Part shown: in pieces, positions 1 through 64,000 of the stretch | Numbering within the stretch: the stretch's first letter is position 1 | How the letters are laid out: each line of letters starts with the position of its first letter | DNA from: Thermoplasmatota archaeon | GTDB lineage: Archaea > Thermoplasmatota > Penumbrarchaeia > Penumbrarchaeales > Penumbrarchaeaceae | Assembly (NCBI GenBank): GCA_049472215.1 | Contig: JBLIRH010000001.1 | Location: 43,308 to 107,307, forward strand | Length of the DNA: 64,000 nucleotides | Direction: 5' to 3' | Made by a program: the position numbers and the translations under genes | The notes under the pieces: generated by a model | Told to the model about the DNA's origin: nothing | Seen by the model: the letters and a program-made list of their open reading frames with translations, nothing else | The model's database searches: none

Positions 1-879
1 TGGAATGTATGCTGTTGTCGCCGTTCCCCTCGAGCTTCAATTTGATGATCCCGAACCAGGGAAGCTCGCCCACGGACTTTCCGATTATCCATTCCTTCTT
101 GACCGGCTGTATCCAGGCCGGTTCGGACCCTCCGAACGACGAGGTCTGGTCTATGTCGTCGTTGTCATCACCCTTCGTGAGAAAGCCGCTGTGAGGTTCA
201 AGACCGTTCACCCTGAACTTGTAAAGGATGGTGGCAACGTTCACCTCTTTGTCCCCCCCTCCAGGCCTCCTGGGCCATTCGTAGTTCTCGATCGTGAACT
301 TCCCCATCACGTTCCGCAGGCCCAGGGAAGGCACGTCGTAGCCCCCTCCCAGTCCTGTCTCGTTGTTGTACGAACTGGAGTTGAACTGGATCCAGATCAC
401 GGCACGGTGTATTATGGCGGTCCTCGTGTCGTTGCCGTTGGGTCGGAAGATTATAACGTCCCCGTAGGAATTGTAGGAGCGGTATCCGGATTCAACACCC
501 TGGACGTAGGTTACGGGGAGTTCGTCCTCCCCCAGCTTCTTCACGAAAACGAGGTCGCCCGTGTCGATGACCCCGAGGGAAGAGGTCTCGTCCGAATGCT
601 GCATCGATCCTGACTGAACGACCACCAGAGGGGGCCAGTTCCCGGTGTAGGTATACAGAGCCCCGATGATGATCAGAAGAACTATGAGCGCTCCGATGAA
701 ATCGAAGATGAAGGATCTGGATTCCTTCCAGACCCTAATGCGCAGGGGTTCCTTTTCTTCCCCTATTACCTCAAGCTCCCTGCCCCTGGGTCCCCTGGAG
801 GTCCTCTCCGGACCCCTTTCAGGACCACCGCTCCTGAACCTGGGCCCAGGGCCTCTGTCATCTCGGGTGCTGGCCATTT
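1..879 (-). CDS. Signal peptidase I, archaeal/ER Sec11-type (partial, C-terminus runs off window start)
   Basis: Reverse-strand translation from ATG at 877-879: MASTRDDRGPG...IFDFIGALIVLLIIIGALYTYTGNWPPLVVVQSGSMQHSDE...GDLVFVKK...DVIIFRPNG...IIHRAVIW...TKGDDNDD. This gives a TM anchor followed by an SGSM(x) serine box, a GDxV box, an HR box and a GDDN box typical of Sec11/SPC18-type SPase I. Not in the ORF track because it runs off the window edge. Confidence 0.55.
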
Positions 880-997
880 TCTGCACCGGTCTCGGAGAGG
901 TGTAAGGCCACCGCTATAATAAGTTTTATGCGTGGTAGAAAGCACAGGTGAAGCGCGGCTGGATATGTTTTTATTCCTCCCGCCCCCTATACCGTCC

Positions 998-1936
998 ATG
1001 GATGCCCTCCTGGTCTGCGGGAACCTGAACATGGACACCATTCTTTCGGTCGATTATCTTCCAGAGGAAGGCCAGTCGACCCCGGCAAGGTCCATGAGGA
1101 AGGAGTACGGGGGATGCGGGGGCAATATATCCACAGCTGCCGCCAAACTCGGGGTTCCCGTGATACTTTCCTCGGTCGTCGGAAGTGACTTCGATCCGGG
1201 ATACAGAAAGGTCCTGGAAGAACTTGACATAGACCTCGACCACCTGGTTGTGGACCCGGAACTGCCATCCCCTTTCTGCATTGTACTTTCCGCTCCCGAC
1301 GGGAAACAGGCCTACGCCTTCATGGAAGGTGCGATGGCGGTCCAGAAGGACCTTGCTCCGCCCCTTCCCGTTAAAGACCCGCTCGGATATTGCCATATCG
1401 CCACATCCCACCCGGATTTCTCCATACGAACCGCCCTTGAAATGAAGGAGAACGGGGTTCCCGTAACGTTCGATCCGGGGCAGGAGATATATTTCCGGTG
1501 GAAGGGATCCGAGGTGAAGGAGGTTCTGCTGAACTGCGACCGGTTCATGGGTAACCTCGGGGAGTGGGAGTATCTGCTTGACATCCTCGAGATCCCCTGG
1601 GAGGAGAGAAGTATCGAGGACATTGTCTATCCCTGGTCCGAAAGGATCTTCGATCTGATCGATGAAGCGGTGGTGACGGCGGGCCCCAAGGGATCGATCC
1701 TGATCAGGGAGGGTAATGTCGCATACAGACCGACGGTCGATATTCCGGAACTTGTGGATGCTACCGGAGCCGGAGACGCTTTCAGGGGCGGCTTCTATGC
1801 GGCACTTTTAAGAGGGGTCGCCCCCGAGGAAGCGCTCATTTACGGTAATGCCATGGGGGCTCTTTCCGTAACGAGCAAGGGGCCGCAGGGGTACAAGGCC
1901 AGCTGGGAGAAGCTTCTGGATATGCTGAAAAAGTGA
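998..1936 (+). CDS. PfkB-family carbohydrate/nucleoside kinase (ribokinase-like)
   Basis: N-terminus MDALLVCGNLNMDTIL is a ribokinase-type start, and the C-terminal DATGAGDAFRGGF is the PfkB signature. The track ORF begins at GTG 932 with a 22-aa extension, so the start could be 932 if the mRNA is leaderless (TATA ctataataag sits about 20 bp upstream). Confidence 0.8.
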   Translation: MDALLVCGNLNMDTILSVDYLPEEGQSTPARSMRKEYGGCGGNISTAAAKLGVPVILSSVVGSDFDPGYRKVLEELDIDLDHLVVDPELPSPFCIVLSAPDGKQAYAFMEGAMAVQKDLAPPLPVKDPLGYCHIATSHPDFSIRTALEMKENGVPVTFDPGQEIYFRWKGSEVKEVLLNCDRFMGNLGEWEYLLDILEIPWEERSIEDIVYPWSERIFDLIDEAVVTAGPKGSILIREGNVAYRPTVDIPELVDATGAGDAFRGGFYAALLRGVAPEEALIYGNAMGALSVTSKGPQGYKASWEKLLDMLKK

Positions 1937-1990
1937 CCTTCTCTCACAGTTTATAAATACGACCTTTCTCAATGGTTTACGCGGGAGAGA

Positions 1991-4396
1991 ATGGGTATCC
2001 AACTGACAGATCGGTCATTTTCGATCTTGATCGTAATGCTGCTGTTTGCCCCGGTCTTGCTGACACACATGGATAGCGGCACCGCTTTTACAAGGAACGA
2101 TCCTCCTTCCGCGACAGGGGAGAACCTTACCGGTCTATGGGTGTACGAGGGAGTATCCAAGATGATCGCGGACCTGGACGATCATGAGCTGTTCACGGAC
2201 CCGGAGAATGATACCCTTTCCTATCTGGCCATTGTGGACCTCTCATCGACGACCTTCAAGGACAGGTCGGAGTTCCTTGTCGTCTGGAGTCGATCGACCA
2301 ATCAACTGTCAGTGATCCAAGACCAGACCACGAACGGAACGGGGAATGTTTCTGTCAGGCTCTACTGCACCGACAGGAGCGAGTTCAACTTGATGACGGA
2401 CCCCTACGTAGACTTCATCATAGAGGTCCGAAATGTCAACGATCTGCCTGCATGGACCGGATCAATGCCACCGGACCTTTTCGTGATGGAAGGCTCCAAC
2501 ACAACATTGCTGGACCCGAAGATCGATCAACTCTTCATAGACGATGAAGGGGACAGTTTAAGGTACATGGCGGTTGCCGATCTCTCATCACCGGAGTACA
2601 ACGACAGCGCCGGTTTCAGGATCAATTGGCTCCAGGCCATTCAGATGTTGGAGGTTGGATTGAACGAGAGCTCGGACTGGTTCGGGAAGGTGCCCGTAAG
2701 GATATTCTGCACCGACCAGATGGAGTTCGTTTTCGATCGGGATGCCTTCGTCGACATCGAGATCGAGGTCCGAAATGTGAACGATCCTCCGAGATGGACG
2801 GGTTATTACCCATGGTATAAGTGTGCCGAGGAGGGTCAACCGATATCCATGATAGATCCGGAGGTGGACAAACTGTTCTACGATCCGGATGGGGACACTC
2901 TTGATTACCTTCCCGTGGCTGATCTCTCATTCCCCGAGTATAACGAGAGTGCCGAGTTCAGGGTCAGGTGGGACAGACCCTCCCGATCCATCGAGGTGAA
3001 GCTGAACGAGAGTTCGGACTGGTTCGGAGCGGTCCCGGTCAGGTTGTATTGCACCGATCAAGGGGGTTTCAATTTCAACAGGGACCCCTTCGTAGACCTC
3101 CATATTACTGTTGCCAATGTAAACGATCCACCCGTCTGGAAGGATATCCCGACATTAAGGGTAATTGAGGATACCGAAATGGAGAACATACTCGACCTTT
3201 CCAAGTATGTTACCGATATTGATAACGATCTTGACGATCTTGATTTCATGATCGAGCGGAACAACAGTCAGCGGAACTTCAGCCTTTGGATCATTCGGGG
3301 TGATAATGACCAAAATTTGCTATCATTCCGCCCCCTGACGGAAAATTGGTACGGTTCTGCGACCATTAATATCACGGTTGATGATGGCAGGATCACCGTT
3401 CCTACCAGCTTTCAACTTGTCGTCGAACCTGTCAACGACCTTCCTTCGATCAGGATCACATCACCAAAGGAAGGGGAAGTGTTAGACGAAGATGTATTCA
3501 GCGTGATCGGCGAAGCTTTCGATAATGAAGGGATCGATCATGTGGAGGTCCTTTTTCAGGGTGAATGGGTCACGGCTGCTGGAAAGGAAAAATGGGGAGT
3601 TACGTTTTGGGCACCGATGATCACGGAAGTAATGAAAGATGTGCTTATAATCGCAAGGGTGTGGGATACGGGAGGCAGATTGGAATATGCTTACGTGAAC
3701 GTCACCTTGAAACCATACGTCCCTCCCCCTGTGGATACCGATGGTGACGGAGTTCCCGATGATGAGGATGATCTTCCGGATGATCCTGCAGCCTCCGTCG
3801 ATACCGATGGCGACGGGTATCCGGACAGATGGAATTCTGGCATGGGACCTGATAATTCCACGACAGGGCTCGTGCTGGACAAGTTTCCCAATGATCCGTT
3901 CGAGTGGATTGATACTGATGGGGACGGCTTTGGGGACAACGGAGATGCTTTTCCACAAGATGCTTTGGAATGGTCGGATACGGATGTTGACGGAGTAGGG
4001 GACAACAGTGATGTTTTCCCGAAGGATCCAGGTGAATCATCCGACACAGACGGTGACGGATTCGGGGACAACGAGGACGCCTTCCCGGACGATCCCGCTG
4101 CAAGCGTGGATAAGGACGGTGACGGTTATCCGGACAGATGGAATACTGGAATGTCCGAAAAGGACTCGACCACCGGTCTGAAACTGGACCATCATCCGGA
4201 TGATCCAATGAAGTGGAAGAAGGAGGATATCATAGAAAGAACTTCGACCCCCGTCCTTATCATGTTCATACTTGGACCTCCGATCCTCTTCGTATTGGTC
4301 GTGGCAGTACTTCTCTATCTACTGAGGAGTTCAAAGGGAGACGAGATCGTTCCGATCCCCGGGAACGAGGGAGAGCTTACAGGACCTGAGGAATAA
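1991..4396 (+). CDS. Giant cell-surface protein with cadherin-like repeats, thrombospondin type-3 (Ca-binding) repeats and a C-terminal TM anchor
   Basis: N-terminal signal peptide. About 3.5 tandem ~125-aa repeats (Dx[DE]GD[ST]L.Y..[VI]ADLS...SDWFG.VPVR[IL][FY]CTDQ..F.F.RD.FVD..I.V.NVNDPP.W). About 7 DTDGDG[FY][PG]D repeats of TSP3 type. C-terminal hydrophobic helix ILGPPILFVLVVAVLLYLL with a short cytoplasmic tail. Confidence 0.7.
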   Translation: MGIQLTDRSFSILIVMLLFAPVLLTHMDSGTAFTRNDPPSATGENLTGLWVYEGVSKMIADLDDHELFTDPENDTLSYLAIVDLSSTTFKDRSEFLVVWSRSTNQLSVIQDQTTNGTGNVSVRLYCTDRSEFNLMTDPYVDFIIEVRNVNDLPAWTGSMPPDLFVMEGSNTTLLDPKIDQLFIDDEGDSLRYMAVADLSSPEYNDSAGFRINWLQAIQMLEVGLNESSDWFGKVPVRIFCTDQMEFVFDRDAFVDIEIEVRNVNDPPRWTGYYPWYKCAEEGQPISMIDPEVDKLFYDPDGDTLDYLPVADLSFPEYNESAEFRVRWDRPSRSIEVKLNESSDWFGAVPVRLYCTDQGGFNFNRDPFVDLHITVANVNDPPVWKDIPTLRVIEDTEMENILDLSKYVTDIDNDLDDLDFMIERNNSQRNFSLWIIRGDNDQNLLSFRPLTENWYGSATINITVDDGRITVPTSFQLVVEPVNDLPSIRITSPKEGEVLDEDVFSVIGEAFDNEGIDHVEVLFQGEWVTAAGKEKWGVTFWAPMITEVMKDVLIIARVWDTGGRLEYAYVNVTLKPYVPPPVDTDGDGVPDDEDDLPDDPAASVDTDGDGYPDRWNSGMGPDNSTTGLVLDKFPNDPFEWIDTDGDGFGDNGDAFPQDALEWSDTDVDGVGDNSDVFPKDPGESSDTDGDGFGDNEDAFPDDPAASVDKDGDGYPDRWNTGMSEKDSTTGLKLDHHPDDPMKWKKEDIIERTSTPVLIMFILGPPILFVLVVAVLLYLLRSSKGDEIVPIPGNEGELTGPEE

Positions 4397-4442
4397 AAAG
4401 AAAGTCCCGCTCAGCTCGCCCATCATTCATCATGGTTCAGCC

Positions 4443-5351
4443 ATGTCTCTTGCATCACTGCGGGGTCGCAGTATCCGCATGTTTCTATTTAATGCCTCCA
4501 TAAACAGAGAACACCGCCTCGCAACTTATCGCTATGTAGATTATGTATCGAAAAGTATTATATCCGAACAACTTTTAGGCCGGAACGTGAACCGGGTACT
4601 GGATCATATTCGAGATCGTCTGGAGGACGGCCCCCTCCATGTTACTTTGATAGACCCGGATAAACAGGAACCCGAAAAAGCGTCGGAGATGGTCCGGGAG
4701 GCCGGGTCCGGAGGCACTCACATCATACTCGTAGGGGGGACGATGGGGGTCGACCATCCAAAGCTCGAGGGAACCCTGGCGGCGGTCACGAAGGTCACGG
4801 ACCTGCCGGTCGTGTTGTTCCCCGCTTCCGCCGATGTCATATCCGGGAACGCGGATGCCATTCTTTTCATGTCATTGATGAACTCCCGGAACGTTAATTA
4901 CGTGATCAGGGAGGCTGCCAGGGCTTCCTCGAAGATCTCCGAGATGGGATTGGAGACCCTTTCCGTCGGATATATCGTGGTCTCCCCGGGCGCCCTAGTC
5001 GGAGAGGTCGGTGATGTGGACCTGATCTCCAGGGACGACACATCAGCGGCAGTCAGCTATGCCATGGCCGCTCAGATGTTCGGTATGGATTTCGTCTATC
5101 TCGAGGGCGGCTCCGGAGTGGAGGAACCCATTCCAGACAGGATCATAGAGAGCGTTCGCTCCGCGGTGGACATACCTGTTATCGTTGGCGGGGGCATCAG
5201 GACTCCCGAAACGGCGCGGAAGGTCATTCTCTCGGGGGCGGACATCATCGTTACCGGAACGCTCATAGAGAGCGAAGAGGACACCACTTCTTCACTCAAG
5301 AAGATGATCTCTTCCATGGAGGAAGGGTGGAGGGAGAGGAAGTGGGGATAA
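4443..5351 (+). CDS. Geranylgeranylglyceryl phosphate synthase (GGGPS/PcrB family)
   Basis: LHVTLIDPDK...THIILVGGT...DFVYLEGGSG...IPVIVGGGIRTPE...ADIIVTGT are PcrB/GGGPS motifs. The annotated start is probably an N-terminal over-extension; the true start is likely near 4570-4600. Confidence 0.75.
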   Translation: MSLASLRGRSIRMFLFNASINREHRLATYRYVDYVSKSIISEQLLGRNVNRVLDHIRDRLEDGPLHVTLIDPDKQEPEKASEMVREAGSGGTHIILVGGTMGVDHPKLEGTLAAVTKVTDLPVVLFPASADVISGNADAILFMSLMNSRNVNYVIREAARASSKISEMGLETLSVGYIVVSPGALVGEVGDVDLISRDDTSAAVSYAMAAQMFGMDFVYLEGGSGVEEPIPDRIIESVRSAVDIPVIVGGGIRTPETARKVILSGADIIVTGTLIESEEDTTSSLKKMISSMEEGWRERKWG

Positions 5352-5863
5352 CCTCCTCTTATATCATCAAGACCCCGCTCGGTCTTCTGAGAGCAGTATT
5401 TTCGGAAAAAGGTCTCAAATCGCTTTCCCTTGTCCCGCAAGAGCAGGGTTCTGATTTCTCCGGTCTCTACGATAACGAGGGAGGCGAGCGGCTTGCCGCT
5501 CTCAAGACATACATCAACGATCACTTCTACGGAAGGGACCCCGGAAGGAGAGATATTGAACTCGATATGGAGGGTGTTTCCCCCTTCAGAGAACGTGTTT
5601 ACAAAGCACTGATGGAGGTCCCGTTCGGGGAAGTCGTAACATACGGCGAGCTTGCGGATAGAGCGGGGTGCCCCGGGGGGGCGAGGGCTGTGGGAAACGC
5701 TATGAACTCGAACCCGTACCTTCTGATAGTCCCCTGCCATAGAGTGGTGGCTTCGGGTTCCGGTAGGGGTAAATCAGGTCTCGGAGGTTTCGGAGCCGGC
5801 CTGGACGCAAAACGTTTCCTCCTCCGGCTCGAAGGTCATCAGGATGACATTAATGGCCTCTAA
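5327..5863 (+). CDS. ogt: Methylated-DNA-protein-cysteine S-methyltransferase (Ogt/MGMT)
   Basis: C-terminal VTYGELA...NPYLLIVPCHRVV contains the PCHRV active-site motif. Confidence 0.8.
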   Translation: MEGEEVGITSSYIIKTPLGLLRAVFSEKGLKSLSLVPQEQGSDFSGLYDNEGGERLAALKTYINDHFYGRDPGRRDIELDMEGVSPFRERVYKALMEVPFGEVVTYGELADRAGCPGGARAVGNAMNSNPYLLIVPCHRVVASGSGRGKSGLGGFGAGLDAKRFLLRLEGHQDDINGL

Positions 5864-5904
5864 ATGCAAATGAGGACCATATGTTTTTATATACACTAAC
5901 AATT

Positions 5905-5937
5905 TTAGGGTTGCCGAAAGAAATCAATTAACCCTAA
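5905..5937. promoter_or_regulatory. Perfect 8-bp inverted repeat TTAGGGTT-N17-AACCCTAA between the TATA box and the feoA start; candidate metallo-regulator operator
   Basis: Read directly: TATA-like tttttatatac at 5884-5894; inverted-repeat arms at 5905-5912 and 5930-5937; ATG at 5948. The repeat straddles the expected transcription start. Confidence 0.4.
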
Positions 5938-5947
5938 CGGTGTAGCC

Positions 5948-6190
5948 ATGAACCCGATATATCTTCCCAAGACCAGACGCCCCCTCTCCCATGCGAAGGA
6001 GGGAGAGAAGGTTACCGTGAGGGAGGTCAACGGAGGCAGGGGGGTCAACAAGAGGCTTTCCGAGCTCGGCATCGGTGTTGGCTCCACCATGACCGTCGTC
6101 CAGAACGGCGGCGGTCCGGTGATAGTTTGCTACGGGGACTGCAGGATGGCCCTCGGCCACGGAGTTTCCATGAAGATACTGGTTGAGTGA
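5948..6190 (+). CDS. feoA: FeoA-family small protein (ferrous iron transport protein A-like), orphan (no feoB in window)
   Basis: 80 aa with an SH3-like FeoA pattern ...GEKVTVREV.GG.G...RLSELGIGVGSTMTVV. Confidence 0.7.
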   Translation: MNPIYLPKTRRPLSHAKEGEKVTVREVNGGRGVNKRLSELGIGVGSTMTVVQNGGGPVIVCYGDCRMALGHGVSMKILVE

Positions 6191-6270
6191 CGACGGATTT
6201 TAATAATGTCACCTTTCTCAGATATTTGTTAATAATAACCAGCCCTTTCTAGTTAGAGGAGCGGAGAGAT

Positions 6271-7368
6271 TTGAGAGAGGAAATCGTACCCTTTCTCTGT
6301 TTAATACTGACATTATATGGGGCTATCGCCGGATGCATCGAAACCCCCGATAAAGTCGATGATACGGATATTCAGAGGACATTCGACCTGAGGAACCACA
6401 CGATCCATGATGTGACAGAGGGCATAATCGTTCCTATTTCAGATGAGAACCTTCAGCTATTAAAGGTCGACTTGGAGATCCGGCCTTCTTTTTGGACATG
6501 CATGGTCTTCAATTACGATTTTCACATAAATTCAAGTTATTTCATTTATAATCCCTCATCCAAAAATGCGAGATCGAGATTGGGATTTCCATGCACATCC
6601 CATGTTCTATCGGGCGATCACTACGAGGAAGAGGACATCCAGGTGACCATCGATGGAAGCGGGATCGATCACTCATGGGCCTATAACGATGATATCTACT
6701 ACCATCCCTCTTTATTGAAAGATAAGAATTCCTCAGAAGAGGTCCGCGGAAGGAACGAACTCATGGGATTCGATGAGAGGATCTCCGAATTCATTCCGAT
6801 TTTCGACATATCCCCGGTCCTCCATAATGAAGGCGTGGAATTTCTGGCCTATTTCAATATTGAGGTCGAGGGAAAGTCGACGGTCCGTATCGACATCGAT
6901 CTTACACATTTCAGCGGTTTCGCCTGCACTGGCGATTGTGACCATTCAAATGGACATCTGAAGTTGGATTTGGACCACTCGGGTCACTGGGATGCACCCC
7001 CGATGTTCGATATAACGATAATGAACAATTCTCAACCGAAGATCACGACTTCGTTGAACGTCACATATGATAGCTCTGTCTATCGTCTCCATGGAAATGA
7101 TACCTCCCTTCCGTTGGATATTCGGATCAGTCCAAGGATCCAAACAGCTGAAGGCTATGTATTTGACGAGTGGGGAGCCCCCCTTCCGGGAGTTGATATC
7201 ATAAGTGATGAGACCGGATCGAGGACAATATCCAATGTGACCGGGTACTTCCGTATCGAGCTCGGGTATTTCTCATCGGAACGAATAACATTTTCCAAAG
7301 TAGGATACGAAGCAATTACACTTAGCTTCATCGATTTCGAGGGAGAGGTCTTCCTAAAGAAAAAATAG
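6271..7368 (+). CDS. Secreted lipoprotein with C-terminal carboxypeptidase-regulatory-like beta-sandwich domain
   Basis: Signal peptide with lipobox-like ...LYGAIAGC. The C-terminus GYVFDEWGAPLPGVDIISDETG...TGYFRIELG...SKVGYEAITLSF resembles the CarboxypepD_reg fold. Confidence 0.5.
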   Translation: MREEIVPFLCLILTLYGAIAGCIETPDKVDDTDIQRTFDLRNHTIHDVTEGIIVPISDENLQLLKVDLEIRPSFWTCMVFNYDFHINSSYFIYNPSSKNARSRLGFPCTSHVLSGDHYEEEDIQVTIDGSGIDHSWAYNDDIYYHPSLLKDKNSSEEVRGRNELMGFDERISEFIPIFDISPVLHNEGVEFLAYFNIEVEGKSTVRIDIDLTHFSGFACTGDCDHSNGHLKLDLDHSGHWDAPPMFDITIMNNSQPKITTSLNVTYDSSVYRLHGNDTSLPLDIRISPRIQTAEGYVFDEWGAPLPGVDIISDETGSRTISNVTGYFRIELGYFSSERITFSKVGYEAITLSFIDFEGEVFLKKK

Positions 7369-7369
7369 C

Positions 7370-7397
7370 GGGGGGACGCCGCGCAGGACCTCCCCCC
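7370..7397. terminator. GC hairpin (GGGGGGA...TCCCCCC) between convergent genes
   Basis: 7-bp G/C stem read directly in the 60-bp gap between the + strand lipoprotein gene (ends 7368) and the - strand permease gene (ends 7430). Confidence 0.35.
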
Positions 7398-7429
7398 TAG
7401 GCAGGTGATGTTGATCGGATTTCCCTACC

Positions 7430-10400
7430 TCATTCATACCTCAGGGCCTCGGCAGGGGTGACGCTCGCCGCCCTCAGACTGGGGAGGATGGTGAAGAGTA
7501 CTGTCGCGCCGAAGGCGACCAGCGCCACGAAACCTACCCTTGCCCAGGGTATCATGAAATCGTATTCCAGCGGTTTGAAGGCATCGTACCAGAGGGTGAA
7601 ACCGATGCCAATCCCGAGGGCGGTTCCCAGCAATATTCCCACGAAGGAGATGAAACCCGCTTCGGTCAGGAACGAGGAGGTGACCCCCCTCTTGATGAAG
7701 CCTATCGCCCTCATCATGCCGATCTCCTGCCTCCTCTCGTGCACCGCTCTCAGAGTGATGATGCCCAGACCGGCGATACCGACGATCAGGCCCAGTCCCA
7801 TGAACGCCATGAAAAGGTCGAAGAACTGGTTCATGGACCTCGTGAAGCCCTCGATCTCGGTCTTGAGGACTATCATGTTGATCCCCAGCTCCTTCTCCAT
7901 GACCTTTGCCAGCCCGTCGGCGTCCTGCCCGTCCCCGAGAACGAACAGGAACGAGGTCGCATTCTCGATCCCGAGCTCATCTCTGGTGAACTCGCTGCTG
8001 ATGAAGATCCCCGGCATGATGAACTCGTCAAGTATGCCGGCAACCGTCTTGTTCACAACCCTCCCGTCCGCCAGTCTCAGTTCGATCTGCCCCCCTACCT
8101 TGATATCGGAACCCATGAAGGGCGTCGGAGGGCCCATGTTCTGCACGCCGCTGAAGGAATTATCGAGAACGACAAGGTCGCTGTCCTCGGTCACTGCCTT
8201 CCAGACCTCTTCCCCGCTCCCGTACCCCTCCATGTATTCCGTGAACGTCCAACCGCAGCTGTGGAAATTATCCTCCACACCAATGACGAACCATGGGATG
8301 AACAGATCGTCCCCCTCGGTATAACTCGACCTCACGGTCGTGTTCACCTCGGCATATCCGAGGCTCAAGGAGTAGATGTCCTCGAACGGTTCCGTCCCGA
8401 TGGTCGAGTTGTTCTCGAGCTCCAGGTAGATATCCTCGATGGGATTGTTCGGGTTCGATTCGCCGATAAGATCTATGTTGCCAACCTGCTCGGAGGTCAT
8501 CTGTTCGATGTTGTGGGAGATAACTCCCACGATCATGGACATGACCGTTATGGTGAAAATCACCAGGGCGAACATGTAGATCGTCATGCCGGTCCTGAAC
8601 CTGTTCTTCATGGGGTACGAGGAAGCTGTCTTCAAGGAAGCTGTGGGCCTTCCCGTCAGGCTCCAGGCCTTCGTGATCAGACCCAGTATATCATTGGAAT
8701 TATAGAGGAAAAGGATGACCGCGCCCGACACCGTGAAGACACCGGAGAGGAAGAAAACCTCCATGTCGCCTTCATGAAGTCCCGGGAGTATCATGTCGTT
8801 GGGAACTATCCAGTAGACAACAAGCAGAGCTGTTGCCACCGACATGGCGATCCTCTCGCCTATGAACCTTCTCAATACAAGTCCCGATCCGAGTATCGCT
8901 ATGGAGATCCCCAGATGGACGGAAGCTTCCTGGATCCTTTCAAGCCCCAATTCCGGGAATGAAGTGTAGGCCGTAATAAAAAGGACTACACCTGCTATCG
9001 TTGAAACGATCCCCATCACCAGCACTCTCAAGCTCTTGTTGTGCGTCCTGGGCTCAGGAATGTTCCTTATGGCCCTGATGATGTTGAGCTTTGAGATCCT
9101 TTTGGCCGATAAAGAGACCGTGAGGATCGTTATGAGCATGCCGAAGGTGAAGGCGGTCACGACGCTCTGCATGCTGAAGGTGAAGCTGTCAATGATCCCG
9201 GTCGTACCGAAACCATTCTGGAATATCATGTCCAGGAAGACAAGCACCAGATAAGCGACGCCGACCCCCAGGGCTGCTCCCAGTGCAGAGGATATCACCG
9301 CATAGATCGAGCCCTCGTAGACAAATCCCTCCCTGAGATGCTTCCTCCTCATACCGACTGCCCTGGAGATGCCCATCTCGCTTTTCCTCTCCTCACCGAG
9401 CATGACGAAGATGTTTATTATGAGGATGATCCCGGCCAGGATCGAGAAGGAACCGAAGATCAAAAACATCTGGCTGAACTCCGAGATCTCCTCCTTGCCC
9501 TGCTCGACATCCCCGTGTTTCGTTCTCTGAAGTTCGAGGTCGCCGAAAACCACCTCTGAAAGGATGACCTCTATATCCGCCCCGACCTGGTCGCAGTATC
9601 TCTCACCGCTCCTTACCCCTCCATCATTGGTCACCTTGACGATATTGACGGAGTCCCCGGCTCCTAGGACCTCCTGGGCCCTATGAAGCGGTATGAACAC
9701 GGCCCTTTCCATTCCCCAACCTGCCCTTGCATCACCATCGATGATCGTGCTGATCCTGAAGACCACCGGTCCGTTCCTGGTCTGAATGCTGACCATGTCT
9801 CCCTTGTGTGCATCAAGGACCTTTGCCGATCCCTTGTCGATGTAGAGCTCGTTATCCGGTAACTCGAGGGGGACCCTGAGGCCGTTCCTCTCGAAGCTGC
9901 CGAACTCCTTTGATCCCGCATCATACCCAATAAGAGTGAAATCCGCTTCGGCCTGGCCGGAGTTCAGGTCGATGATGCTCACCTTTTCCTGGATCTCTCC
10001 GGTCACAGCCTCCACATTATCGATCGACAGCAGCCTCTCCTGAAGGAGAAGCAGGTCGGTGGAGTTGACATAGGTGAAGGAGCCGTCAGGTTCGGTCCCG
10101 TAGATCACCTCGTCGACCTCTCCGTATATGTCATAGTGATAGCCGACTATCATCTCATCCATGGTGTCGCCGACGACCAGGGAGCTCGAGATTATCACGG
10201 TCCCAACCATCAGGCCGCCGATAACGATGGCGGACAGCCCCTTCCTACGAACGATGTTCCTTGCGCTGATCTTGAAAAGGACAAGGTTCCTGGCGGCGAA
10301 GAGCGAAATGGTAAGGAGTGCGATCCCGACGATCCCGAGGTAGAACCAGACCGGCGGTGAGAAGGCCACCGCTCCGATGAAAGCGACCACCAGGAGGACC

Positions 10401-10474
10401 ATCAGTACGGGTGTTATCATTTCCGGCTCCCTGAATTTCATTTTCGGCCCCCCTTCATGCAGCAGCGAGTTCAC
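7430..10474 (-). CDS. ABC transporter permease, MacB/FtsX-like with duplicated FtsX modules and large extracytoplasmic domains
   Basis: 1014 aa with two copies of the TM-large loop-3TM FtsX architecture. Last gene of a four-gene ABC operon on the minus strand. Confidence 0.75.
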
Positions 10475-11195
10475 GCCCGGGAGCGGATGCAGAATGGCCG
10501 TTGTCCTTGACGATCCTGCCGTCGACCATTCTGATCTGCCTCGAGGCTACTGCTCCTACCTTCTGGTCATGCGTGACGATGACGAAGGTCTGACCGTTCT
10601 CCCGGTTCAACCTGAGGAGAAGGTCCATTATGTCCTCTGTCGTCTTCCTGTCAAGGTCTCCCGTGGGTTCGTCCGCGAAGACGATAGCAGGGTCGTTAAC
10701 AAGGGCCCTTGCGATGGTCACCCTCTGCCTCTGGCCGCCTGATAGCTGAGCCGGCATGTGACCCTCCCAGGCCCCCAATCCGACCTGTTCCAGGACCTTT
10801 CTCGCTTTCTTCCGGGCCTCTCTGGGCCTTACACCTGAGAGGAGAAGGGGAAGCTCCACGTTCTCCACCGCCGTCAATACCGGCAGCAGGTTGTAGAACT
10901 GGAACACGAATCCCATTCTCCTTGCCCGGTGCTTGGTCTTCCGATCATCGCTGAGCCTGGCGATGTCCATGCCCTCGATGAGAACCTCTCCGCCTGTTAT
11001 GCTGTCAAGCCCGGAGAGGCAGTTGAGAAGGGTGGTCTTCCCGCAGCCCGAAGGCCCCATGATGGAGACCATCTCTCCCTTCTTGATCACAAGGTCGACG
11101 CCCCGCAGGGCTTCGACCTTCACCGTTCCCGTTTCGTACGTCTTTGCGACGTTCCTTGCAACTATCATCTCATTTCCGTTCAAATTCGTCTTCAT
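10455..11195 (-). CDS. ABC transporter ATP-binding protein (MacB/LolD-like)
   Basis: Walker [11 protein letters not shown]-loop, LSGGQRQRV signature, Walker [13 protein letters not shown] and an H-loop. True start is [10 protein letters not shown] (ATG at 11195), preceded by a GGAGGGAGGATGG ribosome-binding site. The track ORF (to 11507) is an upstream over-extension. Confidence 0.85.
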
Positions 11196-11221
11196 CCATC
11201 CTCCCTCCTCAACAGTTATCT

Positions 11222-13618
11222 TTACTGGTACCTCAGAGCGTCCCCCGGCCTGAACCTCGCCGCCCTGTGCAGCGGGAACTGAATTATCAGCAGAGTCAGG
11301 ACCACTGTCACTCCCAGCGCGACCATCACGAAGGTCACCGGGAAGAGAACGTCCATCTCGAGGTTCAGGATGTTGAACATGATCCAGTTCAGGAACTGGG
11401 TCACACCGTAACCGAGCGGTATTCCGATCAATCCGCCCATCAGTGCAAGGGTGACACCTTCGGTCCCGAACATCCTGCGAATATGCGAGGACCTGGAGCC
11501 CAGGCACCTCATCATTCCTATCTCCCTCGTTCTCTCCAGTATATTCATTGTAAGCGTGGACATCAGGCCGATCATGGTGATCAGGACGATGATGGTCCCT
11601 ACCGCGATCATGAGGTTCACGACCTGGTTGTTGGCCCTGATGTTGTTCTCCTTCATCACGTAGAGGATGTTGATGGCGACAACATATCCTCTGGCCATGA
11701 GGTCGTCCTCGATCTCGTTGGCAGCCTTGTCGATCAGGTCATGGTCCTTGCTCTCCATGACGATGGAGAAACCCGATACTATATCGTCGATCTTCAGGAT
11801 GTCCTGGACAGTATCTATCGGCAGATACCCGACCATACCGTTCATCATCTGGCCCGAGTTGATCCCTACCACCTTGAAGTCCATGCTTCCGGCGGCAGTA
11901 TCTATGTATACAACGTCTCCCAGAGAGATGCTCTCGGCCCTGGAGATGGCTTTCCCTACAACGATCACCCGTTCTCTAGATGCCTGCTCCTCCTCCGTGA
12001 ACCAGCGCCCTTTCCACATCGTTCCTTCAACATTGAAAGTGGGGATGTCGTGCTCGTATCCGAACATATAGATCTCACTCTCTCCAAGGTTTCCGACGCT
12101 AATGACGAACGGATCCGCCTTTTCAACTCCGTCGATGCTCTCGATATTGTAGGCGACCCCTTCAGTGAGAGGCTTGGCTCCTTCCATCTGGCCCTCGGCC
12201 AGGATATCGTATGTGAAATAGTCATACTCCCGTTCGACAGCGACCGCAAGGGAATGCCCCGTTGCAACTATTCCGAGGAACATGGAAACGGCCAGTGCCA
12301 CCTGGAGCATCGTCGATATTGACCTGCCCTTCTTTCTGGCACCGTTGCGGAGCCCCATCTGGGCGGTCCTTGGAAGCCATTTCGACCTCAGGAGAACCTT
12401 GTCGATGAGGGAGCCGCCGTAGTTCGCACTTATCCCCGCATCCTGGAGCCCCTCCCTGGTATTCATCTTGAGGGCGCCCCACAACGAAGGAACCGTGGCG
12501 ATGAGAGTTATTCCGATACCTACGACCACGGACATCACGATGGTGGGTAAGTAGACCGAGAACCCTGGCACGAGTCCGTAGAAGCTCGTTCCAAGGAACC
12601 AGACCATGCCGTATGCGACCCAGATGCCAAGGAAGGCTCCGATCGTCGAACCGATCGTTCCCATGATGAAGGATGTCGTAAGGTAGGATCTCGCAACCTG
12701 CTGTCTGGTCGCACCCACCGCCTTCATCTGGGCGATCTCCTTCTTCTGCTCGCTTATTATGGTGTGCATGGTGTTGGATATGAGGAAGATAGAGCAGAAC
12801 AGGGTCATGAAGGTCAGGACATAGAAGAAGGAGCCCATGTTAGCAAAATGCTCCTGACCGGGCCAGTTCCCGTCCGTCCTCGTCTCGGGCATGTCGGTGA
12901 AGGCCACGAAGCCAGTGTTCTCCTCCAGATATGTCTTGATATCCTGGACAGCTTGGTCCACTTTTCCCGATGAAGCATCGACCAGGTCCACCGATAGCGA
13001 GTTGTATCCAGTCGTGTTGGACAATGTTCTGACCGTTCCGATATCCGCGAAGAACACCGCGATCCCGTAGGTCGAGTGATCATAGGTCAGTGTGCGGCCC
13101 TTTCCGGAGATGTAGAGATCGACCACGGATCCATCCACATCGATGACCCTTAGTTCATCTCCCGTACCTGCCTTGAGAAGGTCGTTCCGGGAGTTCCCGG
13201 AATCTGTGAGGACCTCCATGTGATCAGGATACGAGCCGGTTTCGAGGGAGACCTTATCGACCTTCATGTTGTTGAAATCCGTCATCCCGATGAACAGAGC
13301 GTCGTTTCTCCGCTCGCCTATGTATATCCTTGTGAAGAATATGAGCTTGGGCTCGACGCTCTCCACGTTGTCCAATGACTCGAGGCCCTGTATGTCCTCT
13401 TCATCGAGATCGACGTTCTGCATGCCTGCCCTTACGTTCCACATATTCGTCTCGTCGATATCATGGAACATCGCATCGTCGAACAGGGGGACCACCGCGA
13501 ACATGCCGAGGGCGGCTACCCCGAGTGCTATGGTAAGGATGGTGAATATCGTTCTCGATTTCCTCTTCTTGAGGTCTCCAAAGGATTTCTTGAGAAGCGT
13601 TGGTTTCATTCGCATCAC
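11222..13618 (-). CDS. ABC transporter permease, MacB/FtsX-like with duplicated FtsX modules (paralogue of 7430-10474)
   Basis: 798 aa with an N-terminal TM, large extracytoplasmic domains and FtsX-type TM bundles. GTG start overlaps the stop of the upstream small ORF. Confidence 0.75.
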
Positions 13619-13749
13619 TCCGTCAGGAGGAGCTGGCCGGTCCAGCTCCCGTTCAGAAGCTCCTGAACGAAGAAGGTGGTCGAGAAAACTGCCAGGAAAG
13701 AGAGATATGCAAGCAGCATACCGATGGAATACGCCCTTCTCCCGGTCAT
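13616..13749 (-). CDS. Small predicted membrane protein (44 aa) between ATPase and permease genes
   Basis: Own translation: [44 protein letters not shown]. One hydrophobic helix. Its stop TGA overlaps the GTG start of the permease (GTGA). Shorter than the 60-aa ORF-track cut-off. Confidence 0.3.
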
Positions 13750-13762
13750 CCCGAACACCCCT

Positions 13763-14440
13763 TCAGGCAGCTGCGGCTACCCTCCCGTCGAGGATGGTGA
13801 TCTTTCTCAGCGCTCTCTGGGCAAGCTCCTTGGAGTGTGTCACGAAGATGATGGTCTTCCCTTCCCGGTTCAACCTCCGCAGGAGCTCGAACATCCTGTC
13901 GGCGGTCTTCGAGTCGAGGTTGCCCGTGGGTTCGTCCCCGATTATTATCTCCGGATCATTGGCAAGAGCCCTTGCGATGGCGACCCTCTGCTGCTCTCCT
14001 CCGGAAAGTTCCGATGGAAGATGATGGAGCTTGTCACCGAGCCCGACCAGTTCTAGGTTCTTCCTGGCGATCCTCTCCCGCTCCCTGATCGATCTTCCGT
14101 TGGAGAAATCCATCGGAAGCATCGCGTTTTCGAGGGCAGTGAGGGTGGGGAAGAGCTGGAAGAACTGGAAGATGATGCCGATGTTCTTGCCTCTCCATCT
14201 TGCTAGCTTGTCCTCGGACATGGTGTCGATCCTGACACCATTGATCACGACCGAGCCCTTGGTGGGGCGGTCAATGCCCGTGATCATGTTCAGTATCGTC
14301 GACTTTCCGGACCCGGACGGGCCGACGATCGCAGTCAACTCTCCCTTCTCGATCATGAGGTCCACATCCTTCAGGGCCTGGAATTCAAGCTTGCCGGTCT
14401 TGTAGACCTTATCAAGGGATTCGATCTCGATCAATGCCAT
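13763..14440 (-). CDS. ABC transporter ATP-binding protein (MacB/LolD-like), first gene of the operon
   Basis: Walker A GPSGSGKST, LSGGEQQRVAIARAL signature, Walker B IIIGDEPTGNLD. Confidence 0.85.
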   Translation of the reverse strand: MALIEIESLDKVYKTGKLEFQALKDVDLMIEKGELTAIVGPSGSGKSTILNMITGIDRPTKGSVVINGVRIDTMSEDKLARWRGKNIGIIFQFFQLFPTLTALENAMLPMDFSNGRSIRERERIARKNLELVGLGDKLHHLPSELSGGEQQRVAIARALANDPEIIIGDEPTGNLDSKTADRMFELLRRLNREGKTIIFVTHSKELAQRALRKITILDGRVAAAA

Positions 14441-14519
14441 TTCTTATCACCTGCCTTTGATGATGTCCGCGCTATTGTTCGCCCCACAGTATTGTTAGGC
14501 GCCCAATATTGTAGACCTT

Positions 14520-14560
14520 ACACTAGTGTGTAGTGCACAATACTATATATATTTTTTTGA
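14520..14560. promoter_or_regulatory. Bidirectional promoter core: palindromes ACACTAGTGT and GTGCAC next to TATATATAT, flanked by AGACCTT direct repeats
   Basis: Read directly in the 250-bp divergent intergenic region between the ABC operon (-) and the REC-PPDK_N gene (+). Confidence 0.35.
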
Positions 14561-14689
14561 AGACCTTTGAAAAAACAATTTTTCACGGCTCCCGGGATAT
14601 ATTCATATGTGTTCTAGAACGAGGATCTCCGTGCCGGGCCCCTCCCGGTCATGGGAAGGATTTAAAGTCATCGAACAGTACTTATCCGC

Positions 14690-17665
14690 ATGGTCAACAG
14701 CAACGGGGGCATCCTGTCGGATGATATCGACTACGATGCCGACTACCGCCCCGGGGTTCATGATTTCTATGACCTCATGAAGAGGAGGATATCGAAGATC
14801 CTTCTTGTTTCAAGCCTTTATGACGCCTTCACCCTCGAGGAGGACGGACTGATATTCGAACAGATATCCGAGGAGTACAAGGAACTCGCGCTGCCTTTCC
14901 CCCCCCAGGTCATAAGGGTGTCCTCAGGTCAGGATGCGCTCGAGGAGCTGAGGAACAACCGCTACGATATGATCATCACCATGGCACGCATCTCCGACAT
15001 GGACCCCGACGAGTTCGGGAAGAGGGCCAAGGAGATCAGACCAGGCATACCAGTCATTCTCCTGCTGACAGATGCCGGAGACCTTCAATTGTATCGGATC
15101 GGAAGGACCCCCGTGGGATATGACTACATATTCTTCTGGGGTGGCGATTCCACCCTGCTGATGGCCATGACCAAGTTCATCGAGGACGCCCAGAACGTGG
15201 ATTCGGACATCAGAACGGGACGGGTCAGGATAATACTCATTGTCGAGAACAATCCCAGGTTCTATTCCTTCTTCCTCCCTCTTATATACACCGAGATAAT
15301 GACCCAGACGCTGTCCCTGCTGACCGAAGGGATCAACGAGCACGAGAAGATGCTCAGAAAGAGGGCAAGACCGAAGATACTCCTGGCGAGGAACTACGAG
15401 GAGGCCAAGGAGGTTCTCGGAAAGTATTCCAAATACATCCTCGGCGTCATATCGGACATATCCTATCCCATGGGTGGAGAGGAGGAGCAGGAGGCCGGCT
15501 TCCAGCTTGCCCACGAGGTCATGGAAGACCTTCCCGTACTGCTCCAGTCAAGCAAACCGGAACACAGGGACAAGGCCCGGATGATGGGCCTGCCTTTTAT
15601 CGACAAGAACTCGGAGACCATCATCGAGGAGCTTAAGGACTTCTTCAATAACAACATGGGTTTCGGGGCGTTCACCTTCAGAATGCCGGACGGGACGGAG
15701 GTCGCGAAGGCATACAACATGAAGGACCTGACAAGACTTCTGAAGGAGGTCCCTGCCGCATCGATCAACCTGGCCGGCAGGGCGAACAAGTTCTCACAGT
15801 GGCTGGTGGCAAGGCAGGAGATAGAGCTTGCAAAGAAGCTCAAGCCGAAGAAGGTGTCCGATTTCAGAAGCGATGAGGACATCCGCGACCACCTGCTCAG
15901 GGAGATCAAGGAATCCCAGCGGATCAAGCAGCTGGGTATGATAATCGACTTCGACAAGCAGCGCTTCGAGTTCGAGGGGTCTTTCACAAGGCTGGGTACT
16001 GGCTCCCTTGGGGGAAAGGGGCGGGGGATCGCTTTCCTGTCCTCCCTGCTCCATCAGAGCGGCATCGGAAAGAAGGTGAAAGGCTGTCCGCTCCTAATTC
16101 CGGATACAATGGCGATAGGCACCGATGTCTTCGATCATTTCGTTCACGACAACGAGATCCACGAGAGATTGAAGGAGGACCTGACGGATGACGAGATCAA
16201 GGAGATATTTCTCTCCTACGAACTCCCGAGGGATATCGTGGAATCACTGAAGACCTACCTCGACCATATCAAGGTCCCGATCGCTGTGAGATCATCCTCC
16301 CTTCTCGAGGATTCCCAGAACCAGCCCTTTGCGGGCATATATTCCACATACATGCTGCCTAACAGCTGCGGAAAGGGGGAAGAAAGACTTAAGCAGCTTT
16401 GCCAGGCGATAAAACTCGTGTATGCCTCGACCTTCTTCAGGTCCGCGAGGGCATACATACAGACCACCGTTCACATTCCCGAAGAGGAAAAGATGGCGGT
16501 CGTCATTCAGAAACTGGTGGGCAGAAAGCATGGTGATAGGTTCTATCCGGATTTCTCCGGTGTGGCCCAATCGCATAACTTCTATCCAATGGGACCTTTG
16601 AAGAGGGACGAAGGTATCGTCAGCATCGCTCTCGGCCTTGGCAGGATAGTCGTCGAGGGCGGTAAGGTCCTCAGTTTCTCTCCGGAGCATCCGAAGGTGG
16701 TTCCTGGTTTCTCGTCACCGGCCGAGGTTCTCAATAATTCACAGACCTACTTCTACTCCCTGGACCTTGGTCATGAGGCCTGCTATGACCTGAGGAAGGG
16801 GGAGGATGTGACCCTCGTATCCCTTCCGGTGCAGGAAGCCCTGGAGGATGGGACCCTCGACATGATCGCCAGCACCTATGTCGTGAACGATAACCGCCTG
16901 AGGGATGGCGTGGGACATCACGGACCCAAGATGATCACGTTCGCCGGAGTTCTGAAATACGAACAACTGCCCCTTGTCGATATCATAAAAACGATACTGG
17001 AGATGGGCCAGAAGGGAATGGGACGCCCCGTCGAGGTCGAGTTCGCCGGGACCGTGGATGATAAGGGTATCGCCAGGTTCAACATCGTTCAGATCAGGCC
17101 GCTCGTGACGTTGAAGGAACGAAGACAGGTAATGATATCGGACCATGAGAAGGCAAGTGCCGTTATATTTACCGATAAAGCACTGGGGAACGGGATCATC
17201 CAGAACATTCATGATATCGTCTACGTCGATCCCGATAGTTTCGATAAGACGATGACCATCGAGATCGCAGAGCTCATAGGTCAGGCCAATTCCATGATGG
17301 AGGGGAGGCCGTATATCCTGATCGGACCCGGGAGGTGGGGGACCCAGGACAGGTTCCTGGGAATCCCGGTGACCTGGGAACAGATCTCGGGGGCCAGGGT
17401 GATCGTGGAGGCATCCATTCCGGATTTCAACATCGATCCCTCCCATGGGACCCATTTCTTCCACAACATCACATCCCTTGGCCTTCCCTATTTCACGGTA
17501 TCGCACAGGGATCGCATCAATGTACTGGATTGGGATTGGTTCAGGGCCCAGACATCCGTCGACCTCATGGGATTTGTGAAGGTCCTGAGATCGAAGACTC
17601 CCCTGACAGTTAAGGTGGATGGCAGGAAGGGGGTCGGCATCGTTTTCCGGGAAGAGGATCTTTAG
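14690..17665 (+). CDS. Fusion protein: two receiver-like (CheY-like) domains + PEP synthase/PPDK N-terminal ATP-grasp (PEP/pyruvate-binding) domain; lacks phosphohistidine and PEP-utilising C-terminal domains
   Basis: N-terminal ~430 aa holds two REC-like segments (KILLVSS...DMIITMARISDMDP; RIILIVENNPRF... / YILGVISDISYPMG). The C-terminal ~560 aa has PPDK_N hallmarks (LGTGSLGGKGRGIAFL; IAVRSSSLLEDSQNQPFAGIYSTYM). Confidence 0.65.
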   Translation: MVNSNGGILSDDIDYDADYRPGVHDFYDLMKRRISKILLVSSLYDAFTLEEDGLIFEQISEEYKELALPFPPQVIRVSSGQDALEELRNNRYDMIITMARISDMDPDEFGKRAKEIRPGIPVILLLTDAGDLQLYRIGRTPVGYDYIFFWGGDSTLLMAMTKFIEDAQNVDSDIRTGRVRIILIVENNPRFYSFFLPLIYTEIMTQTLSLLTEGINEHEKMLRKRARPKILLARNYEEAKEVLGKYSKYILGVISDISYPMGGEEEQEAGFQLAHEVMEDLPVLLQSSKPEHRDKARMMGLPFIDKNSETIIEELKDFFNNNMGFGAFTFRMPDGTEVAKAYNMKDLTRLLKEVPAASINLAGRANKFSQWLVARQEIELAKKLKPKKVSDFRSDEDIRDHLLREIKESQRIKQLGMIIDFDKQRFEFEGSFTRLGTGSLGGKGRGIAFLSSLLHQSGIGKKVKGCPLLIPDTMAIGTDVFDHFVHDNEIHERLKEDLTDDEIKEIFLSYELPRDIVESLKTYLDHIKVPIAVRSSSLLEDSQNQPFAGIYSTYMLPNSCGKGEERLKQLCQAIKLVYASTFFRSARAYIQTTVHIPEEEKMAVVIQKLVGRKHGDRFYPDFSGVAQSHNFYPMGPLKRDEGIVSIALGLGRIVVEGGKVLSFSPEHPKVVPGFSSPAEVLNNSQTYFYSLDLGHEACYDLRKGEDVTLVSLPVQEALEDGTLDMIASTYVVNDNRLRDGVGHHGPKMITFAGVLKYEQLPLVDIIKTILEMGQKGMGRPVEVEFAGTVDDKGIARFNIVQIRPLVTLKERRQVMISDHEKASAVIFTDKALGNGIIQNIHDIVYVDPDSFDKTMTIEIAELIGQANSMMEGRPYILIGPGRWGTQDRFLGIPVTWEQISGARVIVEASIPDFNIDPSHGTHFFHNITSLGLPYFTVSHRDRINVLDWDWFRAQTSVDLMGFVKVLRSKTPLTVKVDGRKGVGIVFREEDL

Positions 17666-17670
17666 GGATA

Positions 17671-18144
17671 TCAGGCAGTGATACGATCGATGATCATCTC
17701 GTAGGCCTGGCCAAGGCTTTTTTGCAGCTGGGAATAGTTCTCGTGTGCCCCGGCCCTCTTGAAATGGTCCGTCAGGAAATCCAGCGACTCGAAATTCTCT
17801 ATGAAAAGCATTCTGGTGACCTTGGTGCACGAAGGATCCGGATTATCCAGACACGGCATTTCCAGATCTGAAAAGAAGGAATCCCTAGGGACCCTCTTTT
17901 TATCAATGGACATTTCCTCGATGCTGAACCCAAGTTCGCTGCAATCGGGGCAGGTGAACAGGAGGTTGTCCTTCCAGACCCACGTCTGGTAGGGTTTGCT
18001 GCATTTGGGGCAAGATATGTCCGGACATACTATTGCAAGGTCCGTACAACTTCTTCTTGTCATGGGGATCGACCTTTTCGATACCTCATGGAAACTTAAG
18101 GGATATGATATCTGTTCCTGAATTGTTAGGCACATTCGCTCCAC
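17671..18144 (-). CDS. Hypothetical zinc-ribbon protein
   Basis: CPDISCPKCSKP...FTCPDCSELG gives a CxxC...CxxC ribbon. Likely start at the internal MTRRSC. No recognisable enzymatic motif. Confidence 0.4.
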   Translation of the reverse strand: MERMCLTIQEQISYPLSFHEVSKRSIPMTRRSCTDLAIVCPDISCPKCSKPYQTWVWKDNLLFTCPDCSELGFSIEEMSIDKKRVPRDSFFSDLEMPCLDNPDPSCTKVTRMLFIENFESLDFLTDHFKRAGAHENYSQLQKSLGQAYEMIIDRITA

Positions 18145-18186
18145 TCCCCGAAATCCTATTTATATGTCCAAGTCAGGTGAAGGCCC

Positions 18187-20496
18187 GTGGATCCCGGGTC
18201 CCAGGAATACTTCGAGCACCCGCTGGTCCGAAAAGGGACCATATTCAGGAGGGAGTACCAGGTCAAGATAGCAACCCGTGCCCTCGGGCAGCCAACACTT
18301 GTGGTTCTGCCAACGGGACTCGGGAAAACGATCGTCGCTCTGATACTCATCGCAGAAAGATTGGCCCGTGAAGGCGGGCCTGTTCTGATGCTGGCTCCCA
18401 CGAAGCCCCTCGTGGAACAGCACAGGCAGTTCCTCGAGGACCACCTGGAGGGCGTTCCGGTGGCAATGCTGACCGGCGAGGTGCCCCCCTCGAAACGGAA
18501 GGAGTCCTACGGCGGCCACCAGGTCATGGTCTCCACGCCACAGGTGATCAAGAACGATATTATATCAGGTGAACTGGACATATCCCTTTACAAGACCCTT
18601 GTTTTCGATGAAGCCCACAGGGCTGTTGGAGATTATCCCTATGTTTTCATAGCGGAGATGTTCCTGCAGAAGCATCCTTTGGGCACGAGCATGGGTCTCA
18701 CCGCATCCCCTGGACATGATGTGTCCAGGATCTACGAGGTCTGCAAGAACCTCGGTATAGAGAACATCGAGGTCAGGGTCGACTCGGATCCCGATGTCAA
18801 ACCCTATATTCAGGAGATGGAGGTCCAGAGGGTCAAGGTGGAGGTCTCCCAGGGAATGAGGGCCCTCATTTCCATCCTCGACAGGATGTTCATGGACCGT
18901 GCCAGCAGACTGCAGAGGATGGGAGTGATGAGAAAGGGAGCGGTCCCTTCGGTCAAGGAGCTCCTTGGAGCGGGAAGCCGGATCAGGGAGAATATCTCAA
19001 GAGGTGGGTCCGAAAGCGGTCCACTCTATCAGGCGATGTCCATCCAGGCCCAGGCGATGAAGATCGCCCATGCGCTGGAACTTGCCGAGACCCAGGGAGC
19101 AGAAGCGCTGTATCAATATCTCGACCGTCTTTTGAAGGAGACATCGAACGCGAACTGTTCGAAGGCCACAAAGAGCGTGGTTTCCGATGGTCTTTTTAAA
19201 GCTGCGCTGAACAAGGCAGCAGCCCTGAGATTGGAAAGTCCACCCAAGGTCGATGCACTGGAGAGGTTCGTGAAGCAGAAGCTGAGGGAGGACCCGGATG
19301 CCCGGATAATAGCCTTCACCCATTATCGGGACACGGCATCCCTGGTCCTTGAAAGGCTCGAGCAGTACTCCGGTATCGGCATCAGACCGATAAGGTTCGT
19401 GGGACAGGCGAGCCGGGGAGAGGATCAGGGTCTGACGCAGAAGAAGCAGAGGGAGCTCCTTGACGGCTTCAGGAACGGTGACCACAACGTACTTATTGCG
19501 ACCTCCGTCGCCGAGGAAGGACTCGATATTCCCGGGGCTGACCTGGTGATCTTCTACGAGCCGATACCTTCCGAGATCCGGACCATTCAGAGAAGGGGCA
19601 GGACGGGAAGGCATTCCGCCGGGAAGGTGGTGGTCCTCATATCCCGGGAAACGAGGGATGTCGCCTACTCTTTCTCGGCAAGGGACAAGGAGCTCAGGAT
19701 GGAGCGTCAGCTCCTTTCATTGAGAAGGATGCTGAAGACGAAACCTCTTCAGAGAAAAGGATCGTCCGTTGAAGCACCGACCTCAACGATCCCTGCCTCG
19801 ACATCCACTTTGGATGCTTTTTCGGACGAGGCGGTGAAGGTTTCCGAGGGAGAAGGCCTGATCATCGAAGCGGATCAGAGGGAAATGCCCTCGTCCGTTG
19901 TCGAGGAGCTTATACGGGGAGGATTCAAGGTGAGACCTCTTCCTCTAGGTGAAGGGGACTACAGGGTATCGGACAGGGTTGTTGTGGAGAGGAAGACCGC
20001 GCAAGACCTTTCCGACTCGCTTGTTGATGGAAGACTCTTCGAACAGGTGACCCGCCTCAGGGAGAACTTCGACAGACCTCTCATAGTCGTGGAAGGCGAC
20101 GATCCCTTCAACAGGAGGAACATAAAGAAGAATGCGCTTTACGGAGCCCTTGCATCGATCACTGTCGATTACAATGTACCAGTCATTTTCACCACCGGGC
20201 CGGAGCAGACCGCTGAATTTCTCATGGTACTTGCAAGAAGGGAGTCGAAGGAAGGGAAGCGTCCCTCTCCAGCGGCCAGATCCAAGAGAAACGGGACGCA
20301 GGATGCACAGGTCCGTGTCCTGTCCGGGATCCCCGGTATCTCCACAATGCTCGCGGGCAGGCTGATATCACATTTCGGGTCCCTCGAGAAGGTGTTCAAT
20401 GCCGATATGGATGAACTGGTCCAGGTTGAAGGGATTGGAAAAAGAAAAGCGAAGGAGATCCGCTCGCTGCTGTCCCAGGATCGAAGCGACAAATAA
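18187..20496 (+). CDS. hef: Hef: archaeal helicase-associated endonuclease for fork-structured DNA (SF2 helicase + ERCC4/XPF nuclease + HhH2)
   Basis: Helicase motif I LPTGLGKT, a DEAH box, motif VI QRRGRTGR. ERCC4 nuclease VVERKTAQDL...IVVEG. C-terminal tandem helix-hairpin-helix GIPGIS...VEGIGKRKA. Confidence 0.85.
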   Translation: MDPGSQEYFEHPLVRKGTIFRREYQVKIATRALGQPTLVVLPTGLGKTIVALILIAERLAREGGPVLMLAPTKPLVEQHRQFLEDHLEGVPVAMLTGEVPPSKRKESYGGHQVMVSTPQVIKNDIISGELDISLYKTLVFDEAHRAVGDYPYVFIAEMFLQKHPLGTSMGLTASPGHDVSRIYEVCKNLGIENIEVRVDSDPDVKPYIQEMEVQRVKVEVSQGMRALISILDRMFMDRASRLQRMGVMRKGAVPSVKELLGAGSRIRENISRGGSESGPLYQAMSIQAQAMKIAHALELAETQGAEALYQYLDRLLKETSNANCSKATKSVVSDGLFKAALNKAAALRLESPPKVDALERFVKQKLREDPDARIIAFTHYRDTASLVLERLEQYSGIGIRPIRFVGQASRGEDQGLTQKKQRELLDGFRNGDHNVLIATSVAEEGLDIPGADLVIFYEPIPSEIRTIQRRGRTGRHSAGKVVVLISRETRDVAYSFSARDKELRMERQLLSLRRMLKTKPLQRKGSSVEAPTSTIPASTSTLDAFSDEAVKVSEGEGLIIEADQREMPSSVVEELIRGGFKVRPLPLGEGDYRVSDRVVVERKTAQDLSDSLVDGRLFEQVTRLRENFDRPLIVVEGDDPFNRRNIKKNALYGALASITVDYNVPVIFTTGPEQTAEFLMVLARRESKEGKRPSPAARSKRNGTQDAQVRVLSGIPGISTMLAGRLISHFGSLEKVFNADMDELVQVEGIGKRKAKEIRSLLSQDRSDK

Positions 20497-20555
20497 GAAA
20501 TGGCTCAGCCTATTCGATAGCTTGAAAGGTGCCGGTCCTGAGGGTCGGGCAGGGA

Positions 20556-20819
20556 TCATTCTTCTGTTTCTTCGTGCTCGACGACCTCGTAGTCAGGGTT
20601 GGTGACATTGAGGTCCTTCCTGTCCCACATCGGTGTACCGGACTTCTCCCAGTGAGGTTTCTGTGTGTTGTCGAAGAGCTTGTCGGGCGTCTTCTCCTTG
20701 ACCTCCCCCGGTGCTACCATGAAGGATACAACCTCATCGGTCCCGAAGGTCATGTCCCTTTCAGGCTCCTTTTTCACGGGCTTAGGAGCTATCATGAATG
20801 GATTTTCGTCTTCTGGCAT
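20556..20819 (-). CDS. Hypothetical acidic protein
   Basis: ORF only; no motif recognised. Confidence 0.3.
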   Translation of the reverse strand: MPEDENPFMIAPKPVKKEPERDMTFGTDEVVSFMVAPGEVKEKTPDKLFDNTQKPHWEKSGTPMWDRKDLNVTNPDYEVVEHEETEE

Positions 20820-21037
20820 GCTATTTCCCGTAATGTGAATGGTTTTAATGGATATTTAACTTGCACCTTGATATTTAAAAATGCAATGCCAGCAGAATAC
20901 ATTCTTTAGATATTTTCTCATTAAAGTGACCCTTGAAAGCCATTATTCACAGTTATATTGCCATTTGTCGCTGCTCAATGGGACATGGTCTTGTTGATGG
21001 ACTGCCCCTGGAGCATATATCGAAAGAAGTCTTGTGT

Positions 21038-21439
21038 CTATGATTCAGAAGAAAAATCAAGAGATAATGAATTCACGCAGTATCTCAATCCTGTTGGGGG
21101 CGGACCGTCATCGAAAACATGTCCGAGGTGACCCCCGCATCTGGCGCACATTATCTCGGTCCTTGCCATTCCAAAGGAGACGTCGGTCTCGGTCTTGATG
21201 TTATCATTGTCCACAACATCGGAAAAACTTGGCCAACCGGAACCGGAATTGAACTTGGAATCCGATCTGAACAGTTCGAGTCCGCATCCGGCGCAGTGAT
21301 AGGTCCCTCTCTCTTTGTTGTGAAGAAGCTCGCCTGTAAATGGTCTTTCAGTACCCTTTTTCCTGAGAACGTTGAACCTGTCCGGGGACAATCTAGCTTT
21401 CCATTCCTCCTCTGAAAGCTTCAACTCGGTTCCGGTCAT
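21038..21439 (-). CDS. msrB: Peptide methionine sulfoxide reductase MsrB
   Basis: Two CxxC pairs (HCAGCG ... CARCGGHLGHVF) and the RYCVNS active site. Likely start MTGTELK (21439); the track start is 21457. Confidence 0.85.
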   Translation of the reverse strand: MTGTELKLSEEEWKARLSPDRFNVLRKKGTERPFTGELLHNKERGTYHCAGCGLELFRSDSKFNSGSGWPSFSDVVDNDNIKTETDVSFGMARTEIMCARCGGHLGHVFDDGPPPTGLRYCVNSLSLDFSSES

Positions 21440-21517
21440 GGAAATTGATAGGGCCATTGTCCAATAAACCTTTACCCTACATGTTGAACTGCTCGCCCTC
21501 AGAAGATTATATCCTGT

Positions 21518-22561
21518 TTGTTATCATTCATGGTGACGGGGAAGTTTGACATGCAGACCGTCTATATTGTGATATTCCTGCTCGTTTTCATAGTCGTCCT
21601 GATCTTCCTTAGTGGTTGGTTCTCGGGAACCGAGACGGCCCTCACAAATATCGGACCTTCCACCGTGGCATCGATGAAGCGCGAGGGTGACAGGAATGTG
21701 AAATATGTCATCAAGTTGAAAAGAAGAATGGACAGAACCCTCATTACGATCCTGATCGGCAACAATATCGTCAATATCGTTCTATCCTCGGTGGCGGCCC
21801 TAGTCGCAAATGAACTCTTCGCCGAGATAGGTGTCACCATCATGGTCGGTGTCATTACATTCCTCGTCATACTCTTTGGAGAGATAACGCCGAAGAACAA
21901 CGCCATCTTCAATTCCCGCAAGAAAGCCAGGCGAAGTTCAAGGGCGATCTACTACCTGTCGGTCATCTTGACCCCGGTGATCCAGGTTTTCATATTCCTT
22001 TCAAGCGCATTGATCAGGCTCATGGGCGGTTCGACGGAAGAAGCAAGGCTTTTCACGTCGGATGAGGAGATCAAAGGTATCGCAACCCTTTCGGAGGAGG
22101 AAGGTGTGATCAAACCCATTGAGCGTGAGATAATCCACCAGGTGTTCACGTTCGGCGACCGAAAGATATCCGATGTCATGGTCCCTATGAATAAGGCATT
22201 CACCATGAAGAGTGACATGAAGATAGTAAAGGCCAGAAAGAAGCTGTACAATTCCGGTTTTACCCGTGTTCCTTTCTTGAACAGCAAGGGAAAGGTCATA
22301 GGGATCATCAACAGCAAGGATACACTGGGAGCCCGTTTTGGAGGGATCAAGGGTCTTCTGAGGAAACCGTTTGTCGTGAATGAAAATGATGATGTCACGG
22401 ATGTTTTCACAAGAATGAAGAACGGGCACATACACATGGCAATAGTCAAGGACAATAATGAGGACCATGTTGGGATCGTGACCCTTGAGGACCTGATCGA
22501 GGAACTGGTGGGCGAGATCTATGATGAGTTCTTCGATATGAAGAGGTCTCCCAATGAATGA
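21518..22561 (+). CDS. CNNM/CorC-HlyC family transporter (DUF21 membrane domain + CBS pair)
   Basis: N-terminal 4-TM DUF21-like region (LSGWFSGTETAL..., GEITPKN) followed by two CBS-like segments. Confidence 0.7.
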   Translation: MLSFMVTGKFDMQTVYIVIFLLVFIVVLIFLSGWFSGTETALTNIGPSTVASMKREGDRNVKYVIKLKRRMDRTLITILIGNNIVNIVLSSVAALVANELFAEIGVTIMVGVITFLVILFGEITPKNNAIFNSRKKARRSSRAIYYLSVILTPVIQVFIFLSSALIRLMGGSTEEARLFTSDEEIKGIATLSEEEGVIKPIEREIIHQVFTFGDRKISDVMVPMNKAFTMKSDMKIVKARKKLYNSGFTRVPFLNSKGKVIGIINSKDTLGARFGGIKGLLRKPFVVNENDDVTDVFTRMKNGHIHMAIVKDNNEDHVGIVTLEDLIEELVGEIYDEFFDMKRSPNE

Positions 22562-22630
22562 CCTACATGATATGACAGGGTCAGATTCGCTAAATTGAAA
22601 TAATCAAAAGGGACATTCAGCGGTGATATC

Positions 22631-23575
22631 ATGGATGGTTTCTGGAAGAAGGTAATGATCGTTTCAGGTCTTGTGCTTTTAACCATCATCCTTGCGGTCG
22701 TGGACCTCCAGTTCGAATTCAAATATTCACAAAAGGTCTTTCTCACATCAGTAGCCGTTACTTTTCTCTATCTTGTACTCAAGTTCCTTGTCGAAGAACT
22801 GTTGGTAGGCAAGCTCAAGGATTACAAAACCCGCTACACCGTGAAAAAGGCCACATCGGTCCTATTTCTTCTCCTGGTATTGGTTTTCGTTATCGGTATT
22901 TGGATCGAGAACACGCAAGCAATCCTCGTTGCTTACGGACTGATCGCTGCCGGGATCGCCATTTCACTTCAGGACCTCTTCAAGGGATTCACGGGCGGTA
23001 TCCTCATTCTGATGAACAATCTCTATCGGGTGGGAGACAGGATCAATGTCGGCAATGTTTACGGAGACGTGATGGACATCGGGATCCTTTATACCACTTT
23101 GATGGAAACACGGGGTTGGGTCAAGGGAGACCAGGCCACAGGTAGGATAATTTCCATGCCCAATTCGACTGTATTGACCACAAGTGTCAATAACTACACG
23201 AAGGACCATAATTTCCTCTGGGAGGAGATCAATGTTCCGGTTACCTTCGATAGCAACTGGGAAGCCCTGATCCCCCCCTTCCTGGAGTTGGTCAGGGAAT
23301 ATACTAAGGACCTGACAAAACTCGCCTCGAAAGAAGTGGAAAACATGGGAGAGAAGTATTACCTTCCAAAAAGGGACGTCGAATCGGCGGTCTTTATCAG
23401 CTTCGATGATAATTGGATCAACATCAGCGTGAGATATGTCACTGAGGCCAGGAAACGAAGGGTCCATGCCGACAATCTCTACAGGATGTTGTTGAAGGAA
23501 GCCCTGAAACACAAAGATGTCAAGATATCACAATCCCAGCTGGAATCCTGGAGGTATGGTGAAGGTCCGTCCTGA
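22631..23575 (+). CDS. Small-conductance mechanosensitive channel (MscS family)
   Basis: Three N-terminal TMs, then the MscS beta-domain motif VGDRINVGNVYGDVMDIGILYTTL...GRIISMPNS. Confidence 0.8.
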   Translation: MDGFWKKVMIVSGLVLLTIILAVVDLQFEFKYSQKVFLTSVAVTFLYLVLKFLVEELLVGKLKDYKTRYTVKKATSVLFLLLVLVFVIGIWIENTQAILVAYGLIAAGIAISLQDLFKGFTGGILILMNNLYRVGDRINVGNVYGDVMDIGILYTTLMETRGWVKGDQATGRIISMPNSTVLTTSVNNYTKDHNFLWEEINVPVTFDSNWEALIPPFLELVREYTKDLTKLASKEVENMGEKYYLPKRDVESAVFISFDDNWINISVRYVTEARKRRVHADNLYRMLLKEALKHKDVKISQSQLESWRYGEGPS

Positions 23576-23621
23576 ACATGTGAGCCGACACCGATATTGA
23601 GGACAGGCAATATTCCCCTCC

Positions 23622-24311
23622 ATGGTCGTCATGGAATATGATGAAGTGGTCCGACGTCTAGAGGAAATGGGCGATGAGAGAGCGAGGAAGGTCTGGGCTC
23701 GGCTTGGGATGGATACGAAGAACTACTTCGGTGTGAACCTGACCAAGTTGAAGAAGTTCGCAAAAGAGGTCGGGAAGGCCCACGAGCTCGCATCAAAGCT
23801 TTGGGCTTCGGGGATACATGATGCCCAGCTGCTTGCCTGCTACATCGAGGAACCGAAGAAGGTCACAAAGGAGCAGATCGATTCCTGGATCGAGGATGTG
23901 GACTTCATGGATCTCTCGGACAAGTTCGCGACCGAGGTCGTCTGGAAAACACCATTCGCCAAGGAGAAGATGAAGGCATGGACGGTCCACGAGAAGGAGT
24001 ATCATAAGAGAGCAGGGTATGTACTCCTGGGGAAGTTCGCACAAAAAGGAAAGGATGACGAGATCTCCGAGGAAGAGCTCCTGGGATATCTGGACCGGAT
24101 AGAAAAGGAGCTCCAGGGGGAGCGCAACTGGGTCCGGGAGGTCATGAACTACGCACTCATACATATCGGATCAAGGAGCCCGAAACTGAATGAGCGCGGG
24201 ATAGAAATCGCAAAGAGGATCGGAAAGGTCGAAATTGACTGGGGGGAGGCTGACTGCAAGGTCCCGGATGCGGTCGAGGATCTGACAAATATCAAGTTGA
24301 AGCTCATCTGA
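23622..24311 (+). CDS. DNA alkylation repair protein (AlkD/AlkC-like HEAT-repeat DNA glycosylase family)
   Basis: ~230 aa all-helical protein with AlkD-like spacing of aromatic/basic residues (KLWASGIHDAQLLACY, WKTPFAKE, RAGYVLLGKFA). Family assignment by recall, not search. Confidence 0.55.
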   Translation: MVVMEYDEVVRRLEEMGDERARKVWARLGMDTKNYFGVNLTKLKKFAKEVGKAHELASKLWASGIHDAQLLACYIEEPKKVTKEQIDSWIEDVDFMDLSDKFATEVVWKTPFAKEKMKAWTVHEKEYHKRAGYVLLGKFAQKGKDDEISEEELLGYLDRIEKELQGERNWVREVMNYALIHIGSRSPKLNERGIEIAKRIGKVEIDWGEADCKVPDAVEDLTNIKLKLI

Positions 24312-24359
24312 ACCGGTAAATCTAATAAGTGTGGTCCCCCAATCCTCCGTATCAACACA

Positions 24360-27300
24360 ATGATTACGGGGAGAGAAATAATGAAGGGAGCCCTTTCCTT
24401 TATCCTGGTGATCGTCCTGTTATTTTCATCTACATTCCTTTTTCTTATACTGCAGGAAGCCGATCCGAATGGAATGATGGTGAGCTCCTCCTCATACCTT
24501 TCCGGGCTCTCGGGTCCTATCCACATCTATGATGATGATAGTTTCATCTCCCAAGCAGAATCGAACAACTGGACCGGAAATGGAAGGAATGAGCCGTTCA
24601 TCATCAGGGATCTCGAAATTGACTGCCATGGCGGTGAATATGGAATAAAAATTGACGGAACATCATTCAGTTTCATCATCCAAAACTGCAGGATCTCCAA
24701 TGCCTCCGGCCTATTGGGTGCCGGAATCTACGTTGGGCGATGGATCGGGGGCGCTTTGATCGATAGCTGCAACATCACGTCATGTCCAAACGGGATTTAT
24801 CTAGAAGCAACAACGCTCGACCTGAGGAACAACAGTATCAGCAGGAATGCTGTTGGAATTCATGTATATCTTGGTTACGACATAGAGATAGTCGGAAATC
24901 ACTGCTTTGAAAATGAAAAGGGAATATACATCTCAGAAAGTTCAGGTATCATCAGAGTGGATTCCAATTACCTGATGAACAATACCGAATGCGGCCTGGA
25001 AACCGCGGATTTTGGAGAACCGGTCATTGTCACAAACAACACGGTCGAGAACAATGACTTCGGTTTGCTGATCTCGGATTCCCCTTATTCGAGGATAGTT
25101 GGGAACCGTCTTTCGAACCAGGACGATCACCACATAAGGATAGAAAGCGATAATGTCGTCGTTGAGGGTAATATCGCAAACGGGCACGGCGATGGTCTGT
25201 ACCTCACGGGAAATTCACATGATGTTACCGTGATCAATAATAGCTTGATCGGTAACTGGGAGTATGGCATTTATATCGACAAAGGATGTTATGATAATAA
25301 TTTTTACAGCAATGAAATGGTGAACTGTTCCTTCTATCTTGAGCCGGATATCGATGTAATAAGGGGGCAAAAAATTTCCGAGAACAATACGGTGAATCAT
25401 AGAAGGGTCGTTCACCTCTTTGATAGAACATACAGGTCCGCGGTTCCGCCCTATGAATATGGTCTGAACCTGTCAAAGGACATAGGACAGATCATCCTTG
25501 GTAAGGTGGACGGGGTCTGCATTTTCGACTGCAATCTCAGCAATGGAACGGTAGGTCTCGAGCTCGTCGAGTGCAACAACATCTTCACCTGGAACAATAC
25601 GATGTCCGATAACACCTATTACGGCCTCTTTACCAGGAACAACGGCCTCATATATGTCAACCGATCCCGGTTCGAACGGAATTTGGTTGGAATGGAGGTT
25701 GAATCCATAGAATTCAAAACAAATAACAGCATCATATGCAACAATACGGAAGGCATCCATCTGATAGGTGAGAAGATCGGTCATGAGGTTGAGAAGAACA
25801 GTATTTTCGGGAACTCGATCGGGATCAAGATAGATCCTTGGCCGGTTACCTCCTCCATCCCATATGTGATCCGCGACAACAATATATCCCACAATATTGA
25901 AACAGGCCTTTATATAGGATCGTACGTGTGTGAGGTCAAGAATAACTTGTTGATGGACAATCCTACTGGACTCTTTTTTGAATATACCGAATACGCAATA
26001 AATGAGGACAACACCTTCATCGGGAACGGTGTGGGGGTTCGATCGAAAAATTCCGGATTGATCTCCGGGGGAAATTCCTTCATTGGTTGTGGTGTCGGTA
26101 TCGAGGTCGGCCCATCCGGTTCATTTGAGAGCCTCCTTTCATACAATTACTTTCGTAATAGCACTAACAACGGTATCCTATTGAATGAAGCCAGTGATGT
26201 ATTGGTCGGGGGCAACATATTCGACGGATCCGATTCTTACGGGATCGAGGTCTATCGCAGCGAAAATATCACCCTCAGAACGAATTCTTTCAATCGATGT
26301 TCACTCCACATCACGGGGACCGATCCATCCCATTTCACAGATATCAAGGTCGAAGAGGAGAACACGGTAAATTCTAAACCTTTGGTCATGATCGTGTCCC
26401 AGTCGGGTTCTGGTTTGCCGGTGAACGATCCGGGCCAGGTCTTGATAATAGGTTCCAGCAATATCAGTGTCACCGGGAAGAGCTTCGATAACATTACCTG
26501 TTCTATCCTCTCTGCATTTTGTCAGGATATCAGGGTCCAGGATTGCTGGTTCGAGGACCAGTATTGTCCGATCGAGGTCTTTGAATGTTCAGATATCGTG
26601 GTCGATTCGAGCCATTTCATGAACATCGAGTTTGGAATACGATGTATCTCATCGGATAAATTGACCATAAAGGACTCCGATCTCAGCGGGATCGATACTC
26701 AGGGTCTCGATCTGAGGGATACCTCATTGATCGAAATATTTGATTGTTCTTTTGAGAACGGTAGCGGAACCGGAATGGCACTTCAGGATTGCCACTATGT
26801 GGAGATCACAAAGAACGTCATCACGAAGATGGAACAGGGCATTCGATTGATGGGGGGAACCACCGGAACCGATATTTCGAATAATCTGATAGGTTGGAAC
26901 ACCGGATACGGTTTGGTGGTTGTGAAAGGTTCCAGATACAATACGATCCATTGGAATGCATTCTTGTTCAATAATCAGACATCCTTTGATCCTTTGAGAT
27001 CCAAAGGCGACCCCCAGATCTTGAACGACGATGCAACAACGGAGATAGAATGGAACCATTGGAACACTTATGGGAGGTCCTCAAAGGACAACAATGAGGA
27101 TGGGGTGTTCGACGATCCGTACTGGGTCGGCCCTCGTGTTTACAATATGGACAACAATCCACTCGTTCATCCGCCCGAGGCCATTCTACCGATACCAAAG
27201 GATATCCATGGTTATCTGACCAAGACCCTCGAAGCCAGTAATATCACTCTATACTTTAATTTGAACAAAGGGATCAAGAGAGCCCAGGTTTTGAACATCA

Positions 27301-28667
27301 CGGTAAACATTTCTGTTGGTGACCAAAGGCGGTCATACCAGATTCCCTTCAAGGAGGATGGCATCCATCACATTTCCTTTAAGGCACCTTCAGACGGGGG
27401 AGATGTTGAGTTCGAGCTAAGAACACAGAGTCTAGCCGGTTCCAGCAGGATCGTGAAATACATTTTCCCCGAGGATCGGACGCCCCCCCATATCAAGATC
27501 CTTTCACCGAGAAACGGTTCCGTCCTTAACTCGTCGTTGGTAAGGATCCGGTGGGAGGCATTTTCCAAGGTCGGAGGGGGCCTATTTGAACTGTACCTAT
27601 CCCAAAACGGTGAAGAATCTTTGGACCTGGATCCTATGAGCATGGACCAAAATCACTCCATTGTCGCAAACGAAGGAGCGAATACAATAAAGATCAGCGC
27701 AATGGACCATTTTGGCAATACGGCATCCGATACGATCGAGTTCATATTGGATACCCTTCCACCATCGTTTTCCATTGAAGGCGGCGGACCCACGATGAAC
27801 CCTGTTAAGATACAGTGGGAGTTCCACAATATCGAGAACGAGACGCTCAGGATGTGGTGGCGTCAAATAGGCTTTGAGTGGACCGAGATCGATCCGTTCA
27901 GCTTGCTTCTGGAACTTGACCTGCCCGATGGAGGCCAGATAATTAAACTGATGACAAGGGACCTCGCGGGTAATGTTTTCGCAACAAGAGTTGACCTTGT
28001 TGTCGATGCCACTCCACCCCAGGTATTGGCATGGGGGCCCTCGGTGACGGAATGGGAGCCCAATGATAAGATCTGGATAAAGTTCTCTGAGAAAATGGAC
28101 GTAAATTCGATCGATATCGTCATCCCGGGAATGGAATTCTCGTTCGAAGCTGTCGCTGACGATGAAGTACGTATCTCTCCCCTCATGGTCCTCGAGCGTG
28201 GGATGGAGTTCAACATCACCGTAAATGGAATGGACCTCGCGGGAAACACCATGCTGCCCTTTACCTTCATATTCTCCGCGGGAGAGGGTCCGGTCGACCA
28301 ACTACTTGGAACCTTGATCATCCTCATTACGAACAGGGAGGGGGATCCATTATATGGAGCCAAGGTCACGGTCTTTCCGTTGAACCGGGTTTTTGAACAG
28401 CAATATGGAGACACAATAGAGGTCGACCTACAACCCGGTGAATACGAGCTTCAGGCGGAAGCCGAGGGTTACCGGGCCAGTGTGATCACCGTGACGATCG
28501 TCGCTGGAACAACCGTTTCCGAAGTGGTCGTCCTTGAGAAGGAGGAGGAAAGCGGCCAGAGCTTCGTTCCTGTTCTCATTTTGATCATGACATTCGCAGT
28601 GGTCCTGTTGGTCTTCCTTCTATTGATAATATACCTTCGAAGTGAAAAAGAGTATCAAGAGGAATGA
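24360..28667 (+). CDS. Giant (1435 aa) surface glycoprotein with right-handed parallel beta-helix (PbH1) repeats, CarboxypepD_reg-like domain and C-terminal TM anchor
   Basis: Signal peptide. Dozens of beta-helix rungs of the form N.I.[GN]N...GI.[IL]. Many N-x-S/T sequons. C-terminal PVLILIMTFAVVLLVFLLLIIYL helix with a short charged tail. Confidence 0.7.
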   Translation: MITGREIMKGALSFILVIVLLFSSTFLFLILQEADPNGMMVSSSSYLSGLSGPIHIYDDDSFISQAESNNWTGNGRNEPFIIRDLEIDCHGGEYGIKIDGTSFSFIIQNCRISNASGLLGAGIYVGRWIGGALIDSCNITSCPNGIYLEATTLDLRNNSISRNAVGIHVYLGYDIEIVGNHCFENEKGIYISESSGIIRVDSNYLMNNTECGLETADFGEPVIVTNNTVENNDFGLLISDSPYSRIVGNRLSNQDDHHIRIESDNVVVEGNIANGHGDGLYLTGNSHDVTVINNSLIGNWEYGIYIDKGCYDNNFYSNEMVNCSFYLEPDIDVIRGQKISENNTVNHRRVVHLFDRTYRSAVPPYEYGLNLSKDIGQIILGKVDGVCIFDCNLSNGTVGLELVECNNIFTWNNTMSDNTYYGLFTRNNGLIYVNRSRFERNLVGMEVESIEFKTNNSIICNNTEGIHLIGEKIGHEVEKNSIFGNSIGIKIDPWPVTSSIPYVIRDNNISHNIETGLYIGSYVCEVKNNLLMDNPTGLFFEYTEYAINEDNTFIGNGVGVRSKNSGLISGGNSFIGCGVGIEVGPSGSFESLLSYNYFRNSTNNGILLNEASDVLVGGNIFDGSDSYGIEVYRSENITLRTNSFNRCSLHITGTDPSHFTDIKVEEENTVNSKPLVMIVSQSGSGLPVNDPGQVLIIGSSNISVTGKSFDNITCSILSAFCQDIRVQDCWFEDQYCPIEVFECSDIVVDSSHFMNIEFGIRCISSDKLTIKDSDLSGIDTQGLDLRDTSLIEIFDCSFENGSGTGMALQDCHYVEITKNVITKMEQGIRLMGGTTGTDISNNLIGWNTGYGLVVVKGSRYNTIHWNAFLFNNQTSFDPLRSKGDPQILNDDATTEIEWNHWNTYGRSSKDNNEDGVFDDPYWVGPRVYNMDNNPLVHPPEAILPIPKDIHGYLTKTLEASNITLYFNLNKGIKRAQVLNITVNISVGDQRRSYQIPFKEDGIHHISFKAPSDGGDVEFELRTQSLAGSSRIVKYIFPEDRTPPHIKILSPRNGSVLNSSLVRIRWEAFSKVGGGLFELYLSQNGEESLDLDPMSMDQNHSIVANEGANTIKISAMDHFGNTASDTIEFILDTLPPSFSIEGGGPTMNPVKIQWEFHNIENETLRMWWRQIGFEWTEIDPFSLLLELDLPDGGQIIKLMTRDLAGNVFATRVDLVVDATPPQVLAWGPSVTEWEPNDKIWIKFSEKMDVNSIDIVIPGMEFSFEAVADDEVRISPLMVLERGMEFNITVNGMDLAGNTMLPFTFIFSAGEGPVDQLLGTLIILITNREGDPLYGAKVTVFPLNRVFEQQYGDTIEVDLQPGEYELQAEAEGYRASVITVTIVAGTTVSEVVVLEKEEESGQSFVPVLILIMTFAVVLLVFLLLIIYLRSEKEYQEE

Positions 28668-28733
28668 TCCCCTAAGATGAAAGCTTTATAATCGTGAAGA
28701 ATCTAAGCGCCCCCGCTTCGAGGAGGTTGGAAA

Positions 28734-29996
28734 ATGGTCCAGTCTTTCTACGCTTCTGTGTTGGAGCAGATCGACTCCACGGTCGAGCGTCTCTGCATCG
28801 ATCCCGGCATCGCCAAGATAATAAAGACCCCCGAAAGGGAGCTTACGGTCCAGATCCCCATTGTCAACGATGAGGGTGAGATCGATGTCTTTACCGGTTA
28901 CAGGGTCCAGCATAACTCTGCAAGGGGCCCCTGCAAGGGGGGCGTCAGGTACCACCCTCAGACAGACCTCGATGAGGTCAAGGCGCTGGCAACCCTCATG
29001 TCATTGAAATGCGCCGTGGCGAACGTCCCCTTCGGCGGGGCAAAGGGCGGTGTCACCTGCGATCCCAGTGAGCTGAGCAGATGCGAGATCCAGAAGATCA
29101 CAAAGAGATATGCAACGATGATCAATCCGTTCATAGGGCCTAAGAAGGATATTCCCGCTCCGGATATGAACACCAACGCTGAGACCATGGGGTGGTTCAT
29201 GGATGCCGTATCCATGTACGCCGGTCATACGATGCTCGATATCGTGACCGGGAAACCGCTCGAGCTGGGAGGATCTCTTGGAAGAAGGGAAGCGACCGGT
29301 AGAGGTGTCATGCTCAATACCATGGAGCTTCTGAACAGGCTCGGTCGGGACCCGAAGAAGACAACGGTTGCGGTACAGGGTTTCGGGAACGTAGGCTCGG
29401 TAGCGGCTCAGCTGATCACCGAGCAGGGGTCCAAGGTTATTGCAGTGAGCGATATGTCCGGTTTGCTCTATGATCCCGATGGAGTGGACGTGGACGCGCT
29501 TGTCAAGTTCGTCTATTCTGGGCCAAGGCCGCGGCTCTTCAAGGATTTCGAAGGTCCGGGCCATACATTCGAAAAAGAGGGAACTAAGATACTTTACGAG
29601 GATGTTGACGTTCTCGTCCCTGCAGCCCTTGAGAACCAGATAACGATCGATAATGCCGACAAGGTGAAAGCACGCATCATAGTGGAAGGTGCGAACGGCC
29701 CTATCACAAAGAGGGCAGATTCGGTAATGATCGAAATGGGAACACATGTGATACCGGACATTCTCGCTAACAGCGGTGGTGTCATAGCCTCCTATTTCGA
29801 ATGGGTCCAGGGGATACAGTCATTCTTCTGGGACGAGGATGAGGTGAACAGGCATCTCAAGAGGATCATGCTGAAGTCCTTCAAGGAGGTCTGGGATATG
29901 GCTCAAAAGGAAAAGATAACCCTCAGGGAAGCAGCATTCACTCTTGGGATCTCAAAGATCTCCAATGCCTTGGAACTGAGGGGTATATTCCCATAA
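28734..29996 (+). CDS. gdh: Glutamate dehydrogenase (420-aa class)
   Basis: KGGVRYHP, PFGGAKGGV and GFGNVGS are GDH family motifs. Confidence 0.9.
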   Translation: MVQSFYASVLEQIDSTVERLCIDPGIAKIIKTPERELTVQIPIVNDEGEIDVFTGYRVQHNSARGPCKGGVRYHPQTDLDEVKALATLMSLKCAVANVPFGGAKGGVTCDPSELSRCEIQKITKRYATMINPFIGPKKDIPAPDMNTNAETMGWFMDAVSMYAGHTMLDIVTGKPLELGGSLGRREATGRGVMLNTMELLNRLGRDPKKTTVAVQGFGNVGSVAAQLITEQGSKVIAVSDMSGLLYDPDGVDVDALVKFVYSGPRPRLFKDFEGPGHTFEKEGTKILYEDVDVLVPAALENQITIDNADKVKARIIVEGANGPITKRADSVMIEMGTHVIPDILANSGGVIASYFEWVQGIQSFFWDEDEVNRHLKRIMLKSFKEVWDMAQKEKITLREAAFTLGISKISNALELRGIFP

Positions 29997-30047
29997 CAGC
30001 TTGTCAGCCTGATTAAATACCTCCAATCCAATCACTTAGCGGTCGAT

Positions 30048-31814
30048 ATGTTCAGGATACGAAGGATCGATAATTGGACAACACCTGGAAGTAAACAGGC
30101 AGTGACCAAGGTACAAGAGATGATCCGGGACCATTTTGAGAATGAAAGTGAGTACATCATACTGAGCATACCATCATCCCTTCATGACCCGATCATTCGA
30201 AAATATCGATCGATAATCTTCATCGCAGAGGGTTCCCAGGATAATGTCCAAGGAGCTGCTATCCTGCTTCACTTCCCCGACCATAGATTCTGTTTTCTGG
30301 ATTACATATTCTCTTCCAAGGGCAAGCTCGGCCGCGGGGTCGGCAGCGCCCTATATGAAAGGGCCAGGTACGAAGCCCGTTCCCTGAATTGTATCGGGAT
30401 ATTCCTCGAATGCCTGCAGGAGACCGTCCAAGCTGAACCGGACCCATCGATAAGAAAGGAGAATGTTGCACGCTTAAAATTCTATGAAAGATATGGTGCA
30501 AGACCGATCATGAACACGAAATACGAGACCCCACTCATAGCGGAGGACCTTAATCCCCCTTATCTTGTTTACGACGATCTCAGCCAGGACAGGAGGTTGA
30601 GAAAGAAGGAGGCAAGAGGTATCGTCAGGGCAATACTCGAGAGGAAGTACAAGGGCCTATGTCCTCCGGATTATGTCGAATTGGTTGTCGGATCGTTCAT
30701 GGATGATCCGGTCCGTTTGCGGGAGCCGAAGTATACCCGGGAAGACAAGTTCATATCTGTTGGAAGTTCGATCCCCCAAGACAGGCTCATCCCGCTTATC
30801 ATAAACGACAAACATGAGATCCATCATGTTCATGAAAGGGGATATGTTGAATCACCCGTCAGGATCCGTTCCATTATCAAAGGATTGGAAGACAGCGGTC
30901 TTTTTGAACGGGTCGCTGTGGAAAGATACAGAGAATCCGAGGTCCTTGCGGTCCATGATCGAAGGTATGTCGATTATTTTAAAAAGGTCTGTAGCAACCT
31001 ACCACCTGGAAAATCCGTCTATCCCTACGTATTCCCGATCAGGAACAGGACAAAACCTCCCAGGGAGCTCTTGATGAGGGCAGGCTACTTCTGCATCGAT
31101 ACCTTCACTCCTTTGAACAAGAATGCTTACCTGGCAGCTAGGAGAGCCGTGGATTGCGCGCTCACCGGGGCGGATAGGATTCTGAAGGGAGAAATGATAT
31201 CATATGCACTAGTAAGACCTCCTGGCCATCACGCGGGCAAGGATTATTTTGGCGGTTTCTGTTACTTCAACTCCAATGCCATTGCAGCCAACAGGTTGTC
31301 GCGTGAAGGAAAGGTCGCCATTCTGGACATCGACTACCACCACGGGAACGGGCAGCAGGACATATTTTATGAAAGAAGTGATGTGCTTACCATAAGCATA
31401 CATGGCCATCCCTCGTTTGCCTATCCATATTTTACCGGTTTCAAGGATGAGAGAGGGATCGGAGATGGTCTTGGTCATAACTGGAACATCCCTCTCCCCG
31501 AGAGAGCAAGCGGCGACGATCATTTTCGCGCCCTTGAGGTCGCACTTGACCACATCAGGAAGTTCGACCCGGATTTTCTCGTTGTGGCTTTCGGGATGGA
31601 TACAGCCAAGGGAGATCCGACCGGAACTTGGGATCTTCTTGTGAAAGATTTCGAGAGGAACGGCCGCTTAATAGGCTCCATGAAAGTACCAATCCTAGTT
31701 GTTCAGGAGGGGGGGTACAGGAACAGAATACTCGGTGGGAATGCAAAACATTTCTTCAGGGGTATTTTCAAGGGGACCTATACTTCAGGTAATGCTTCCA
31801 TGGTCGTTCAGTAG
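30048..31814 (+). CDS. Fusion of GNAT-type acetyltransferase (N-terminal) and HDAC/AcuC-type deacetylase (C-terminal)
   Basis: N-terminal LHFPDHRFCFLDYIFSSKGKLGRGVGSALYERARYEA is GNAT motif A. C-terminal VRPPGHHAG...GFCYFNSNAIAA...ILDIDYHHGNGQQDIF...ISIHGHP are class I/II HDAC (arginase-fold deacetylase) motifs. Confidence 0.7.
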   Translation: MFRIRRIDNWTTPGSKQAVTKVQEMIRDHFENESEYIILSIPSSLHDPIIRKYRSIIFIAEGSQDNVQGAAILLHFPDHRFCFLDYIFSSKGKLGRGVGSALYERARYEARSLNCIGIFLECLQETVQAEPDPSIRKENVARLKFYERYGARPIMNTKYETPLIAEDLNPPYLVYDDLSQDRRLRKKEARGIVRAILERKYKGLCPPDYVELVVGSFMDDPVRLREPKYTREDKFISVGSSIPQDRLIPLIINDKHEIHHVHERGYVESPVRIRSIIKGLEDSGLFERVAVERYRESEVLAVHDRRYVDYFKKVCSNLPPGKSVYPYVFPIRNRTKPPRELLMRAGYFCIDTFTPLNKNAYLAARRAVDCALTGADRILKGEMISYALVRPPGHHAGKDYFGGFCYFNSNAIAANRLSREGKVAILDIDYHHGNGQQDIFYERSDVLTISIHGHPSFAYPYFTGFKDERGIGDGLGHNWNIPLPERASGDDHFRALEVALDHIRKFDPDFLVVAFGMDTAKGDPTGTWDLLVKDFERNGRLIGSMKVPILVVQEGGYRNRILGGNAKHFFRGIFKGTYTSGNASMVVQ

Positions 31815-31904
31815 GCTAGATCATGAGGGTGGAATTAGAATCACATTGAAGGTACTGTTTATATACAAAAACTTGGTTTCAGGTTCGACCCCAAGCCTTA
31901 CTAG

Positions 31905-33332
<1,428 letters not shown>

Positions 33333-33350
33333 TCCGTTAGGGACAATTCG

Positions 33351-33385
33351 GGCCCCGGAAACCGGGGCCTTCTTTTTTCATTTTT
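33351..33385 (+). terminator. Intrinsic-terminator-like hairpin GGCCCCGG-AAA-CCGGGGCC followed by a T-tract, downstream of gdhA
   Basis: Read directly: 8-bp perfect GC stem, 3-nt loop, then ttcttttttcattttt. Confidence 0.5.
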
Positions 33386-34995
33386 CAACTATCAAGTACT
33401 TCCATTGCCGATTCCCTGTAGGCATCCATCAGATACGGGATGCCCGATATCTTAGAAGATTCTTCGGTGAGCGCCATCAGATCGTCACGCGATAAGGATG
33501 ATAGGCTGAAGTTCCTGCTTCCCGCCATCAACTGCTGGAGGCCCACTTTAAGTTTGTTAGTGAAGGTGTAGATCCCGATAGCACCCAGGGGTATCTCCTG
33601 GATATCCTTACCAAACTTATCCCGGAGGGTTTCATATTCGACGAAGATCTCCTGTTTTTTAGACCCGAAGTTTGCGACCGTCTTTGGCAGGTTATCCTCA
33701 TCCATCCATTTCTTGATGTTCTTGCCCACGAATCCCGGGATCATCAGACCTCTCCCCATGCAGACCGCTTTGAAGTAGGGACTGCCCATTGCCAGTGCCT
33801 TGAAGACCCCATCCTCGCTGGAGAATCCTCCTGCCATTGCCATATCCGGTAACTTCAAGCCCTTTTTGCGTAGTTTCTCGGCGAACTCGTAGGCAAGGCA
33901 CTGGAGGTAGAATGTGGGTATGCCCCATTCTGTCATCATCGGCCATGGGCTCATGCCGGTACCTCCAGGGGCCCCATCAATGGTTAGGAGGTCGATCTTT
34001 GCTTCCGAGCTGTATTTAAGGGCCATGGCCAGTTCGATCATGGAATATGCGCCGGTCTTCAACGTGACCCGTTTGAATCCGATATCCCTCAGTCGATCCA
34101 CCTCCTCCAGGAAACCCTCCTTCGTCACGAAACCGAGCCTGGAATGCCTTTCGAATTCCCGTATGCCTCCTTCATGGAAGGCTTCCTGGATGCTCTTTAG
34201 GGTGGGATCAGGGGTGACGATATATCCCCGTTTCTTGAGTTCCAGGGCACGGTCCAGTGATTTCACCCTGATCTCCCCGCCGATGCATTTCGCACCCTGC
34301 CCCCATTTCAGCTCCAGGGTGTCCAATTCATGCTTGGATGAAACATATTCAGCTACTCCCAAGCGTGTATCCTCGACATTCATCTGAACGAGCAGCTCTC
34401 CGTATCCTTCATGGAACTTCCTGTAGATCTCTATTCTTCGGTCCATTTCCGGGGAGCTCGTTATTTTGCCGTTGGAATCCCTGACATGGTCCGGATCGAC
34501 CCCGCAGACATTTTCACCGCATACCAATGTGATCCCGGAGATAGCGGCCCCTATAGCGAAATGCTGCCAGTTCCTCCTGGCGATCTCGGTCGAGCCTAGA
34601 GCTCCGGTGAAAACAGGAACCCTGAGCTTCACCTTCTTATCCCAACCGTATTCTGTCTCGGTGTTCACATCCGTGAAAAGGGCGGAATCCGGTCCGATCT
34701 CGACCCCGTCTGGCAGGCCTTTGGCCCCCCGTGCATATCCTTGGATATTGAGATGGGAATAATCTACCGGATATTCCTTGTCTGCACCCGCGGTGATATG
34801 TCCAAAAGGTCCGGGATAAAGCACCTCCCTTCCCCTGAACGATGAAAGCCAAATCTCACAGCCTCCCGTGCAGCCATCCAAACACCTGGTGCATATGCCC
34901 GACATGGGGGACACACTTCTGGAGCGGTTGAAGGTCCCCGTCGCTTCATTCGAATTCGGTCTTCTCAAGTTCATTATGTTTCCCCCATTTTTCAA
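33385..34995 (-). CDS. Archaeal-type glutamate synthase subunit (GltB FMN-binding/Fe-S domain 2 homologue)
   Basis: N-terminal Cys cluster CTRCLDGCTGGCE, then a GOGAT FMN-domain region ...DGAPGGTGMSPWPMMTEWGIPT...AMAGGFSSEDGVFKALAMG.... Confidence 0.8.
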   Translation of the reverse strand: MKNGGNIMNLRRPNSNEATGTFNRSRSVSPMSGICTRCLDGCTGGCEIWLSSFRGREVLYPGPFGHITAGADKEYPVDYSHLNIQGYARGAKGLPDGVEIGPDSALFTDVNTETEYGWDKKVKLRVPVFTGALGSTEIARRNWQHFAIGAAISGITLVCGENVCGVDPDHVRDSNGKITSSPEMDRRIEIYRKFHEGYGELLVQMNVEDTRLGVAEYVSSKHELDTLELKWGQGAKCIGGEIRVKSLDRALELKKRGYIVTPDPTLKSIQEAFHEGGIREFERHSRLGFVTKEGFLEEVDRLRDIGFKRVTLKTGAYSMIELAMALKYSSEAKIDLLTIDGAPGGTGMSPWPMMTEWGIPTFYLQCLAYEFAEKLRKKGLKLPDMAMAGGFSSEDGVFKALAMGSPYFKAVCMGRGLMIPGFVGKNIKKWMDEDNLPKTVANFGSKKQEIFVEYETLRDKFGKDIQEIPLGAIGIYTFTNKLKVGLQQLMAGSRNFSLSSLSRDDLMALTEESSKISGIPYLMDAYRESAMEVLDS

Positions 34996-35328
34996 AGTCT
35001 TCCATATCCCCTTCCTCGATTCTCATAGGCCAGGTAATGTCACCTCTCTCTGCTCAAATTGTCTTACTTAATTGGGACCAAATGAGAAATTGTCAGGGAT
35101 ATTTTTTTTATTGGTAGTTGGTTATTAAGACTTTTCGATTTTTTATTTTTTCAATAAAAACTTATTATTTAGACAATATATTGCAATATATGATATTATT
35201 GAAAAAAAATTGAATAAATATTGATAGAATATTGTGAAAATCAGGCCTTCCAATGCAACGTACGGCTCGTTCTTTTGACTAAATTCAAAAATAACCCAAG
35301 AATAAATGAGACAGAACATGTCATTGAT

Positions 35329-35658
35329 TTAAATAAGACGATCATGGAATGTCTTGTATCCTTTGATAATATCGGATATATTTCCGTATTGATTCGGAAT
35401 GATCCTGATATTGACCTCTTTGAATGCCTGTTCTATAGCGGGGGCCATCCTTCCCGCTATGACAACATCAATGCCCGAATTTATTAGCTGTTTTGCATAA
35501 AAAAGACCGGCTCTACCCCCATCAATGAACTCATTCAGGGTAACGAATTCGGTCATTCCGTCATCCGTGTCATGGATGGCAAAATGTCTGGATTGTTCGA
35601 AGACATCCTCCAGGGGACTTTGGAGGCAGTCAACCTTGCATGGTATGGCTATCTTCAT
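35329..35658 (-). CDS. Dinitrogenase FeMo-cofactor-binding domain protein (NifX/NafY-like)
   Basis: MKIAIPC...HF.....DDG...VVIAGRMAP resembles the Nitro_FeMo-Co fold. Start taken at MKIAIP (35658); the track start is 35715. Confidence 0.6.
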   Translation of the reverse strand: MKIAIPCKVDCLQSPLEDVFEQSRHFAIHDTDDGMTEFVTLNEFIDGGRAGLFYAKQLINSGIDVVIAGRMAPAIEQAFKEVNIRIIPNQYGNISDIIKGYKTFHDRLI

Positions 35659-36057
35659 AGGGTCACTCCCTTGCTGCTTTTCCTGATGGATCGAACGCGT
35701 CCGATATCTCAGCAAGACATAGATGAACTTGTGACAATATTAAGTTAAGCAACAGATTCATATTACATATTTCAGTAAAATGACAGACCAAATCACCAAA
35801 TCGCCCGTATTATTCCTTAAACTTGCAGGATATTTTAGAAAAAATTTTACAAATCTAAACTATTACCACGAACATCATGATCTCCATTGAATATCCATCG
35901 AAATATTCCTAAACCTGTTGTATAATGACATAGTGACCTCAACCGAATGACTTGTTTTCTCGAATCCACTTCTTTTCATGAAATAACATTATGAAACAAG
36001 AAGCAAAGATAGAATGAGTTATATACTATTTATTATCATAAGAAATGTAGCGTTCCA

Positions 36058-36612
36058 TTGTTACATTTGGTGGTACGAGTGGACAATTCTAAAAAGACCA
36101 ATAAAAAGGTGGAAGATGCCGATATAATCAAATGGCTCCTTGAGGACCCCACAAGAAGCCTGAACGAGATGGCCAAGTCATTGAACCTGTATCGACAGAC
36201 CCTCTGGCGGAGAAAGAAGAAGCTGGAGGACGACAAGGTCATCTGGGGATATACCGCCGTAGTGGACGAGAACAAATTGGGGAACGTTATCTATCTTGTA
36301 TTGATGAAGATGAAGCCCATGACCCGGGGTCTGGCCGATATTATCTACAGGCGGATAAAGAACGAGGAAATGGGTAGATTGAACGTCAGGTTGATCGATG
36401 CCTTCCACGTGAACGGCGACTATGATTGGGTCCTCCGCTTCTCTGCTCCAGACCATGCCACCGCGAGGAAGTACTATGATGCCATAAGGGTGATCTACGA
36501 GGACTACCTGATAGAGAAACCCGTTATAGTGGATGTGAATTTCATAGTGAAAGCGGAGGGGATGAAAAATCCTGATCTCGAGAACTTGTATAAATTCGTC
36601 CCGGAGATATAG
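36058..36612 (+). CDS. Lrp/AsnC-family transcriptional regulator (HTH + RAM domain)
   Basis: DIIKWLLEDPTRSLNEMAKSLNLYRQTLWRRKKKLEDDKVIWGYTAVVD is an AsnC-type HTH followed by a RAM-like C-terminal domain. The true start may be GTG at ~36079. Confidence 0.75.
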   Translation: MLHLVVRVDNSKKTNKKVEDADIIKWLLEDPTRSLNEMAKSLNLYRQTLWRRKKKLEDDKVIWGYTAVVDENKLGNVIYLVLMKMKPMTRGLADIIYRRIKNEEMGRLNVRLIDAFHVNGDYDWVLRFSAPDHATARKYYDAIRVIYEDYLIEKPVIVDVNFIVKAEGMKNPDLENLYKFVPEI

Positions 36613-36675
36613 GTGCCAGACCTTGAAATTTTAAAATAGGACACATTCGATACCGGATGGGGGACGAAGGACCGG

Positions 36676-37482
36676 ATGAGATCGAAGATACTTGTGGCCA
36701 TTGGCGTTTTGCTTGCATTGATCGGCCTTTTCTTCTTTGCGGTCAGTCTGGAAGAGATCATCAATCCTACGCCCACGGAGAACGAGGAAGGAGAGGAGGT
36801 CGAGGGAGACAGCGGCCTCGGAATTTGCATGATGGTGATCTGCGTCCCGATCTTCTGGGTCCCGGCTGGTTTCCTATTCTATTTCGGACTCGAGGACAGG
36901 GCTGGGACAGATCTCGATGACGTTGCATCACTTCTTCGCTCTTACGAGGAGATCTCCATCGAGGATGCAGCCGAGATACTGAATATCTCCGAGAGAAAAA
37001 CGGAGAAGAAGGTCCACCAATGCATCGACAGGGATATGTTAGGGGGCCGGGTCATCAATGCTGTTTATTACTCTCCGGCCAAACTGGAATACTTGAATAG
37101 AAGGACCGACTGGATAGAGAGGTTGAAGGATGTTGCAGATATCCTAATTGCCTACCGCCGGGTAGAGATAAAGGTCGTGGCAAAGAAGATCGGTCAGGAT
37201 ATCCCGACCACCGAGAGATTGATCTTAGAATGTATCGAGGAAGGGATGGTGAAGGGTTATCTCTCCTCGAAGCAGCATGTTTTTTACACCCAGGAGTACC
37301 TGGAGCAGCTGGATGATGCAAGGGTAGGCTGGACCTGTGATAAATGCGGGGCGCATCATGACGAGGTGCTTCTTCCCGGGGACTATGGGAAGTGCACCTA
37401 TTGCGGATCCATCTCGAAAGCAAAGGGGATCTCGATAGCTTCATCCGAGGTGGAGAAAGCATTGGAAGCTATCGAACTCTGA
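36676..37482 (+). CDS. Membrane-anchored protein with two N-terminal TM helices, two winged-helix-like modules and a C-terminal CxxC...CxxC zinc ribbon
   Basis: TMs ILVAIGVLLALIGLFFFAV and ICMMVICVPIFWVPAGFLFYF. Two ~60-aa helical/wing units (AAEILNISERKTEKKVHQCI...; VVAKKIGQDIPTTERLILECIEEGMVKGYL). C-terminal CDKCGAHH...CTYCGS. Confidence 0.45.
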   Translation: MRSKILVAIGVLLALIGLFFFAVSLEEIINPTPTENEEGEEVEGDSGLGICMMVICVPIFWVPAGFLFYFGLEDRAGTDLDDVASLLRSYEEISIEDAAEILNISERKTEKKVHQCIDRDMLGGRVINAVYYSPAKLEYLNRRTDWIERLKDVADILIAYRRVEIKVVAKKIGQDIPTTERLILECIEEGMVKGYLSSKQHVFYTQEYLEQLDDARVGWTCDKCGAHHDEVLLPGDYGKCTYCGSISKAKGISIASSEVEKALEAIEL

Positions 37483-37528
37483 TACTGGTTTCAAAAGATT
37501 TTTATCGACCACTTCTGCTTGGTGACCA

Positions 37529-37984
37529 ATGAGGATTGGGGACGTTGGTGCCGTCTCCCCGGTAGGGGACCTGCTGGCTTTCTCTCTTGCGGTCGTCATC
37601 GTGGCCTCCCTGGTGCATGGTGTCGGAAATTTGGGAAAAGATACCGATGAACAGGGAAGTGAGGATTGGGCGGTCCTGATGATGTCAGTTCGCGAATGGG
37701 TTGGCTTCGATCCGGACAATGACGGTATATTGGAATTACGTCCTCCTTCAGACATTGATACTGAGGTTGAGATCGAATTTCCTTTAATGGGTGTTGTTAC
37801 CGTCATTTTCAAAAATGGTGGTTCAGGGTCCGGTTATCGGTTCATCGATGGTTCGATCGACACGAAAATTTCAGAACCGGCCCACCTTTGCCTGGTCCAT
37901 GGCTGTTCAGTTATCGTTGAGACAACTGAAGGTTTTTTCCCAGCCTTAATGGAGGTATCTGTTGCGGGAGGTGATCATCAATGA
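37529..37984 (+). CDS. Small N-terminally anchored protein with archaeal type-IV-pilin-like (class III signal) N-terminus
   Basis: N-terminus MRIGDVGAVSPVGDLLAFSLAVVIVASLV resembles the [KR]G[AQ]VSPVIG...hydrophobic H-domain of archaeal pilins. ATGA overlap with the next gene. Confidence 0.4.
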   Translation: MRIGDVGAVSPVGDLLAFSLAVVIVASLVHGVGNLGKDTDEQGSEDWAVLMMSVREWVGFDPDNDGILELRPPSDIDTEVEIEFPLMGVVTVIFKNGGSGSGYRFIDGSIDTKISEPAHLCLVHGCSVIVETTEGFFPALMEVSVAGGDHQ

Positions 37985-38478
37985 TCCGGAAAATCCGCAT
38001 GGAGGGCATGGAAACGGTAACATCCCTGCTGCTTCTCATCATTTCCGCAATATTGGTCTTCGGAGTGTTATCCTTCCTTGATCTCGGAGAGAATGATGAT
38101 AACGATCGGGATCTTATCAGGCTCAGAAGCTTCCAGGCCAAATGCCTCGGAGAGGTACTGGTCAGCACCTATTCGATCTCCCTTCAGTATGTCGAAGATG
38201 ATAGTTCCATTTCCGATGCGGTTGTAGTGTGGGATGGTGAGGGTATAGTGATCCACGATCACGGAAGATCACCGATCCCCTTGCCCTGGACCCAAGCACT
38301 GTCCACAACTCCCGAAGGATTGACCTCGGCTCTCATTTTCGGAGATGGGAATGCGCTCATTGATGGTCCTTCAGGAGAGTTCGTCACTTGGTCTCACTCG
38401 ATGGAGGGTGGGGATATCGTCAGGATCTACCTTTCAGTCCATGTTGGATCCCTTCATTTCGGAGGTGTGTTGGGGTGA
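37981..38478 (+). CDS. Small N-terminally anchored (pilin/FlaF-FlaG-like size class) protein
   Basis: Basic N-region MIRKIRMEG followed by the hydrophobic helix METVTSLLLLIISAILVFGVL. GGAGGTGA ribosome-binding site upstream. Its stop overlaps the GTG start of the giant gene (GTGA). Confidence 0.35.
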   Translation: MIRKIRMEGMETVTSLLLLIISAILVFGVLSFLDLGENDDNDRDLIRLRSFQAKCLGEVLVSTYSISLQYVEDDSSISDAVVVWDGEGIVIHDHGRSPIPLPWTQALSTTPEGLTSALIFGDGNALIDGPSGEFVTWSHSMEGGDIVRIYLSVHVGSLHFGGVLG

Positions 38479-41400
38479 GGTCTCCTGATGTTAAGATCGA
38501 TAGGTTCGGGAGGGAAGCCTTTGCTTATTTGGCCATCTCAATTCTTGTTCTTACCACCTTCTATGTTTCATACGAAATATCACTGGAAAGGGGGTGGGAG
38601 AAGGGTCTCAGGGACAGGTCCCTCCTTCTCGATCTGAAGGGGGAGCTCAATGGTGTGAAGTGGGGGATCGGCCAGTATCTGATAGCACTGAACGACGAGT
38701 TCGTTATCAGAGCCGGGACGGAGGTTCTTCGGGACCCGATGGATAAGAGATTGGATGGTCGAGTGGAAAGTATGCTGATCGAACGCCTTAACCTCGAGCT
38801 GGCCGGGATCGCGAATTCTTTCCTTCCCCCGGATTCATCCTTTAACATCGAGATTCTGAACTGGACCGTCGATTCGATCCCCGTCACAGGGGATCTGGAG
38901 ATACCAGTCCCCGGTACCCGGATGGACCGGAACCTGTCCGGGCTGACCGAAACATGCATGGGAAGTGAGGTTTTCGGTGTCAATACCACATTCCATATCG
39001 AAATGGTCATGACGGACAGCGAAAGCTCATTGATCGTCATGGATGATCTCGAAATCAGTGTGAATAGAGTGTCCCTGTCGGAGTTCGTAACAGGAAGGAT
39101 CCAGAGGTTCCAGGATGCCGTCAACGGTATGGAGCTCGCCTCACTTTTGGAATACATGGTGGGATTGCTGGTCCAGACGAAATGCATGATGGGATTCGGC
39201 CGCGAACCGGGGACAGGAGAGATCGTCCCCATCTCAATTGTGACCGAGGCGGAGCTTCTTTCGGTCCTCGACCTGGCAATGGCCCTCCTTGCAAGGTCCC
39301 ATCTGATGGTTGATGACAGAGGTTTCATCGAGTCCATTGGAGAGGACCTATCCATGGCACCTGGTGGAAGTAAAAGGACGATCCTTCCGGAGTATATCGA
39401 GAGTTCCCAAACGGTCCTGGATCCGGGTGCATTGGTTCTCGGGGGGGAGGGCATATTCCATCAAGACAATCCACCGGACCTGCAGATGGTCCTGAGACCT
39501 TTTTTCCTGGCGATCGTCGATACGGTCGTGAACAAGCTCGTATCCTACCTGGGGGTCGATGATATGTTGATGGGAAGCGTTGGACGCCTCAAGACCATCT
39601 TCGACCTCGGAGCGGAAGCGGTTGATTCACTGTCCGAATCCATCCTCGGGATGGACCTGATCGATACAAGCAGGTCATCGGCAAAGGACATCTTCAGATC
39701 GATGCTCGAGAGGAGCTGCTATCTCGACCCGGAAGAGTACACCATAATGATCAGGAAGAATGAGGAAGTGATCTGGAACGGAAGCTCCATATCATCATAC
39801 CCGCTGGTTAGATTGCCTCAGATGGAGAGATCCTTCGAACTCGGTCTCTCGGATGGAGGGCCCGAGAACCAATTCTACCGTTCCCCTAATGGGACAGTAC
39901 ATTCCAAGGCGGAATATTTCGACCCGACGGAGGAATTCCTTGGCGTTCTTTGCACGATATACAGGATCAAGGCGAATTTTATTTTCGATGAGATCGAGCC
40001 CCCCTTCATTCCGAGGAACCTGCTTGAGGACGAGGAGTTCATCAATGCGCTAGCATACTTCCTGGGAACGGACGAGAGCGATACGGGATCAGGGTCCGAA
40101 AGCGAGTTCAGGGAGAAAGGCAGATACGCCGTCCGGAAGGTGACCGAGTCTTTCTTCAACGGGATCACTGGACCCTTCAACGAGATCTGGAAGAGCAGTT
40201 GGAAAGGTTGGACCGATGAGGACATTCCATCCTTTTCAGATGGGCTGCCCCCGCTTGGTTCCATGATGGACATCGGTTCATGGCCCATCAAGGAGCTGGC
40301 GGATTCCTTTGCCACTGCCCTGATCGATGAGTTCAGCGTCGTGGGCCTGTTCGAATCCCTGTGCGATGTGGAAGGGGAATATACCGAGCTGATAGCTGAT
40401 TGGATCTTCACGAACTATGACATTTGGACACACCGTGGTGACCAGATCGGGTACATACAAATGATCAGGAAGGACCTGATATTCGACCATACCGATGTTG
40501 AGATATTGGAGGTGACCCCCGTCGAGGAGAACGTTCTCGAAAACGATATATACCTCGAAACGGGAAAGAACGAGGTCTCCGTGATCAGCGAGCGTCCCGA
40601 GATCTCGAAATGGCTCGGGTTGGGACTGGCGGAGAAGCTTGAAATTGACGTTGAACTGGAATTCCACTGGTCATCCTTGATATCGGCATCATATCTTGAG
40701 GTCAGGGACAGGGAGTTCGGCACCGGGTCCGATGGAAGGGGGGAAGGATGGATAAGGAATGAGCTGAAGGGACAGGGAACCAGGGGTTTCGATCTTCTGT
40801 TCAGCTCGTATAACGGTGATCCGCTCAGTATATCCAATATGGTTGAGGGCCTCGTGAGCGAAGGTTTTGATTCGATAGGATGTTTCAACGATGCAAGCAC
40901 GCGTATCTCGGGTGGACGTTTCCTTCTACCTGCAACCGATCTCGGAGGCAGGATCGAGGTCCACGATTTGAACCCGGGGACCGGGTCGATCGATAACCTG
41001 ACCGCTGTTCTCGCGATCCAGAGGAATCCCTCCTCCCGGGCCACGATCGAACCTACGGATGGGACCTACAACACAGATATTTCCAACGCCTCTGCTCCCT
41101 ACAGGACGATCTATTCTGTTTATTTCTGGGGAGAATACACGGTTCGATTCTCTGTCTCATCGGGGGATAATGGAACTTCTTCCAATATCTCCAGGATATT
41201 GCCGGTATACACCCGGCTCTCATGCCAGGTGGCTTCTTATTGGCCGATGTTCGGGGCACAGTATGAAAAGGTTGGCAGGCTCATCGACCATCTGAAGGAC
41301 AAGGTGGTCGAGGCAAGGGATACGCTCAAAGGCGAACTTAACAGGATCGTAGAGGATGTCCTCGGAGACTCGATGTCCTCTCTCAGAGAGGTGCCCCCGA

Positions 41401-43109
41401 TAATCATCGATATCGTCAAGGGTAACGATCTGGATATTGCGGAGATAGCCAGGGTTGCATCCAACATTACCATGGACCTTTCATCCACCCTTAGGGAGAC
41501 GGTCAAAGGCATTGTGACAAAGATCGCAGGACTCGGTGTGAAAGGGATCCTGAACCTTACATGTGCCATACTGGGTATCGAAAAGATCGATCTTGAGCTT
41601 GATATCGGAACATTGAAGGTCGCTTTGCATACGGAAAGAAAAGCCCTTACGGGTGGGCCGGGAAGCCTTCTCAACATTACCTTCGACCTTAGCTCCATCG
41701 GGATGCATTGCTGCATGTCCTTCAACAGACTTGAGGACGGGAACTATGACTTCCACGGAACTGCGACGTTCGATGTCGGCCCGCTGTGGTTAAGGCTTGA
41801 AATGGACCCGTTCATGTTGAGAGCTCCGCATATGATATCGATCGAGGTAAGATATGATGCAGGAAATGGAAAGGTCCTCAGGGCTTCGCTTGAATGCCCT
41901 GCATTGGAGGAGTACCGTTCATGCCAGGTATCGCTTGGCGACACACTGGGTGTCGAACCTTTCATTCCGATACCGCCGCTCGGCATACAGGCCGTGATCG
42001 ATGCTGGATTCATGATGAGGTACCGGATGCCAGAGGAACTGGGGCCCCAATTGAATGAGATAAGGATCTCTGGAAGGAATATCACGGAGGTTGAGATTTT
42101 CAATCCGAGGGGATACCCGCTGTATGGTTCAACCCTTGAAATTGAAGGTCGAAAGGGGAGTTTGATCATATCCTGGAAATTGGACCCGGAGAACAGCAGG
42201 TTCATAATGGCAGGTATGAAAGTGTCGAACTTATGGAGATGTGATGGTCCCGTTCCCAGCAATGGCATGGTGAGGGTGGTCCTTCGATCCCCATCGGGTC
42301 TTATCCTGGACGATCTTGATGCAAACCTTTCCAAAAGCGGCTGGTTCTCGAGGGATGCGGATGGCTACGGTGTTTGGAGGTACGGCGAGGGGACGCCAGG
42401 GTCCCGGAACGGGGGTTCTTTGCCAACCGATATCAAGTCTCTATTGATCTCGATCGCTCTATCGGCGGTAAAGGAGGCATGGAAGTTATCCTACGAGGTA
42501 CACGGTCTCTCATTCGATATCATCGTTCCCTTTCTGGAAAAGGCCATCGACCTGTTCATGGAACGATTTCTATCGGTGGTCCGTGAGCTGGTGGTCGATG
42601 TGCGGATGTTCCTGTCCCTCGAGATCGAGGATGCTTCGGGAACAGCGGGTGGAGGATTGGAGCTCTCTTTCCTGGCAGATGGAGAGGCTGTCGCAGAGTT
42701 CCTCGGGTGGCTATACGAAAACATCAAGGTTTTCATATCCAATCTCGCGGACCCCCGGAGTGCAGGGGATTACAGGGCTTTCCCCATGGAGATCCTGGCA
42801 AGATGCTACATTGGCCTGGATCTGTTCATGGAGGTCGAGATGCCGGTTCCCATCGCGAAGATGGCCCCGAAGGGGGTCGATCTTCCCGATTCCTTCACCC
42901 TTGCTATCATGGGAAGGGTGAACCTTGCGCTCCCCTTGAAATTACTTGGAGTGGATGTGGGGGGAATTGCCATAGTTCTTGGTATCTACATCAAGGATGC
43001 ACCGGATGCTATAGTGTCCCTTTTCTACGATGTCGGGAACATCGGTCTGACCCAGGACTTCTATTTGTTGAGGGGGACCGTCTGGGAGGAATCCATCGAG
43101 GTGATATGA
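38475..43109 (+). CDS. Orphan giant protein (about 1545 aa), N-terminally membrane-anchored, no recognisable domains or internal repeats
   Basis: Start taken as GTG 38475 overlapping the upstream stop; the track's 38388 start overlaps the preceding gene by 91 nt. Single N-terminal TM FAYLAISILVLTTFYVSY. Mixed alpha/beta-looking, acidic. Confidence 0.55.
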   Translation: MRSPDVKIDRFGREAFAYLAISILVLTTFYVSYEISLERGWEKGLRDRSLLLDLKGELNGVKWGIGQYLIALNDEFVIRAGTEVLRDPMDKRLDGRVESMLIERLNLELAGIANSFLPPDSSFNIEILNWTVDSIPVTGDLEIPVPGTRMDRNLSGLTETCMGSEVFGVNTTFHIEMVMTDSESSLIVMDDLEISVNRVSLSEFVTGRIQRFQDAVNGMELASLLEYMVGLLVQTKCMMGFGREPGTGEIVPISIVTEAELLSVLDLAMALLARSHLMVDDRGFIESIGEDLSMAPGGSKRTILPEYIESSQTVLDPGALVLGGEGIFHQDNPPDLQMVLRPFFLAIVDTVVNKLVSYLGVDDMLMGSVGRLKTIFDLGAEAVDSLSESILGMDLIDTSRSSAKDIFRSMLERSCYLDPEEYTIMIRKNEEVIWNGSSISSYPLVRLPQMERSFELGLSDGGPENQFYRSPNGTVHSKAEYFDPTEEFLGVLCTIYRIKANFIFDEIEPPFIPRNLLEDEEFINALAYFLGTDESDTGSGSESEFREKGRYAVRKVTESFFNGITGPFNEIWKSSWKGWTDEDIPSFSDGLPPLGSMMDIGSWPIKELADSFATALIDEFSVVGLFESLCDVEGEYTELIADWIFTNYDIWTHRGDQIGYIQMIRKDLIFDHTDVEILEVTPVEENVLENDIYLETGKNEVSVISERPEISKWLGLGLAEKLEIDVELEFHWSSLISASYLEVRDREFGTGSDGRGEGWIRNELKGQGTRGFDLLFSSYNGDPLSISNMVEGLVSEGFDSIGCFNDASTRISGGRFLLPATDLGGRIEVHDLNPGTGSIDNLTAVLAIQRNPSSRATIEPTDGTYNTDISNASAPYRTIYSVYFWGEYTVRFSVSSGDNGTSSNISRILPVYTRLSCQVASYWPMFGAQYEKVGRLIDHLKDKVVEARDTLKGELNRIVEDVLGDSMSSLREVPPIIIDIVKGNDLDIAEIARVASNITMDLSSTLRETVKGIVTKIAGLGVKGILNLTCAILGIEKIDLELDIGTLKVALHTERKALTGGPGSLLNITFDLSSIGMHCCMSFNRLEDGNYDFHGTATFDVGPLWLRLEMDPFMLRAPHMISIEVRYDAGNGKVLRASLECPALEEYRSCQVSLGDTLGVEPFIPIPPLGIQAVIDAGFMMRYRMPEELGPQLNEIRISGRNITEVEIFNPRGYPLYGSTLEIEGRKGSLIISWKLDPENSRFIMAGMKVSNLWRCDGPVPSNGMVRVVLRSPSGLILDDLDANLSKSGWFSRDADGYGVWRYGEGTPGSRNGGSLPTDIKSLLISIALSAVKEAWKLSYEVHGLSFDIIVPFLEKAIDLFMERFLSVVRELVVDVRMFLSLEIEDASGTAGGGLELSFLADGEAVAEFLGWLYENIKVFISNLADPRSAGDYRAFPMEILARCYIGLDLFMEVEMPVPIAKMAPKGVDLPDSFTLAIMGRVNLALPLKLLGVDVGGIAIVLGIYIKDAPDAIVSLFYDVGNIGLTQDFYLLRGTVWEESIEVI

Positions 43110-43150
43110 TCAGTAAAGTTATAATATGTTATAACAACTTATGCGATACC

Positions 43151-43372
43151 ATGTCTCAGGTATTCAAGGCAAAGGTCAGGAAGATCGGCAATTCATATGG
43201 TATTCTCATACCGGCAGAGATAATCCAGGAACTCCATGTTGGATCAGGGGATGAATTGATGATCTCAGTCGCCACCATAGATCTTGAAGAAAGGAATAGA
43301 TTACTTGTCAAGATGGCGGGACTTTACAAAGGCACAGGACCATTCGAAAGGGAGAAGGAGGATCGCTACTGA
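43151..43372 (+). CDS. vapB: AbrB/MazE/SpoVT-type antitoxin (VapB-like)
   Basis: MSQVFKAKVRKIGNSYGILIPAEIIQELHVGSGDELMI has the swapped-hairpin fold signature. It is the 3' end of track ORF 42707-43372. TGATG overlap with the PIN gene. Confidence 0.75.
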   Translation: MSQVFKAKVRKIGNSYGILIPAEIIQELHVGSGDELMISVATIDLEERNRLLVKMAGLYKGTGPFEREKEDRY

Positions 43373-43767
43373 TGTTCATTGACACATCCATTCTCATCGA
43401 TATTATTTCACATAAAAGAGATTCATCGACCTTTCAAAGAATTCTTGACATAGTGAAGGACCAGCCAATGTACATTTCATTGATCCAATTAGGTGAATAC
43501 TCAGATTGGTGCTACAAGAATGGCAAGGACCCAAATGAACATCTTCGGAAGATCAAGGACATTGCAAATGTTGTAACCATTACTGAAGAGATATGCTTGG
43601 AAGGATCTCGAATAAAGGACCAACAAAGAAAAATCGGATCAAAGAAATTCTCCCTTGTGGACGGTATCATCACTGCGACTGCAAGGTCGATAAATTCTCC
43701 GATCTTAACAAAGGATAATGATTTTAAAACTCTCGAGGATGCTATTGTATTCGATAATTTCAAGTAA
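43372..43767 (+). CDS. vapC: PIN-domain ribonuclease toxin (VapC)
   Basis: MFIDTSILID start, acidic residues at the conserved PIN positions, ...ILTKDNDFK C-terminus. Confidence 0.8.
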   Translation: MFIDTSILIDIISHKRDSSTFQRILDIVKDQPMYISLIQLGEYSDWCYKNGKDPNEHLRKIKDIANVVTITEEICLEGSRIKDQQRKIGSKKFSLVDGIITATARSINSPILTKDNDFKTLEDAIVFDNFK

Positions 43768-43788
43768 GAAGGTTCCAGTCTCCGAGCA

Positions 43789-44853
43789 ATGGACCTTAAT
43801 GACCTTGGATGGGGCCCGGAACTCGAAAAAACTTACAACCAGCTTGGGCTCGATGGGGCTGAAGGGATCTCGGTCGGGAGGATATCCTTCTTTGACGGGA
43901 CCCATTACACCATCATCACCGAGAGCGGTGATGTTCGGGGAAGGTCATCTTCCAAGGTTCTTGGGGAGGGGGCCCCTGCCGTGGGTGATTGGGTTGTTGT
44001 AAAACTCTCCGAGACCGGTAACATAATTATCAAGGTCCTTCCGAGGAGCAGCTGTATCTCAAGAAAGGTGCCCGGTAAGGAGGTCCAGGAACAGGTCATA
44101 GCTGCCAACGTTGACCTCCTCTTCATCGTGATGGGGGCCGACAGCGACTTCAATCTCCGAAGACTGGAAAGATACCTTGCCATGGCATTTGCTTCCGGTT
44201 CCCGGCCCGTTGTTCTTCTGAACAAGATCGATTCGATCGAGGACCTGGAAGAGAAACTCGAACTCATCAATAACATCGCGGATGATGTCCCCGTGCATCC
44301 TATTAGTGCTCTCAAGGGGGAGGGATTGGAGGTTCTGGACAAATACCTTGATACAGGGATTACAGCAGCCTTGGTGGGATCATCAGGTGTCGGGAAATCC
44401 ACTCTCATAAACAGGCTACTCAGGGAAGAAAGGCAGAAGACGGGAGATGTGAGGAAGATCGGAGGGAAGGGCAGGCATGTCACCACTTCGAGAGAACTGA
44501 TAGTCCTACCAAAAGGTGGGATCCTTATCGACAATCCTGGGCTCCGGGAGCTGCAGCTCTGGGGGGACGAGAACATGCTTGAGGAAGCCTTCAAGGACAT
44601 TTCCGATCTCTCGAAAGGCTGTCGTTTCAGAGACTGCCAGCACCTTTCAGAGCCTGACTGCGAGGTGAAGAGGGCAGTGGAAGACGGGACACTGGATCGG
44701 TCTCGTTATGAGAACTATCTCAAGATGAGAAAGGAGCTCCATCATCTCTCGGTCAAGATGGACAAGGGAGCCCAGGCACAGGAAAGGGCGAGATGGAGGG
44801 GCCTGCTGAAGGACGTCAAGCATTATTATCGGTACAAGAGGGAAGGGAAATGA
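43789..44853 (+). CDS. rsgA: Ribosome small-subunit-dependent GTPase A (RsgA/YjeQ), circularly permuted GTPase
   Basis: G4 (LLNKID) precedes G1 (GSSGVGKSTLIN). C-terminal zinc knuckle CRFRDCQHLSEPDCEV is typical of RsgA. Confidence 0.85.
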   Translation: MDLNDLGWGPELEKTYNQLGLDGAEGISVGRISFFDGTHYTIITESGDVRGRSSSKVLGEGAPAVGDWVVVKLSETGNIIIKVLPRSSCISRKVPGKEVQEQVIAANVDLLFIVMGADSDFNLRRLERYLAMAFASGSRPVVLLNKIDSIEDLEEKLELINNIADDVPVHPISALKGEGLEVLDKYLDTGITAALVGSSGVGKSTLINRLLREERQKTGDVRKIGGKGRHVTTSRELIVLPKGGILIDNPGLRELQLWGDENMLEEAFKDISDLSKGCRFRDCQHLSEPDCEVKRAVEDGTLDRSRYENYLKMRKELHHLSVKMDKGAQAQERARWRGLLKDVKHYYRYKREGK

Positions 44854-45072
44854 TGTCCAGGTCCTTGGGGAAATGGATAATGAAATCTTCAATTCGAAAA
44901 TGAATTATGAAAAATCAATAAGATCGGCAGCACCCCCTCGATATATATTAATGAAATGGAAACCGATAAATCAGGTATAAATCAAGTGCATTTCAATTGT
45001 TAAAGGGATAAATTATTTAATTCTAATAATCTATATTCATTTGCATTCCACCTGTGACCCGGAGGTGTATTA

Positions 45073-45633
45073 ATGGACGAGAAAATGTACAAAATAAAGA
45101 TTAAAGAAGAAGATATGGTCGTTGAGTTAGCGGGTGACAAGAAATTCGTTAAAAAGGCGTTCAACGAGATAAAGAAGATACTCAACAAGGACCTCAAAAC
45201 TCCCAGAAGCATTGCCGACAAGAAGACCAAGAAGAGACGAAAGAAACCAGGTCGGAAGAAGAAGCCGGGCCCGAAACCAAAGAAGAAGGTCAAGCCGAAG
45301 AAGATACCAAAGAAGGACCGGGTCGACATGCGCTCCATGAAGCTCGAGGAGATCTTCAAATTGAAGGCCCCCAAGAGAGAGAACCAGAGGGTGATGCTTC
45401 TTGCATACTTCATGAACAAGGTCGAGGGCAAGAGGGAATTCAGGGCGATGGACCTTCCACCTCTCTACAAGAAGCTCAAGCTCAAGGTACCAAAGAACCT
45501 CAGCTATTTCCTGAGGAAGATGTCAGAGGACGAGAAGGCCCTCCTTACCCATGGGAAGAAGCAGGGCAGGTACAAGATCACCGACAAAGGGATCGATTTC
45601 ATTTACAATGTGATCCCCGATGCGAAGAAGTAG
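45073..45633 (+). CDS. Lysine/proline-rich DNA-binding-like protein: N-terminal domain, KP-rich linker (H1/AT-hook-like), C-terminal winged-helix-like domain
   Basis: KKTKKRRKKPGRKKKPGPKPKKKVKPKKIPKK linker. C-terminal ...EDEKALLTHGKKQGRYKITDKGIDFI resembles a MarR/ArsR-type wing. Preceded by ~190 bp of AT-rich DNA. Confidence 0.45.
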   Translation: MDEKMYKIKIKEEDMVVELAGDKKFVKKAFNEIKKILNKDLKTPRSIADKKTKKRRKKPGRKKKPGPKPKKKVKPKKIPKKDRVDMRSMKLEEIFKLKAPKRENQRVMLLAYFMNKVEGKREFRAMDLPPLYKKLKLKVPKNLSYFLRKMSEDEKALLTHGKKQGRYKITDKGIDFIYNVIPDAKK

Positions 45634-45676
45634 AGAAAAGAACATTATAGAGATGTTCTGATCTGTTCATGACGAA

Positions 45677-45717
45677 CCTTGGTGGGTCATCATGGCCCAC
45701 CAAGGTGATCTATTTTT
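45677..45717 (+). terminator. 10-bp perfect hairpin CCTTGGTGGG-N9-CCCACCAAGG followed by a T-tract, downstream of the K-rich gene
   Basis: Read directly. A second small inverted repeat GAACAT-N7-ATGTTC lies at 45640-45658. Confidence 0.45.
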
Positions 45718-45776
45718 CATGCGATGATCCAAGGGACAAGATCGATTCATAGCCGATCGGATAGAACTTTGAGTTT

Positions 45777-45833
45777 CAGATCTTGAAATGGTCAAGAGTA
45801 TTTTCTTCCGCAAAATGCAGGTTTCAGACCGCG
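45777..45833. repeat. Direct repeat copy 1 (diverged), encoding on the minus strand a DphB C-terminal remnant ...NLHFAEENTLDHFKI*
   Basis: cagatcttgaaatg is identical in both copies, then codon-wise similarity with third-position differences. Pairs with 46592-46648. Confidence 0.6.
45780..45827 (-). pseudogene. Displaced 3'-end fragment of a diphthine synthase gene (14 codons after an in-frame stop)
   Basis: Minus-strand translation *NLHFAEENTLDHFKI* compared with the intact DphB C-terminus GNLHFAEEEALEHFKI*. Confidence 0.5.
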
Positions 45834-45886
45834 AAAAAAAAGACCGCTTGCCCCCTAATATACGTGAAATCCTTTTATATCCACAG

Positions 45887-46225
45887 ATGAATGTGAACCT
45901 TGTGTCAGAGATTTCCCGATTGGAACTGGCTAAGGCTTTTTCTAAAGAAGCTAAAAAGAGATACGGGGCTCGGATTGATGAGATAATTCTTTACGGCTCC
46001 GTCGCCAGGGGAGAGGATGGGAAGGATTCTGACATCGATCTTCTGGTGATCACCAGGGAGCGGATACCACATATTCAGAGAGATATCTCCGGGATGGCAT
46101 TTGACTCCGGTTTCGAGACCCATGAGAAACTTTCCGCTCAGGCCTATTCCAGACCCTATATCGAAGAACACAAGGAACTCACATTCTTCCAAAATATCAT
46201 GGAAGAAGGGATGCGGATTGGATAA
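45887..46225 (+). CDS. Minimal nucleotidyltransferase (MNT) of a HEPN/MNT pair
   Basis: IILYGSVARGEDGKDSDIDLLVI is the GS...DxD nucleotidyltransferase motif. Start taken at MNVNL because the track start (45788) lies inside the direct repeat and antisense to the dphB remnant. Confidence 0.7.
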   Translation: MNVNLVSEISRLELAKAFSKEAKKRYGARIDEIILYGSVARGEDGKDSDIDLLVITRERIPHIQRDISGMAFDSGFETHEKLSAQAYSRPYIEEHKELTFFQNIMEEGMRIG

Positions 46226-46238
46226 AGTCGAAATATTC

Positions 46239-46601
46239 ATGGAAACGGCCTACGAGAGATTGGAATCAGCTGAGATCTTACTTAAAAATGGTTTTTACAA
46301 AGATTCTGTGAATAGATCATATTTTGCCATGGTCAGTGCTGCTCAAGCAGCATTGACCATACGGAAAATCGAAGCCAAGACACACAGAGGACTGCATTCC
46401 CAATTCCATAATGAATTTCTAAGGACCCATATTCTGGAACGGGATTTTGGGAGAATGTTCGATGTGACGGAGGAGATGAGGATCAAGTTCGATTATAATC
46501 CCGAACCGGAAGCTTCAGAAGAACTAGCGGAAGATTCACTTCACCAAGCAGAAAAATTCGTTGAGGAGATAAGAAGACACATCGAGAAGGTCAGATCTTG
46601 A
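46239..46601 (+). CDS. HEPN-domain protein (partner of MNT)
   Basis: All-helical ~120 aa. Overlaps the MNT gene end. Rx4HxY-like region (KTHRGLHSQFHNEF). Confidence 0.65.
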   Translation: METAYERLESAEILLKNGFYKDSVNRSYFAMVSAAQAALTIRKIEAKTHRGLHSQFHNEFLRTHILERDFGRMFDVTEEMRIKFDYNPEPEASEELAEDSLHQAEKFVEEIRRHIEKVRS

Positions 46602-47361
46602 AATGCTCCAGAGCCTCTTCCTCCGCGAAATGAAGATTTCCCGGAACGATCAAGCAATGAGGGGGCGCCCCCATTTCCATATTCTTCAGCTCCCCAAGGG
46701 TCCCATAGATCACCTTCCAATCCTTCCTCCCCGCCCTTAACACAGCCACGACCTTGGTCCTATCTTTGATCTCCCCACCCCCCCGCTTGCCCTCCATCTT
46801 CAGCAGGATATCGCACCCTTCAGCAGCTGTCATGTACCTGTCATTATGGGACTGGATGTCGAGGAGGACAAGGGTGTGGAGCCCTCTTTCCATGTTCTCC
46901 GTGATGAAATCGAGAGGAGAAGTTGGGAAATAATCCCCTTCCGGAAAGGCAAGTGTGGTGGTCCTGCCGAACTTGTAATGCTGGAGACCTGCAAGGCCAG
47001 CCGCGGCGTTGAAGATGGATGCAGAGTGTATTATCTCTACATCGATCCCCATTTTGATCGCATCGAACCTGAGCTCCTGGTGAGTTGTCGCGGTCAAGGG
47101 GTCCCCGGCCGTCAGGATGCATACATGATCGTTCTCCTGCAAGGCTCCGATCACTACCTCTTCCTCCTCGACCTGTTCCCGGTCGAGGACAACGATCTTC
47201 TTCCCAACGAGCTCCTCCAGACGATCGAGCGAACCTTCCTCGAGAATGGATGTGAAGAACTCGGCAAAGATGATATCCGCATCCCTCATCCTGTCGAGAC
47301 CCTGAATTGACAATGACCTCTCGTTGGATATACCGAGGCCGATCATGGAAAGCCGTTTCAT
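46591..47361 (-). CDS. dphB: Diphthine synthase (DphB/Dph5)
   Basis: MIGLGISNERSL... tetrapyrrole-methylase-fold start (probable true start at 47346) and the archaeal diphthine synthase length and motifs. Confidence 0.8.
   Translation of the reverse strand: MKRLSMIGLGISNERSLSIQGLDRMRDADIIFAEFFTSILEEGSLDRLEELVGKKIVVLDREQVEEEEVVIGALQENDHVCILTAGDPLTATTHQELRFDAIKMGIDVEIIHSASIFNAAAGLAGLQHYKFGRTTTLAFPEGDYFPTSPLDFITENMERGLHTLVLLDIQSHNDRYMTAAEGCDILLKMEGKRGGGEIKDRTKVVAVLRAGRKDWKVIYGTLGELKNMEMGAPPHCLIVPGNLHFAEEEALEHFKI
46592..46648. repeat. Direct repeat copy 2 = actual 3' end of dphB
   Basis: See 45777-45833. Confidence 0.6.
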
Positions 47362-47386
47362 ACGGGCCCCTACATACTGAGAAATA

Positions 47387-48502
47387 TTAAATTATGTTCA
47401 TCTCCGAAAGCTTCTCCGGGAGATACGTGTCCGTGACGAAGTCCAGACCGTATTTGGCTAATGCTTGTTGCTCGGATTTTTTCTTCAATTTGAGCTGCAG
47501 CTTGATCTCTTCTTTCCATTTGGTCGAGGAGAACCTTGGGTCTGTCAGCTCGGACTTCAAAGCGTTGACATCATTATCCGATAGGCTGTCGCTCGGAAGG
47601 TCGTAGTTCACGATATCCGATGGGGTTATTCCAAGATACTGTGCAGCGGGGGTCGCCAGGTATTCCGAAATATGAGCGGTCTTGATCGCTCCGTAGGCTA
47701 CCGATGCGAAGATCCGGTAGGACCATGGATCACCATCGGTGAATAGGACCACGGGAAGTTTGGAAAACTCATGCAGCCGTTTTATAAAACGCCTAGTCGA
47801 CCTTGCTGGCTGACCTTTCAGATGGACAAGTACCGCCTTATGACTATCGTCGAACCCGTTCTCGACCAGTCTATCGAACATACCGCCTGTCTCTACTGCG
47901 ACGATCATCTTGGCGTTGATGCCCCTGAACTTGATCTTCTCCTCCTCCACATTGTAGGGTATCCCGTATCCCGAATCCCCGACATCGTCCTTGCAGTTGA
48001 TCTTCTTGATCTCGCCCTTCCTGTTCTTCTCCTGGATGGTGACGTCTCCTATGACCCTTGCACCGTCCTCCTCAGGTCTCAGCTTGAAATCCTCCCTGAG
48101 TGAGGTTGTGATGATCTCCAGGTCCTCTGCGAGCCTGTTGGATTCATCCTGGGTCGGGAACTTCGCCTTCTCCCATCCCTCCGAGATGTAGTACATCTCC
48201 CTCAGTGTGGAGGACTTTCCGTCCCCTATCATCTCACCTATGAAATCGATCGTATACAGGGTTCTGAGTATACTGGTGGCACCGCCAAGGTCCTTGGCGG
48301 ACCTCCTCACGACATCATCCCCGTACTTCCACACCTTGTGGTGTTTCGAGAGGACGATGTTGGATTTTGTCCTCGATGACACCTCCAGGTGGGGAATATC
48401 GCCTCCCTTGATCTGGTCGTATATGAACTCCGCTATCTTCAGAAGGCGGTCCCTTGCCAGTTTATTCCCTTTAGTAACCTCGATCTTAGACACTGGGATC
48501 AC
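47387..48502 (-). CDS. top6A: DNA topoisomerase VI subunit A (Spo11 homologue)
   Basis: Winged-helix catalytic Tyr region plus the Toprim segment (...[15 protein letters not shown]...). Confidence 0.9.
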
Positions 48503-48505
48503 CTC

Positions 48506-50380
48506 TCACAGCGGATCCGCTCCTATCACTTCTCCGGGCAGTTTCGAGTAGAAGATCTCGACCTCCTCGTATTCGTCCTTGTCCAGGCCAACCAGTGTGA
48601 AGCCGAGATGGATGGACCTTGCGGGTGCCAGGGGGCCGATGTCCCATTCGATTATTCCGGTCCTCGTCTTGTAGGTTTCAGGATATACACCCTGGACCAA
48701 TGTGTCCGGTACCTTGACAGCCAGTTTGAACTTCCTCTCCTTGTGTGTATAGTTCTGGACCCGTATCGTAACCTCGGTGAGCTGCTGTTTTTCTTCCCCT
48801 TCGCCGATCTCACGGAAGTGTATGCCGGAATCCACTACATGCACGTTCATGATCTTGGTGATGACCTCGTCGAGGGGGACCTGGGGTCTTTTCAGTATAT
48901 CGGAGCTCTTCCTGGCTATCTCCGGAAGGATCTCCTTGATCAGGGTATACTTCTCGGAGACCTTCTTTAGCTTCTTCTTCTTGTTGATGTGTGATTTCAC
49001 CCTCCGTCCGCAGTCCATGAGGGCCCTGGTACATTCATCGATGATCTCGTCGACGTCAGCTACCGCCTCCTTGGACTCCGAGGTGAAAGGGACGTTGGTA
49101 GAGGCGATATGGACCAGTATCACCGCAGGTCCGGCCGGAATGCCTTTCCCCCCCCGCTGTTCCAGGCCATATGGTCTCCAGTTTATCTTCTCCACCGCAT
49201 GGGTCATGGCGCAGCCCCCCTGCTGATAAAGCAGCGGGACCCTGTTCGCGAAACGGAGGATCTGCACAGTCTCACCTGGAGAAAGCTCCCCCCCGTAGAC
49301 TATACCTGCCTCGACCTGGAAGGGTGTCCCTCTGAAAACCTTCGGATCCCTCGTGACGGTGTATGCGAACTTGGAATCTATCTCTTTCCTGAGCCCCTTC
49401 CTTATCAACCGGTCCCCTATAGGGGATAGGCAGTCAGTAGGAGGCGACATGAACTTCATTTCCTGCATCACATTGTAGAGAACCTGCATGTTGTCGAGGT
49501 TCATTCTCTTGGGATTGCTCCCCTCCTTGATCTCCGCCTTTTCAAGTATATCCCTCGCCCCCCTTGGGGAGATCCTCGTGAATTCGTTGGTTAAAAAGGA
49601 GGTCATCTTGCGCGCTTCGGTGTATTGAAGCATGTTCTTCAGGACACCAAGTTCTATGCCATGGGGGTGAGGTTTGCTTTCCTTTGCAGATTCGGGCATT
49701 TTATCGACAACTCTCTGGAAATGGAAGTTTTCACCATCGGGGTCTTCGAAATGGATATCGACATGGGGATTTACGATCGCGGTCGATCTCAGATATTCGT
49801 AAACTGATTGTTTCTTGTTCTTCTGATAACGGCCCTCGATCTCGCAGCTGAACTCTGTCCCGTGGGGCGGGTCCCAGAGGACCACTTCGCTTGAAATGAT
49901 GTGCGGTCTGTTCGTTTTAGTATTTATCTGGATATCCATCCTGTTGCATGGGTAGGCATCCCCGATCTTTGAGATGATCGTGGTCGACTTCCCCGTCGTC
50001 AACTGAGAGTAGAGCACAACGGATGAGATACCTATGCCCTGCTGTCCCCTGGACTGCCTTATGGCGTGAAACCTGGAGCCGTATAGAAGCCTGCCGAAGA
50101 CGTTCGGTATCTGCTTCTTCACGATACCTGGTCCATTGTCCCTGATGGTAATGGTGAACCTGTCGCGGTCGTTCGCCTTCTGGATCTTTACGAATATGGT
50201 CGGAAGAATGCCGGCTTCTTCGCAGGCATCAAGGGAATTATCAACTGCTTCCTTTACGGATACCAGCATGGCCTTGGACGGATTGTCGAACCCTAGTATC
50301 TGACGGTTCTTGGCAAAAAAGTCCGATATGGAAATCTCCTTCTGGCTCTCGGCCATTTTCTGAGCATAAGGTACAACCAC
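48506..50380 (-). CDS. top6B: DNA topoisomerase VI subunit B (GHKL ATPase)
   Basis: Bergerat-fold motifs (EAVDNSLDA...; GISSVVL...; transducer domain). Adjacent to top6A. Confidence 0.9.
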   Translation of the reverse strand: MVVPYAQKMAESQKEISISDFFAKNRQILGFDNPSKAMLVSVKEAVDNSLDACEEAGILPTIFVKIQKANDRDRFTITIRDNGPGIVKKQIPNVFGRLLYGSRFHAIRQSRGQQGIGISSVVLYSQLTTGKSTTIISKIGDAYPCNRMDIQINTKTNRPHIISSEVVLWDPPHGTEFSCEIEGRYQKNKKQSVYEYLRSTAIVNPHVDIHFEDPDGENFHFQRVVDKMPESAKESKPHPHGIELGVLKNMLQYTEARKMTSFLTNEFTRISPRGARDILEKAEIKEGSNPKRMNLDNMQVLYNVMQEMKFMSPPTDCLSPIGDRLIRKGLRKEIDSKFAYTVTRDPKVFRGTPFQVEAGIVYGGELSPGETVQILRFANRVPLLYQQGGCAMTHAVEKINWRPYGLEQRGGKGIPAGPAVILVHIASTNVPFTSESKEAVADVDEIIDECTRALMDCGRRVKSHINKKKKLKKVSEKYTLIKEILPEIARKSSDILKRPQVPLDEVITKIMNVHVVDSGIHFREIGEGEEKQQLTEVTIRVQNYTHKERKFKLAVKVPDTLVQGVYPETYKTRTGIIEWDIGPLAPARSIHLGFTLVGLDKDEYEEVEIFYSKLPGEVIGADPL

Positions 50381-50467
50381 CGGGGAACCTCCAATGAGCA
50401 GTAGAACTGACCAGTGGTTATCCGAGTACCCGTTTTAAATCAACAGGTTGGGGTGGCCGAAAGAACA

Positions 50468-51964
50468 TCAATTCCTTTTCTTGAAATAGGTGACAAGGAA
50501 AATTACCGCAATGAGGAGAGGGAGCAGCGTTAGCATAAGTCCGAACGAGGACCATTGGAGGACTTCCCATGAGGACGCATCATCCAGGAAAATGTACTCG
50601 ATGGCCATTATCACGAAATTGCCAAGCGCATCTGCCAGGCCAATGCACGCGAAGATCAGGAACAGGACGTTCATCAATCTGCTCATCTCCTCCGACACCT
50701 CCCTCTGCCTGGTGTCGATGAACGTCCTCAGAACCTCGATGGTCGAGGAAAGAATGTCCCTTGAATGGGAAAGCTCGTCAAGAAGGATCGAAAGGTCTCT
50801 CCTTGCACCTTCGATATCCTTTTGAGTGATCCCTCCCAGAGTATGTGAGAGTCCTTCAAGCGATACTGTCTCCGTGTGGAGCGAGATCGAGATCGAGACC
50901 TCGGCCACCCTCTGGTGCATCTCCTGAAGCTTGGAGGTCGTCCTCATTATCTGGTGTTCGACCTCCGATACGAGGGAGAACCTAACAGATGCTCTCGTCA
51001 GGAGTTCCTTTTCGGTCTCAAAGCTTTCCCGGTCGAGGAAATCCTTCTCTTTTTTCTTCTTTTTGTCTCCCTTCGTTCTATCCTTTGGGACATAGAGCTG
51101 CATATGATTGTTGATATTGTTCTGGAGCTGGAAGATCTGGTCTTTGAGATCCCTCCCTTTCACGAATAGTCCCTTGAGGTCCCCTCTCTTCATCTCGGAG
51201 AAATGGGACTGCATCAAAAATAGCTCCAGAAGTTTCGCCTTTACCGCCATCAGGTTGATCAGGTAGGTTTGTCTGATCTGGTACAGTTTCTTCTCACTGG
51301 TCGTCGCTTCCCCATAGGGCGAGCTTGGAGATACCTGTATGGGACTCTCACCGTAGGTGCTCAGAGCCCTGATATCCCCAAGGTCCATTTCCAGGACCAT
51401 ATCGTGTGGGAAGGTCTCCCTAGACCTCCCCTGAGGATTTCCCAGGAGGTAGATGGAGGATGATACCTTACCATGCTGGATAGAATTGACGACCACCTCC
51501 CCCGTTCTATTCATGATCCTGTTGAGGTAGGATATGTTGGACTGTAGGAGGTCAAGATGTTCATCACCTCGGTCCTTGTAAAGGAACGAGATGTCAGAGT
51601 AGGTTTTCAACCATACCTTCTCGGTGCCTGCGCAGGTGAATATGTTGTAGTTGTAGATAGATGAATCCTTCATGATATGCGGCTGTAATTTTTCTATGAC
51701 TGCCTTCTTGTGGGCTCCTATCTCTTCGAATTTCACTTTTACGAGGTCCGGGGAGACATCACTCGTCCCTTTCACCTCGGGCAGGATATCCAGCATAAGT
51801 TCGATTACCGTCCAATCTTCCTTCAGGGACACGTCGCACTTTATACCTTTCAACTTGATGAATTCGGATTTCAAAGTTTCCAGGACCTTCTTCTCATTGT
51901 CCTTTTCGGTCCTGAAAAGGATAAGGGAGTAGACCTTTGGGTCGTATAATGTGAAGGTCCTCAA
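50468..51964 (-). CDS. Hypothetical coiled-coil membrane protein with CorA-like C-terminal topology but GNF in place of the GMN motif
   Basis: Long charged/coiled-coil middle (KKKKKEKD). C-terminus ...LFLIFACIGLADALGNFVIMAIEY...FGLMLTLLPLLIAVIFLVTYFKKRN gives two TMs flanking a loop motif, ending like CorA (FKKR). Confidence 0.3.
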   Translation of the reverse strand: MRTFTLYDPKVYSLILFRTEKDNEKKVLETLKSEFIKLKGIKCDVSLKEDWTVIELMLDILPEVKGTSDVSPDLVKVKFEEIGAHKKAVIEKLQPHIMKDSSIYNYNIFTCAGTEKVWLKTYSDISFLYKDRGDEHLDLLQSNISYLNRIMNRTGEVVVNSIQHGKVSSSIYLLGNPQGRSRETFPHDMVLEMDLGDIRALSTYGESPIQVSPSSPYGEATTSEKKLYQIRQTYLINLMAVKAKLLELFLMQSHFSEMKRGDLKGLFVKGRDLKDQIFQLQNNINNHMQLYVPKDRTKGDKKKKKEKDFLDRESFETEKELLTRASVRFSLVSEVEHQIMRTTSKLQEMHQRVAEVSISISLHTETVSLEGLSHTLGGITQKDIEGARRDLSILLDELSHSRDILSSTIEVLRTFIDTRQREVSEEMSRLMNVLFLIFACIGLADALGNFVIMAIEYIFLDDASSWEVLQWSSFGLMLTLLPLLIAVIFLVTYFKKRN

Positions 51965-52080
51965 TTTCCGTCACCCTCATGTCGGATACCGACATTTTGA
52001 AAATGTCGAACCCCCGAACGGAAACTAATCGGAGTGGTTTTATAATAAAATATGGGTCTTTTTCACTTTCAGTGAAACCA

Positions 52081-52926
52081 TCATCCCATACAGCAGCAAA
52101 TGCCTTTTTCTTCCACTTCATATCCCATGGAGGTGATCCATTCAAGGGTCGATCTCCTTGGAAGGACAATACCATCGAAACCTGCTTTCAAAACCTCCAC
52201 CTCAAGATCTGCTAGATCCTTGGGTCTCATGCATCCAAGGACCAATCTCCCCCCAAGTTTTTCCCTCATGTATCTCGCCAGGTGGAGCAGGTCTTGAAGG
52301 GACGGCGGCTCAACATCCTGGAAATCCGTTCCTATGGTCGGGATAAGGACGATCAACACAACCTCTACTGATCCAAGGCCGGAAAGTACCTTAACAGCAT
52401 CGAATTCCCAAGATATCTCGCCTCTCTTGAGGCCCGCAAGGATATGGGGCACGACCTCCACTCCCTGCTTCATCAATATATCAACCGTGGCAAGGTATTC
52501 TTCTTTCCCCTTGTCGAGGCGAAGTACCTCATTTATCGTTGTGTCGTCATACACAAAATCGAAAGAGACCTTATCCACACCTGCCCATGAGATCCTGCCC
52601 GCGACATCCTCATTGATCAGGCCGCAATGGAGGTTTATCAGGAGTCCAGTCCTTTCCTTGAGATCCTTGATCTCCTTGAAAGTGTATGAGGGGAAGTCTA
52701 CGGCGCCGAATTGGTCGCATCCTCCTGAGACCAGAATCCCCTTGCCCCCCTTCTTCCAAAGGTCAAGTCCAAATTCCAGCAGAGCTCCCTTGCCGGACAC
52801 ATCCTTCATCCCTCCCAGATACTTACCTGAGCAGTGGGCACATGACATAGCGCATCTATGTCCCGTTACCGATACCGAGGGGAATGATCTGCCTGGCCTG
52901 TAGATCGTTATCCTTCTCACGGACAC
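52081..52926 (-). CDS. Radical SAM domain protein (CxxxCxxC) with C-terminal Cys-Cys-Cys tail
   Basis: HRCAMSCAHCSG near the N-terminus. Ends ...EEKGICCCMG. Confidence 0.65.
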   Translation of the reverse strand: MSVRRITIYRPGRSFPSVSVTGHRCAMSCAHCSGKYLGGMKDVSGKGALLEFGLDLWKKGGKGILVSGGCDQFGAVDFPSYTFKEIKDLKERTGLLINLHCGLINEDVAGRISWAGVDKVSFDFVYDDTTINEVLRLDKGKEEYLATVDILMKQGVEVVPHILAGLKRGEISWEFDAVKVLSGLGSVEVVLIVLIPTIGTDFQDVEPPSLQDLLHLARYMREKLGGRLVLGCMRPKDLADLEVEVLKAGFDGIVLPRRSTLEWITSMGYEVEEKGICCCMG

Positions 52927-53018
52927 TCCATCGGGTATCCCTACTTATCATTTTTCCAGTAATAATCTGGAACTCCAGAGAATATTTATAATAGAACCTG
53001 GAATTAAAAGAGCTGTAG

Positions 53019-56000
53019 GTGTCAAAGACCGCTACCAGTGGGGTAAATGGAATGTCGATGAAGGTTTCAGATCCCTCGATCAGAAGGCCGCTCGTATCAA
53101 TTGCAGTACTCTTACTCCTTGCTCTCTCAGTCCATTTCGAGCCGGGAGGCATCTCCCCTGTACTCACAACGGATGCGGCATTGACCTCAATAGATCCGAT
53201 CGTGATCGAAGGGAACGCCGGCTTGGCCTCCCATCCGACCATCAGGTCCGGTGATGGGTCCACCCTCAACCCGTACATTATCTCGGACTATTCCATAGAC
53301 AGCTATTCCACCGGAAGATACGGCATCGCCATAAGGAACACAACCGCCCACCTTATCGTCCAGAACATCACGATAAGGGTTGCCGATGCTTCGATCGGCA
53401 TCTATCTGAGAGCCTACGGAAGCTACTCCATGAACATTGTTCTCAAGAATATTACAATAACGGGAGGAAGCACCCAGGTATATCTGTACGTCCCCATCAG
53501 GGTGTCCATCACAGATTGTACCTTCAACAATCCATCCATCTCCGGGAATGCTATCTACTCCTATTATGGTTATGAGCTGTTCATAACGAACAACACCTTC
53601 AACACTCCCAATATGGATGTGGACCTGGATTATTCGGCCCCCGTGGCGTTCAATCTCAACGAGGGCACTATCCGCAGATATGACCATCTCAGGTTCCGCT
53701 ACAGCAATTTCGCCAACAATTCCCTCTCCCTTTATTCTGCAACTTACACTTCCGGTTACTCCTCGGACCTCCAAGGGAACGAGCTGACATCCAGGACCGG
53801 ATCAGAGAACCTGGTAACGATCCTCGATTGCAATCGGATAAAGATAGCCAACAATACCCTTCAGGGCGGATATCATTCCATTTACGTTGAGCATCCCAAC
53901 ACAAACAGTCCGGTCTATACGAATTATCCGAGGGCCGCCTCCCTGCTTTTCGAATTCAATAACATCGAAGGTTCAGTCTATGACGGGATCAACTTCTACT
54001 ATACGACCAACCATGCAGCCATGACATATTTTAACATACTCAATAACCGCTTCACCAACTGTACCAGATACGCCATCTACCTGTCCGGAGGGGGAAGCTT
54101 CACATCGGTAGTATGGCGCAATGTTTTCGAGAACAATGACGGTTCCGGTGATACATACTCGATCTCATCCGTTCAGGTTTTCGACCGGTATGGTCAGTTC
54201 TCATGGGACAATGGATACATAGGCAACTACTGGAAAGATAAAAGGACTCCGGACGATGACAGCGACGGTTTCGTCGATGAAGGTTTCTACAGTGTCGGGG
54301 GAACGTCAAGCAGGAAGGATAATCATCCGGTCTCGAATCCCTATTTCGATTTCGAAAAGCCGTACCTGAGAATACTGACACCTTCAGGGAGGTTCGTTCC
54401 CAATAGCTATGTCAATTTTACCTGGGAAGCAAGTGATGACCTCAGTGGAATGCACAAGATGGAGGTTAAGAACGGCCTTCAACCCTGGGTGGATGCTACC
54501 AGGTGGGGCCATTTCGGATTGTTCCTGGTCCAGGGCAATTACAAGATCAAGGTAAGGGCGACCGACAGAGCGCTTTTAAAGAACGAGATAGAACTGGAGA
54601 TCTTCGTTAACCGAACGGTACTTCCCTTCTCCATCTCCTCACCTCAAACGGATAGATTCTACAACAATACGGTAATCCCCTGCACCTGGTCGACTATCGA
54701 TACCTTCATTCCCTTGAACATCACCTATAGTCTTGACAACGGTCCGTACGTAGTGGAAGATACCGGCGGTCCTTTCGACATAGAGGCCTCTGAGGGGGAG
54801 CATATTCTGAAAGTGATCTTCTATGACCATTACGGCAATGCCATCGAAAGATCGATATCCTTCACTGTGGACACAAGCGAGCCGTTGGTGGATATCCTCT
54901 ACCCCGCGGAGGGATCGGTGATATCGAACGAGCTCGTGAATTTCCAATGGGACCGATCGGACAACTTCGGAGTCTCAGCTACCTTTGTCCGGATCGATGG
55001 CGGCGATCTCATCGAGAAGTCCACCAATTATTTCTCAGAGATCCTGGCAACCGGATCACATACCCTGGATGTCCTCGTATTCGATCAAGCGGGAAACCGG
55101 GGACAGGATTCGATCAATTTCGTCATATCCAAGAATACCTCCCTAAATATTGTATCTCCTCGTCTGACCAGACCAACCTCGAATGGAAGGCTCAGCGTAG
55201 TCTGGGAATACGTGGTGGCCAACCTCAGGATAGATTCCCTTGAACTTCTGATAGATAATCAGCCCGCGATCGTTCTAGATACATCTGCAACCTCGCATGA
55301 GATAACCCTGACATCGGATGGTGTCCACAGAATATCTGTGGAAGCGAAGGACCCAGTGAAGAATCTCATTTCGGACACTGTCGAGGTGGTGCTTGACAAG
55401 ACTGCCCCGGTCCCCGATTTCCAGTTCCCCTCGGATGGAGCATATCTCAATCACACTAACATCGATCTCCAATGGAATGCAATTGAAAAGTGGGGTTTGG
55501 ACCATTACGAACTTTATACGGACGGGATATTGAAGGCGGGGGGTATCAAGCAAGGTTCCTACTCTCTGGACCTCTCTCCAGGTAAGCATGTTCTGAAGAT
55601 AAAGGCCTTCGATCAGGCCGGAAACGTTGGAGAGAGGGAGATATCTGTAACCATCGATATGAGTGCTCCGAACCTCGAGCTGATCGAACCTGCCGGCACT
55701 GTATTCACAGAACCTTACGTCACGTTCCGGTGGTCCGGTGAGGATGATCACGAGATCGACCATTACAACTTCACCATGGACCAGAAACCTGTAGAGGAGC
55801 TCGGCCTTGCCACGAGCAGACAAATGCAGCTTTCAGAGGGGTACCACCTGTTCATATTGAGATGCTCGGACCTGGCAGGCAATACCAAGACCATACTGAA
55901 GGAGTTCCTGGTGGACCTCAATGACCCGGAGGTTTCATTCAAGAACCCGCCGGGAGACTTTGTTAAGATATTCAATGGATTGATCGAGTGGGAGATAACG

Positions 56001-56951
56001 GAAGCGAACGGTGTGGAGGAGATCACCCTGACCATAGACGGTATCGACTACGAAGTATCCCCCACCTCAAGGTACTTCATTTTCGACATGGAGACGGGGA
56101 GACATTCCGTTTCCATTGTTGTTTCGGATCCAAGCGGCAGATCAGCGTCGGCGGATTTCGTTTTCACGATAGATCCGGACCCGCCGTTGATATCCAAATC
56201 CGAGACGGATATCAGGGTCAGGGGCAACAGGATCGAGATCTTCTGGACCCTTGGAGAAGGGGAGGAGAACCTTACAAAGGCGCTATATCTGGATGGCAGG
56301 CAGGTCAACATAGATTTCGGTCTGTCCGAAGGATCCTTCGTTTTCGCAGAGCTGGAGATCGGGAACCATTCCATCACCTTGGAGGTACAGGATAGAGCGG
56401 GGAACTCGAAGACCCTGGAATGGGATTTCCAGGTCAAGCGGTCGGACTCGAGCGAGGCTGGATCCACAAGTTCGATCGGTGTCCTGATCGCAGTGCTCCT
56501 GCTGTTCATTGTTCTGGCTGCTTTGGGCGCTTTCTATTTCGTATACTGGAGGAAAAGACCAAAGGAGGAAAAGAGAACACTGAAAGCTCCCGGGAGGCCA
56601 GAGAAATTGACCTTTGCCCCTCGTCCTCACGTGCCGGTGTCCGCCCCCCACCAACCCCGGGTGCAGCATCATTCAAGACCGGGCTCGACCGCTGGTAGGT
56701 CTTCACATGGTCAACATGGATATATTAGACCCGAACCGGCCAGGATAACGGAGGTCAAGCGGACGATAATAGATGCTCCACCGGTTGGCACAAAGGAAAC
56801 AAGGGAGAGATCAATGCATACATCACCGAAGACAGAAAAGACCTCAGAAGGTACCGCTGGTAAGCAAGATGATGTCGAGGACTGGGGCGAGGTAGAGGAC
56901 TGGGACCATGCTGACGAGGTCGAGGAATGGGAGGACATGGAGGAACTCTGA
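53019..56951 (+). CDS. Giant (1310 aa) surface glycoprotein: N-terminal parallel beta-helix region, multiple Ig/FN3-like beta-sandwich modules, TM anchor and Pro/acidic cytoplasmic tail
   Basis: Signal peptide. Beta-helix rungs. Repeated ~90-aa units each with a conserved W (F.WS..D., L.W.A.D) in at least seven modules. TM IGVLIAVLLLFIVLAALGAFYFVYW. Tail rich in P/E/D/W. Confidence 0.7.
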   Translation: MSKTATSGVNGMSMKVSDPSIRRPLVSIAVLLLLALSVHFEPGGISPVLTTDAALTSIDPIVIEGNAGLASHPTIRSGDGSTLNPYIISDYSIDSYSTGRYGIAIRNTTAHLIVQNITIRVADASIGIYLRAYGSYSMNIVLKNITITGGSTQVYLYVPIRVSITDCTFNNPSISGNAIYSYYGYELFITNNTFNTPNMDVDLDYSAPVAFNLNEGTIRRYDHLRFRYSNFANNSLSLYSATYTSGYSSDLQGNELTSRTGSENLVTILDCNRIKIANNTLQGGYHSIYVEHPNTNSPVYTNYPRAASLLFEFNNIEGSVYDGINFYYTTNHAAMTYFNILNNRFTNCTRYAIYLSGGGSFTSVVWRNVFENNDGSGDTYSISSVQVFDRYGQFSWDNGYIGNYWKDKRTPDDDSDGFVDEGFYSVGGTSSRKDNHPVSNPYFDFEKPYLRILTPSGRFVPNSYVNFTWEASDDLSGMHKMEVKNGLQPWVDATRWGHFGLFLVQGNYKIKVRATDRALLKNEIELEIFVNRTVLPFSISSPQTDRFYNNTVIPCTWSTIDTFIPLNITYSLDNGPYVVEDTGGPFDIEASEGEHILKVIFYDHYGNAIERSISFTVDTSEPLVDILYPAEGSVISNELVNFQWDRSDNFGVSATFVRIDGGDLIEKSTNYFSEILATGSHTLDVLVFDQAGNRGQDSINFVISKNTSLNIVSPRLTRPTSNGRLSVVWEYVVANLRIDSLELLIDNQPAIVLDTSATSHEITLTSDGVHRISVEAKDPVKNLISDTVEVVLDKTAPVPDFQFPSDGAYLNHTNIDLQWNAIEKWGLDHYELYTDGILKAGGIKQGSYSLDLSPGKHVLKIKAFDQAGNVGEREISVTIDMSAPNLELIEPAGTVFTEPYVTFRWSGEDDHEIDHYNFTMDQKPVEELGLATSRQMQLSEGYHLFILRCSDLAGNTKTILKEFLVDLNDPEVSFKNPPGDFVKIFNGLIEWEITEANGVEEITLTIDGIDYEVSPTSRYFIFDMETGRHSVSIVVSDPSGRSASADFVFTIDPDPPLISKSETDIRVRGNRIEIFWTLGEGEENLTKALYLDGRQVNIDFGLSEGSFVFAELEIGNHSITLEVQDRAGNSKTLEWDFQVKRSDSSEAGSTSSIGVLIAVLLLFIVLAALGAFYFVYWRKRPKEEKRTLKAPGRPEKLTFAPRPHVPVSAPHQPRVQHHSRPGSTAGRSSHGQHGYIRPEPARITEVKRTIIDAPPVGTKETRERSMHTSPKTEKTSEGTAGKQDDVEDWGEVEDWDHADEVEEWEDMEEL

Positions 56952-57430
56952 TGCCGTTATCCCCCCAGCGTTTTCTCCAATGGTCAAGGTATGGTATGGA
57001 GCCGTTCAACTGGATAGTCCCGGGCAGGCTTATGGCTTCAGTTTATCCGAGATCATGGGAATATCTTGGATACCTCCGGGAAACCGAAGGCATCGAATTG
57101 GCGATCAATCTCGCGGAGAACCCCTGGCCTGAAGAATGGTCAGAAGCCTCCGGGGTAAGGTGCCATCATGTTCCGATAATCGACATGTCCGTTCCTTCCA
57201 GGGAGCAGGTCATCGAGACGATCGACATCATATCGGGGCATGACGGTCCAGTTATGGTCCACTGCGCAGCAGGTATTGGAAGGACGGGGACAGTAATTGC
57301 CCTTTACCTTGTGAACCAGGGGGACCCGCCAGGGGACGCGATCAAACTCGTAAGAAGTATGAGGACTGGATCGATCCAGACAACCCAGCAGGAGAGGATG
57401 ATCTATGAATGGGCAAAAAGAGGCAGGTGA
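56951..57430 (+). CDS. Dual-specificity/tyrosine protein phosphatase (CX5R)
   Basis: VHCAAGIGRTGTVIAL P-loop. Start ATG overlaps the stop of the giant gene (TGATG). Confidence 0.7.
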   Translation: MPLSPQRFLQWSRYGMEPFNWIVPGRLMASVYPRSWEYLGYLRETEGIELAINLAENPWPEEWSEASGVRCHHVPIIDMSVPSREQVIETIDIISGHDGPVMVHCAAGIGRTGTVIALYLVNQGDPPGDAIKLVRSMRTGSIQTTQQERMIYEWAKRGR

Positions 57431-57440
57431 CGGAGCGGTC

Positions 57441-58172
57441 ATGGACGTGATCGTTCTCGCCGGTGGATTTGCGAAGAGGATGTGGCCCCTGACGAAGGAC
57501 AGGCCCAAGCATCTATTACCGATCGCAGGCAGACCGATGCTCAGCTATACACTCGATTCCCTTTTGGAGATGACCGAGGTCGGCTCGATATTCGTATCCA
57601 CGAACGAGGCTTTCAAGGAACATTTCGAGGAGTTTATCGAAAATTACGATCCAAAGAGGGTCAAGCTCGTCATCGAGCCATCTCCCACGGAAGAGAAGAA
57701 GCTCGGATCTATCGGAGGACTAGGATTCCTTATAGAAAGCCAGGGCCTCTTCCGCGATACGATGGTGATCGGTGGTGACAACCTCTTCGAGTTCCATCCG
57801 AAGGAAGCGATCGAAGCTTTCCGAAAGGCCGGGAAGGACCTTGTGGCCGTTTACGACGTGGGATCACCGGACCAGGCCAGACTGTATGGCATTGTTGATC
57901 TGAACAAGGATGGAGTGATCGCCCGCTTCCTCGAGAAACCGGAATCTCCCCCATCCACCCTTGCCGCCACTGCCTTTTACATCTTCAATTCGGATACGGT
58001 CTCAATGGTCCTGCAATATCTGAACGAAGGTGGAAAACCGGACGCGTTGGGCCATTTCATCACATACCTGGTGGAGAGGAAACCCGTTTACGCATGGAGG
58101 TTTGCCGGTCGCTGGTTCGATATAGGATCCCTCGAAGTCTACCACGAGGCCGATGAATATTTCAGAAAATGA
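57441..58172 (+). CDS. Sugar-1-phosphate nucleotidylyltransferase (NTP_transferase fold)
   Basis: MDVIVLAGGFAKRMWPLTKDRPKHLLPIAGRPML is the canonical start and motif. Confidence 0.75.
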   Translation: MDVIVLAGGFAKRMWPLTKDRPKHLLPIAGRPMLSYTLDSLLEMTEVGSIFVSTNEAFKEHFEEFIENYDPKRVKLVIEPSPTEEKKLGSIGGLGFLIESQGLFRDTMVIGGDNLFEFHPKEAIEAFRKAGKDLVAVYDVGSPDQARLYGIVDLNKDGVIARFLEKPESPPSTLAATAFYIFNSDTVSMVLQYLNEGGKPDALGHFITYLVERKPVYAWRFAGRWFDIGSLEVYHEADEYFRK

Positions 58173-58196
58173 TTTAACCCCTACATCAGTTCGACC

Positions 58197-58970
58197 ATGG
58201 GTTCCATGAGCCGGAGAGGAACATATTTAGCAGTTCTCTTATTGGTCCTGATCGCTCTATGCACTGGATCAGCAAGTTCCATAACCTACTTCTCCGAGAT
58301 CGAGGATGAAAGAGATGACGTTCGTTATTTCTCCATAATAGACGAGGAATTCTATCGAAAAGGTGGAAAGAGCGAGATAGATATAATCAGGGTCCGAAGC
58401 GAGCAAAACGGCAGCATGATCGTGCTCTCCATGACCGTGGACGGAACGATAGATACGAGCGGAACGTCGACATATTTTATCAATGTCCGGACCTCCGATG
58501 AAATAGACTATCTCCTCGATGAAGATACTTCATTCCGCTATAATGGGACCGCATCAGCTGTCTTCTTCTACCAGAACATGACCTCGGTTGATGTCATGAA
58601 CAACACTATCATACGCGGAAACACACTTGAGTTCTCTCTATCTCAAGAGTTCTTCAAAGACTCGGTCATCTTCGAGCTCTCCGGAATGACGATGCAGTGG
58701 GATGTGGAGGACCTGGAGACCTATATGGACACCACGGACGATCTTCCCTTCGAAGATATCAGGAGAAACAGTGATTACTACTGGATCTACTATCTCGTGG
58801 TTTGCCTTGTCGTGATATTCGCCATTGTCGGGTTCATCATCAACTGGAAGTTCAAGAGATTGTGGAAGAGGAACAAGGCCCGCTTCTGTCTGATCTGCGG
58901 CGGGCTCATGCAGGAAGGGGATATCGACTGCAGGTTCTGCGGTCACAGATACAAACCCATAAGGAAATGA
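58197..58970 (+). CDS. Secreted/membrane protein with C-terminal TM and cytoplasmic zinc ribbon
   Basis: Signal peptide (lipobox-like ALCTG). TM YYLVVCLVVIFAIVGFII. C-terminal CLICGG...CRFCGH. Confidence 0.4.
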   Translation: MGSMSRRGTYLAVLLLVLIALCTGSASSITYFSEIEDERDDVRYFSIIDEEFYRKGGKSEIDIIRVRSEQNGSMIVLSMTVDGTIDTSGTSTYFINVRTSDEIDYLLDEDTSFRYNGTASAVFFYQNMTSVDVMNNTIIRGNTLEFSLSQEFFKDSVIFELSGMTMQWDVEDLETYMDTTDDLPFEDIRRNSDYYWIYYLVVCLVVIFAIVGFIINWKFKRLWKRNKARFCLICGGLMQEGDIDCRFCGHRYKPIRK

Positions 58971-59089
58971 TCCTGTGCTCCTAGACCATGGCGGAAATGT
59001 GCCGTATATCTGGATGAACCCCAAGTTTCGATATCCTCCCCGTAAAGAATATCTCATATGCGCGGTTCTTTGGACCGAGGGAGGTATCT

Positions 59090-60511
59090 ATGGGACGGCA
59101 TCGTGAAATCTGGATCTGGCTTTTTTTTCTCACCTTCCTATTTGTCCTGCCACTAGCATCCAGTGCATATTCGGACGACGGTCCGGTGGTCTCCTACACG
59201 ACCGAAACGCTTCTCATACGAGGTGATAATATCTCCATGCCCGAAGGGATCCATCTTGTGGGAAATGGCACGCCCGAGGACCCCTATTACATCGATTCGG
59301 TATGGATCAACAACTCCGGAGGTCCGGGAGTGGTGATAAATGGGAGTTCCCGGCATATCATACTAAGAGGATTCATCGTTACCAACAGCATCTGGGCCCG
59401 TGCTGACGGTTTCTTCATCTCGAATTCCACGAACATCACCATCGTGGATACCATGGTCCAGGGGTGCTATATCGGCCTTCATATCGATAACTCAAGCGAT
59501 ATCCAGGTTGTGGGTTCAGACCTCTCGGGGAACCGGTACGGCATACTGATGAGAAGGAGTCCGGGGATCGCTGTGACCGACTGCACTGCAAGCGGGAACC
59601 TGATAGACGGTTTCTATGTGGAACGTTCCGAGAAATGCATTATCTCCTTCTGTCAATTGATCTCGAATTCGGCAAGGATATCCAATGATGCCGCCATCAG
59701 GGTGATCAGATCCTCCCATACTATCATCCAGGGCTGCGAGATCAGAATGAATTACGGTACTGGAATATACCTCCAGGGGCCGATGCGTTTCTGCACAATA
59801 CTGGACTGCGATATCAATTACAACAACGAGGGCATGGTCCTGCAAGCCATATCGGATATCAGGGTCCAGGGTATAGAGTTCGGGATCGACATGAAGGCCA
59901 TGGAGATGCTCGATGTGGAGAACTGCTCCTTCTCCGATTGCATGGTATATCGAAATGGAGAGGGGGTGTCGATGGAAAATGTCACAGGATGCACTTTGAA
60001 GAGGTTCGAATTCATCGGATCGGGTTACGGCGTCCGCCTTACATCTTCCCATGACAATCTGCTGGTCGAGAACACCTTCACGGGATCGAAGTCCTTCGAT
60101 ATGATGATCGGAAGTCCCGAAGATCCTTCTTTATCATCGGATGGGAACCGGATCTTTAGCAACCTGTTCCAAAAAGATGCAAAGAACCTGCCCTCGGTCC
60201 ATGATAACGGTAATGACAACCTGTGGCACCATCAGGGGCAGGGAAACACATGGTCGGGGTGGGAGTGGGACGACAAGGATGGTGACCTGATAGCCGATTC
60301 ACCATTCGAGATAAACGGCACTGCAGGGTCAAAAGATATGTTCCCCACCTCAGACCTTGCCCCGAGAATGATCGACGGGACCAATGAGGTTATCGATACG
60401 TCGGAAAATGGAGAGGAAGGTTACTACTGGTATATTTTCATCGGAGTCCTGGTGATCTTCACCCTGCTTTCCGTGATCGTCTTGTTGAAGAAGGATAGAA
60501 GCAATGGCTGA
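59090..60511 (+). CDS. Secreted parallel beta-helix repeat protein with C-terminal TM anchor
   Basis: Signal peptide, PbH1-like rungs (N.SG..G..I.G....I.......N) and a C-terminal helix IFIGVLVIFTLLSVIVLL. Confidence 0.6.
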   Translation: MGRHREIWIWLFFLTFLFVLPLASSAYSDDGPVVSYTTETLLIRGDNISMPEGIHLVGNGTPEDPYYIDSVWINNSGGPGVVINGSSRHIILRGFIVTNSIWARADGFFISNSTNITIVDTMVQGCYIGLHIDNSSDIQVVGSDLSGNRYGILMRRSPGIAVTDCTASGNLIDGFYVERSEKCIISFCQLISNSARISNDAAIRVIRSSHTIIQGCEIRMNYGTGIYLQGPMRFCTILDCDINYNNEGMVLQAISDIRVQGIEFGIDMKAMEMLDVENCSFSDCMVYRNGEGVSMENVTGCTLKRFEFIGSGYGVRLTSSHDNLLVENTFTGSKSFDMMIGSPEDPSLSSDGNRIFSNLFQKDAKNLPSVHDNGNDNLWHHQGQGNTWSGWEWDDKDGDLIADSPFEINGTAGSKDMFPTSDLAPRMIDGTNEVIDTSENGEEGYYWYIFIGVLVIFTLLSVIVLLKKDRSNG

Positions 60512-60514
60512 TCC

Positions 60515-61210
60515 TCAGATGATCTTTCCAGTGCTTGTCACCGTGATCCTTGTCCCGTCGATGTTGTAAGTCAGCTCGATGCTCTTTTGCTCGAGTGAGA
60601 ACTTGTTCACGACTATGGTATGGTAGATCCCGTCGATTATCCGGATCGACCTGAGCTCTATGATGCCGTCGAACTTGTCTATGACCGACTGCATCTCCCT
60701 GTCGTCAAGGATATCTGCCATTAGGAATACGACCACTATGCCTTTTTTCATGGCGATGTCCCTGATCATTATTATGAAATCACCGGTGTCGCTGATACCG
60801 AACTTCTCGATGAAGAAGGTCAGGGGATTGATCAGAACCCTGTTTACCTTGTTCTCATCGAGCTCCCTCATATGCTCGATGATCCTTGCCGGAACGGCGT
60901 TGATGAAGAACTTCGAATATTCCGGACATGCATCTATGAAATCCAAGCCGGAAAGGAGCTTTGGATCTACGTTCTCATGCATGAGCTCCAGTATCTCATC
61001 GCTGGAGGCCTCGACATCATAGAAAGCGACGTCTTCGCCCTTCTCCAATCCGTCAAGGACGAACCTGTAACCGAACAGGTCCTTTCTCGAGCTCGGGTCG
61101 CCCACATAGAGGATGATGGTACCTTTCCTGAAGCCACCCTTATGGAGTGATTCATCAAGTGCCGTGATACCGCTCGAGACAGTGCCTTTGTGCCCCTTGA
61201 TGGATGCCAT
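60515..61210 (-). CDS. KaiC/RecA-superfamily ATPase-like protein with degenerate Walker A
   Basis: KaiC-like N-terminus ...SSGITALDESLHKGGFRKGTIILYVGDPSSRKD. The P-loop position reads GDPSSRKD rather than GxxGxGKT. Confidence 0.5.
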   Translation of the reverse strand: MASIKGHKGTVSSGITALDESLHKGGFRKGTIILYVGDPSSRKDLFGYRFVLDGLEKGEDVAFYDVEASSDEILELMHENVDPKLLSGLDFIDACPEYSKFFINAVPARIIEHMRELDENKVNRVLINPLTFFIEKFGISDTGDFIIMIRDIAMKKGIVVVFLMADILDDREMQSVIDKFDGIIELRSIRIIDGIYHTIVVNKFSLEQKSIELTYNIDGTRITVTSTGKII

Positions 61211-61294
61211 AGCGAAGTGAACCGTTCATTTCTATTTAGCTTTACTCAGACAATTATGTTTTTATGAAATGAGTTTGTTCCTTCCACGAGTGCG

Positions 61295-62122
61295 ATGATC
61301 GACCAGGATATCCTGTTCAGGGGAGGCCTCATGCTGGCCGTTCTTTTTCTTGCCGGCATTTTCGGAGCTTCCCTGGGAGAAAGGATGGAAGTGGATCCCA
61401 AGGAACAAGCAGAGGACATCATCCTTGAGCTGGCGTCCATCGTGTCAACCCTTCACCAGATGGAGCCTGGCTCGTCATTGGAAGTGTGCTTCGGTGATCC
61501 GTCCGGGGCTGACAGACATTCACTCGTCCTCCCCTCAAGGATCGGCGGGGACCATTACGAGATACATCTCATGCCTGGTCTATTGATGATAAAGTCCCCC
61601 GCCTTTATGGCCTCTTTTGAATTGGGCGCCTGGTTCGTGCCTTCATTACCACCCCTTGTTGCAGCCCTCGGCCCACCTTCGATATACCGCGATATATCCG
61701 TCATGGCTGGCGGGTATGTCGTCAGCACTCCTGTCGATGTGGTGATCGTCTATCCGGCATTTTGCAGGGAAGGCGAGGTCTTCATCTTTCCCGAGGACCT
61801 GACGGAGCCTCCGATCCCACAGGGTGTCCAGGACCTTGTAGACCTTATTGAGGATAGCGGTGAGCTAACACCCGGTTGGAATTTGGAGGCAACGGTGGAA
61901 TGCAGTGACATCCTCGCTTATGACCATCCTAAGGTACTGATCAGAACTCTTTCTCCATCGATCGCTGCAGGGTCATGTCCGTGCCCGATACTGCTTCCGG
62001 ATGGTTTCGAGATGGGACCTGAAATCCTGTCCAGATCCAACGGCTCCATCAGGTTCTACAAGGAAGTGGTGATCGGAAAGAACGGGATCATGTCGATAGA
62101 GGTCGGTTCGGAGCTTGTCTGA
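61295..62122 (+). CDS. Hypothetical protein with N-terminal TM/signal anchor
   Basis: ORF with hydrophobic N-terminus GGLMLAVLFLAGIFGA. No motif recognised. Confidence 0.35.
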   Translation: MIDQDILFRGGLMLAVLFLAGIFGASLGERMEVDPKEQAEDIILELASIVSTLHQMEPGSSLEVCFGDPSGADRHSLVLPSRIGGDHYEIHLMPGLLMIKSPAFMASFELGAWFVPSLPPLVAALGPPSIYRDISVMAGGYVVSTPVDVVIVYPAFCREGEVFIFPEDLTEPPIPQGVQDLVDLIEDSGELTPGWNLEATVECSDILAYDHPKVLIRTLSPSIAAGSCPCPILLPDGFEMGPEILSRSNGSIRFYKEVVIGKNGIMSIEVGSELV

Positions 62123-62125
62123 TGT

Positions 62126-62995
62126 TCATATCCGTCCCTTGGCCCGCAGGTCATCGAAATACCTCGACACCTTCGGCTTCAGTTCAGGGTTTAAAAGTGC
62201 AACCTCAAGGTTCGCCTTGAGCCAGTCGGATGTGGAACCGATGTCGACCCTCTGTCCCTGGACCAGCACGCCGTAGAGCCCTTTGGTATGGATGTATCTT
62301 GCCAGGGAATCTGTAAGCTGGAGTTCACCTCCCGCTCCTTTCTTCGATTCCTTCAGCCATGCGAAGATGTGCGGGTCGAGTATGTACCTGCCGATTATGG
62401 CCATTCGCGAGGGTGCATCCTTGATCTTTGGCTTCTCCACCACGTTCTTCAGTTTGAAAAGACCAGGCCCTATCTCCTCGCCGGGATCGACTATGCCGTA
62501 CCTTTCCACATGGTCCTCCGGGACGACCTCCAGGCCTATGACCGGAGCTCTTACCTTCAGATGGGCTTCCCATAGCTGCTTTATAGCAGGAACCTCCGAC
62601 ACGATTATATCGTCCCCGAGGAGTACCGAGAAGGGTTCGTTGTTTACGTAATTCTCCGCACAGAGAACCGCATCTCCGAGACCTTTCTGCTCTTTCTGCC
62701 GGATGTAGAACAGGTCTGCCAACTGTTCGATCCCTTCGAGTTCTGCAAGTGCCTTGGTAGCACCCTTTTTCTTCAGGGCAAGCTCGAGTTCGATGTTGCG
62801 ATCGAAATGGTCCTCCATAACCTTCTTATTGCGGTTGGTTATGATGAGTATCTGGTCGAATCCTGAGAAAGAAGCCTCTTCGACAACATACTGGATGGCC
62901 GGCTTGTTGAGAATGGGCAACATTTCCTTCGGTTGGACCTTGGTCATCGGAAGGAGCCTGGTTCCGAGACCTGCTGCTGGGATGACCGCTTTCAT
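62126..62995 (-). CDS. galU: UTP-glucose-1-phosphate uridylyltransferase
   Basis: MKAVIPAAGLGTRLLPMTKVQPKEMLPI is the canonical GalU start. Confidence 0.85.
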   Translation of the reverse strand: MKAVIPAAGLGTRLLPMTKVQPKEMLPILNKPAIQYVVEEASFSGFDQILIITNRNKKVMEDHFDRNIELELALKKKGATKALAELEGIEQLADLFYIRQKEQKGLGDAVLCAENYVNNEPFSVLLGDDIIVSEVPAIKQLWEAHLKVRAPVIGLEVVPEDHVERYGIVDPGEEIGPGLFKLKNVVEKPKIKDAPSRMAIIGRYILDPHIFAWLKESKKGAGGELQLTDSLARYIHTKGLYGVLVQGQRVDIGSTSDWLKANLEVALLNPELKPKVSRYFDDLRAKGRI

Positions 62996-63053
62996 CGTAT
63001 TGCACCTTTCCCTTCCAATGAGTTCGATATATTAACATTTTCTTTCCCATGGA

Positions 63054-64000
63054 TCACATGAGATGAGCGGACCCGCCAGAGTGCCCGATCCTCTTCATGA
63101 AATGTCCTGCCCACCTCTCCTCCATCAGGGCAAGTATGACAAAGGAACCGTTCTCGAACACCTCGCTTTTTATGATGGCATGCTTCCTCAAGGATGCTAC
63201 GATCTCATCACTCCCTCTGGAGACCGGGATCCTCAGGGTCACTTCCATAAGTGGGGGTAGAAGCTCCTCTACGACCTCGATCAGATCATCGATACCCGTT
63301 CCGTTCAGAGCAGAGATCGGTACCGTTCGCTTCACCATCCTCCTTTGCGGCCCCGTCAACCGCTCATCGATCAACGAGGACCATTCCTCTTCGGACAAGG
63401 GATCCAAGAGAAGGTCGATCTTGTTGACAACCAGGACTATATTCCCAACTGTCCCCCCCTTTCTGAGTATGTCCAGGGAATCCCCTAGCTTTCCAGTGAT
63501 CGTTTCGACAGGTTCCGAGCCGTCTATCACGAGCAGAACGACATCCGCTTCAAATATCTCCTCCAGGGTGGACATGAAACCTTCTATAAGCCAGGGAGGT
63601 AGGTCTCGAATGAATCCAACGGTGTCCGAAACCAGGCACCCCCTCTTCCCCTTCATACGCCTGGTAGTTGTGGCGATAGTCGTGAACATTTCTCCACCGA
63701 CCTCCGATGTCCGATCATCATTGGACGGGCCGATGATCCCGTTGAAAAGTGAGGATTTTCCTGCGTTCGTGTATCCGGCGATCGATACGAGGTGCGCTCC
63801 CTTTCTCCTTCTCAATGCCCTTTTATGCCCCCTTCGGGTTCTCTCCCCTTCCAGCTTCCGCTTCAGGGAGGCCATCCTCCTCTTGATCATATCATGGTAG
63901 TAGTTGACAGCGTATTCACCGCCCGCCATGAAACCCGGTCTCTCGGTAAGGGTTCCCTGATGGATGTATTCCTTCAGGACGGGAAGCTGATACCTCAGGT
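63054..64000 (-). CDS. hflX: GTPase HflX (partial; N-terminal part beyond window end)
   Basis: G1 AGYTNAGKSSLFN, a DTVGFI switch, NKID G4, and an HflX-type C-terminal extension. Confidence 0.8.
   Translation of the reverse strand, partial: LRYQLPVLKEYIHQGTLTERPGFMAGGEYAVNYYHDMIKRRMASLKRKLEGERTRRGHKRALRRRKGAHLVSIAGYTNAGKSSLFNGIIGPSNDDRTSEVGGEMFTTIATTTRRMKGKRGCLVSDTVGFIRDLPPWLIEGFMSTLEEIFEADVVLLVIDGSEPVETITGKLGDSLDILRKGGTVGNIVLVVNKIDLLLDPLSEEEWSSLIDERLTGPQRRMVKRTVPISALNGTGIDDLIEVVEELLPPLMEVTLRIPVSRGSDEIVASLRKHAIIKSEVFENGSFVILALMEERWAGHFMKRIGHSGGSAHLM

Follow-up and report, generated by a model that had tools for sequence, protein, structure and literature searches.

The window analysed here is a 64,000-nucleotide stretch of DNA from a Thermoplasmatota archaeon. 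It carries a complete gene encoding a single protein of 588 amino acids, in which a GNAT acetyltransferase domain is followed by a helical extension, a linker and an HDAC-fold deacetylase domain. The protein is identical to NCBI entry MGA1792374.1, titled 'MAG: acetylpolyamine amidohydrolase [Thermoplasmatota archaeon]'; the source of that entry is a metagenome-assembled genome. A preliminary description of this DNA had reported one reading frame fusing GNAT and HDAC-type deacetylase domains between two glutamate dehydrogenase genes and close to a gene for GOGAT. The fusion was found exactly where described and both gdh genes were confirmed by the Pfam ELFV_dehydrog model; the 'GOGAT' is better described as a nearby gene for a 536-aa protein with a partial match to the FMN domain of glutamate synthase. 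An Lrp/AsnC regulator gene also lies near the fusion. The features are as follows, with conservation counted over 120 family members from archaea and many bacterial phyla:

28734..29996, forward strand: gdh1, archaeal-type glutamate dehydrogenase of 420 aa, upstream neighbour (ELFV_dehydrog, E = 2e-75)
30009..30018, forward strand: TATA-like box GATTAAATA, about 30 nt 5' of the fusion ATG, putative promoter
30048..31814, forward strand: GNAT-APAH fusion gene, complete, 588-aa open reading frame
30048..30647, forward strand: N-terminal GNAT acetyltransferase domain, amino acids 1–200 (Pfam Acetyltransf_1, Foldseek, hhalign)
30330..30350, forward strand: motif A loop G95-R-G-V-G-S-A101, putative acetyl-CoA pyrophosphate-binding loop
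30408..30485, forward strand: putative catalytic residues E121 (strand 5), N139 and Y146 (helix 4, 'FYERYG'), assigned by conservation
30648..30782, forward strand: conserved helical extension and variable linker, amino acids 201–245 (two models, family alignment)
30783..31781, forward strand: C-terminal APAH-type HDAC-fold deacetylase domain, amino acids 246–578 (Pfam, PDB sequence matches, Foldseek)
30999..31112, forward strand: loop aligned to the APAH polyamine-specificity (L2) loop, amino acids 318–355 (alignment to 6phr and 9gkz)
31215..31232, forward strand: RPPGHH motif with putative catalytic H394 and H395
31326..31340, forward strand: D427-I-D429-Y-H431, presumed K+ ligand and two Zn ligands (all 120/120)
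31599..31625, forward strand: putative third Zn ligand D518 and gatekeeper P524-T-G526 (all 120/120)
31707..31718, forward strand: EGGY motif with putative catalytic Y557
31998..33332, forward strand: gdh2, bacterial-type NADP-specific GdhA of 444 aa, downstream neighbour (ELFV_dehydrog, E = 2.3e-89)
33385..34995, reverse strand: Glu_synthase (FMN) domain protein of 536 aa, convergent with gdh2 (Pfam PF01645, E = 7e-15)

The single-polypeptide fusion is genuine. The best 120 listed homologues, which come from independent projects and cover 98–100% of the query, are all 577–617 aa long with the same two-domain architecture, and this ~580-aa arrangement is encoded by at least 553 species-level genomes and represented in thousands of protein clusters. 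The full-length AlphaFold model is well defined (pLDDT 86.2, pTM 0.85) and the inter-domain region is both conserved across the family and modelled with confidence: helices 186–200 and 207–215 are present in the full-length and N-domain models alike, and residues K200, Y201, Y209, S216 and R225 are invariant; residues 230–245 are variable. An assembly, frameshift or gene-calling artefact, which the preliminary description had allowed for should the fusion be absent from relatives, is ruled out by this recurrence and is practically inconceivable.

Taken from the single sequence, the GNAT assignment is borderline; Acetyltransf_1 (PF00583) scores 21.9 bits with the full protein and 24.8 bits with the isolated N-domain (cutoff 20.7), Acetyltransf_7 scores under its cutoff and none of the NCBIfam models matches the fusion protein. 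At the level of the family the assignment is firmly supported by profile matches and modelling, as 18/18 homologous N-domains match Acetyltransf_1 (best E = 1.3e-7), and the predicted structure of residues 1–232 (pLDDT 91.4) returned 440 PDB matches at E ≤ 1e-3 in Foldseek, the best 50 of which are all GNAT acetyltransferases. SpeG and GCN5 head these matches (TM 0.70–0.78 on target length), the SpeG match being one of fold at 16–18% identity; this closeness to small-molecule/polyamine acetyltransferases and Gcn5 was counted in favour of a small-molecule substrate. The N-domain is also related to the small GNAT of the bacterial gene cluster discussed below (hhalign Prob 94.9%, E = 4.5e-8). Motif A, already noted in the preliminary description, satisfies the pattern Q/R-x-x-G-x-G/A as R96-G-V-G-S-A101, and from general knowledge of GNATs we take this loop to bind the acetyl-CoA pyrophosphate; G97 (120/120), G99 (119/120) and A101 (109/120) are conserved and R96 is variable (R in 62, G in 48 of 120). 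E121 and N139 are present in 120/120 members and Y146 in 119/120, a set that presumably supplies the general base and general acid by analogy to Gcn5 and SSAT. The gdh neighbours prompted one further candidate, N-acetylglutamate synthase, and this was rejected; Pfam NAT (PF04768) matched 1/18 members with E = 0.15, and the occurrence of ArgJ and ArgB beside the fusion at one locus alone (L006) was also counted against it.

The C-terminal half matches Pfam Hist_deacetyl (PF00850) over residues 267–571 (E = 3.6e-74) and contains all the HDAC motifs reported earlier, in the form GGFCYFN and DIDYHHGNG. By sequence and by predicted structure it is APAH-type and not AcuC-type, so that the AcuC label given to it in the preliminary description does not stand. 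Its closest PDB sequences, matching residues 266–573, are the APAHs of Marinobacter subterrani (6PHR, E = 1.3e-64), Pseudomonas sp. (9GKZ, 2.9e-63), Mycoplana ramosa (3Q9B, 2.5e-61) and Burkholderia pseudomallei (3MEN, 1.8e-60), by comparison with E-values of 1e-27 to 1e-36 for protein deacetylases, which align only from about residue 345–364 onward. The top 16 Foldseek matches in the PDB are likewise all APAHs (TM 0.84–0.90, E ~1e-30, 34–36% identity over the C-terminal 330 aa) and are followed by Kdac1, HDAC6 and HDAC10 at ~1e-21; no AcuC-type entries are near the top of the PDB sequence or Foldseek rankings. The loop at residues 318–355 aligns to the L2 loop of 6phr and 9gkz with 1–3 gap positions, its tip (331–342) being modelled at pLDDT < 50, and the alignments to HDAH, HDAC6 and HDAC4 begin only at residues 345–364. 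For D427, D429 and H431 we assume the K+ and Zn ligand assignments that follow from alignment to HDAC8 and the APAH consensus. The zinc-ligand and catalytic set as a whole (H394, H395, D429, H431, D518 and Y557) is present in 120/120 members, and in both halves the catalytic positions hardly vary.

The L2 loop has been described as a polyamine-specificity loop that drives head-to-head dimerisation in bacterial ApaH ('cluster 4'); RPPGHH is listed among the motifs of bacterial polyamine deacetylases and EGGY is characteristic of acetyl-specific deacetylases (PMC11532494). The gatekeeper motif is PIS in ApaH and PEG in HDAC10 (PMC11532494), whereas the fusion family has an invariant PTG at residues 524–526 (n = 120), a departure from ApaH that was counted against a small-molecule substrate. 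Eukaryotic HDAC10 resembles the fusion in having an HDAC fold specialised for N-acetyl-aminoalkyl small molecules with a gatekeeper at the equivalent position, but is more distant than APAH (sequence E ~1e-25, structural identity 25–26%), and the polyamine specificities of HDAC10 and ApaH arose independently (PMC11532494). Peptide lysines are among the substrates of some ApaH (PMC11532494), so the APAH fold is compatible with protein substrates too.

Analysis of the gdh neighbourhood showed it to be a local feature. The gdh1 product scores 457 bits with NCBIfam GdhA_Arch and 461 bits with GdhB_Halo, both under cutoff, and the gdh2 product scores 765 bits with PRK09414 (cutoff 536). The gdh1-fusion-gdh2 triplet is kept in four related Thermoplasmatota loci (L001–L003 and L011), in which gdh2 is 87–94% identical and gdh1 also adjoins the fusion, and the outer flanks are rearranged. 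Over the family, gdh neighbours were found in only 3/86 non-redundant loci, all of them Thermoplasmatota at 73–74% identity, and were absent beside Thermoplasmatota homologues at 71% and 67% identity; gdh is thus ruled out as a family-wide neighbour, and the gdh sandwich is synteny specific to one shallow Thermoplasmatota subclade. The conservation of this neighbourhood that had been raised in the preliminary description therefore holds within that subclade and not beyond it. The Glu_synthase match covers profile positions 187–308 of 369, the protein has no NCBIfam equivalog, and its gene does not occur in the flanks at L001 or L002.

A putative promoter could be recognised for the fusion itself, as ATTAAATA, ATTAATAC or ATTATATA occurs at the position matching its TATA-like box in L001, L002 and L011; gdh1, the fusion and gdh2 each have a separate conserved TATA-like box. 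Because of this, and because a wider block (Hef helicase, CNNM, MscS) is also syntenic in the triplet-bearing genomes, operon coupling of the three genes is unsupported. That the triplet has outlasted rearrangement of its outer flanks is still compatible with some functional connection to glutamate metabolism. In Rfam the gdh2 leader matched nothing, whether at the gathering score or at E ≤ 1, and its folding energy is unremarkable (z = -0.78).

The dominant context of the family is instead a lysine 2,3-aminomutase/ATP-grasp/GNAT cluster. This was assessed at 50 loci with at least 5 kb upstream and at least 2.5 kb downstream of the fusion; an aminomutase lies beside it at 34/50, an ATP-grasp ligase at 35/50, a small GNAT at 35/50, and the full set of aminomutase, two Ddl-like ATP-grasp ligases and small GNAT at 32/50. 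The genes are mostly on the same strand as the fusion and tightly packed, and the lineages concerned include Dehalococcoidia, Woeseiaceae, Desulfobacterota, KSB1, Planctomycetota and Calditrichia. The aminomutase (E = 1.7e-134 against 2A5H, with D293, D330 and K337 conserved) is lysine-type as judged from its sequence; a glutamate 2,3-aminomutase was ruled out by the conservation of both Asp residues that bind the lysine epsilon-amine and by AblA being the best NCBIfam model. The small GNAT gave weak RimI and STAT matches and no match to the AblB model. Counted in reverse, of 12 complete core clusters whose flanks were long enough, only 3 include the fusion, which is therefore probably accessory to the cluster and not a core step. 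At L019, L023 and L042 there is no small GNAT within the flank, making the fusion GNAT the only acetyltransferase detected there. The cluster is missing from 11/50 well-flanked loci, and among 13 loci without it a GNAT is the only recurrent neighbour. Aminomutase, ATP-grasp and small-GNAT genes are also absent from the 64-kb window by tblastn (E < 1e-3), so for the archaeal protein the beta-lysine link is extrapolated from its bacterial homologues (~59% identity).

The archaeal clade departs from the family at 15 otherwise fixed positions (n = 120). These include F70A, P124Q, D125E and L129A beside the putative GNAT catalytic Glu, and E397G two residues past the catalytic His-His; such substitutions may indicate a different substrate. 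A full-text literature search that included the abl genes turned up no account of either the fusion or the five-gene cluster, nor any characterised member of the family, which is large and uncharacterised.

Given that the family usually lies beside a beta-lysine pathway in bacteria, a small amine metabolite is the most likely target and not switching of GDH. We therefore propose, with a probability of about 0.48, that the fusion combines N-acetyltransferase and deacetylase activities directed at a small molecule, a metabolite of beta-lysine or diamine type, and is accessory to the beta-lysine pathway. The GNAT half would acetylate a primary amine at the expense of acetyl-CoA, and the APAH-type half would act as a Zn-dependent amidohydrolase stripping acetyl from a terminal N-acetyl-aminoalkyl group; between them they would set or remodel the acetylation state, and hence the charge, of a diamine-like metabolite, in the turnover or tailoring of a pathway product. 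Because the home context of the family is the beta-lysine pathway, the most likely substrate class would be N-epsilon-acetyl-beta-lysine, a beta-lysine-containing peptide or a close polyamine analogue, an assignment that we infer from context and fold. Chemically, N-epsilon-acetyl-beta-lysine is N-acetylputrescine with an added carboxymethyl branch, and it is a plausible substrate for an APAH-type enzyme. In this Thermoplasmatota lineage no such cluster accompanies the gene, which lies between the two gdh genes with a putative promoter of its own, and its position there may reflect at most a loose nitrogen/charge-balance theme in which glutamate would serve cationic amines as their counter-anion.

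The nearest described pathway is that of AblA/AblB, which in methanogens makes the osmolyte N-epsilon-acetyl-beta-lysine (PMC12776343). The bacterial fusions resemble it in adjoining an AblA-like aminomutase and a GNAT; the fusion-associated cluster differs in adding two Ddl-like ATP-grasp ligases, neither the fusion nor the small GNAT matches the AblB model, and the archaeal window has no aminomutase. No deacetylase is mentioned for the abl pathway in PMC12776343.

An alternative that we consider unlikely is ordinary polyamine homeostasis, in which a SpeG/SSAT-like GNAT and an ApaH-like half would act on putrescine, cadaverine or spermidine, so that excess polyamine is neutralised and recovered by a single protein, and the beta-lysine neighbourhood of the bacterial genes would be incidental or reflect mere similarity of substrate. 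It draws on SpeG and APAH being the best structural matches of the respective halves, on the existing NCBI name and on the loci, this window among them, that have no beta-lysine cluster. The resemblance to ApaH extends to the Zn ligands, catalytic residues, RPPGHH, EGGY and a loop that matches the L2/PSL loop in length; APAHs, though, are stand-alone proteins of ~340 aa whereas the fusion carries a 245-aa N-terminal GNAT and linker, PTG replaces the PIS gatekeeper, and the genomic context is beta-lysine or gdh and not polyamine catabolism. Indeed, no polyamine biosynthesis or transport genes recur beside the fusion or are present among the annotated genes of the window, and the 64–68% association with the aminomutase cluster across many phyla is too strong for a chance neighbourhood. 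Similarly, the SpeG/SSAT and Gcn5 families share with the N-terminal half the GNAT fold, acetyl-CoA loop, strand-5 Glu and helix-4 Tyr, but at only 10–18% identity, and the fusion has a family-specific N-terminus (MFRIRR...), a C-terminal helical extension and a deacetylase always attached.

A second and rather improbable alternative is that the deacetylase alone is catalytic, with the GNAT half serving as an acetyl-CoA/CoA-sensing, regulatory or oligomerisation module that gates the APAH, for example so that a fall in acetyl-CoA would let it split an acetylated reserve or osmolyte into acetate and free amine. A writer and an eraser acting on the same nitrogen amount to a futile cycle, which was counted against a small-molecule toggle and which a non-catalytic GNAT would avoid; the core cluster moreover has its own small GNAT, so that a second acetyltransferase is not obviously needed, and both the variable R96 and the marginal single-sequence GNAT score fit such a module. 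Against this, E121 and Y146, residues expected for catalysis and not only for binding, are fixed in 120/120 and 119/120 members, conservation of the N-domain equals that of the deacetylase half, and at the three loci noted above the fusion GNAT is the sole acetyltransferase detected.

The model favoured in the preliminary description, a protein-lysine writer/eraser similar to AcuA/AcuC that regulates the flanking GDHs or other enzymes of nitrogen metabolism, is distinctly improbable. In its favour are retention of the triplet in this window, L001, L002/L003 and L011 despite differing outer flanks, the nearby Glu_synthase-domain and Lrp/AsnC genes, the presence of the GCN5 histone acetyltransferase among the top fold matches, and the peptide deacetylase activity of some ApaH (PMC11532494). 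Set against these are the confinement of gdh adjacency to one shallow clade with its loss at 71% and 67% identity, synteny of the whole region in the triplet-bearing genomes, a TATA-like box for each of the three genes, and an APAH-type deacetylase with a loop aligning to L2, the loop that limits access in solved APAH dimers. AcuA and AcuC, which control acetyl-CoA synthetase in Bacillus subtilis, are comparable in that acetyl writer and eraser superfamilies are encoded together; they are separate proteins acting on protein lysine, whereas the fusion is a single chain, and AcuC is placed in another HDAC cluster (2c; PMC11532494). Membership of the AcuA/AcuC system is thus rejected because the deacetylase half groups with APAHs by sequence and in Foldseek. 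The annotated genes near the fusion include neither an AcuA-like gene nor any acs, sirtuin or other partner in protein acetylation, and acs is missing from the annotated genes of the window. Of the two ideas put forward in the preliminary description, acetylation control of glutamate and nitrogen metabolism through proteins is unsupported, and that based on polyamine acetylation comes closer to the evidence.

An extension of our preferred reading of the fusion as a small-molecule N-acetyltransferase/deacetylase can be entertained as a speculation. The fusion may by itself toggle the acetylation of a nitrogen-rich small molecule in an undescribed beta-lysine-compound pathway, with its archaeal redeployment beside gdh coupling cationic-amine charge to glutamate synthesis as a nitrogen/osmotic homeostat. 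If so, that pathway, comprising the aminomutase, the two Ddl-like ligases and the GNAT, would be widespread among bacteria and archaea living in sediments.

Taken singly, the two halves are members of well-known enzyme families. For the obligate fusion of opposing activities, conserved at ~59% identity from archaea to many bacterial phyla, the literature search gave no characterised example, and the database names 'histone deacetylase family protein' and 'acetylpolyamine amidohydrolase' cover one half of the protein only. The fusion is a marker for a gene cluster that is very common in anoxic and marine-sediment lineages and is itself uncharacterised. Knowledge of its substrate would establish a new pathway for a metabolite or osmolyte derived from beta-lysine and would supply the missing deacetylase for N-acetyl-beta-lysine-type solutes; and with writer and eraser in one polypeptide, the protein is a test case for how a futile cycle is avoided.

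The preliminary description placed a single open reading frame with acetyltransferase (GNAT) and HDAC-type deacetylase domains between two glutamate dehydrogenase (gdh) genes. Its coordinates were exact, and the three genes and their TATA-like elements are as follows.

28734-29996, gdh1, archaeal or haloarchaeal-like, under equivalog cutoffs; TATA-like element CTTTATAA about 45 nt upstream
30048..31814, + strand, GNAT-deacetylase fusion, 588 aa; TATA-like element ATTAAATA about 30 nt upstream
31998-33332, gdh2, bacterial-type NADP-GdhA, scoring 765 bits (cutoff 536); conserved TATA-like element TTTATATA about 130 nt upstream

Residues 267-571 of the fusion match Hist_deacetyl (Pfam, E=3.6e-74). 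From this single sequence the Acetyltransf_1 match (residues 50-127) was barely over its cutoff (21.9 versus 20.7 bits) and Acetyltransf_7 fell under its own. Given this marginal GNAT assignment, three further tests were made. All 18 of 18 homologous N-terminal domains individually matched Acetyltransf_1 (best E=1.3e-7) and Acetyltransf_7 (best 3e-7). An AlphaFold model of residues 1-232, with 40 sequences as input, was confident (pLDDT 91.4) and had 440 matches in the PDB (E<=1e-3). Every one of the best 50 is a GNAT acetyltransferase, with SpeG spermidine acetyltransferases and GCN5 at the head of the list (TM 0.70-0.78, normalised to target length; 10-18% identity). The acetyl-CoA loop G-R-G-V-G-S-A (residues 95-101) is conserved in the family alignment, as are E121 in strand 5 (120/120 members) and, both within 'N..ARL.FYERYG', N139 (120/120) and Y146 (119/120). 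Homologues, fold and motifs thus uphold the GNAT half, and the protein belongs to both the GNAT and the HDAC superfamilies.

The fusion is real and widespread. Among 5.8 billion protein clusters, at least 7977 relatives reached E<=1e-5 (8000 scored candidates), the best 120 of which were all full-length (577-617 aa; query coverage 98-100%), and at least 553 species-representative genomes encode one; conservation in relatives, raised as a check in the preliminary description, is therefore borne out. The closest relatives, Thermoplasmatota included, share 61-74% identity, and homologues from Dehalococcoidia, Calditrichia, Woeseiaceae, Syntrophales and other groups ~58-60%. Mean column identity is 69-71%, with both halves and the inter-domain helices conserved. 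When 1.84 billion proteins were searched with a profile of the N-terminal domain alone, the 801 representatives recovered were either full-length fusions or shorter sequences that may be fragments. The exact same protein is named 'acetylpolyamine amidohydrolase' at NCBI (MGA1792374.1), and relatives appear elsewhere as 'histone deacetylase family protein', 'GNAT family N-acetyltransferase' or 'AcuC-like enzyme/GNAT superfamily N-acetyltransferase'; automated pipelines evidently see both domains and attach no function. On metagenomic contig L096 (11216-12224) the deacetylase half comprises two overlapping tblastn segments (11216-11782 and 11757-12224), indicating a frameshift from sequencing error or a pseudogene.

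The fusion had been likened to the AcuA/AcuC pair that acts on acetyl-CoA synthetase in Bacillus. We rejected membership of that system because the deacetylase resembles acetylpolyamine amidohydrolases (APAHs) by both sequence and structure. Its best solved relatives by sequence are four APAHs (6phr, 1.3e-64; 9gkz, 2.9e-63; 3q9b, 2.5e-61; 3men, 1.8e-60), aligned over residues 266-573, whereas HDAH, single domains of HDAC6, HDAC4 and HDAC10 score 1e-25 to 1e-36 and align only from about residue 345-364 on. The top 16 Foldseek matches of the full-length model (pLDDT 86.2; pTM 0.85) were likewise all APAHs (TM 0.84-0.90; 34-36% identity; E~1e-30), followed after a gap by Kdac1, HDAC6 and HDAC10 at ~1e-21. 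A 2024 survey of bacterial deacylases assigns polyamine deacetylases to its 'cluster 4', characterised by RPPGHH, EGGY, a PIS gatekeeper and a polyamine-specificity (L2) loop (PMC11532494). The window protein has RPPGHH (390-395), EGGY (554-557) and a loop of L2 length (318-355), whose tip is the sole low-confidence stretch within the modelled deacetylase domain. The zinc ligands and catalytic residues H394, H395, D429, H431, D518 and Y557 are each present in 120/120 members. The fusion family differs from cluster 4 in having an invariant PTG in place of the PIS gatekeeper, and in carrying a GNAT domain where ApaH stands alone. By sequence and predicted structure, the deacetylase domain is APAH-like rather than AcuC-like.

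Both flanking genes are indeed glutamate dehydrogenases (Pfam), their different types suggesting that one copy was acquired horizontally, but the nearby 'GOGAT' gene encodes a 536-aa protein with only a partial match to the Glu_synthase FMN domain. The gdh-fusion-gdh order was seen in Pfam-annotated neighbourhoods of two Thermoplasmatota relatives (73% identity), and the triplet recurs in loci L001, L002/L003 and L011 with differing outer flanks. The conservation of this neighbourhood is nevertheless narrow, gdh adjoining the fusion in only 3/86 non-redundant loci, all three from Thermoplasmatota. Upstream Hef helicase, CNNM and MscS genes are common to the window and the triplet-bearing relatives, which makes the entire region syntenic; two Thermoplasmatota homologues, L091 (71% identity) and L004 (67%), have no gdh neighbour; and each gene has its own TATA-like element, that of the fusion (ATTAAATA) being kept in all four loci although the spacers diverge. 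Together these observations weaken the inference that the triplet is a functional unit.

Several other elements were observed around the triplet. The CNNM/CBS transporter-like and MscS-type mechanosensitive channel genes lie upstream in the window (21518-23575) and two relatives (L001, 4482-6478; L002, 1-1555), and a large NosD/beta-helix surface protein gene (24360-28667) is inserted between them in the window and L002 and absent in L001. In L004 an AsnC_trans_reg gene directly precedes the fusion. The gdh2 5' leader (31850-31997, between fusion and gdh2) is conserved across four Thermoplasmatota loci (L001, 9747-9970; L002, 9750-9997; L011, 8442-8825), and contains a TATA box, a GGTTTCAGGTTCGACC block that looks invariant and hairpins rich in GC, the first with compensatory changes (CCUUAC..GUAAGG versus CUCCUC..GAGGAG). 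It had no Rfam match and an unremarkable folding energy (z=-0.78), and may regulate the NADP-GDH gene in cis. The gdh2 and Glu_synthase-domain genes converge on a strong GC-rich hairpin with a T-run after it (33350-33379; GGGCCCCGG-AAA-CCGGGGCC TCTTTTTT), likely a bidirectional terminator. Three small genes follow downstream.

35329-35715, - strand, NifX/NifB-like Nitro_FeMo-Co domain protein
36058-36612, Lrp/AsnC-type HTH regulator
36676-37482, membrane protein with PCI domains

Pfam neighbourhoods of distant homologues showed a different setting, with the fusion directly adjoined by a radical-SAM LAM_C aminomutase, two Dala_Dala_lig_C ATP-grasp proteins and a small GNAT. We retrieved 80 loci from species genomes and scored neighbours by tblastn. 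Among the 50 with adequate flanks (>=5 kb upstream and >=2.5 kb downstream), the aminomutase was present in 34, an ATP-grasp ligase in 35, the small GNAT in 35 and the full set in 32, compared with gdh in 2. In full-set loci the genes usually point the same way with almost no space between them, and the small GNAT comes directly before or after the fusion; loci without this core had no recurrent neighbour except a GNAT.

The cluster aminomutase matches 2A5H (E=1.7e-134) and conserves its D293 and D330, which we take to be the Asp pair binding the lysine epsilon-ammonium, and the PLP lysine K337. Among NCBIfam models AblA fits it best, ahead of those for glutamate and arginine aminomutases, and by these sequence features it is lysine-specific in type. 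Many cluster aminomutases (e.g. L005, 2583-4052; L006, 4165-5526; L009, 4885-6255(-); many of L014-L090) have an N-terminal extension absent from the solved Clostridium enzyme, in which an acidic-proline motif, E-E-P-P-G/S (e.g. EEEPPGK; strict form in 20/50 loci, variants in others across phyla), occurs once or twice and may serve for docking or modification.

The two ligases are Ddl paralogues far under Ddl cutoffs. The small GNAT matched no specific model, and is related at profile level to the GNAT domain of the fusion (Prob 94.9%, E=4.5e-8, 22% identity). In L092 (3637-5118) the second ligase and small GNAT are themselves fused (493 aa) directly upstream of the GNAT-HDAC gene, a Rosetta-stone link of ligation to acetylation which argues that the two proteins act together. 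The L092 record (GCA_975902045.1; WP_455368035.1) is labelled [Eubacterium] cellulosolvens; its contig carries formylmethanofuran:H4MPT formyltransferase (FTR), DUF3786 and a 535-aa Glu_synthase-domain protein 46% identical to the window's counterpart, and the label may be wrong or the contig foreign.

In a reciprocal test, a profile of the first ligase (AG1) found at least 575 metagenomic relatives. Of 12 loci in which the aminomutase-AG1-AG2-GNAT core was complete, with >=2.5 kb on each side, only 3 had the fusion, and none an unfused HDAC. The association thus runs mainly one way: the fusion usually comes with the core, but the core usually lacks the fusion nearby. This does not fit an essential biosynthetic step, and fits an accessory enzyme acting on a pathway product or intermediate in turnover, tailoring or recycling.

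The comparisons show two intact catalytic domains, an APAH affinity of the deacetylase and association with a beta-lysine-type cluster, in which the fusion is probably an accessory. An APAH-type tunnel would accept a terminal N-acetyl-aminoalkyl group, a description that N-epsilon-acetyl-beta-lysine, being N-acetylputrescine with a carboxymethyl branch, fits. Archaea use this compound as an osmolyte and synthesise it with AblA and AblB, according to an account that does not mention a deacetylase for it (PMC12776343). The GNAT half might put an acetyl group back on that amine, so that the molecule is switched in a regulated way between a cationic and a neutral form, or acetylate another of its amines, which would relocate the acetyl group or tailor the molecule; by analogy, the fusion would combine the action of an APAH with that of a SpeG-like acetyltransferase.

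The 64-kb window has no aminomutase, ATP-grasp or small-GNAT homologues, and none of its annotated genes concerns polyamine, lysine or arginine metabolism. In this archaeon the substrate could be a related diamine, or the same compound if genes outside the window make it. At 15 positions that are fixed elsewhere in the family, the archaeal clade has residues unlike those of the bacterial majority; among them F70A, P124Q, D125E, L129A and E397G lie beside the two active sites, which is compatible with a shifted substrate. The acetylation control of GDH proposed earlier is not supported, and the position beside two GDHs may at most echo a theme of nitrogen or charge balance.

Our full-text literature search, of incomplete coverage, found no description of the fusion or the five-gene cluster. 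The surprise lies less in the gdh sandwich than in how widely and tightly this writer-eraser fusion is conserved, and in the uncharacterised beta-lysine/ATP-grasp cluster that partners it.

Follow-up and report, generated by a model that had tools for sequence, protein, structure and literature searches.

Wall-less acidophiles, gut methanogens (Methanomassiliicoccales) and many uncultured lineages from the sea and from sediments all belong to the Thermoplasmatota. The question in these archaea is how an envelope can be made where there is no S-layer. For the Thermoplasmatales, S-layer genes are reported to be absent, and cryo-EM has revealed a layer of protein some 20 nm thick, none of whose components could be named (Gaines et al. 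2025, PMC12448462). A 64,000-nucleotide stretch of a Thermoplasmatota genome, referred to below as the window, carries a chain of four genes, the last of which encodes a giant protein. The original prediction regarded the four as a single operon and a candidate for an undescribed surface or secretion-associated system. Do the genes form one unit, does the giant protein have relatives, and might it belong to the outer coat of these cells?

Gene order and expression signals

The four open reading frames lie on the plus strand and are linked exactly as originally described, by a 46-nt gap, an ATGA overlap at 37981-37984 and a GTGA overlap at 38475-38478. The first gene, g1 (36676-37482), encodes a membrane protein of 268 amino acids with PCI/winged-helix and zinc-ribbon domains. 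Genes g2 (37529-37984) and g3 (37981-38478) encode single-pass proteins of 151 and 165 amino acids, the start of g3 overlapping the stop of g2, and g4 (38475-43109), whose GTG start overlaps the stop of g3, encodes the giant protein, which has 1,544 residues counted from that GTG and not 1545 as first reported. An in-frame TTG at 38388 would lengthen it to 1,573 residues, while the GTG is supported by the homologues, all of which start at this position. The flanking genes had been named as an Lrp regulator and a VapBC pair: the gene upstream of g1 matches an AsnC-type helix-turn-helix at E=1.2e-5, slightly below the Pfam cut-off, the gene downstream of g4 has a clear PIN domain (Pfam, E=2.7e-12), and the putative antitoxin, at about 43151-43372, is recognised only from its translation.

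Comparison with related genomes separates g1 from the other three genes. In all nine loci of a group of related Thermoplasmatota (clade A), g2, g3 and g4 are adjacent, their order and their 4-nt overlaps unchanged, and this conservation in every related locus makes the arrangement more than chance. A scan of the genome collection for the clade-A pattern returned eight loci, all from close relatives. Shine-Dalgarno-type sites precede both internal starts, GGAGGTGA at 37967-37974 before g3 and GGAGGTG at 38461-38467 before g4, and GGAGG is kept at both places in the nine loci. The translational coupling and shared function that had been proposed for the whole chain are thus upheld for g2-g3-g4. 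A BRE/TATA-like element, caaaagaTTTTTATC (37492-37506, plus strand), lies 24-32 nt before the g2 ATG and is conserved in position in 9/9 clade-A loci, whether or not g1 is found upstream. The archaeal TATA box sits about 27 nt before the start of transcription; by this spacing the element would act as a promoter, and its distance from the ATG suggests that the g2-g3-g4 transcript is leaderless.

Gene g1 adjoins g2 in only three of the eight clade-A loci in which the upstream sequence is readable (the window, L004 and L005); it is not beside g2 in L001, L003, L002, L010 and L013, nor in the more distant L094 and L095. It has a TATA-like element of its own (ttttaaaata) about 40 nt upstream. To judge from gene order and promoter positions, g1 is a facultative neighbour that has a promoter of its own and lies outside the conserved core, and the unit is one of 1 + 3 genes and not of four. 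The architecture first ascribed to its product is borne out: two hydrophobic N-terminal segments, predicted to be transmembrane helices, precede two winged-helix-like units that match Pfam PCI (PF01399) in two stretches (47.5 bits against a gathering cut-off of 22, E=2.2e-12), and the C-terminal CxxC...CxxC (C221, C224, C240 and C243) is invariant among orthologues. The orthologues of L004 and L005 match PCI weakly, and a g1 profile found no match among PDB sequences. The most likely role of the protein is that of a regulator or adaptor tethered to the membrane, its winged-helix and zinc-ribbon domains in the cytoplasm. A connection between its PCI domain and ESCRT, considered from PMC11188069, was dropped, there being no ESCRT gene nearby.

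The four-gene reading, according to which g1 works with g2-g4 as an indispensable part of a structure or of a secretion system, can draw on the common strand and the 46-nt distance, on the adjacency of g1 and g2 in L004 and L005, although what lies upstream differs (an Lrp-type regulator in one locus, a methyltransferase in the other), and on the identity of g1 to its orthologues there (82% and 53%), which is higher than that of g2-g4. It is nevertheless very improbable in view of the seven loci named above in which g1 is not next to g2, the conserved BRE/TATA element that separates the two genes, and the soluble domains of g1, which would face the cytoplasm.

The giant protein and its family

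The g4 product is acidic (pI 4.5), with a single N-terminal anchor at residues ~14-37 and 14 N-glycosylation sequons against about 7 expected, a roughly two-fold enrichment. It had been taken for an orphan, a view that the profile search overturns: 170 cluster representatives reached E<=0.001 and 134 of these E<=1e-10, and all the named ones are from Thermoplasmatota. Homology spans the full length, with shared motifs. Members are acidic proteins of 1,300-2,000 residues in which a conserved anchor motif at the N-terminus is combined with a lamin-tail (Ig-like) domain and a C-terminal module that is likewise conserved. In the N-terminal motif, D-x-[KR]-[GA]-x-x-P-F-A-x-x-A-V-x-L-L, the key position is occupied by G or A in 81 of 82 members. 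One copy of the gene was present per fetched locus. The earlier statement that the giant belongs to no well-characterised family stands, its relatives forming an uncharacterised family that extends across the Thermoplasmatota.

Structure prediction in pieces, followed by structural search, revealed the one domain that could be recognised. AlphaFold2 models of g4, computed for two halves from 7-sequence alignments, were of low confidence (mean pLDDT 62 in the N-terminal half, 45 in the C-terminal half), and the sole confident part of the C-terminal half was a beta-sandwich at residues ~1189-1294 (42039-42356, plus strand; pLDDT ~80). Its top Foldseek match in the PDB was the tail of lamin-B2 (2lll, probability 1.0, E=0.03); the N-terminal half gave nothing significant against the PDB. 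The aligned region matches the Pfam lamin tail domain (LTD, PF00932, gathering cut-off 34.3 bits) in 27 of 32 family members, with a best E of 1e-15, and P0049 (51.0 bits), P0035 (38.2 bits) and P0027 (37.3 bits) exceed the cut-off. The window protein itself has no Pfam LTD match at E<=0.1; since its homologues pass and the aligned region folds as a lamin-B2-tail-like beta-sandwich, the domain appears to be present but degenerate in sequence. The giant had been described as having no Ig repeats and nothing recognisable, a description that this lamin-tail-type Ig-like fold and the link to a Pfam family set out below correct. In comparison with known lamin-tail proteins, the domain covers some 100 of the 1,544 residues, is degenerate throughout the clade of the window and tells little about the remaining 1,400.

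Lamin-tail domains and other Ig-like folds are frequent in extracellular binding proteins, and the locus might accordingly encode a membrane-anchored adhesin or substrate-capturing complex, in which the ectodomain binds a surface, a polymer or another cell, the small proteins serve as chaperones or anchors, and none of them is a general component of the envelope. Additional PKD or Big_5 domains in some family members (P0209), the name of P0154 (Ig-like domain protein), an invariant DxDxDG motif in g2 that resembles a calcium loop, and the presence in the window of genes for several other giant surface proteins all fit such a function. Adhesins, though, usually vary, duplicate and move, whereas the giant gene occurs once per fetched locus, keeps its size, is conserved over its full length across the phylum and stands among housekeeping genes; apart from the LTD, moreover, no binding domain was detected. 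We regard this explanation as improbable. If the giants were merely another adhesin family, their recognition would still provide a useful annotation for some 170 protein clusters now labelled hypothetical.

The possibility that the locus is what remains of a virus or mobile element derives from positions 788-874 of the giant-family profile, which match monocin FtbJ (9j1k_J, E=3e-6) and phage gp57 (6v8i, E=7e-4), and from the PIN toxin gene directly downstream of g4. FtbJ belongs to the Listeria monocin tailocin (PMC11830787), and the accompanying gp57 match suggests that it is a tape measure protein. Both matches, however, are highly biased and fall on a hydrophobic helical repeat, so the similarity is probably compositional. 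No relative was found among 2.9 million viral contigs, the window annotation contains no integrase or capsid gene nearby, and from genome to genome the locus keeps its synteny with RsgA, topoisomerase VI, PolD and a GTPase gene. A viral origin of the giant family was rejected on its lack of viral relatives and its housekeeping-gene context, and the remnant explanation as a whole has a negligible probability.

A faint relationship connects the giants with Pfam DUF7286 (PF23957; 1,000 model positions, gathering cut-off 27 bits). The window g4 does not match this model; 15 of 32 family members do, over its first 30-65 positions only and at 14-18 bits (best E=5e-4), that is, below the cut-off. P0210, a protein with a precomputed faint DUF7286 match, in turn matches the giant-family profile at E=6e-73. 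Taken together, a weak link suggests that the giant family may be distantly related to DUF7286. Neighbouring small proteins show a comparable pattern: the one upstream of the giant in L095, the equivalent of g2, matches DUF7285 (E=3.5e-4), and others flanking the giant match DUF7266 (E=2.6e-5) and DUF7311 (E=8.5e-6). All matches of the relatives to these uncharacterised archaeal families (DUF7286, DUF7285, DUF7287, DUF7266 and DUF7311) are below the curated cut-offs, and g2, g3 and g4 of the window differ in matching none of them. The consecutive Pfam numbers suggest that the genes are neighbours in the type organism. Literature searches on DUF7286-type families found nothing published in the library covered, and the DUF names therefore label the giant and its partners without explaining them; a search for lamin tail together with Methanomassiliicoccales was likewise negative. 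A tblastn search with P0210 against the PLSDB plasmids, aimed at haloarchaeal copies, gave no match.

Small partners and N-terminal helices

The small proteins are characterised by their N-termini. Each of g2, g3 and g4 has one N-terminal hydrophobic helix (Kyte-Doolittle windows 6-36, 7-38 and 14-37, respectively). In the nine loci the N-terminus of g2, MRIGDVGAVSPxGDLLAF, and its WxGFDPDGDG loop are invariant, and the N-terminus of g3, G-METxTSMFLL, is conserved. In remote profile searches, which assigned g1 to PCI, neither g2 nor g3 matched any Pfam or NCBIfam family, also when searched member by member at E<=10; the scans with g4 were equally negative. The idea that they are paralogues of each other was rejected (hhalign E=0.19).

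The combination of two small proteins with N-terminal transmembrane helices and a giant recurs in two distant branches, represented by L094 (162 and 174 aa) and L095 (150 and 186 aa). The C-terminal profile of g2 weakly matches the equivalent small protein of these loci (hhalign E=0.0086), and g3 has no significant hhalign match to their small proteins; the two sets are at best putative homologues. In 32 full-length metagenome loci (L014-L045), HMMs of g2 and g3 detected no copy at a distance of up to 10 kb from the giant gene. The giant gene lacks adjacent small partners in all 20 stand-alone loci (L014-L043, including those of Methanomethylophilaceae type, and L098), and the Methanomethylophilaceae carry it alone; a complex is thus not obligatory for the family.

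A fourth candidate partner, g5 (61295-62122, plus strand), encodes a single-pass protein of 275 amino acids and lies 18 kb from g4, divergent from a KaiC-like ATPase gene (60515-61210, minus strand). It is homologous to convergent genes of L010 and L002 (tblastn E=1e-21 and 2e-24), and in L002, L010, L094, L095 and L096 a convergent gene of g5 type borders directly on the 3' end of the giant gene. The g5-type genes of the last three loci are interrelated (E=1e-13 to 1e-16) and weakly DUF7266-like (E=2.6e-5).

The small proteins had been called pilin-like, a description that finds weak support: their N-termini look like those of pilins and are their most conserved parts. As in proteins with class III signal peptides, g2, g3 and g4 all have one hydrophobic helix in their first 30-40 residues, after a short charged segment. 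The FlaFind class III motif, [KRDE][GA][ALIFQMVED][ILMVTAS] just before the hydrophobic stretch (PMC4307647), is absent from g2 (...D-V-G-A-V-S-P, with V at -2) and from g3 (x-G-M-E-T, with E at +2) in all nine orthologues of each, and g4 fits only as E-A-F-A, a non-standard site four residues past the conserved G of the giant family. In addition, the 64-kb window contains no T2SSE, T2SSF or Peptidase_A24 gene, nor was one found at distances of up to 8-10 kb in any of the loci annotated with Pfam.

These data bear on whether g2, g3, g5 and g4 form a type IV pilus-like module, that is, class III signal-peptide proteins cleaved by a prepilin peptidase and assembled by a pilus ATPase and platform encoded elsewhere into a short pseudopilus or tip complex, with g4 as giant tip subunit, by analogy with bacterial GspI-GspJ-GspK or minor-pilin/PilY1 complexes. 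Such a module would explain why the N-termini are the best-conserved parts of all the proteins, why G or A directly precedes the hydrophobic stretch, with K or R ahead of it in half of the giant family, and why the FlaFind 4-mer occurs in 29 of 82 giants (35%) against 10% of control windows. As here, archaeal pilus loci group several small, beta-rich proteins with N-terminal helices around a large one (PMC4858521), archaeal pilins are frequently encoded apart from their machinery (PMC4858521, PMC12448462), and large class III-signal proteins have been proposed to decorate type IV filament machines (bioRxiv 10.64898/2026.04.22.720090). Against it stand the motif failures of g2 and g3, the non-standard fit of g4 and the lack of linked machinery genes just described; furthermore, Methanomassiliicoccus-type genomes are reported to be without pilus secretion ATPases (PMC4858521), yet Methanomethylophilaceae have the giant gene. 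We consider a dedicated filament module unlikely, if the most serious of the competing explanations. The likeness to GspI-GspJ-GspK, to PilV/W/X with PilY1 and to archaeal class III proteins lies in the co-encoding of N-terminal-helix proteins, one far larger than the others, and in N-termini that are the best-conserved parts; the differences are that no ATPase, platform or peptidase gene is linked here and that g4 has four to five times the size of GspK.

A candidate surface coat

The reading that we prefer, at a probability of about 45%, is that g2, g3 and g4, with g5, form a stoichiometric, N-terminally anchored surface complex that may contribute to a coat in place of an S-layer. The g2-g3-g4 genes would constitute a self-contained, probably leaderless and translationally coupled transcription unit, from which the three proteins might be made in roughly equimolar amounts. 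Each protein would be held in the membrane by its N-terminal helix with the remainder outside the cell, a topology predicted from the basic residues before the helix only. The conserved helices may pack together within the membrane, where g5 could join the bundle as a fourth partner; such a bundle would be comparable to the stalk of helices in minor-pilin or pseudopilin complexes and would hold the giant ectodomain at the surface, as part of an unordered protein coat that replaces the S-layer. Of the surface or secretion-associated system first envisaged, the surface location thus remains plausible and the absence of a well-characterised family holds, whereas the orphan status does not.

The giant has no sequence match to known S-layer proteins in Pfam, NCBIfam or the PDB and no structural match to them. 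It shares with S-layer proteins, and with what might be expected of the exterior protein layer of Thermoplasmatales, that it is large, acidic, probably glycosylated and membrane-anchored, with a predicted extracellular location, and that it is conserved across a lineage devoid of canonical S-layer genes; this comparison crosses lineages, the coat having been imaged in Thermoplasmatales proper, a group to which the giant family has not been traced. As a member of an uncharacterised family found across wall-less Thermoplasmatota, the giant is nevertheless a candidate for their outer protein coat. A bolder version, in which the lamin-tail-domain giants are the main coat building block, replace the S-layer and are held by a pilin-like helix bundle without a dedicated type IV pilus ATPase, seems rather unlikely; if true, it would represent a previously unrecognised way of making an archaeal cell envelope, with two or three small partners in many lineages. 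How far type IV filament design has been reused for anchoring large proteins is a further question to which the small partners and the pilin-like N-terminal motif are relevant. A giant family that is phylum-wide, membrane-anchored, acidic and present once per fetched locus provides a concrete candidate, testable in cultured Methanomassiliicoccales or Thermoplasmatales.

Arrangement and conservation of the giant gene and its neighbours

The giant gene (g4) occupies 38475-43109 on the + strand, an ORF of 1,544 aa counted from GTG, and its product is 100% identical to the database protein ACMUHM_00365; the DNA comes from a Thermoplasmatota metagenome-assembled genome. It follows the ORFs g1 (36676-37482, +, 268 aa), g2 (37529-37984, +, 151 aa) and g3 (37981-38478, +, 165 aa). 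The junction sequences agree with the original prediction: g1 and g2 are 46 nt apart, g2 and g3 share ATGA (37981-37984), and g3 and g4 share GTGA (38475-38478). Translation of g4 likely starts at this GTG rather than at an upstream TTG (38388), because all homologues begin at the equivalent position. The g2, g3 and g4 products are acidic (pI 4.2-4.5) and each has a single N-terminal hydrophobic helix, while g1 encodes two hydrophobic N-terminal segments, two PCI-type winged-helix stretches (Pfam E=2.2e-12) and an invariant CxxC...CxxC. Pfam places an AsnC/Lrp-type gene upstream of the four genes and a PIN gene downstream. The latter belongs to an AbrB/MazE-like antitoxin and PIN toxin pair directly 3' of the giant gene (43151-43767), and a MazE and PIN pair is found at the matching position in L098 (7347-8019), a locus from an unrelated branch of the giant family; this may reflect a recurrent insertion site, or coincidence.

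Scanning a single genome for each GTDB species gave eight loci. Nine loci were compared, namely the window, L001, L003, L004, L005, L002, L010, L011 and L013. Wherever the upstream sequence is readable, the giant gene is preceded by genes for a ~150-aa and then a ~155-170-aa protein, the reading frames overlapping by 4 nt, and GGAGG stands 6-12 nt ahead of the g3 and g4 starts in all nine loci. An element, 'caaaaNNTTTTTATC', lies 24-32 nt before the g2 ATG, its position kept in 9/9 loci; an archaeal BRE/TATA is spaced in this way when the transcript is leaderless, and the element is a putative promoter. The TATA-like box of g1 is separate from it. Furthermore, g1 adjoins g2 in just three loci (the window, L004 and L005); a glutamate dehydrogenase gene is directly upstream of g2 in L001 and L003, and still other neighbours are present in L002, L010 and L013. 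The inconstant adjacency of g1, its own TATA-like box and the conserved element ahead of g2 therefore define the unit as g2-g3-g4, to which g1 is a frequent yet dispensable neighbour. A four-gene operon, as was first proposed from the close spacing in the window, is consequently very improbable. The g1 product is most plausibly a regulator or adaptor tethered to the membrane, whose winged-helix and zinc-ribbon domains would be cytoplasmic, behind two membrane helices.

A family of giant proteins in Thermoplasmatota

The giant protein had been regarded as an orphan, a description that no longer applies. A word-indexed protein search returned seven relatives of 39-59% identity, all from Thermoplasmatota MAGs, and a HMMER profile of g4 residues 345-1544, run against 1.84 billion cluster representatives, matched 170 proteins at E<=0.001 (134 at E<=1e-10). 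Members are mostly 1,300-1,700 aa long, with the match extending to the C-terminus. Those with names are all Thermoplasmatota (Thermoplasmata, Candidatus Methanomethylophilaceae or Methanomassiliicoccales), and several bear the annotation lamin tail domain-containing protein. Databases already list the families of the module, under DUF numbers or with the labels 'hypothetical' and 'lamin tail domain-containing'; no account was found of the module of three or four genes, nor of how the giant family is distributed among lineages.

An alignment of 32 members indicates homology over the full length, with the common motifs LAQxRVLxGYG, SGWxLxGVxY, DPLM and LSNIPxPxxGxKAxxDAGxxLKY, the lamin tail domain (LTD) signature VINExExNPxGxDxGxEWVELYNP and a conserved C-terminal module. 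The Pfam LTD is matched by 27 of these 32 proteins, some over the curated cut-off; g4 of the window gives no match to it, the domain being degenerate there. The corresponding g4 region (residues ~1189-1294) is nevertheless the sole confident part of the C-terminal structure model, and among PDB structures it most resembles the lamin-B2 tail. Fifteen of the 32 also align with Pfam DUF7286 over its first 30-65 positions, and P0210, a protein with a precomputed DUF7286 match, is recovered by the giant-family profile at E=6e-73. Literature searches on DUF7286 and neighbouring DUFs found no papers.

Following SGWxLxGVxY there is a hydrophobic helical stretch (positions 788-874 of alignment A12; g4 ~935-1035, nt 41277-41579), which matches PDB entries for tape-measure proteins (9j1k_J, monocin FtbJ, E=3e-6; 6v8i, phage gp57, E=7e-4). 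Such matches might point to the remnant of a mobile element, but they are probably compositional, since bias scores are high, and no viral relatives of the giant family were found; this origin is nearly excluded.

Partner genes in distant branches

The small genes do not accompany the giant gene everywhere. In 19 full-length metagenome loci from L014-L043, Methanomethylophilaceae-type loci included, as well as in L098, the giant gene sits by itself between housekeeping genes, and a systematic scan detected a small N-terminal-helix ORF adjoining it in 0/20 of these loci and in 5/5 positive controls. Names read from translations place radical-SAM-like and geranylgeranyl reductase-like genes near the giant gene in Methanomethylophilaceae-type loci, with genes for a GTPase and for the large subunit of PolD downstream. 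Two small genes followed by the giant gene are kept, however, in two distant branches: L094 (162 aa and 174 aa with a 4-nt overlap, then P0210) and L095 (150 aa and 186 aa, then P0030). The first small protein of L095 matches Pfam DUF7285 (E=3.5e-4), and the g2 profile of the window and its related loci can be aligned to the 'HPxRLxVxxW' C-terminus of the L094 and L095 small proteins (hhalign E=0.0086); g3 gave nothing significant against them. The small proteins are thus clearly equivalent in position, but their homology in sequence is only suggested. Across the g2 orthologues, a W-x-G-F-D-P-D-G-D-G loop (residues 57-66; 37697-37726) is invariant; DxDxDG motifs of this type are of the calcium-binding kind in extracellular proteins.

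A convergent gene encoding a protein of 166-308 aa with a single N-terminal helix adjoins the 3' end of the giant gene in L002, L010, L094, L095 and L096. Its products are mutually related (BLASTP 1e-13 to 1e-16; L010 with L094, 1.6e-4) and match DUF7266 weakly. In the window their homologue, g5 (61295-62122, +; tblastn 1e-21 and 2e-24), lies 18 kb from g4, divergent from a stand-alone KaiC/RecA-like ATPase gene (60515-61210, -; Pfam KaiC E=2.3e-10). KaiC-family ATPases have been listed among possible regulators of archaeal pili (PMC4858521); no KaiC gene was seen near the g5 homologue in L002 or L010. In L094 a further set, 14265-18881 (-), adjoins the giant gene on the opposite strand and encodes, in order, a Big_13 protein of 1,196 aa, a protein of 168 aa with weak matches to DUF7311 and DUF7266, and one of 166 aa (DUF7266, E=2.6e-5); each has an N-terminal helix.

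Anchoring, pilin resemblance and a possible surface coat

The N-terminus of the giant family resembles a class III (prepilin) site, with the logo D-x-[KR]-[GA]-[RQN]-[MV]-P-F-A-x-x-A-V-x-L-L, G/A in 81/82 members and DxxGREAFAYLA in the clade of the window. The two small anchored proteins were at first called pilin-like, but g2 and g3 fail the FlaFind 4-mer, a class III signal motif (PMC4307647), in all orthologues, and only 35% of giant-family members carry it, against 10% of control windows. Genes for a pilus ATPase, platform and peptidase are absent from the window and near annotated loci; Methanomethylophilaceae carry the giant gene, yet pilus secretion ATPases were reported missing from Methanomassiliicoccus-type genomes by Makarova et al. 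2016 (PMC4858521). The weak structural model of the g4 N-terminal half (pLDDT 62; 75-90 for residues 50-330) consists of long helices and then three long strands, and Foldseek returned no match. A genuine pilus-dependent tip or pseudopilus complex is thus unlikely, and the resemblance serves as a lead on how the proteins are anchored and packed rather than as proof that they are pilins. By kind, the module would belong among N-terminally anchored, pilin-style surface proteins.

Since the single N-terminal helix follows basic residues, the bulk of each protein would be outside the cell. Conservation of the overlaps and of the Shine-Dalgarno sites suggests that the proteins are made in near-equimolar amounts, which in turn speaks for a complex. 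The giant gene is present in one copy per fetched locus, its size is kept and its full length is conserved across a phylum; g4 has an Ig-like domain and twice the expected number of N-glycosylation sequons. Thermoplasmatales reportedly have no S-layer genes but are covered by an unordered exterior layer of protein, ~20 nm thick, whose composition is unknown (PMC12448462). We infer, with a probability of about 0.45, that the proteins form a stoichiometric surface complex anchored by their N-termini, in which the giant subunit would add to an unordered coat like that of Thermoplasmatales. In the membrane, the partners' N-terminal helices would pack into a bundle, as in a pseudopilin stalk. A specialised adhesin is considered improbable. 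As a putative surface complex, g2-g3-g4 offers a concrete, testable candidate for a question in archaeal envelope biology.

Four other large predicted surface proteins of the window are a 1,435-aa beta-helix/NosD protein with a CarboxypepD_reg tail (24360-28667), whose homologue in L001 keeps its relative position, a 1,310-aa Big_13/Big_7 protein (53019-56951), an 801-aa cadherin-like protein (1991-4396) and a 473-aa beta-helix protein (59090-60511). Two FtsX/MacB-type permease genes (7430-13618, -), whose 1,014- and 798-aa products are far above the usual length, flank an ABC ATPase gene (10455-11507). A 498-aa protein without family assignment (50468-51964, -), with a hydrophobic C-terminus and only faint holin-like matches, has counterparts of 492-498 aa, likewise without Pfam match, beside topoisomerase VI genes in L001, L003 and L004. 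Finally, two glutamate dehydrogenase paralogues (28734-29996 and 31998-33332) lie 2 kb apart with a GNAT/histone-deacetylase fusion gene (30048-31814) between them, and L004 shows the same duplication.

Follow-up and report, generated by a model that had tools for sequence, protein, structure and literature searches.

How did a predicted toxin–antitoxin pair come to lie against the 3′ end of dphB, between two diverged copies of that gene's own terminus? Toxin–antitoxin and small defence modules are known to move between genomes and, to our knowledge, the entry of a bare two-gene unit into a chromosome is rarely visible. The locus lies in a 64,000-nt stretch of a contig from a Thermoplasmatota archaeon (the window). 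A preliminary description of the window had proposed that the pair was inserted into the dphB 3′ end and that the incoming DNA displaced the original end of the gene. We compared the locus with the dphB loci of related Thermoplasmatota genomes (L001, L085, L087, L094, L095 and L096) and collected dphB orthologues (P0001–P0046).

The bracketed cargo consists of two genes on the plus strand and, as proposed, carries no integrase (PF01909 and PF05168 only). The upstream gene (45887..46225) encodes an MNT-type minimal nucleotidyltransferase of 112 aa, the predicted antitoxin, which matches PF01909 at 1e-10 and PADLOC PDC-S09 at 1e-17 and has the GS...D.D motif in its translation (GSVARGEDGKDSDIDL); against the curated NCBIfam MntA model (NF047752) it scores 28.7 bits, below the cut-off of 60. 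Directly downstream, after a 13-nt gap, lies the gene for a HEPN protein, the predicted toxin (46239..46601; 120 aa, or 127 aa from a TTG at 46218). This protein matches PF05168 at 2e-16, and its relatives in the PDB are HEPN/UPF0332 proteins; an Rx6H-like stretch, RGLHSQFH, was noted in it by eye only. We predict from these matches that the cassette is a toxin–antitoxin or defence-type module of HEPN toxin and MNT antitoxin. The MNT start at 45887 is conserved in L094 and L095. The repeat described below accounts for an upstream ATG (45788) and an ORF at 46603 as antisense artefacts, as the preliminary description had suspected; both are a warning for annotation.

Both ends of the cassette could be delimited. 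Upstream of the MNT gene is its putative promoter region (45833..45886, plus strand; GAAAAAAAAGACCGCTTGCCCCCTAATATAC...TTTTATATCCACAG), which forms the cassette-side junction with the first repeat copy and is near-identical in L094 and L095. TATA-like boxes were seen there by eye only. At the other end, the last 11 nt of the HEPN gene, stop included, overlap the dphB stop convergently. This TCA-N5-TGA overlap is kept in L094 and L095. The HEPN stop thus lies inside a dphB-type end in all three genomes, so that the operon and the gene end probably form one travelling unit. The GC content of the cassette is 0.41–0.47, compared with 0.52–0.55 in the flanks.

The cassette lies between the copies of a 50-nt direct repeat found by repeat search at 45776–45825 and 46591–46640 (82% identity). 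When the whole window was searched on both strands with the copy-2 50-mer, copy 1 was the best ungapped match (41/50) and the runner-up reached 28/50. The first 15 nt are identical in both copies (TCAGATCTTGAAATG), one base more than the 14-nt string first noticed at 45777 and 46592. Homology in codon register continues for ~36 nt past this 15-mer, instead of the ~45 nt first estimated, to a total of 50–51 nt. A third match to the 15-mer, at 17857 with one mismatch, was dismissed as chance (16–18/51 outside the seed). Copy 2 (46591..46641, minus strand) is the real, present end of dphB (46591..47361, minus strand), an intact diphthine synthase gene whose 256-aa product matches TIGR00522 (dph5) over its full length (E 1e-84, profile positions 2–254 of 258) and terminates in ...PGNLHFAEEEALEHFKI before the stop. 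Copy 1 (45776..45826, minus strand) is a stop-preceded dphB 3′ fragment: it reads TGA (45824–45826), the codons NLHFAEENTLDHFKI and a stop TGA (45776–45778).

The two copies differ at 9 of 45 coding nt, and the differences are concentrated at third codon positions (7/9, with two at first positions), as the preliminary description had stated. Compared with copy 2, copy 1 shows no indel and only 2 changes at the 32 first or second codon positions. Synonymous and non-synonymous divergence between the copies (NG86; pS 0.60, pN 0.11; binomial P 0.014) is the same as that of whole-gene dphB between the window and L087, L001 or L085 (pS 0.61–0.69, pN 0.11–0.15). The divergence of copy 1 from copy 2 therefore looks orthologue-like. 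A synonymous bias had been held to speak against decay after a duplication; the bias is real, but its use as an argument is limited. The third-position excess has P 0.008 against a uniform null and P ~0.07 against a null in which copy 2 is constrained and copy 1 neutral (duplication plus decay). As the codon-position test appears weak on its own against the latter null, we relied on outgroups. By parsimony against eight orthologous ends, five to six of the copy-1-specific changes fall at third positions.

The empty site that the preliminary description had predicted is present in L085 and L096, where dphB is followed by ~140 nt and then by the lysine-rich (K-rich) gene, and where the MNT promoter region is missing. 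This confirms an insertion footprint in the dphB 3′ end. In the window, the K-rich host gene (45073..45633, plus strand; 186 aa) is followed by a terminator-like hairpin (45676..45706, plus strand; a 14-bp stem then a T-run), which is kept in L001 and L094 and marks the host side. It was the only find of a bacterial-type promoter/terminator scan, and Rfam gave no match to a structured RNA in 44800–47500 at E up to 1. Beyond the hairpin, the original dphB/K-rich intergenic spacer (45709..45775) is host DNA, ~70% alignable to L001 and L094.

Copy 1 aligns with the end that the empty-site relatives still use. Together with 11 nt past its stop, it is 78.7% identical over 61 nt to the real dphB end and flank of L085, and the ~15 nt right after its stop (AACTCAAAGTT) match the L085 post-stop flank. 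The codons AAC CTG occur only in copy 1 and in the empty-site lineages L085 and L096. By eye, the L096 post-stop flank resembles that of copy 1 and L085 only after an apparent insertion. From the alignment with L085 and the shared AAC CTG codons, we infer that copy 1 is the stranded, former 3′ end of dphB with its original downstream flank still attached, in line with the displacement first proposed. L001 and L094 have decayed counterparts of copy 1 at the equivalent position. Pairwise identity among the three remnants is only ~65%, which fits either one integration or repeated ones.

The working dphB end, by comparison, looks imported and foreign to the rest of its gene. Copy 2 is identical to the dphB end of L087 at 52/54 positions (pS 0.12) though the remaining gene is 77% identical, which suggests that it came with the cassette. 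Of 25,848 windows of 54 nt from all pairs, this patch ranks first, but it is just moderately extreme (52 vs 49 for the next best) and the terminal window is conserved anyway (41.7/54). On its 5′ side the patch begins at −54, close to where the homology with copy 1 begins (−50).

Going beyond the preliminary description, which had suggested a search for the same unit beside other dphB ends, we found that the cassette is common to relatives and that the site is reused. The closest relative, L094, shares the cassette and keeps a decayed remnant. Its HEPN gene is 92% and its K-rich gene 89% identical to the window at the nucleotide level, so the cassette has diverged like the host genes. This fits one old insertion that then descended vertically, and nothing points to current mobility. 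The L094 promoter motif is 91% identical to that of the window, while the adjacent remnant is sharply different. In L095, the MNT–HEPN cassette lies against a dphB end in a different gene context. In the window, L094 and L001 the MNT promoter region adjoins the remnant; its L095 counterpart lies 52 nt past the gcvPB stop.

L001 keeps the remnant and the distal half of the MNT promoter region, with a different cassette. No leftover MNT or HEPN coding sequence was found there by blastn or tblastn, and no flanking repeats at its cassette besides the decayed remnant. The preliminary description had set a repeat without HEPN/MNT against an insertion. L001 formally has such an arrangement, which strengthens the insertion-site reading instead of refuting it. 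At the dphB site, L001 and L087 both carry this other two-gene cassette, encoding a 75-aa protein and an Asp protease. The two versions are 95–98% identical (0.87–0.91 at third positions), whereas the dphB genes beside them are saturated at third positions (0.46). This cassette has apparently been transferred recently, and the dphB tail appears to be a clade-specific hot spot with cargo turnover. Assembly breaks were seen to fall exactly at the cassette junction. In ~75 more distant dphB loci we found no dphB-end duplicates of at least 30/48 apart from noise; large conserved genes follow dphB at 10–50 nt in those loci and, therefore, the tail is no general hot spot. A metagenome scan with the dphB alignment gave, among the matches listed, mostly ~50% relatives and did not inform on the close clade. 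No duplication footprint was seen at a neighbouring VapBC insertion.

The integrase-mediated, attP-type mechanism of the preliminary description was not established. Neither integrase nor transposase was found in the cargo (MNT and HEPN only) or, by Pfam, among 20 further mid-size ORFs of the window, and the genes flanking the cassette are syntenic core genes in relatives. A search of viral_contigs for a free or viral form gave no match for the promoter motif, MNT, HEPN or Asp protease. Inverted repeats flanking the insert, as expected of a casposon or DNA transposon, were absent, as was a casposase or transposase. The cassette ends also have no attC-like inverted repeat, with no integron integrase among the tested ORFs and no Rfam match.

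We propose that DNA with the MNT–HEPN operon entered dphB ~50 nt upstream of the stop codon. The incoming DNA would have had the operon promoter region at one end and a foreign ~50-nt dphB-type terminus, overlapping the HEPN stop codon, at the other. Fused in frame to the host gene, this terminus would have kept diphthine synthase intact (copy 2), and the native terminus would have been displaced by 815 nt to become a non-coding remnant before the old flank and the K-rich gene (copy 1). The most likely route would be conservative site-specific recombination in which the cassette was a small circle or part of an element. Its attachment site would be composed of the MNT promoter end and the dphB-like end, the 5′ border of the repeat would be where the crossover took place, and the recombinase would have acted in trans or been lost since. 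The excised, attP-type join would then read ...AAGCGGTCTTTTTTTTCGCGGTCT joined to GAAATCTTCATTTCGCGGAGG, and the restored empty allele ...CTTGATCGTTCCGG joined to GAAACCTGCATTTTGCGGAAGAAAAT. The cassette would now be vertically inherited as a resident toxin–antitoxin or defence-type module. The repeats may still interact, and gene conversion would account for their perfectly identical terminal 15 nt; other two-gene cassettes would reuse the same site in sister lineages. Insertion with end replacement, taken alone, is probable. The full scenario, with its site-specific route, vertical descent, repeat conversion and site reuse, we consider to have an even chance of being correct, and within it conservative site-specific recombination as the route falls slightly short of even. 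Against the full scenario stand the failure to find an integrase or transposase in the cargo or the 20 tested ORFs, the flanking genes that are syntenic core genes in relatives, and the failure to find a free or viral copy in viral_contigs. The modest lead of the L087 patch, a cassette as diverged as host genes in L094, remnants that fit one event or several, and the failure to find dphB-end duplications in the distant loci also count against it. Finally, the polarity of the two copies could be reversed.

With reversed polarity, copy 2 would be native and the 36-nt copy-1 arm would be element-borne attP sequence, taken as a dphB fragment from an earlier host, with the crossover inside the 15-nt core. 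Classical att sites have an identical core with diverged arms on its sides. The two copies resemble this layout, and the 15 nt that match perfectly are at their 3′ ends, where lineages vary. A native end would, however, leave the 52/54 match to L087 and its break at −54 unexplained; the window and L094 have very different versions of the supposed arm next to a promoter motif that is 91% identical; and AAC CTG is common to copy 1 and the empty-site lineages. We consider this reading unlikely, both for the polarity and for a captured fragment as the arm. An integrase-free route, in contrast, would lead to the very product of our proposal, in which the gene has a foreign end and its native end lies stranded. 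Here, a donor chromosomal fragment from a relative, already carrying dphB-end/HEPN/MNT, would have entered through homology-facilitated illegitimate recombination, or else it would have circularised and joined the dphB tail in one Campbell-type crossover, so that the final 50 nt of the recipient gene remained as a second copy. Such a route can do without an integrase, in keeping with the failure to find one; the microhomology could be the identical 15-nt core, and abrupt changes in identity between L001 and L087 show that DNA is exchanged between these lineages at the dphB locus. Yet with a longest identity of 15 nt and arms that differ at 9/36 positions the repeat is a poor substrate for homologous recombination, and illegitimate joining leaves the near match of patch edge (−54) and repeat edge (−50) unexplained. 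Recurrence of the motif–remnant junction in the window, L094, L001 and probably L095 also argues for a defined junction or a single event. We regard this route as a real but clearly minority possibility.

If the final 50 nt of dphB had been locally duplicated in tandem upon insertion, by a long target-site duplication or replication slippage, direct repeats would likewise surround the insert, with copy 1 then decaying neutrally and copy 2 changing only synonymously. Decay is visible in the L094 and L001 remnants, and the 7/9 third-position excess only reaches P ~0.07 against such a null. This explanation is nevertheless improbable, since the pS between copies equals that between lineages, copy 1 has few first- and second-position changes and no indel, parsimony puts most of its changes at third positions, and the near identity of copy 2 to L087 would need convergence. 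Transposon- or casposon-type insertion, with the identical 15-nt string as target-site duplication, has the right size in its favour (a 15-bp exact repeat matches the casposon target duplication), and casposons target gene 3′ ends such as that of ef-2 (PMC6563490). The insert has no terminal inverted repeats and no casposase or transposase, and target duplication does not produce codon-register homology for 36 nt past the 15-mer; this extended homology effectively refutes a mechanism that we find scarcely credible. In a bolder version of site reuse, the dphB tail of this Thermoplasmatota clade would be a docking site for integrase-less two-gene micro-cassettes with defence or toxin–antitoxin cargo, handled in an integron-like manner by some recombinase in trans. 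This would explain the recurrent junction, the varied cargo at one site, the 95–98% identical cassette beside a saturated dphB, and the assembly breaks at the junction. We treat the docking site as a speculative and rather doubtful idea, and the same holds for its corollary that each micro-cassette brings its own replacement gene end.

There is precedent for integration at archaeal protein-gene 3′ ends. Among 68 thaumarchaeal integrated elements, 14 use 3′-distal regions of protein genes; these 14 targets include one diphthamide biosynthesis gene, and a new stop can come from the element (PMC6563490). The locus described here resembles those elements in having an insert in a conserved gene tail, direct repeats at both sides, a frame and stop apparently resupplied by the insert, boundaries validated by an empty site in relatives, and unrelated cargo reusing the same site. 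It differs in host (Thermoplasmatota) and perhaps in target (dphB, maybe a different diphthamide gene), and the insert, ~0.8 kb long, is a single two-gene operon that lacks genes for an integrase, replication or structural proteins. Moreover, in place of short exact att sites, it has a 50-nt repeat with orthologue-like divergence. As with attL/attR-type boundaries, direct repeats flank the insert with one in the target gene, relatives have the empty site, and the target gene is intact through sequence that the insert would have supplied (the putatively foreign last 54 nt); an integrase or recombinase gene within the element is lacking. The proposed crossover at the 5′ edge of the duplicated segment, with the target restored and the old 3′ part displaced, is like that of tyrosine-recombinase elements in tRNA genes, whereas here a protein-coding gene is the target, there is no integrase and the crossover site is deduced.

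HEPN–MNT (HepT/MntA, type VII) modules are described as exceptionally mobile two-gene units (PMC2701414). The cassette shares with them the order of MNT upstream of HEPN, a compact operon, low GC relative to its flanks and presence or absence among relatives. Unlike HepT/MntA, its MNT protein is below the NCBIfam MntA cut-off, and its activity is predicted from sequence. Insertions and deletions of such modules are recorded in the literature but not the anatomy of their junctions, which is defined here by a gene-end duplicate on one side and a stop-codon overlap on the other. Integron cassettes are also small, integrase-less units, often toxin–antitoxin, that use one fixed site and a recombinase in trans; in contrast to these, the dphB site has no attC-like inverted repeat, IntI or array, and its recombination site would be the end of a coding gene.

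The dphB locus preserves both junctions of an entry event: an essential, translation-related gene cut ~50 nt before its stop, with what appears to be a foreign end as the repair. If a trans-acting recombinase is responsible, the locus would be a simple natural model of cassette exchange in uncultured archaea; if no recombinase was involved, it would be a well-documented case of gene-end replacement by recombination. In either case, it gives a clear, though not unprecedented, footprint of how a cassette enters genomes.

A direct repeat of 50 nt at 82% identity (45776–45825 and 46591–46640) was found around the MNT–HEPN cassette by repeat search and direct reading, and the first 15 nt of both copies are identical (TCAGATCTTGAAATG). 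In a comparison with the whole window on both strands, the best ungapped match of the copy-2 50-mer was copy 1 (41/50), the second best reaching 28/50, which bears out the repeat proposed in the preliminary description. A one-mismatch 15-mer at 17857 was rejected as a third copy, being a chance match with flanks that share no similarity. Copy 2 is the end of a 256-aa minus-strand ORF (46591–47361) with a full-length match to the diphthine synthase (dphB) equivalog TIGR00522 (E 1e-84), and copy 1 reads TGA-NLHFAEENTLDHFKI-TGA on the minus strand. The copies enclose an MNT nucleotidyltransferase gene (PF01909; conserved start 45887) and a HEPN gene (PF05168; 46239–46601), with the HEPN and dphB stops overlapping convergently within 11 nt (46591–46601). 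HEPN is presumably an RNase toxin and MNT a nucleotidyltransferase antitoxin; HEPN matches UPF0332-type structures, and MNT scored 28.7 bits, below the curated MntA cut-off of 60. Archaea carry many MNT–HEPN pairs, which are mobile toxin–antitoxin-like modules (PMC2701414). The cassette has a lower GC content (0.41–0.47) than its flanks (0.52–0.55), and no tRNA gene was found in the window. In the window, which derives from a Thermoplasmatota MAG, the local order is a 1573-aa protein gene, a MazE-like/PIN pair, RsgA GTPase, a lysine-rich (K-rich) 186-aa gene, copy 1, MNT, HEPN, dphB, Topo VI A, Topo VI B, a 498-aa protein and a radical-SAM protein, and relatives keep this core order.

Two related genomes (L085 and L096; dphB 77% and 75% identical to the window in amino acids) have an empty site, with dphB, ∼140 nt, the K-rich gene and RsgA in succession and nothing inserted. 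Copy 1 plus 11 nt past its stop aligns with the real dphB end and downstream flank of L085 (78.7% over 61 nt), and copy 1 shares the synonymous codons AAC CTG with L085 and L096 alone, whereas copy 2, L087, L001 and L084 read AAT CTT. Copy 1 is therefore a former dphB terminus that has kept its original downstream context. Over 15 codons, the two copies differ with pS 0.60 and pN 0.11 (Nei–Gojobori; synonymous excess, binomial P 0.014), indistinguishable from whole-gene dphB between the window and L087, L001, L085 or L096 (pS 0.61–0.69, pN 0.11–0.15). The preliminary description had set a synonymous bias against neutral decay; the divergence is indeed ortholog-like, but under a fairer null, in which copy 2 is constrained and copy 1 drifts, our own calculation for 7/9 third-position differences gives P of only about 0.07, so the codon argument alone is not decisive. 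Outgroup comparison placed most of copy 1's own changes at third positions. Copy 1 has no indel and is altered at only two of 32 first and second positions, far less change than expected had it drifted since lineages of such pS split, and its good preservation argues against drift since the window–L001 split.

The working dphB end has a different affinity. Between the window and L087, dphB differs at about every fifth base up to −55 from the gene end, whereas the last 54 nt (46591–46644 versus L087 1845–1898) are identical at 52/54 positions, with differences only at −19 and −6; the remaining gene is 77% identical. Third-position identity is 16/17 in this tail versus 0.55 over the gene, and pS 0.12 versus 0.61. 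The tail was the single highest of 25,848 54-nt windows in 36 gene pairs (52, next 49), but because dphB tails are somewhat conserved in general (41.7/54), this is only suggestive of an imported copy-2 end. The match has the form of a short exchanged patch whose end coincides precisely with the dphB stop codon. Its edge (−54) adjoins that of copy-1 homology (−50). As the downstream cargo of L087 is different, the gene end, and not the cassette, is what the two share.

Close HEPN relatives numbered only three in the protein collection, and the MNT–HEPN cassette recurs in other genomes. In L094, the order is RsgA, K-rich, hairpin, spacer, remnant, promoter region, MNT and HEPN (94% aa), and the contig ends after the first 7 nt of an antisense dphB end. 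Nucleotide identities to the window (RsgA 90%, K-rich 89%, HEPN 92%; third positions 0.71–0.80) show host genes and cassette to be equally diverged, which fits vertical descent from a common ancestor. The L094 remnant is far more decayed than copy 1 (…EEEVLHHLSI*, one indel). L095 has gcvPA, gcvPB, 52 nt, the same promoter region, MNT and HEPN (81%), followed by an antisense dphB end (LHFAEEEEALERFRI*) with the stop-codon overlap of the window. The HEPN stop thus always lies inside a dphB-type end, and the other cassette end is a conserved region upstream of MNT (GAAAAAAAAGACCGCTT…CTAATATAC…TTTTATATCCACAG-ATG). Five independent metagenome contigs break inside the junction of dphB 3′ end and cassette or a few dozen bases away (L094 at 2005, L095 at 3019, L084 at 6811, and the ends of L087 and L088). 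Contig breaks of this kind often reflect strain-level presence/absence variation.

Other cargo occupies the same site. L001 (dphB 80%) carries a decayed remnant and the distal half of the MNT promoter region at the orthologous place, and MNT and HEPN have left no trace there; the remnants of the window, L094 and L001 are ∼65% identical to one another. The preliminary description held that a repeat arrangement in relatives lacking HEPN/MNT would speak against integration; L001 has such a remnant and promoter stub, but with another cassette there, which strengthens the reading as an insertion site. Inserted between dphB and the stub, on the dphB strand, are a 75-aa ORF and a 127-aa retropepsin-like aspartyl protease (PF13650), a cassette also found directly after dphB in L087 and L088 (dphB 81%; L001 6772–7475, L087 1899–2359, L088 920–1380). 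Third positions of dphB are saturated between L001 and L087 (0.46), and nucleotide identity rises to 95–98% (third positions 0.87–0.91) ∼35–40 nt past the dphB stop: direct evidence for recent horizontal movement of the two-gene cassette into the same site. Both cargo types have PADLOC candidate-defence matches (MNT to PDC-S09, protease to PDC-M08B). In L083, L089 and L090–93 a convergent PKD-domain gene directly follows dphB.

Further features lie nearby. The MazE-like antitoxin (43151–43372, PF04014) and PIN toxin (43372–43767, PF01850), between the 1573-aa gene and RsgA, have a GC of 0.38–0.41, apparently lie downstream of a conserved TATA-like element before RsgA, and show no visible flanking duplication; only about 40–70 nt occupy their place in L001 and L085, making the pair a second small toxin–antitoxin insertion <3 kb from the MNT–HEPN one. 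RsgA/YjeQ, a bacterial-type ribosome-biogenesis GTPase (43789–44853; PF03193, E 1e-47), adjoins the K-rich gene throughout the archaeal clade. The conserved K-rich protein (∼170–186 aa; window 45073–45633, L001 7826–8383, L085 6919–7422, L096 6001–6516, L097 6001–6552) matched no Pfam family, giving a weak winged-helix hint at its C-terminus (E 0.03); its roughly 25 relatives include one from a MAG labelled Lokiarchaeota (44% identity), and one MAG seemingly has two copies (P0127, P0130). Downstream of this gene, a hairpin (45676–45706; 14-bp perfect stem, then a T-run) without an Rfam match is almost identical in L001 and L094 despite diverged intergenic surroundings. Two glutamate/leucine-type dehydrogenase paralogues (PF00208 and PF02812; 28734–29996 and 31998–33332) share a strand and are separated by 2 kb.

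The empty sites, the context of copy 1 and the L087-like end support an integration footprint in which an incoming homologous end would restore dphB and displace the native one. We favour conservative site-specific recombination, which would join the insert by a crossover at the 5′ edge of the repeat, because the product matches documented 3′-end-targeting elements, homologous recombination would be inefficient between arms this diverged (longest identity 15 nt), patch and repeat edges coincide, and the same junction recurs. The attP-type mechanism suggested earlier is inferred: no integrase was found in the cargo or among 20 further mid-size window ORFs (housekeeping or without a Pfam match), and no free form of the cassette was found in viral contigs. 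Homology-facilitated illegitimate recombination, or a Campbell-type crossover of a donor fragment, would give the same structure without an integrase, and these are serious rivals. Reverse polarity, with a crossover in the 15-nt core and an element-borne copy-1 arm, is less likely, since, between the window and L094, this putative arm is sharply different though the adjoining promoter is 91% identical. The stretch with the perfect 15-nt identity differs at 3/11 positions even between these two genomes, and the identity most likely reflects gene conversion or recent exchange between the repeats within the window lineage.

Since the cassette is common to relatives, the event is not private to the window genome, nor is it demonstrably recent. 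Archaeal integrative elements in protein-gene 3′ ends are documented, including one in a diphthamide biosynthesis gene (PMC6563490), and site-specific elements at gene 3′ ends leave the same pattern of restored gene, displaced old end, direct repeats, empty sites and cargo reuse. The kind of event is already known and the dphB locus is a clean new member, its gene end serving as a clade-specific cassette hot spot.
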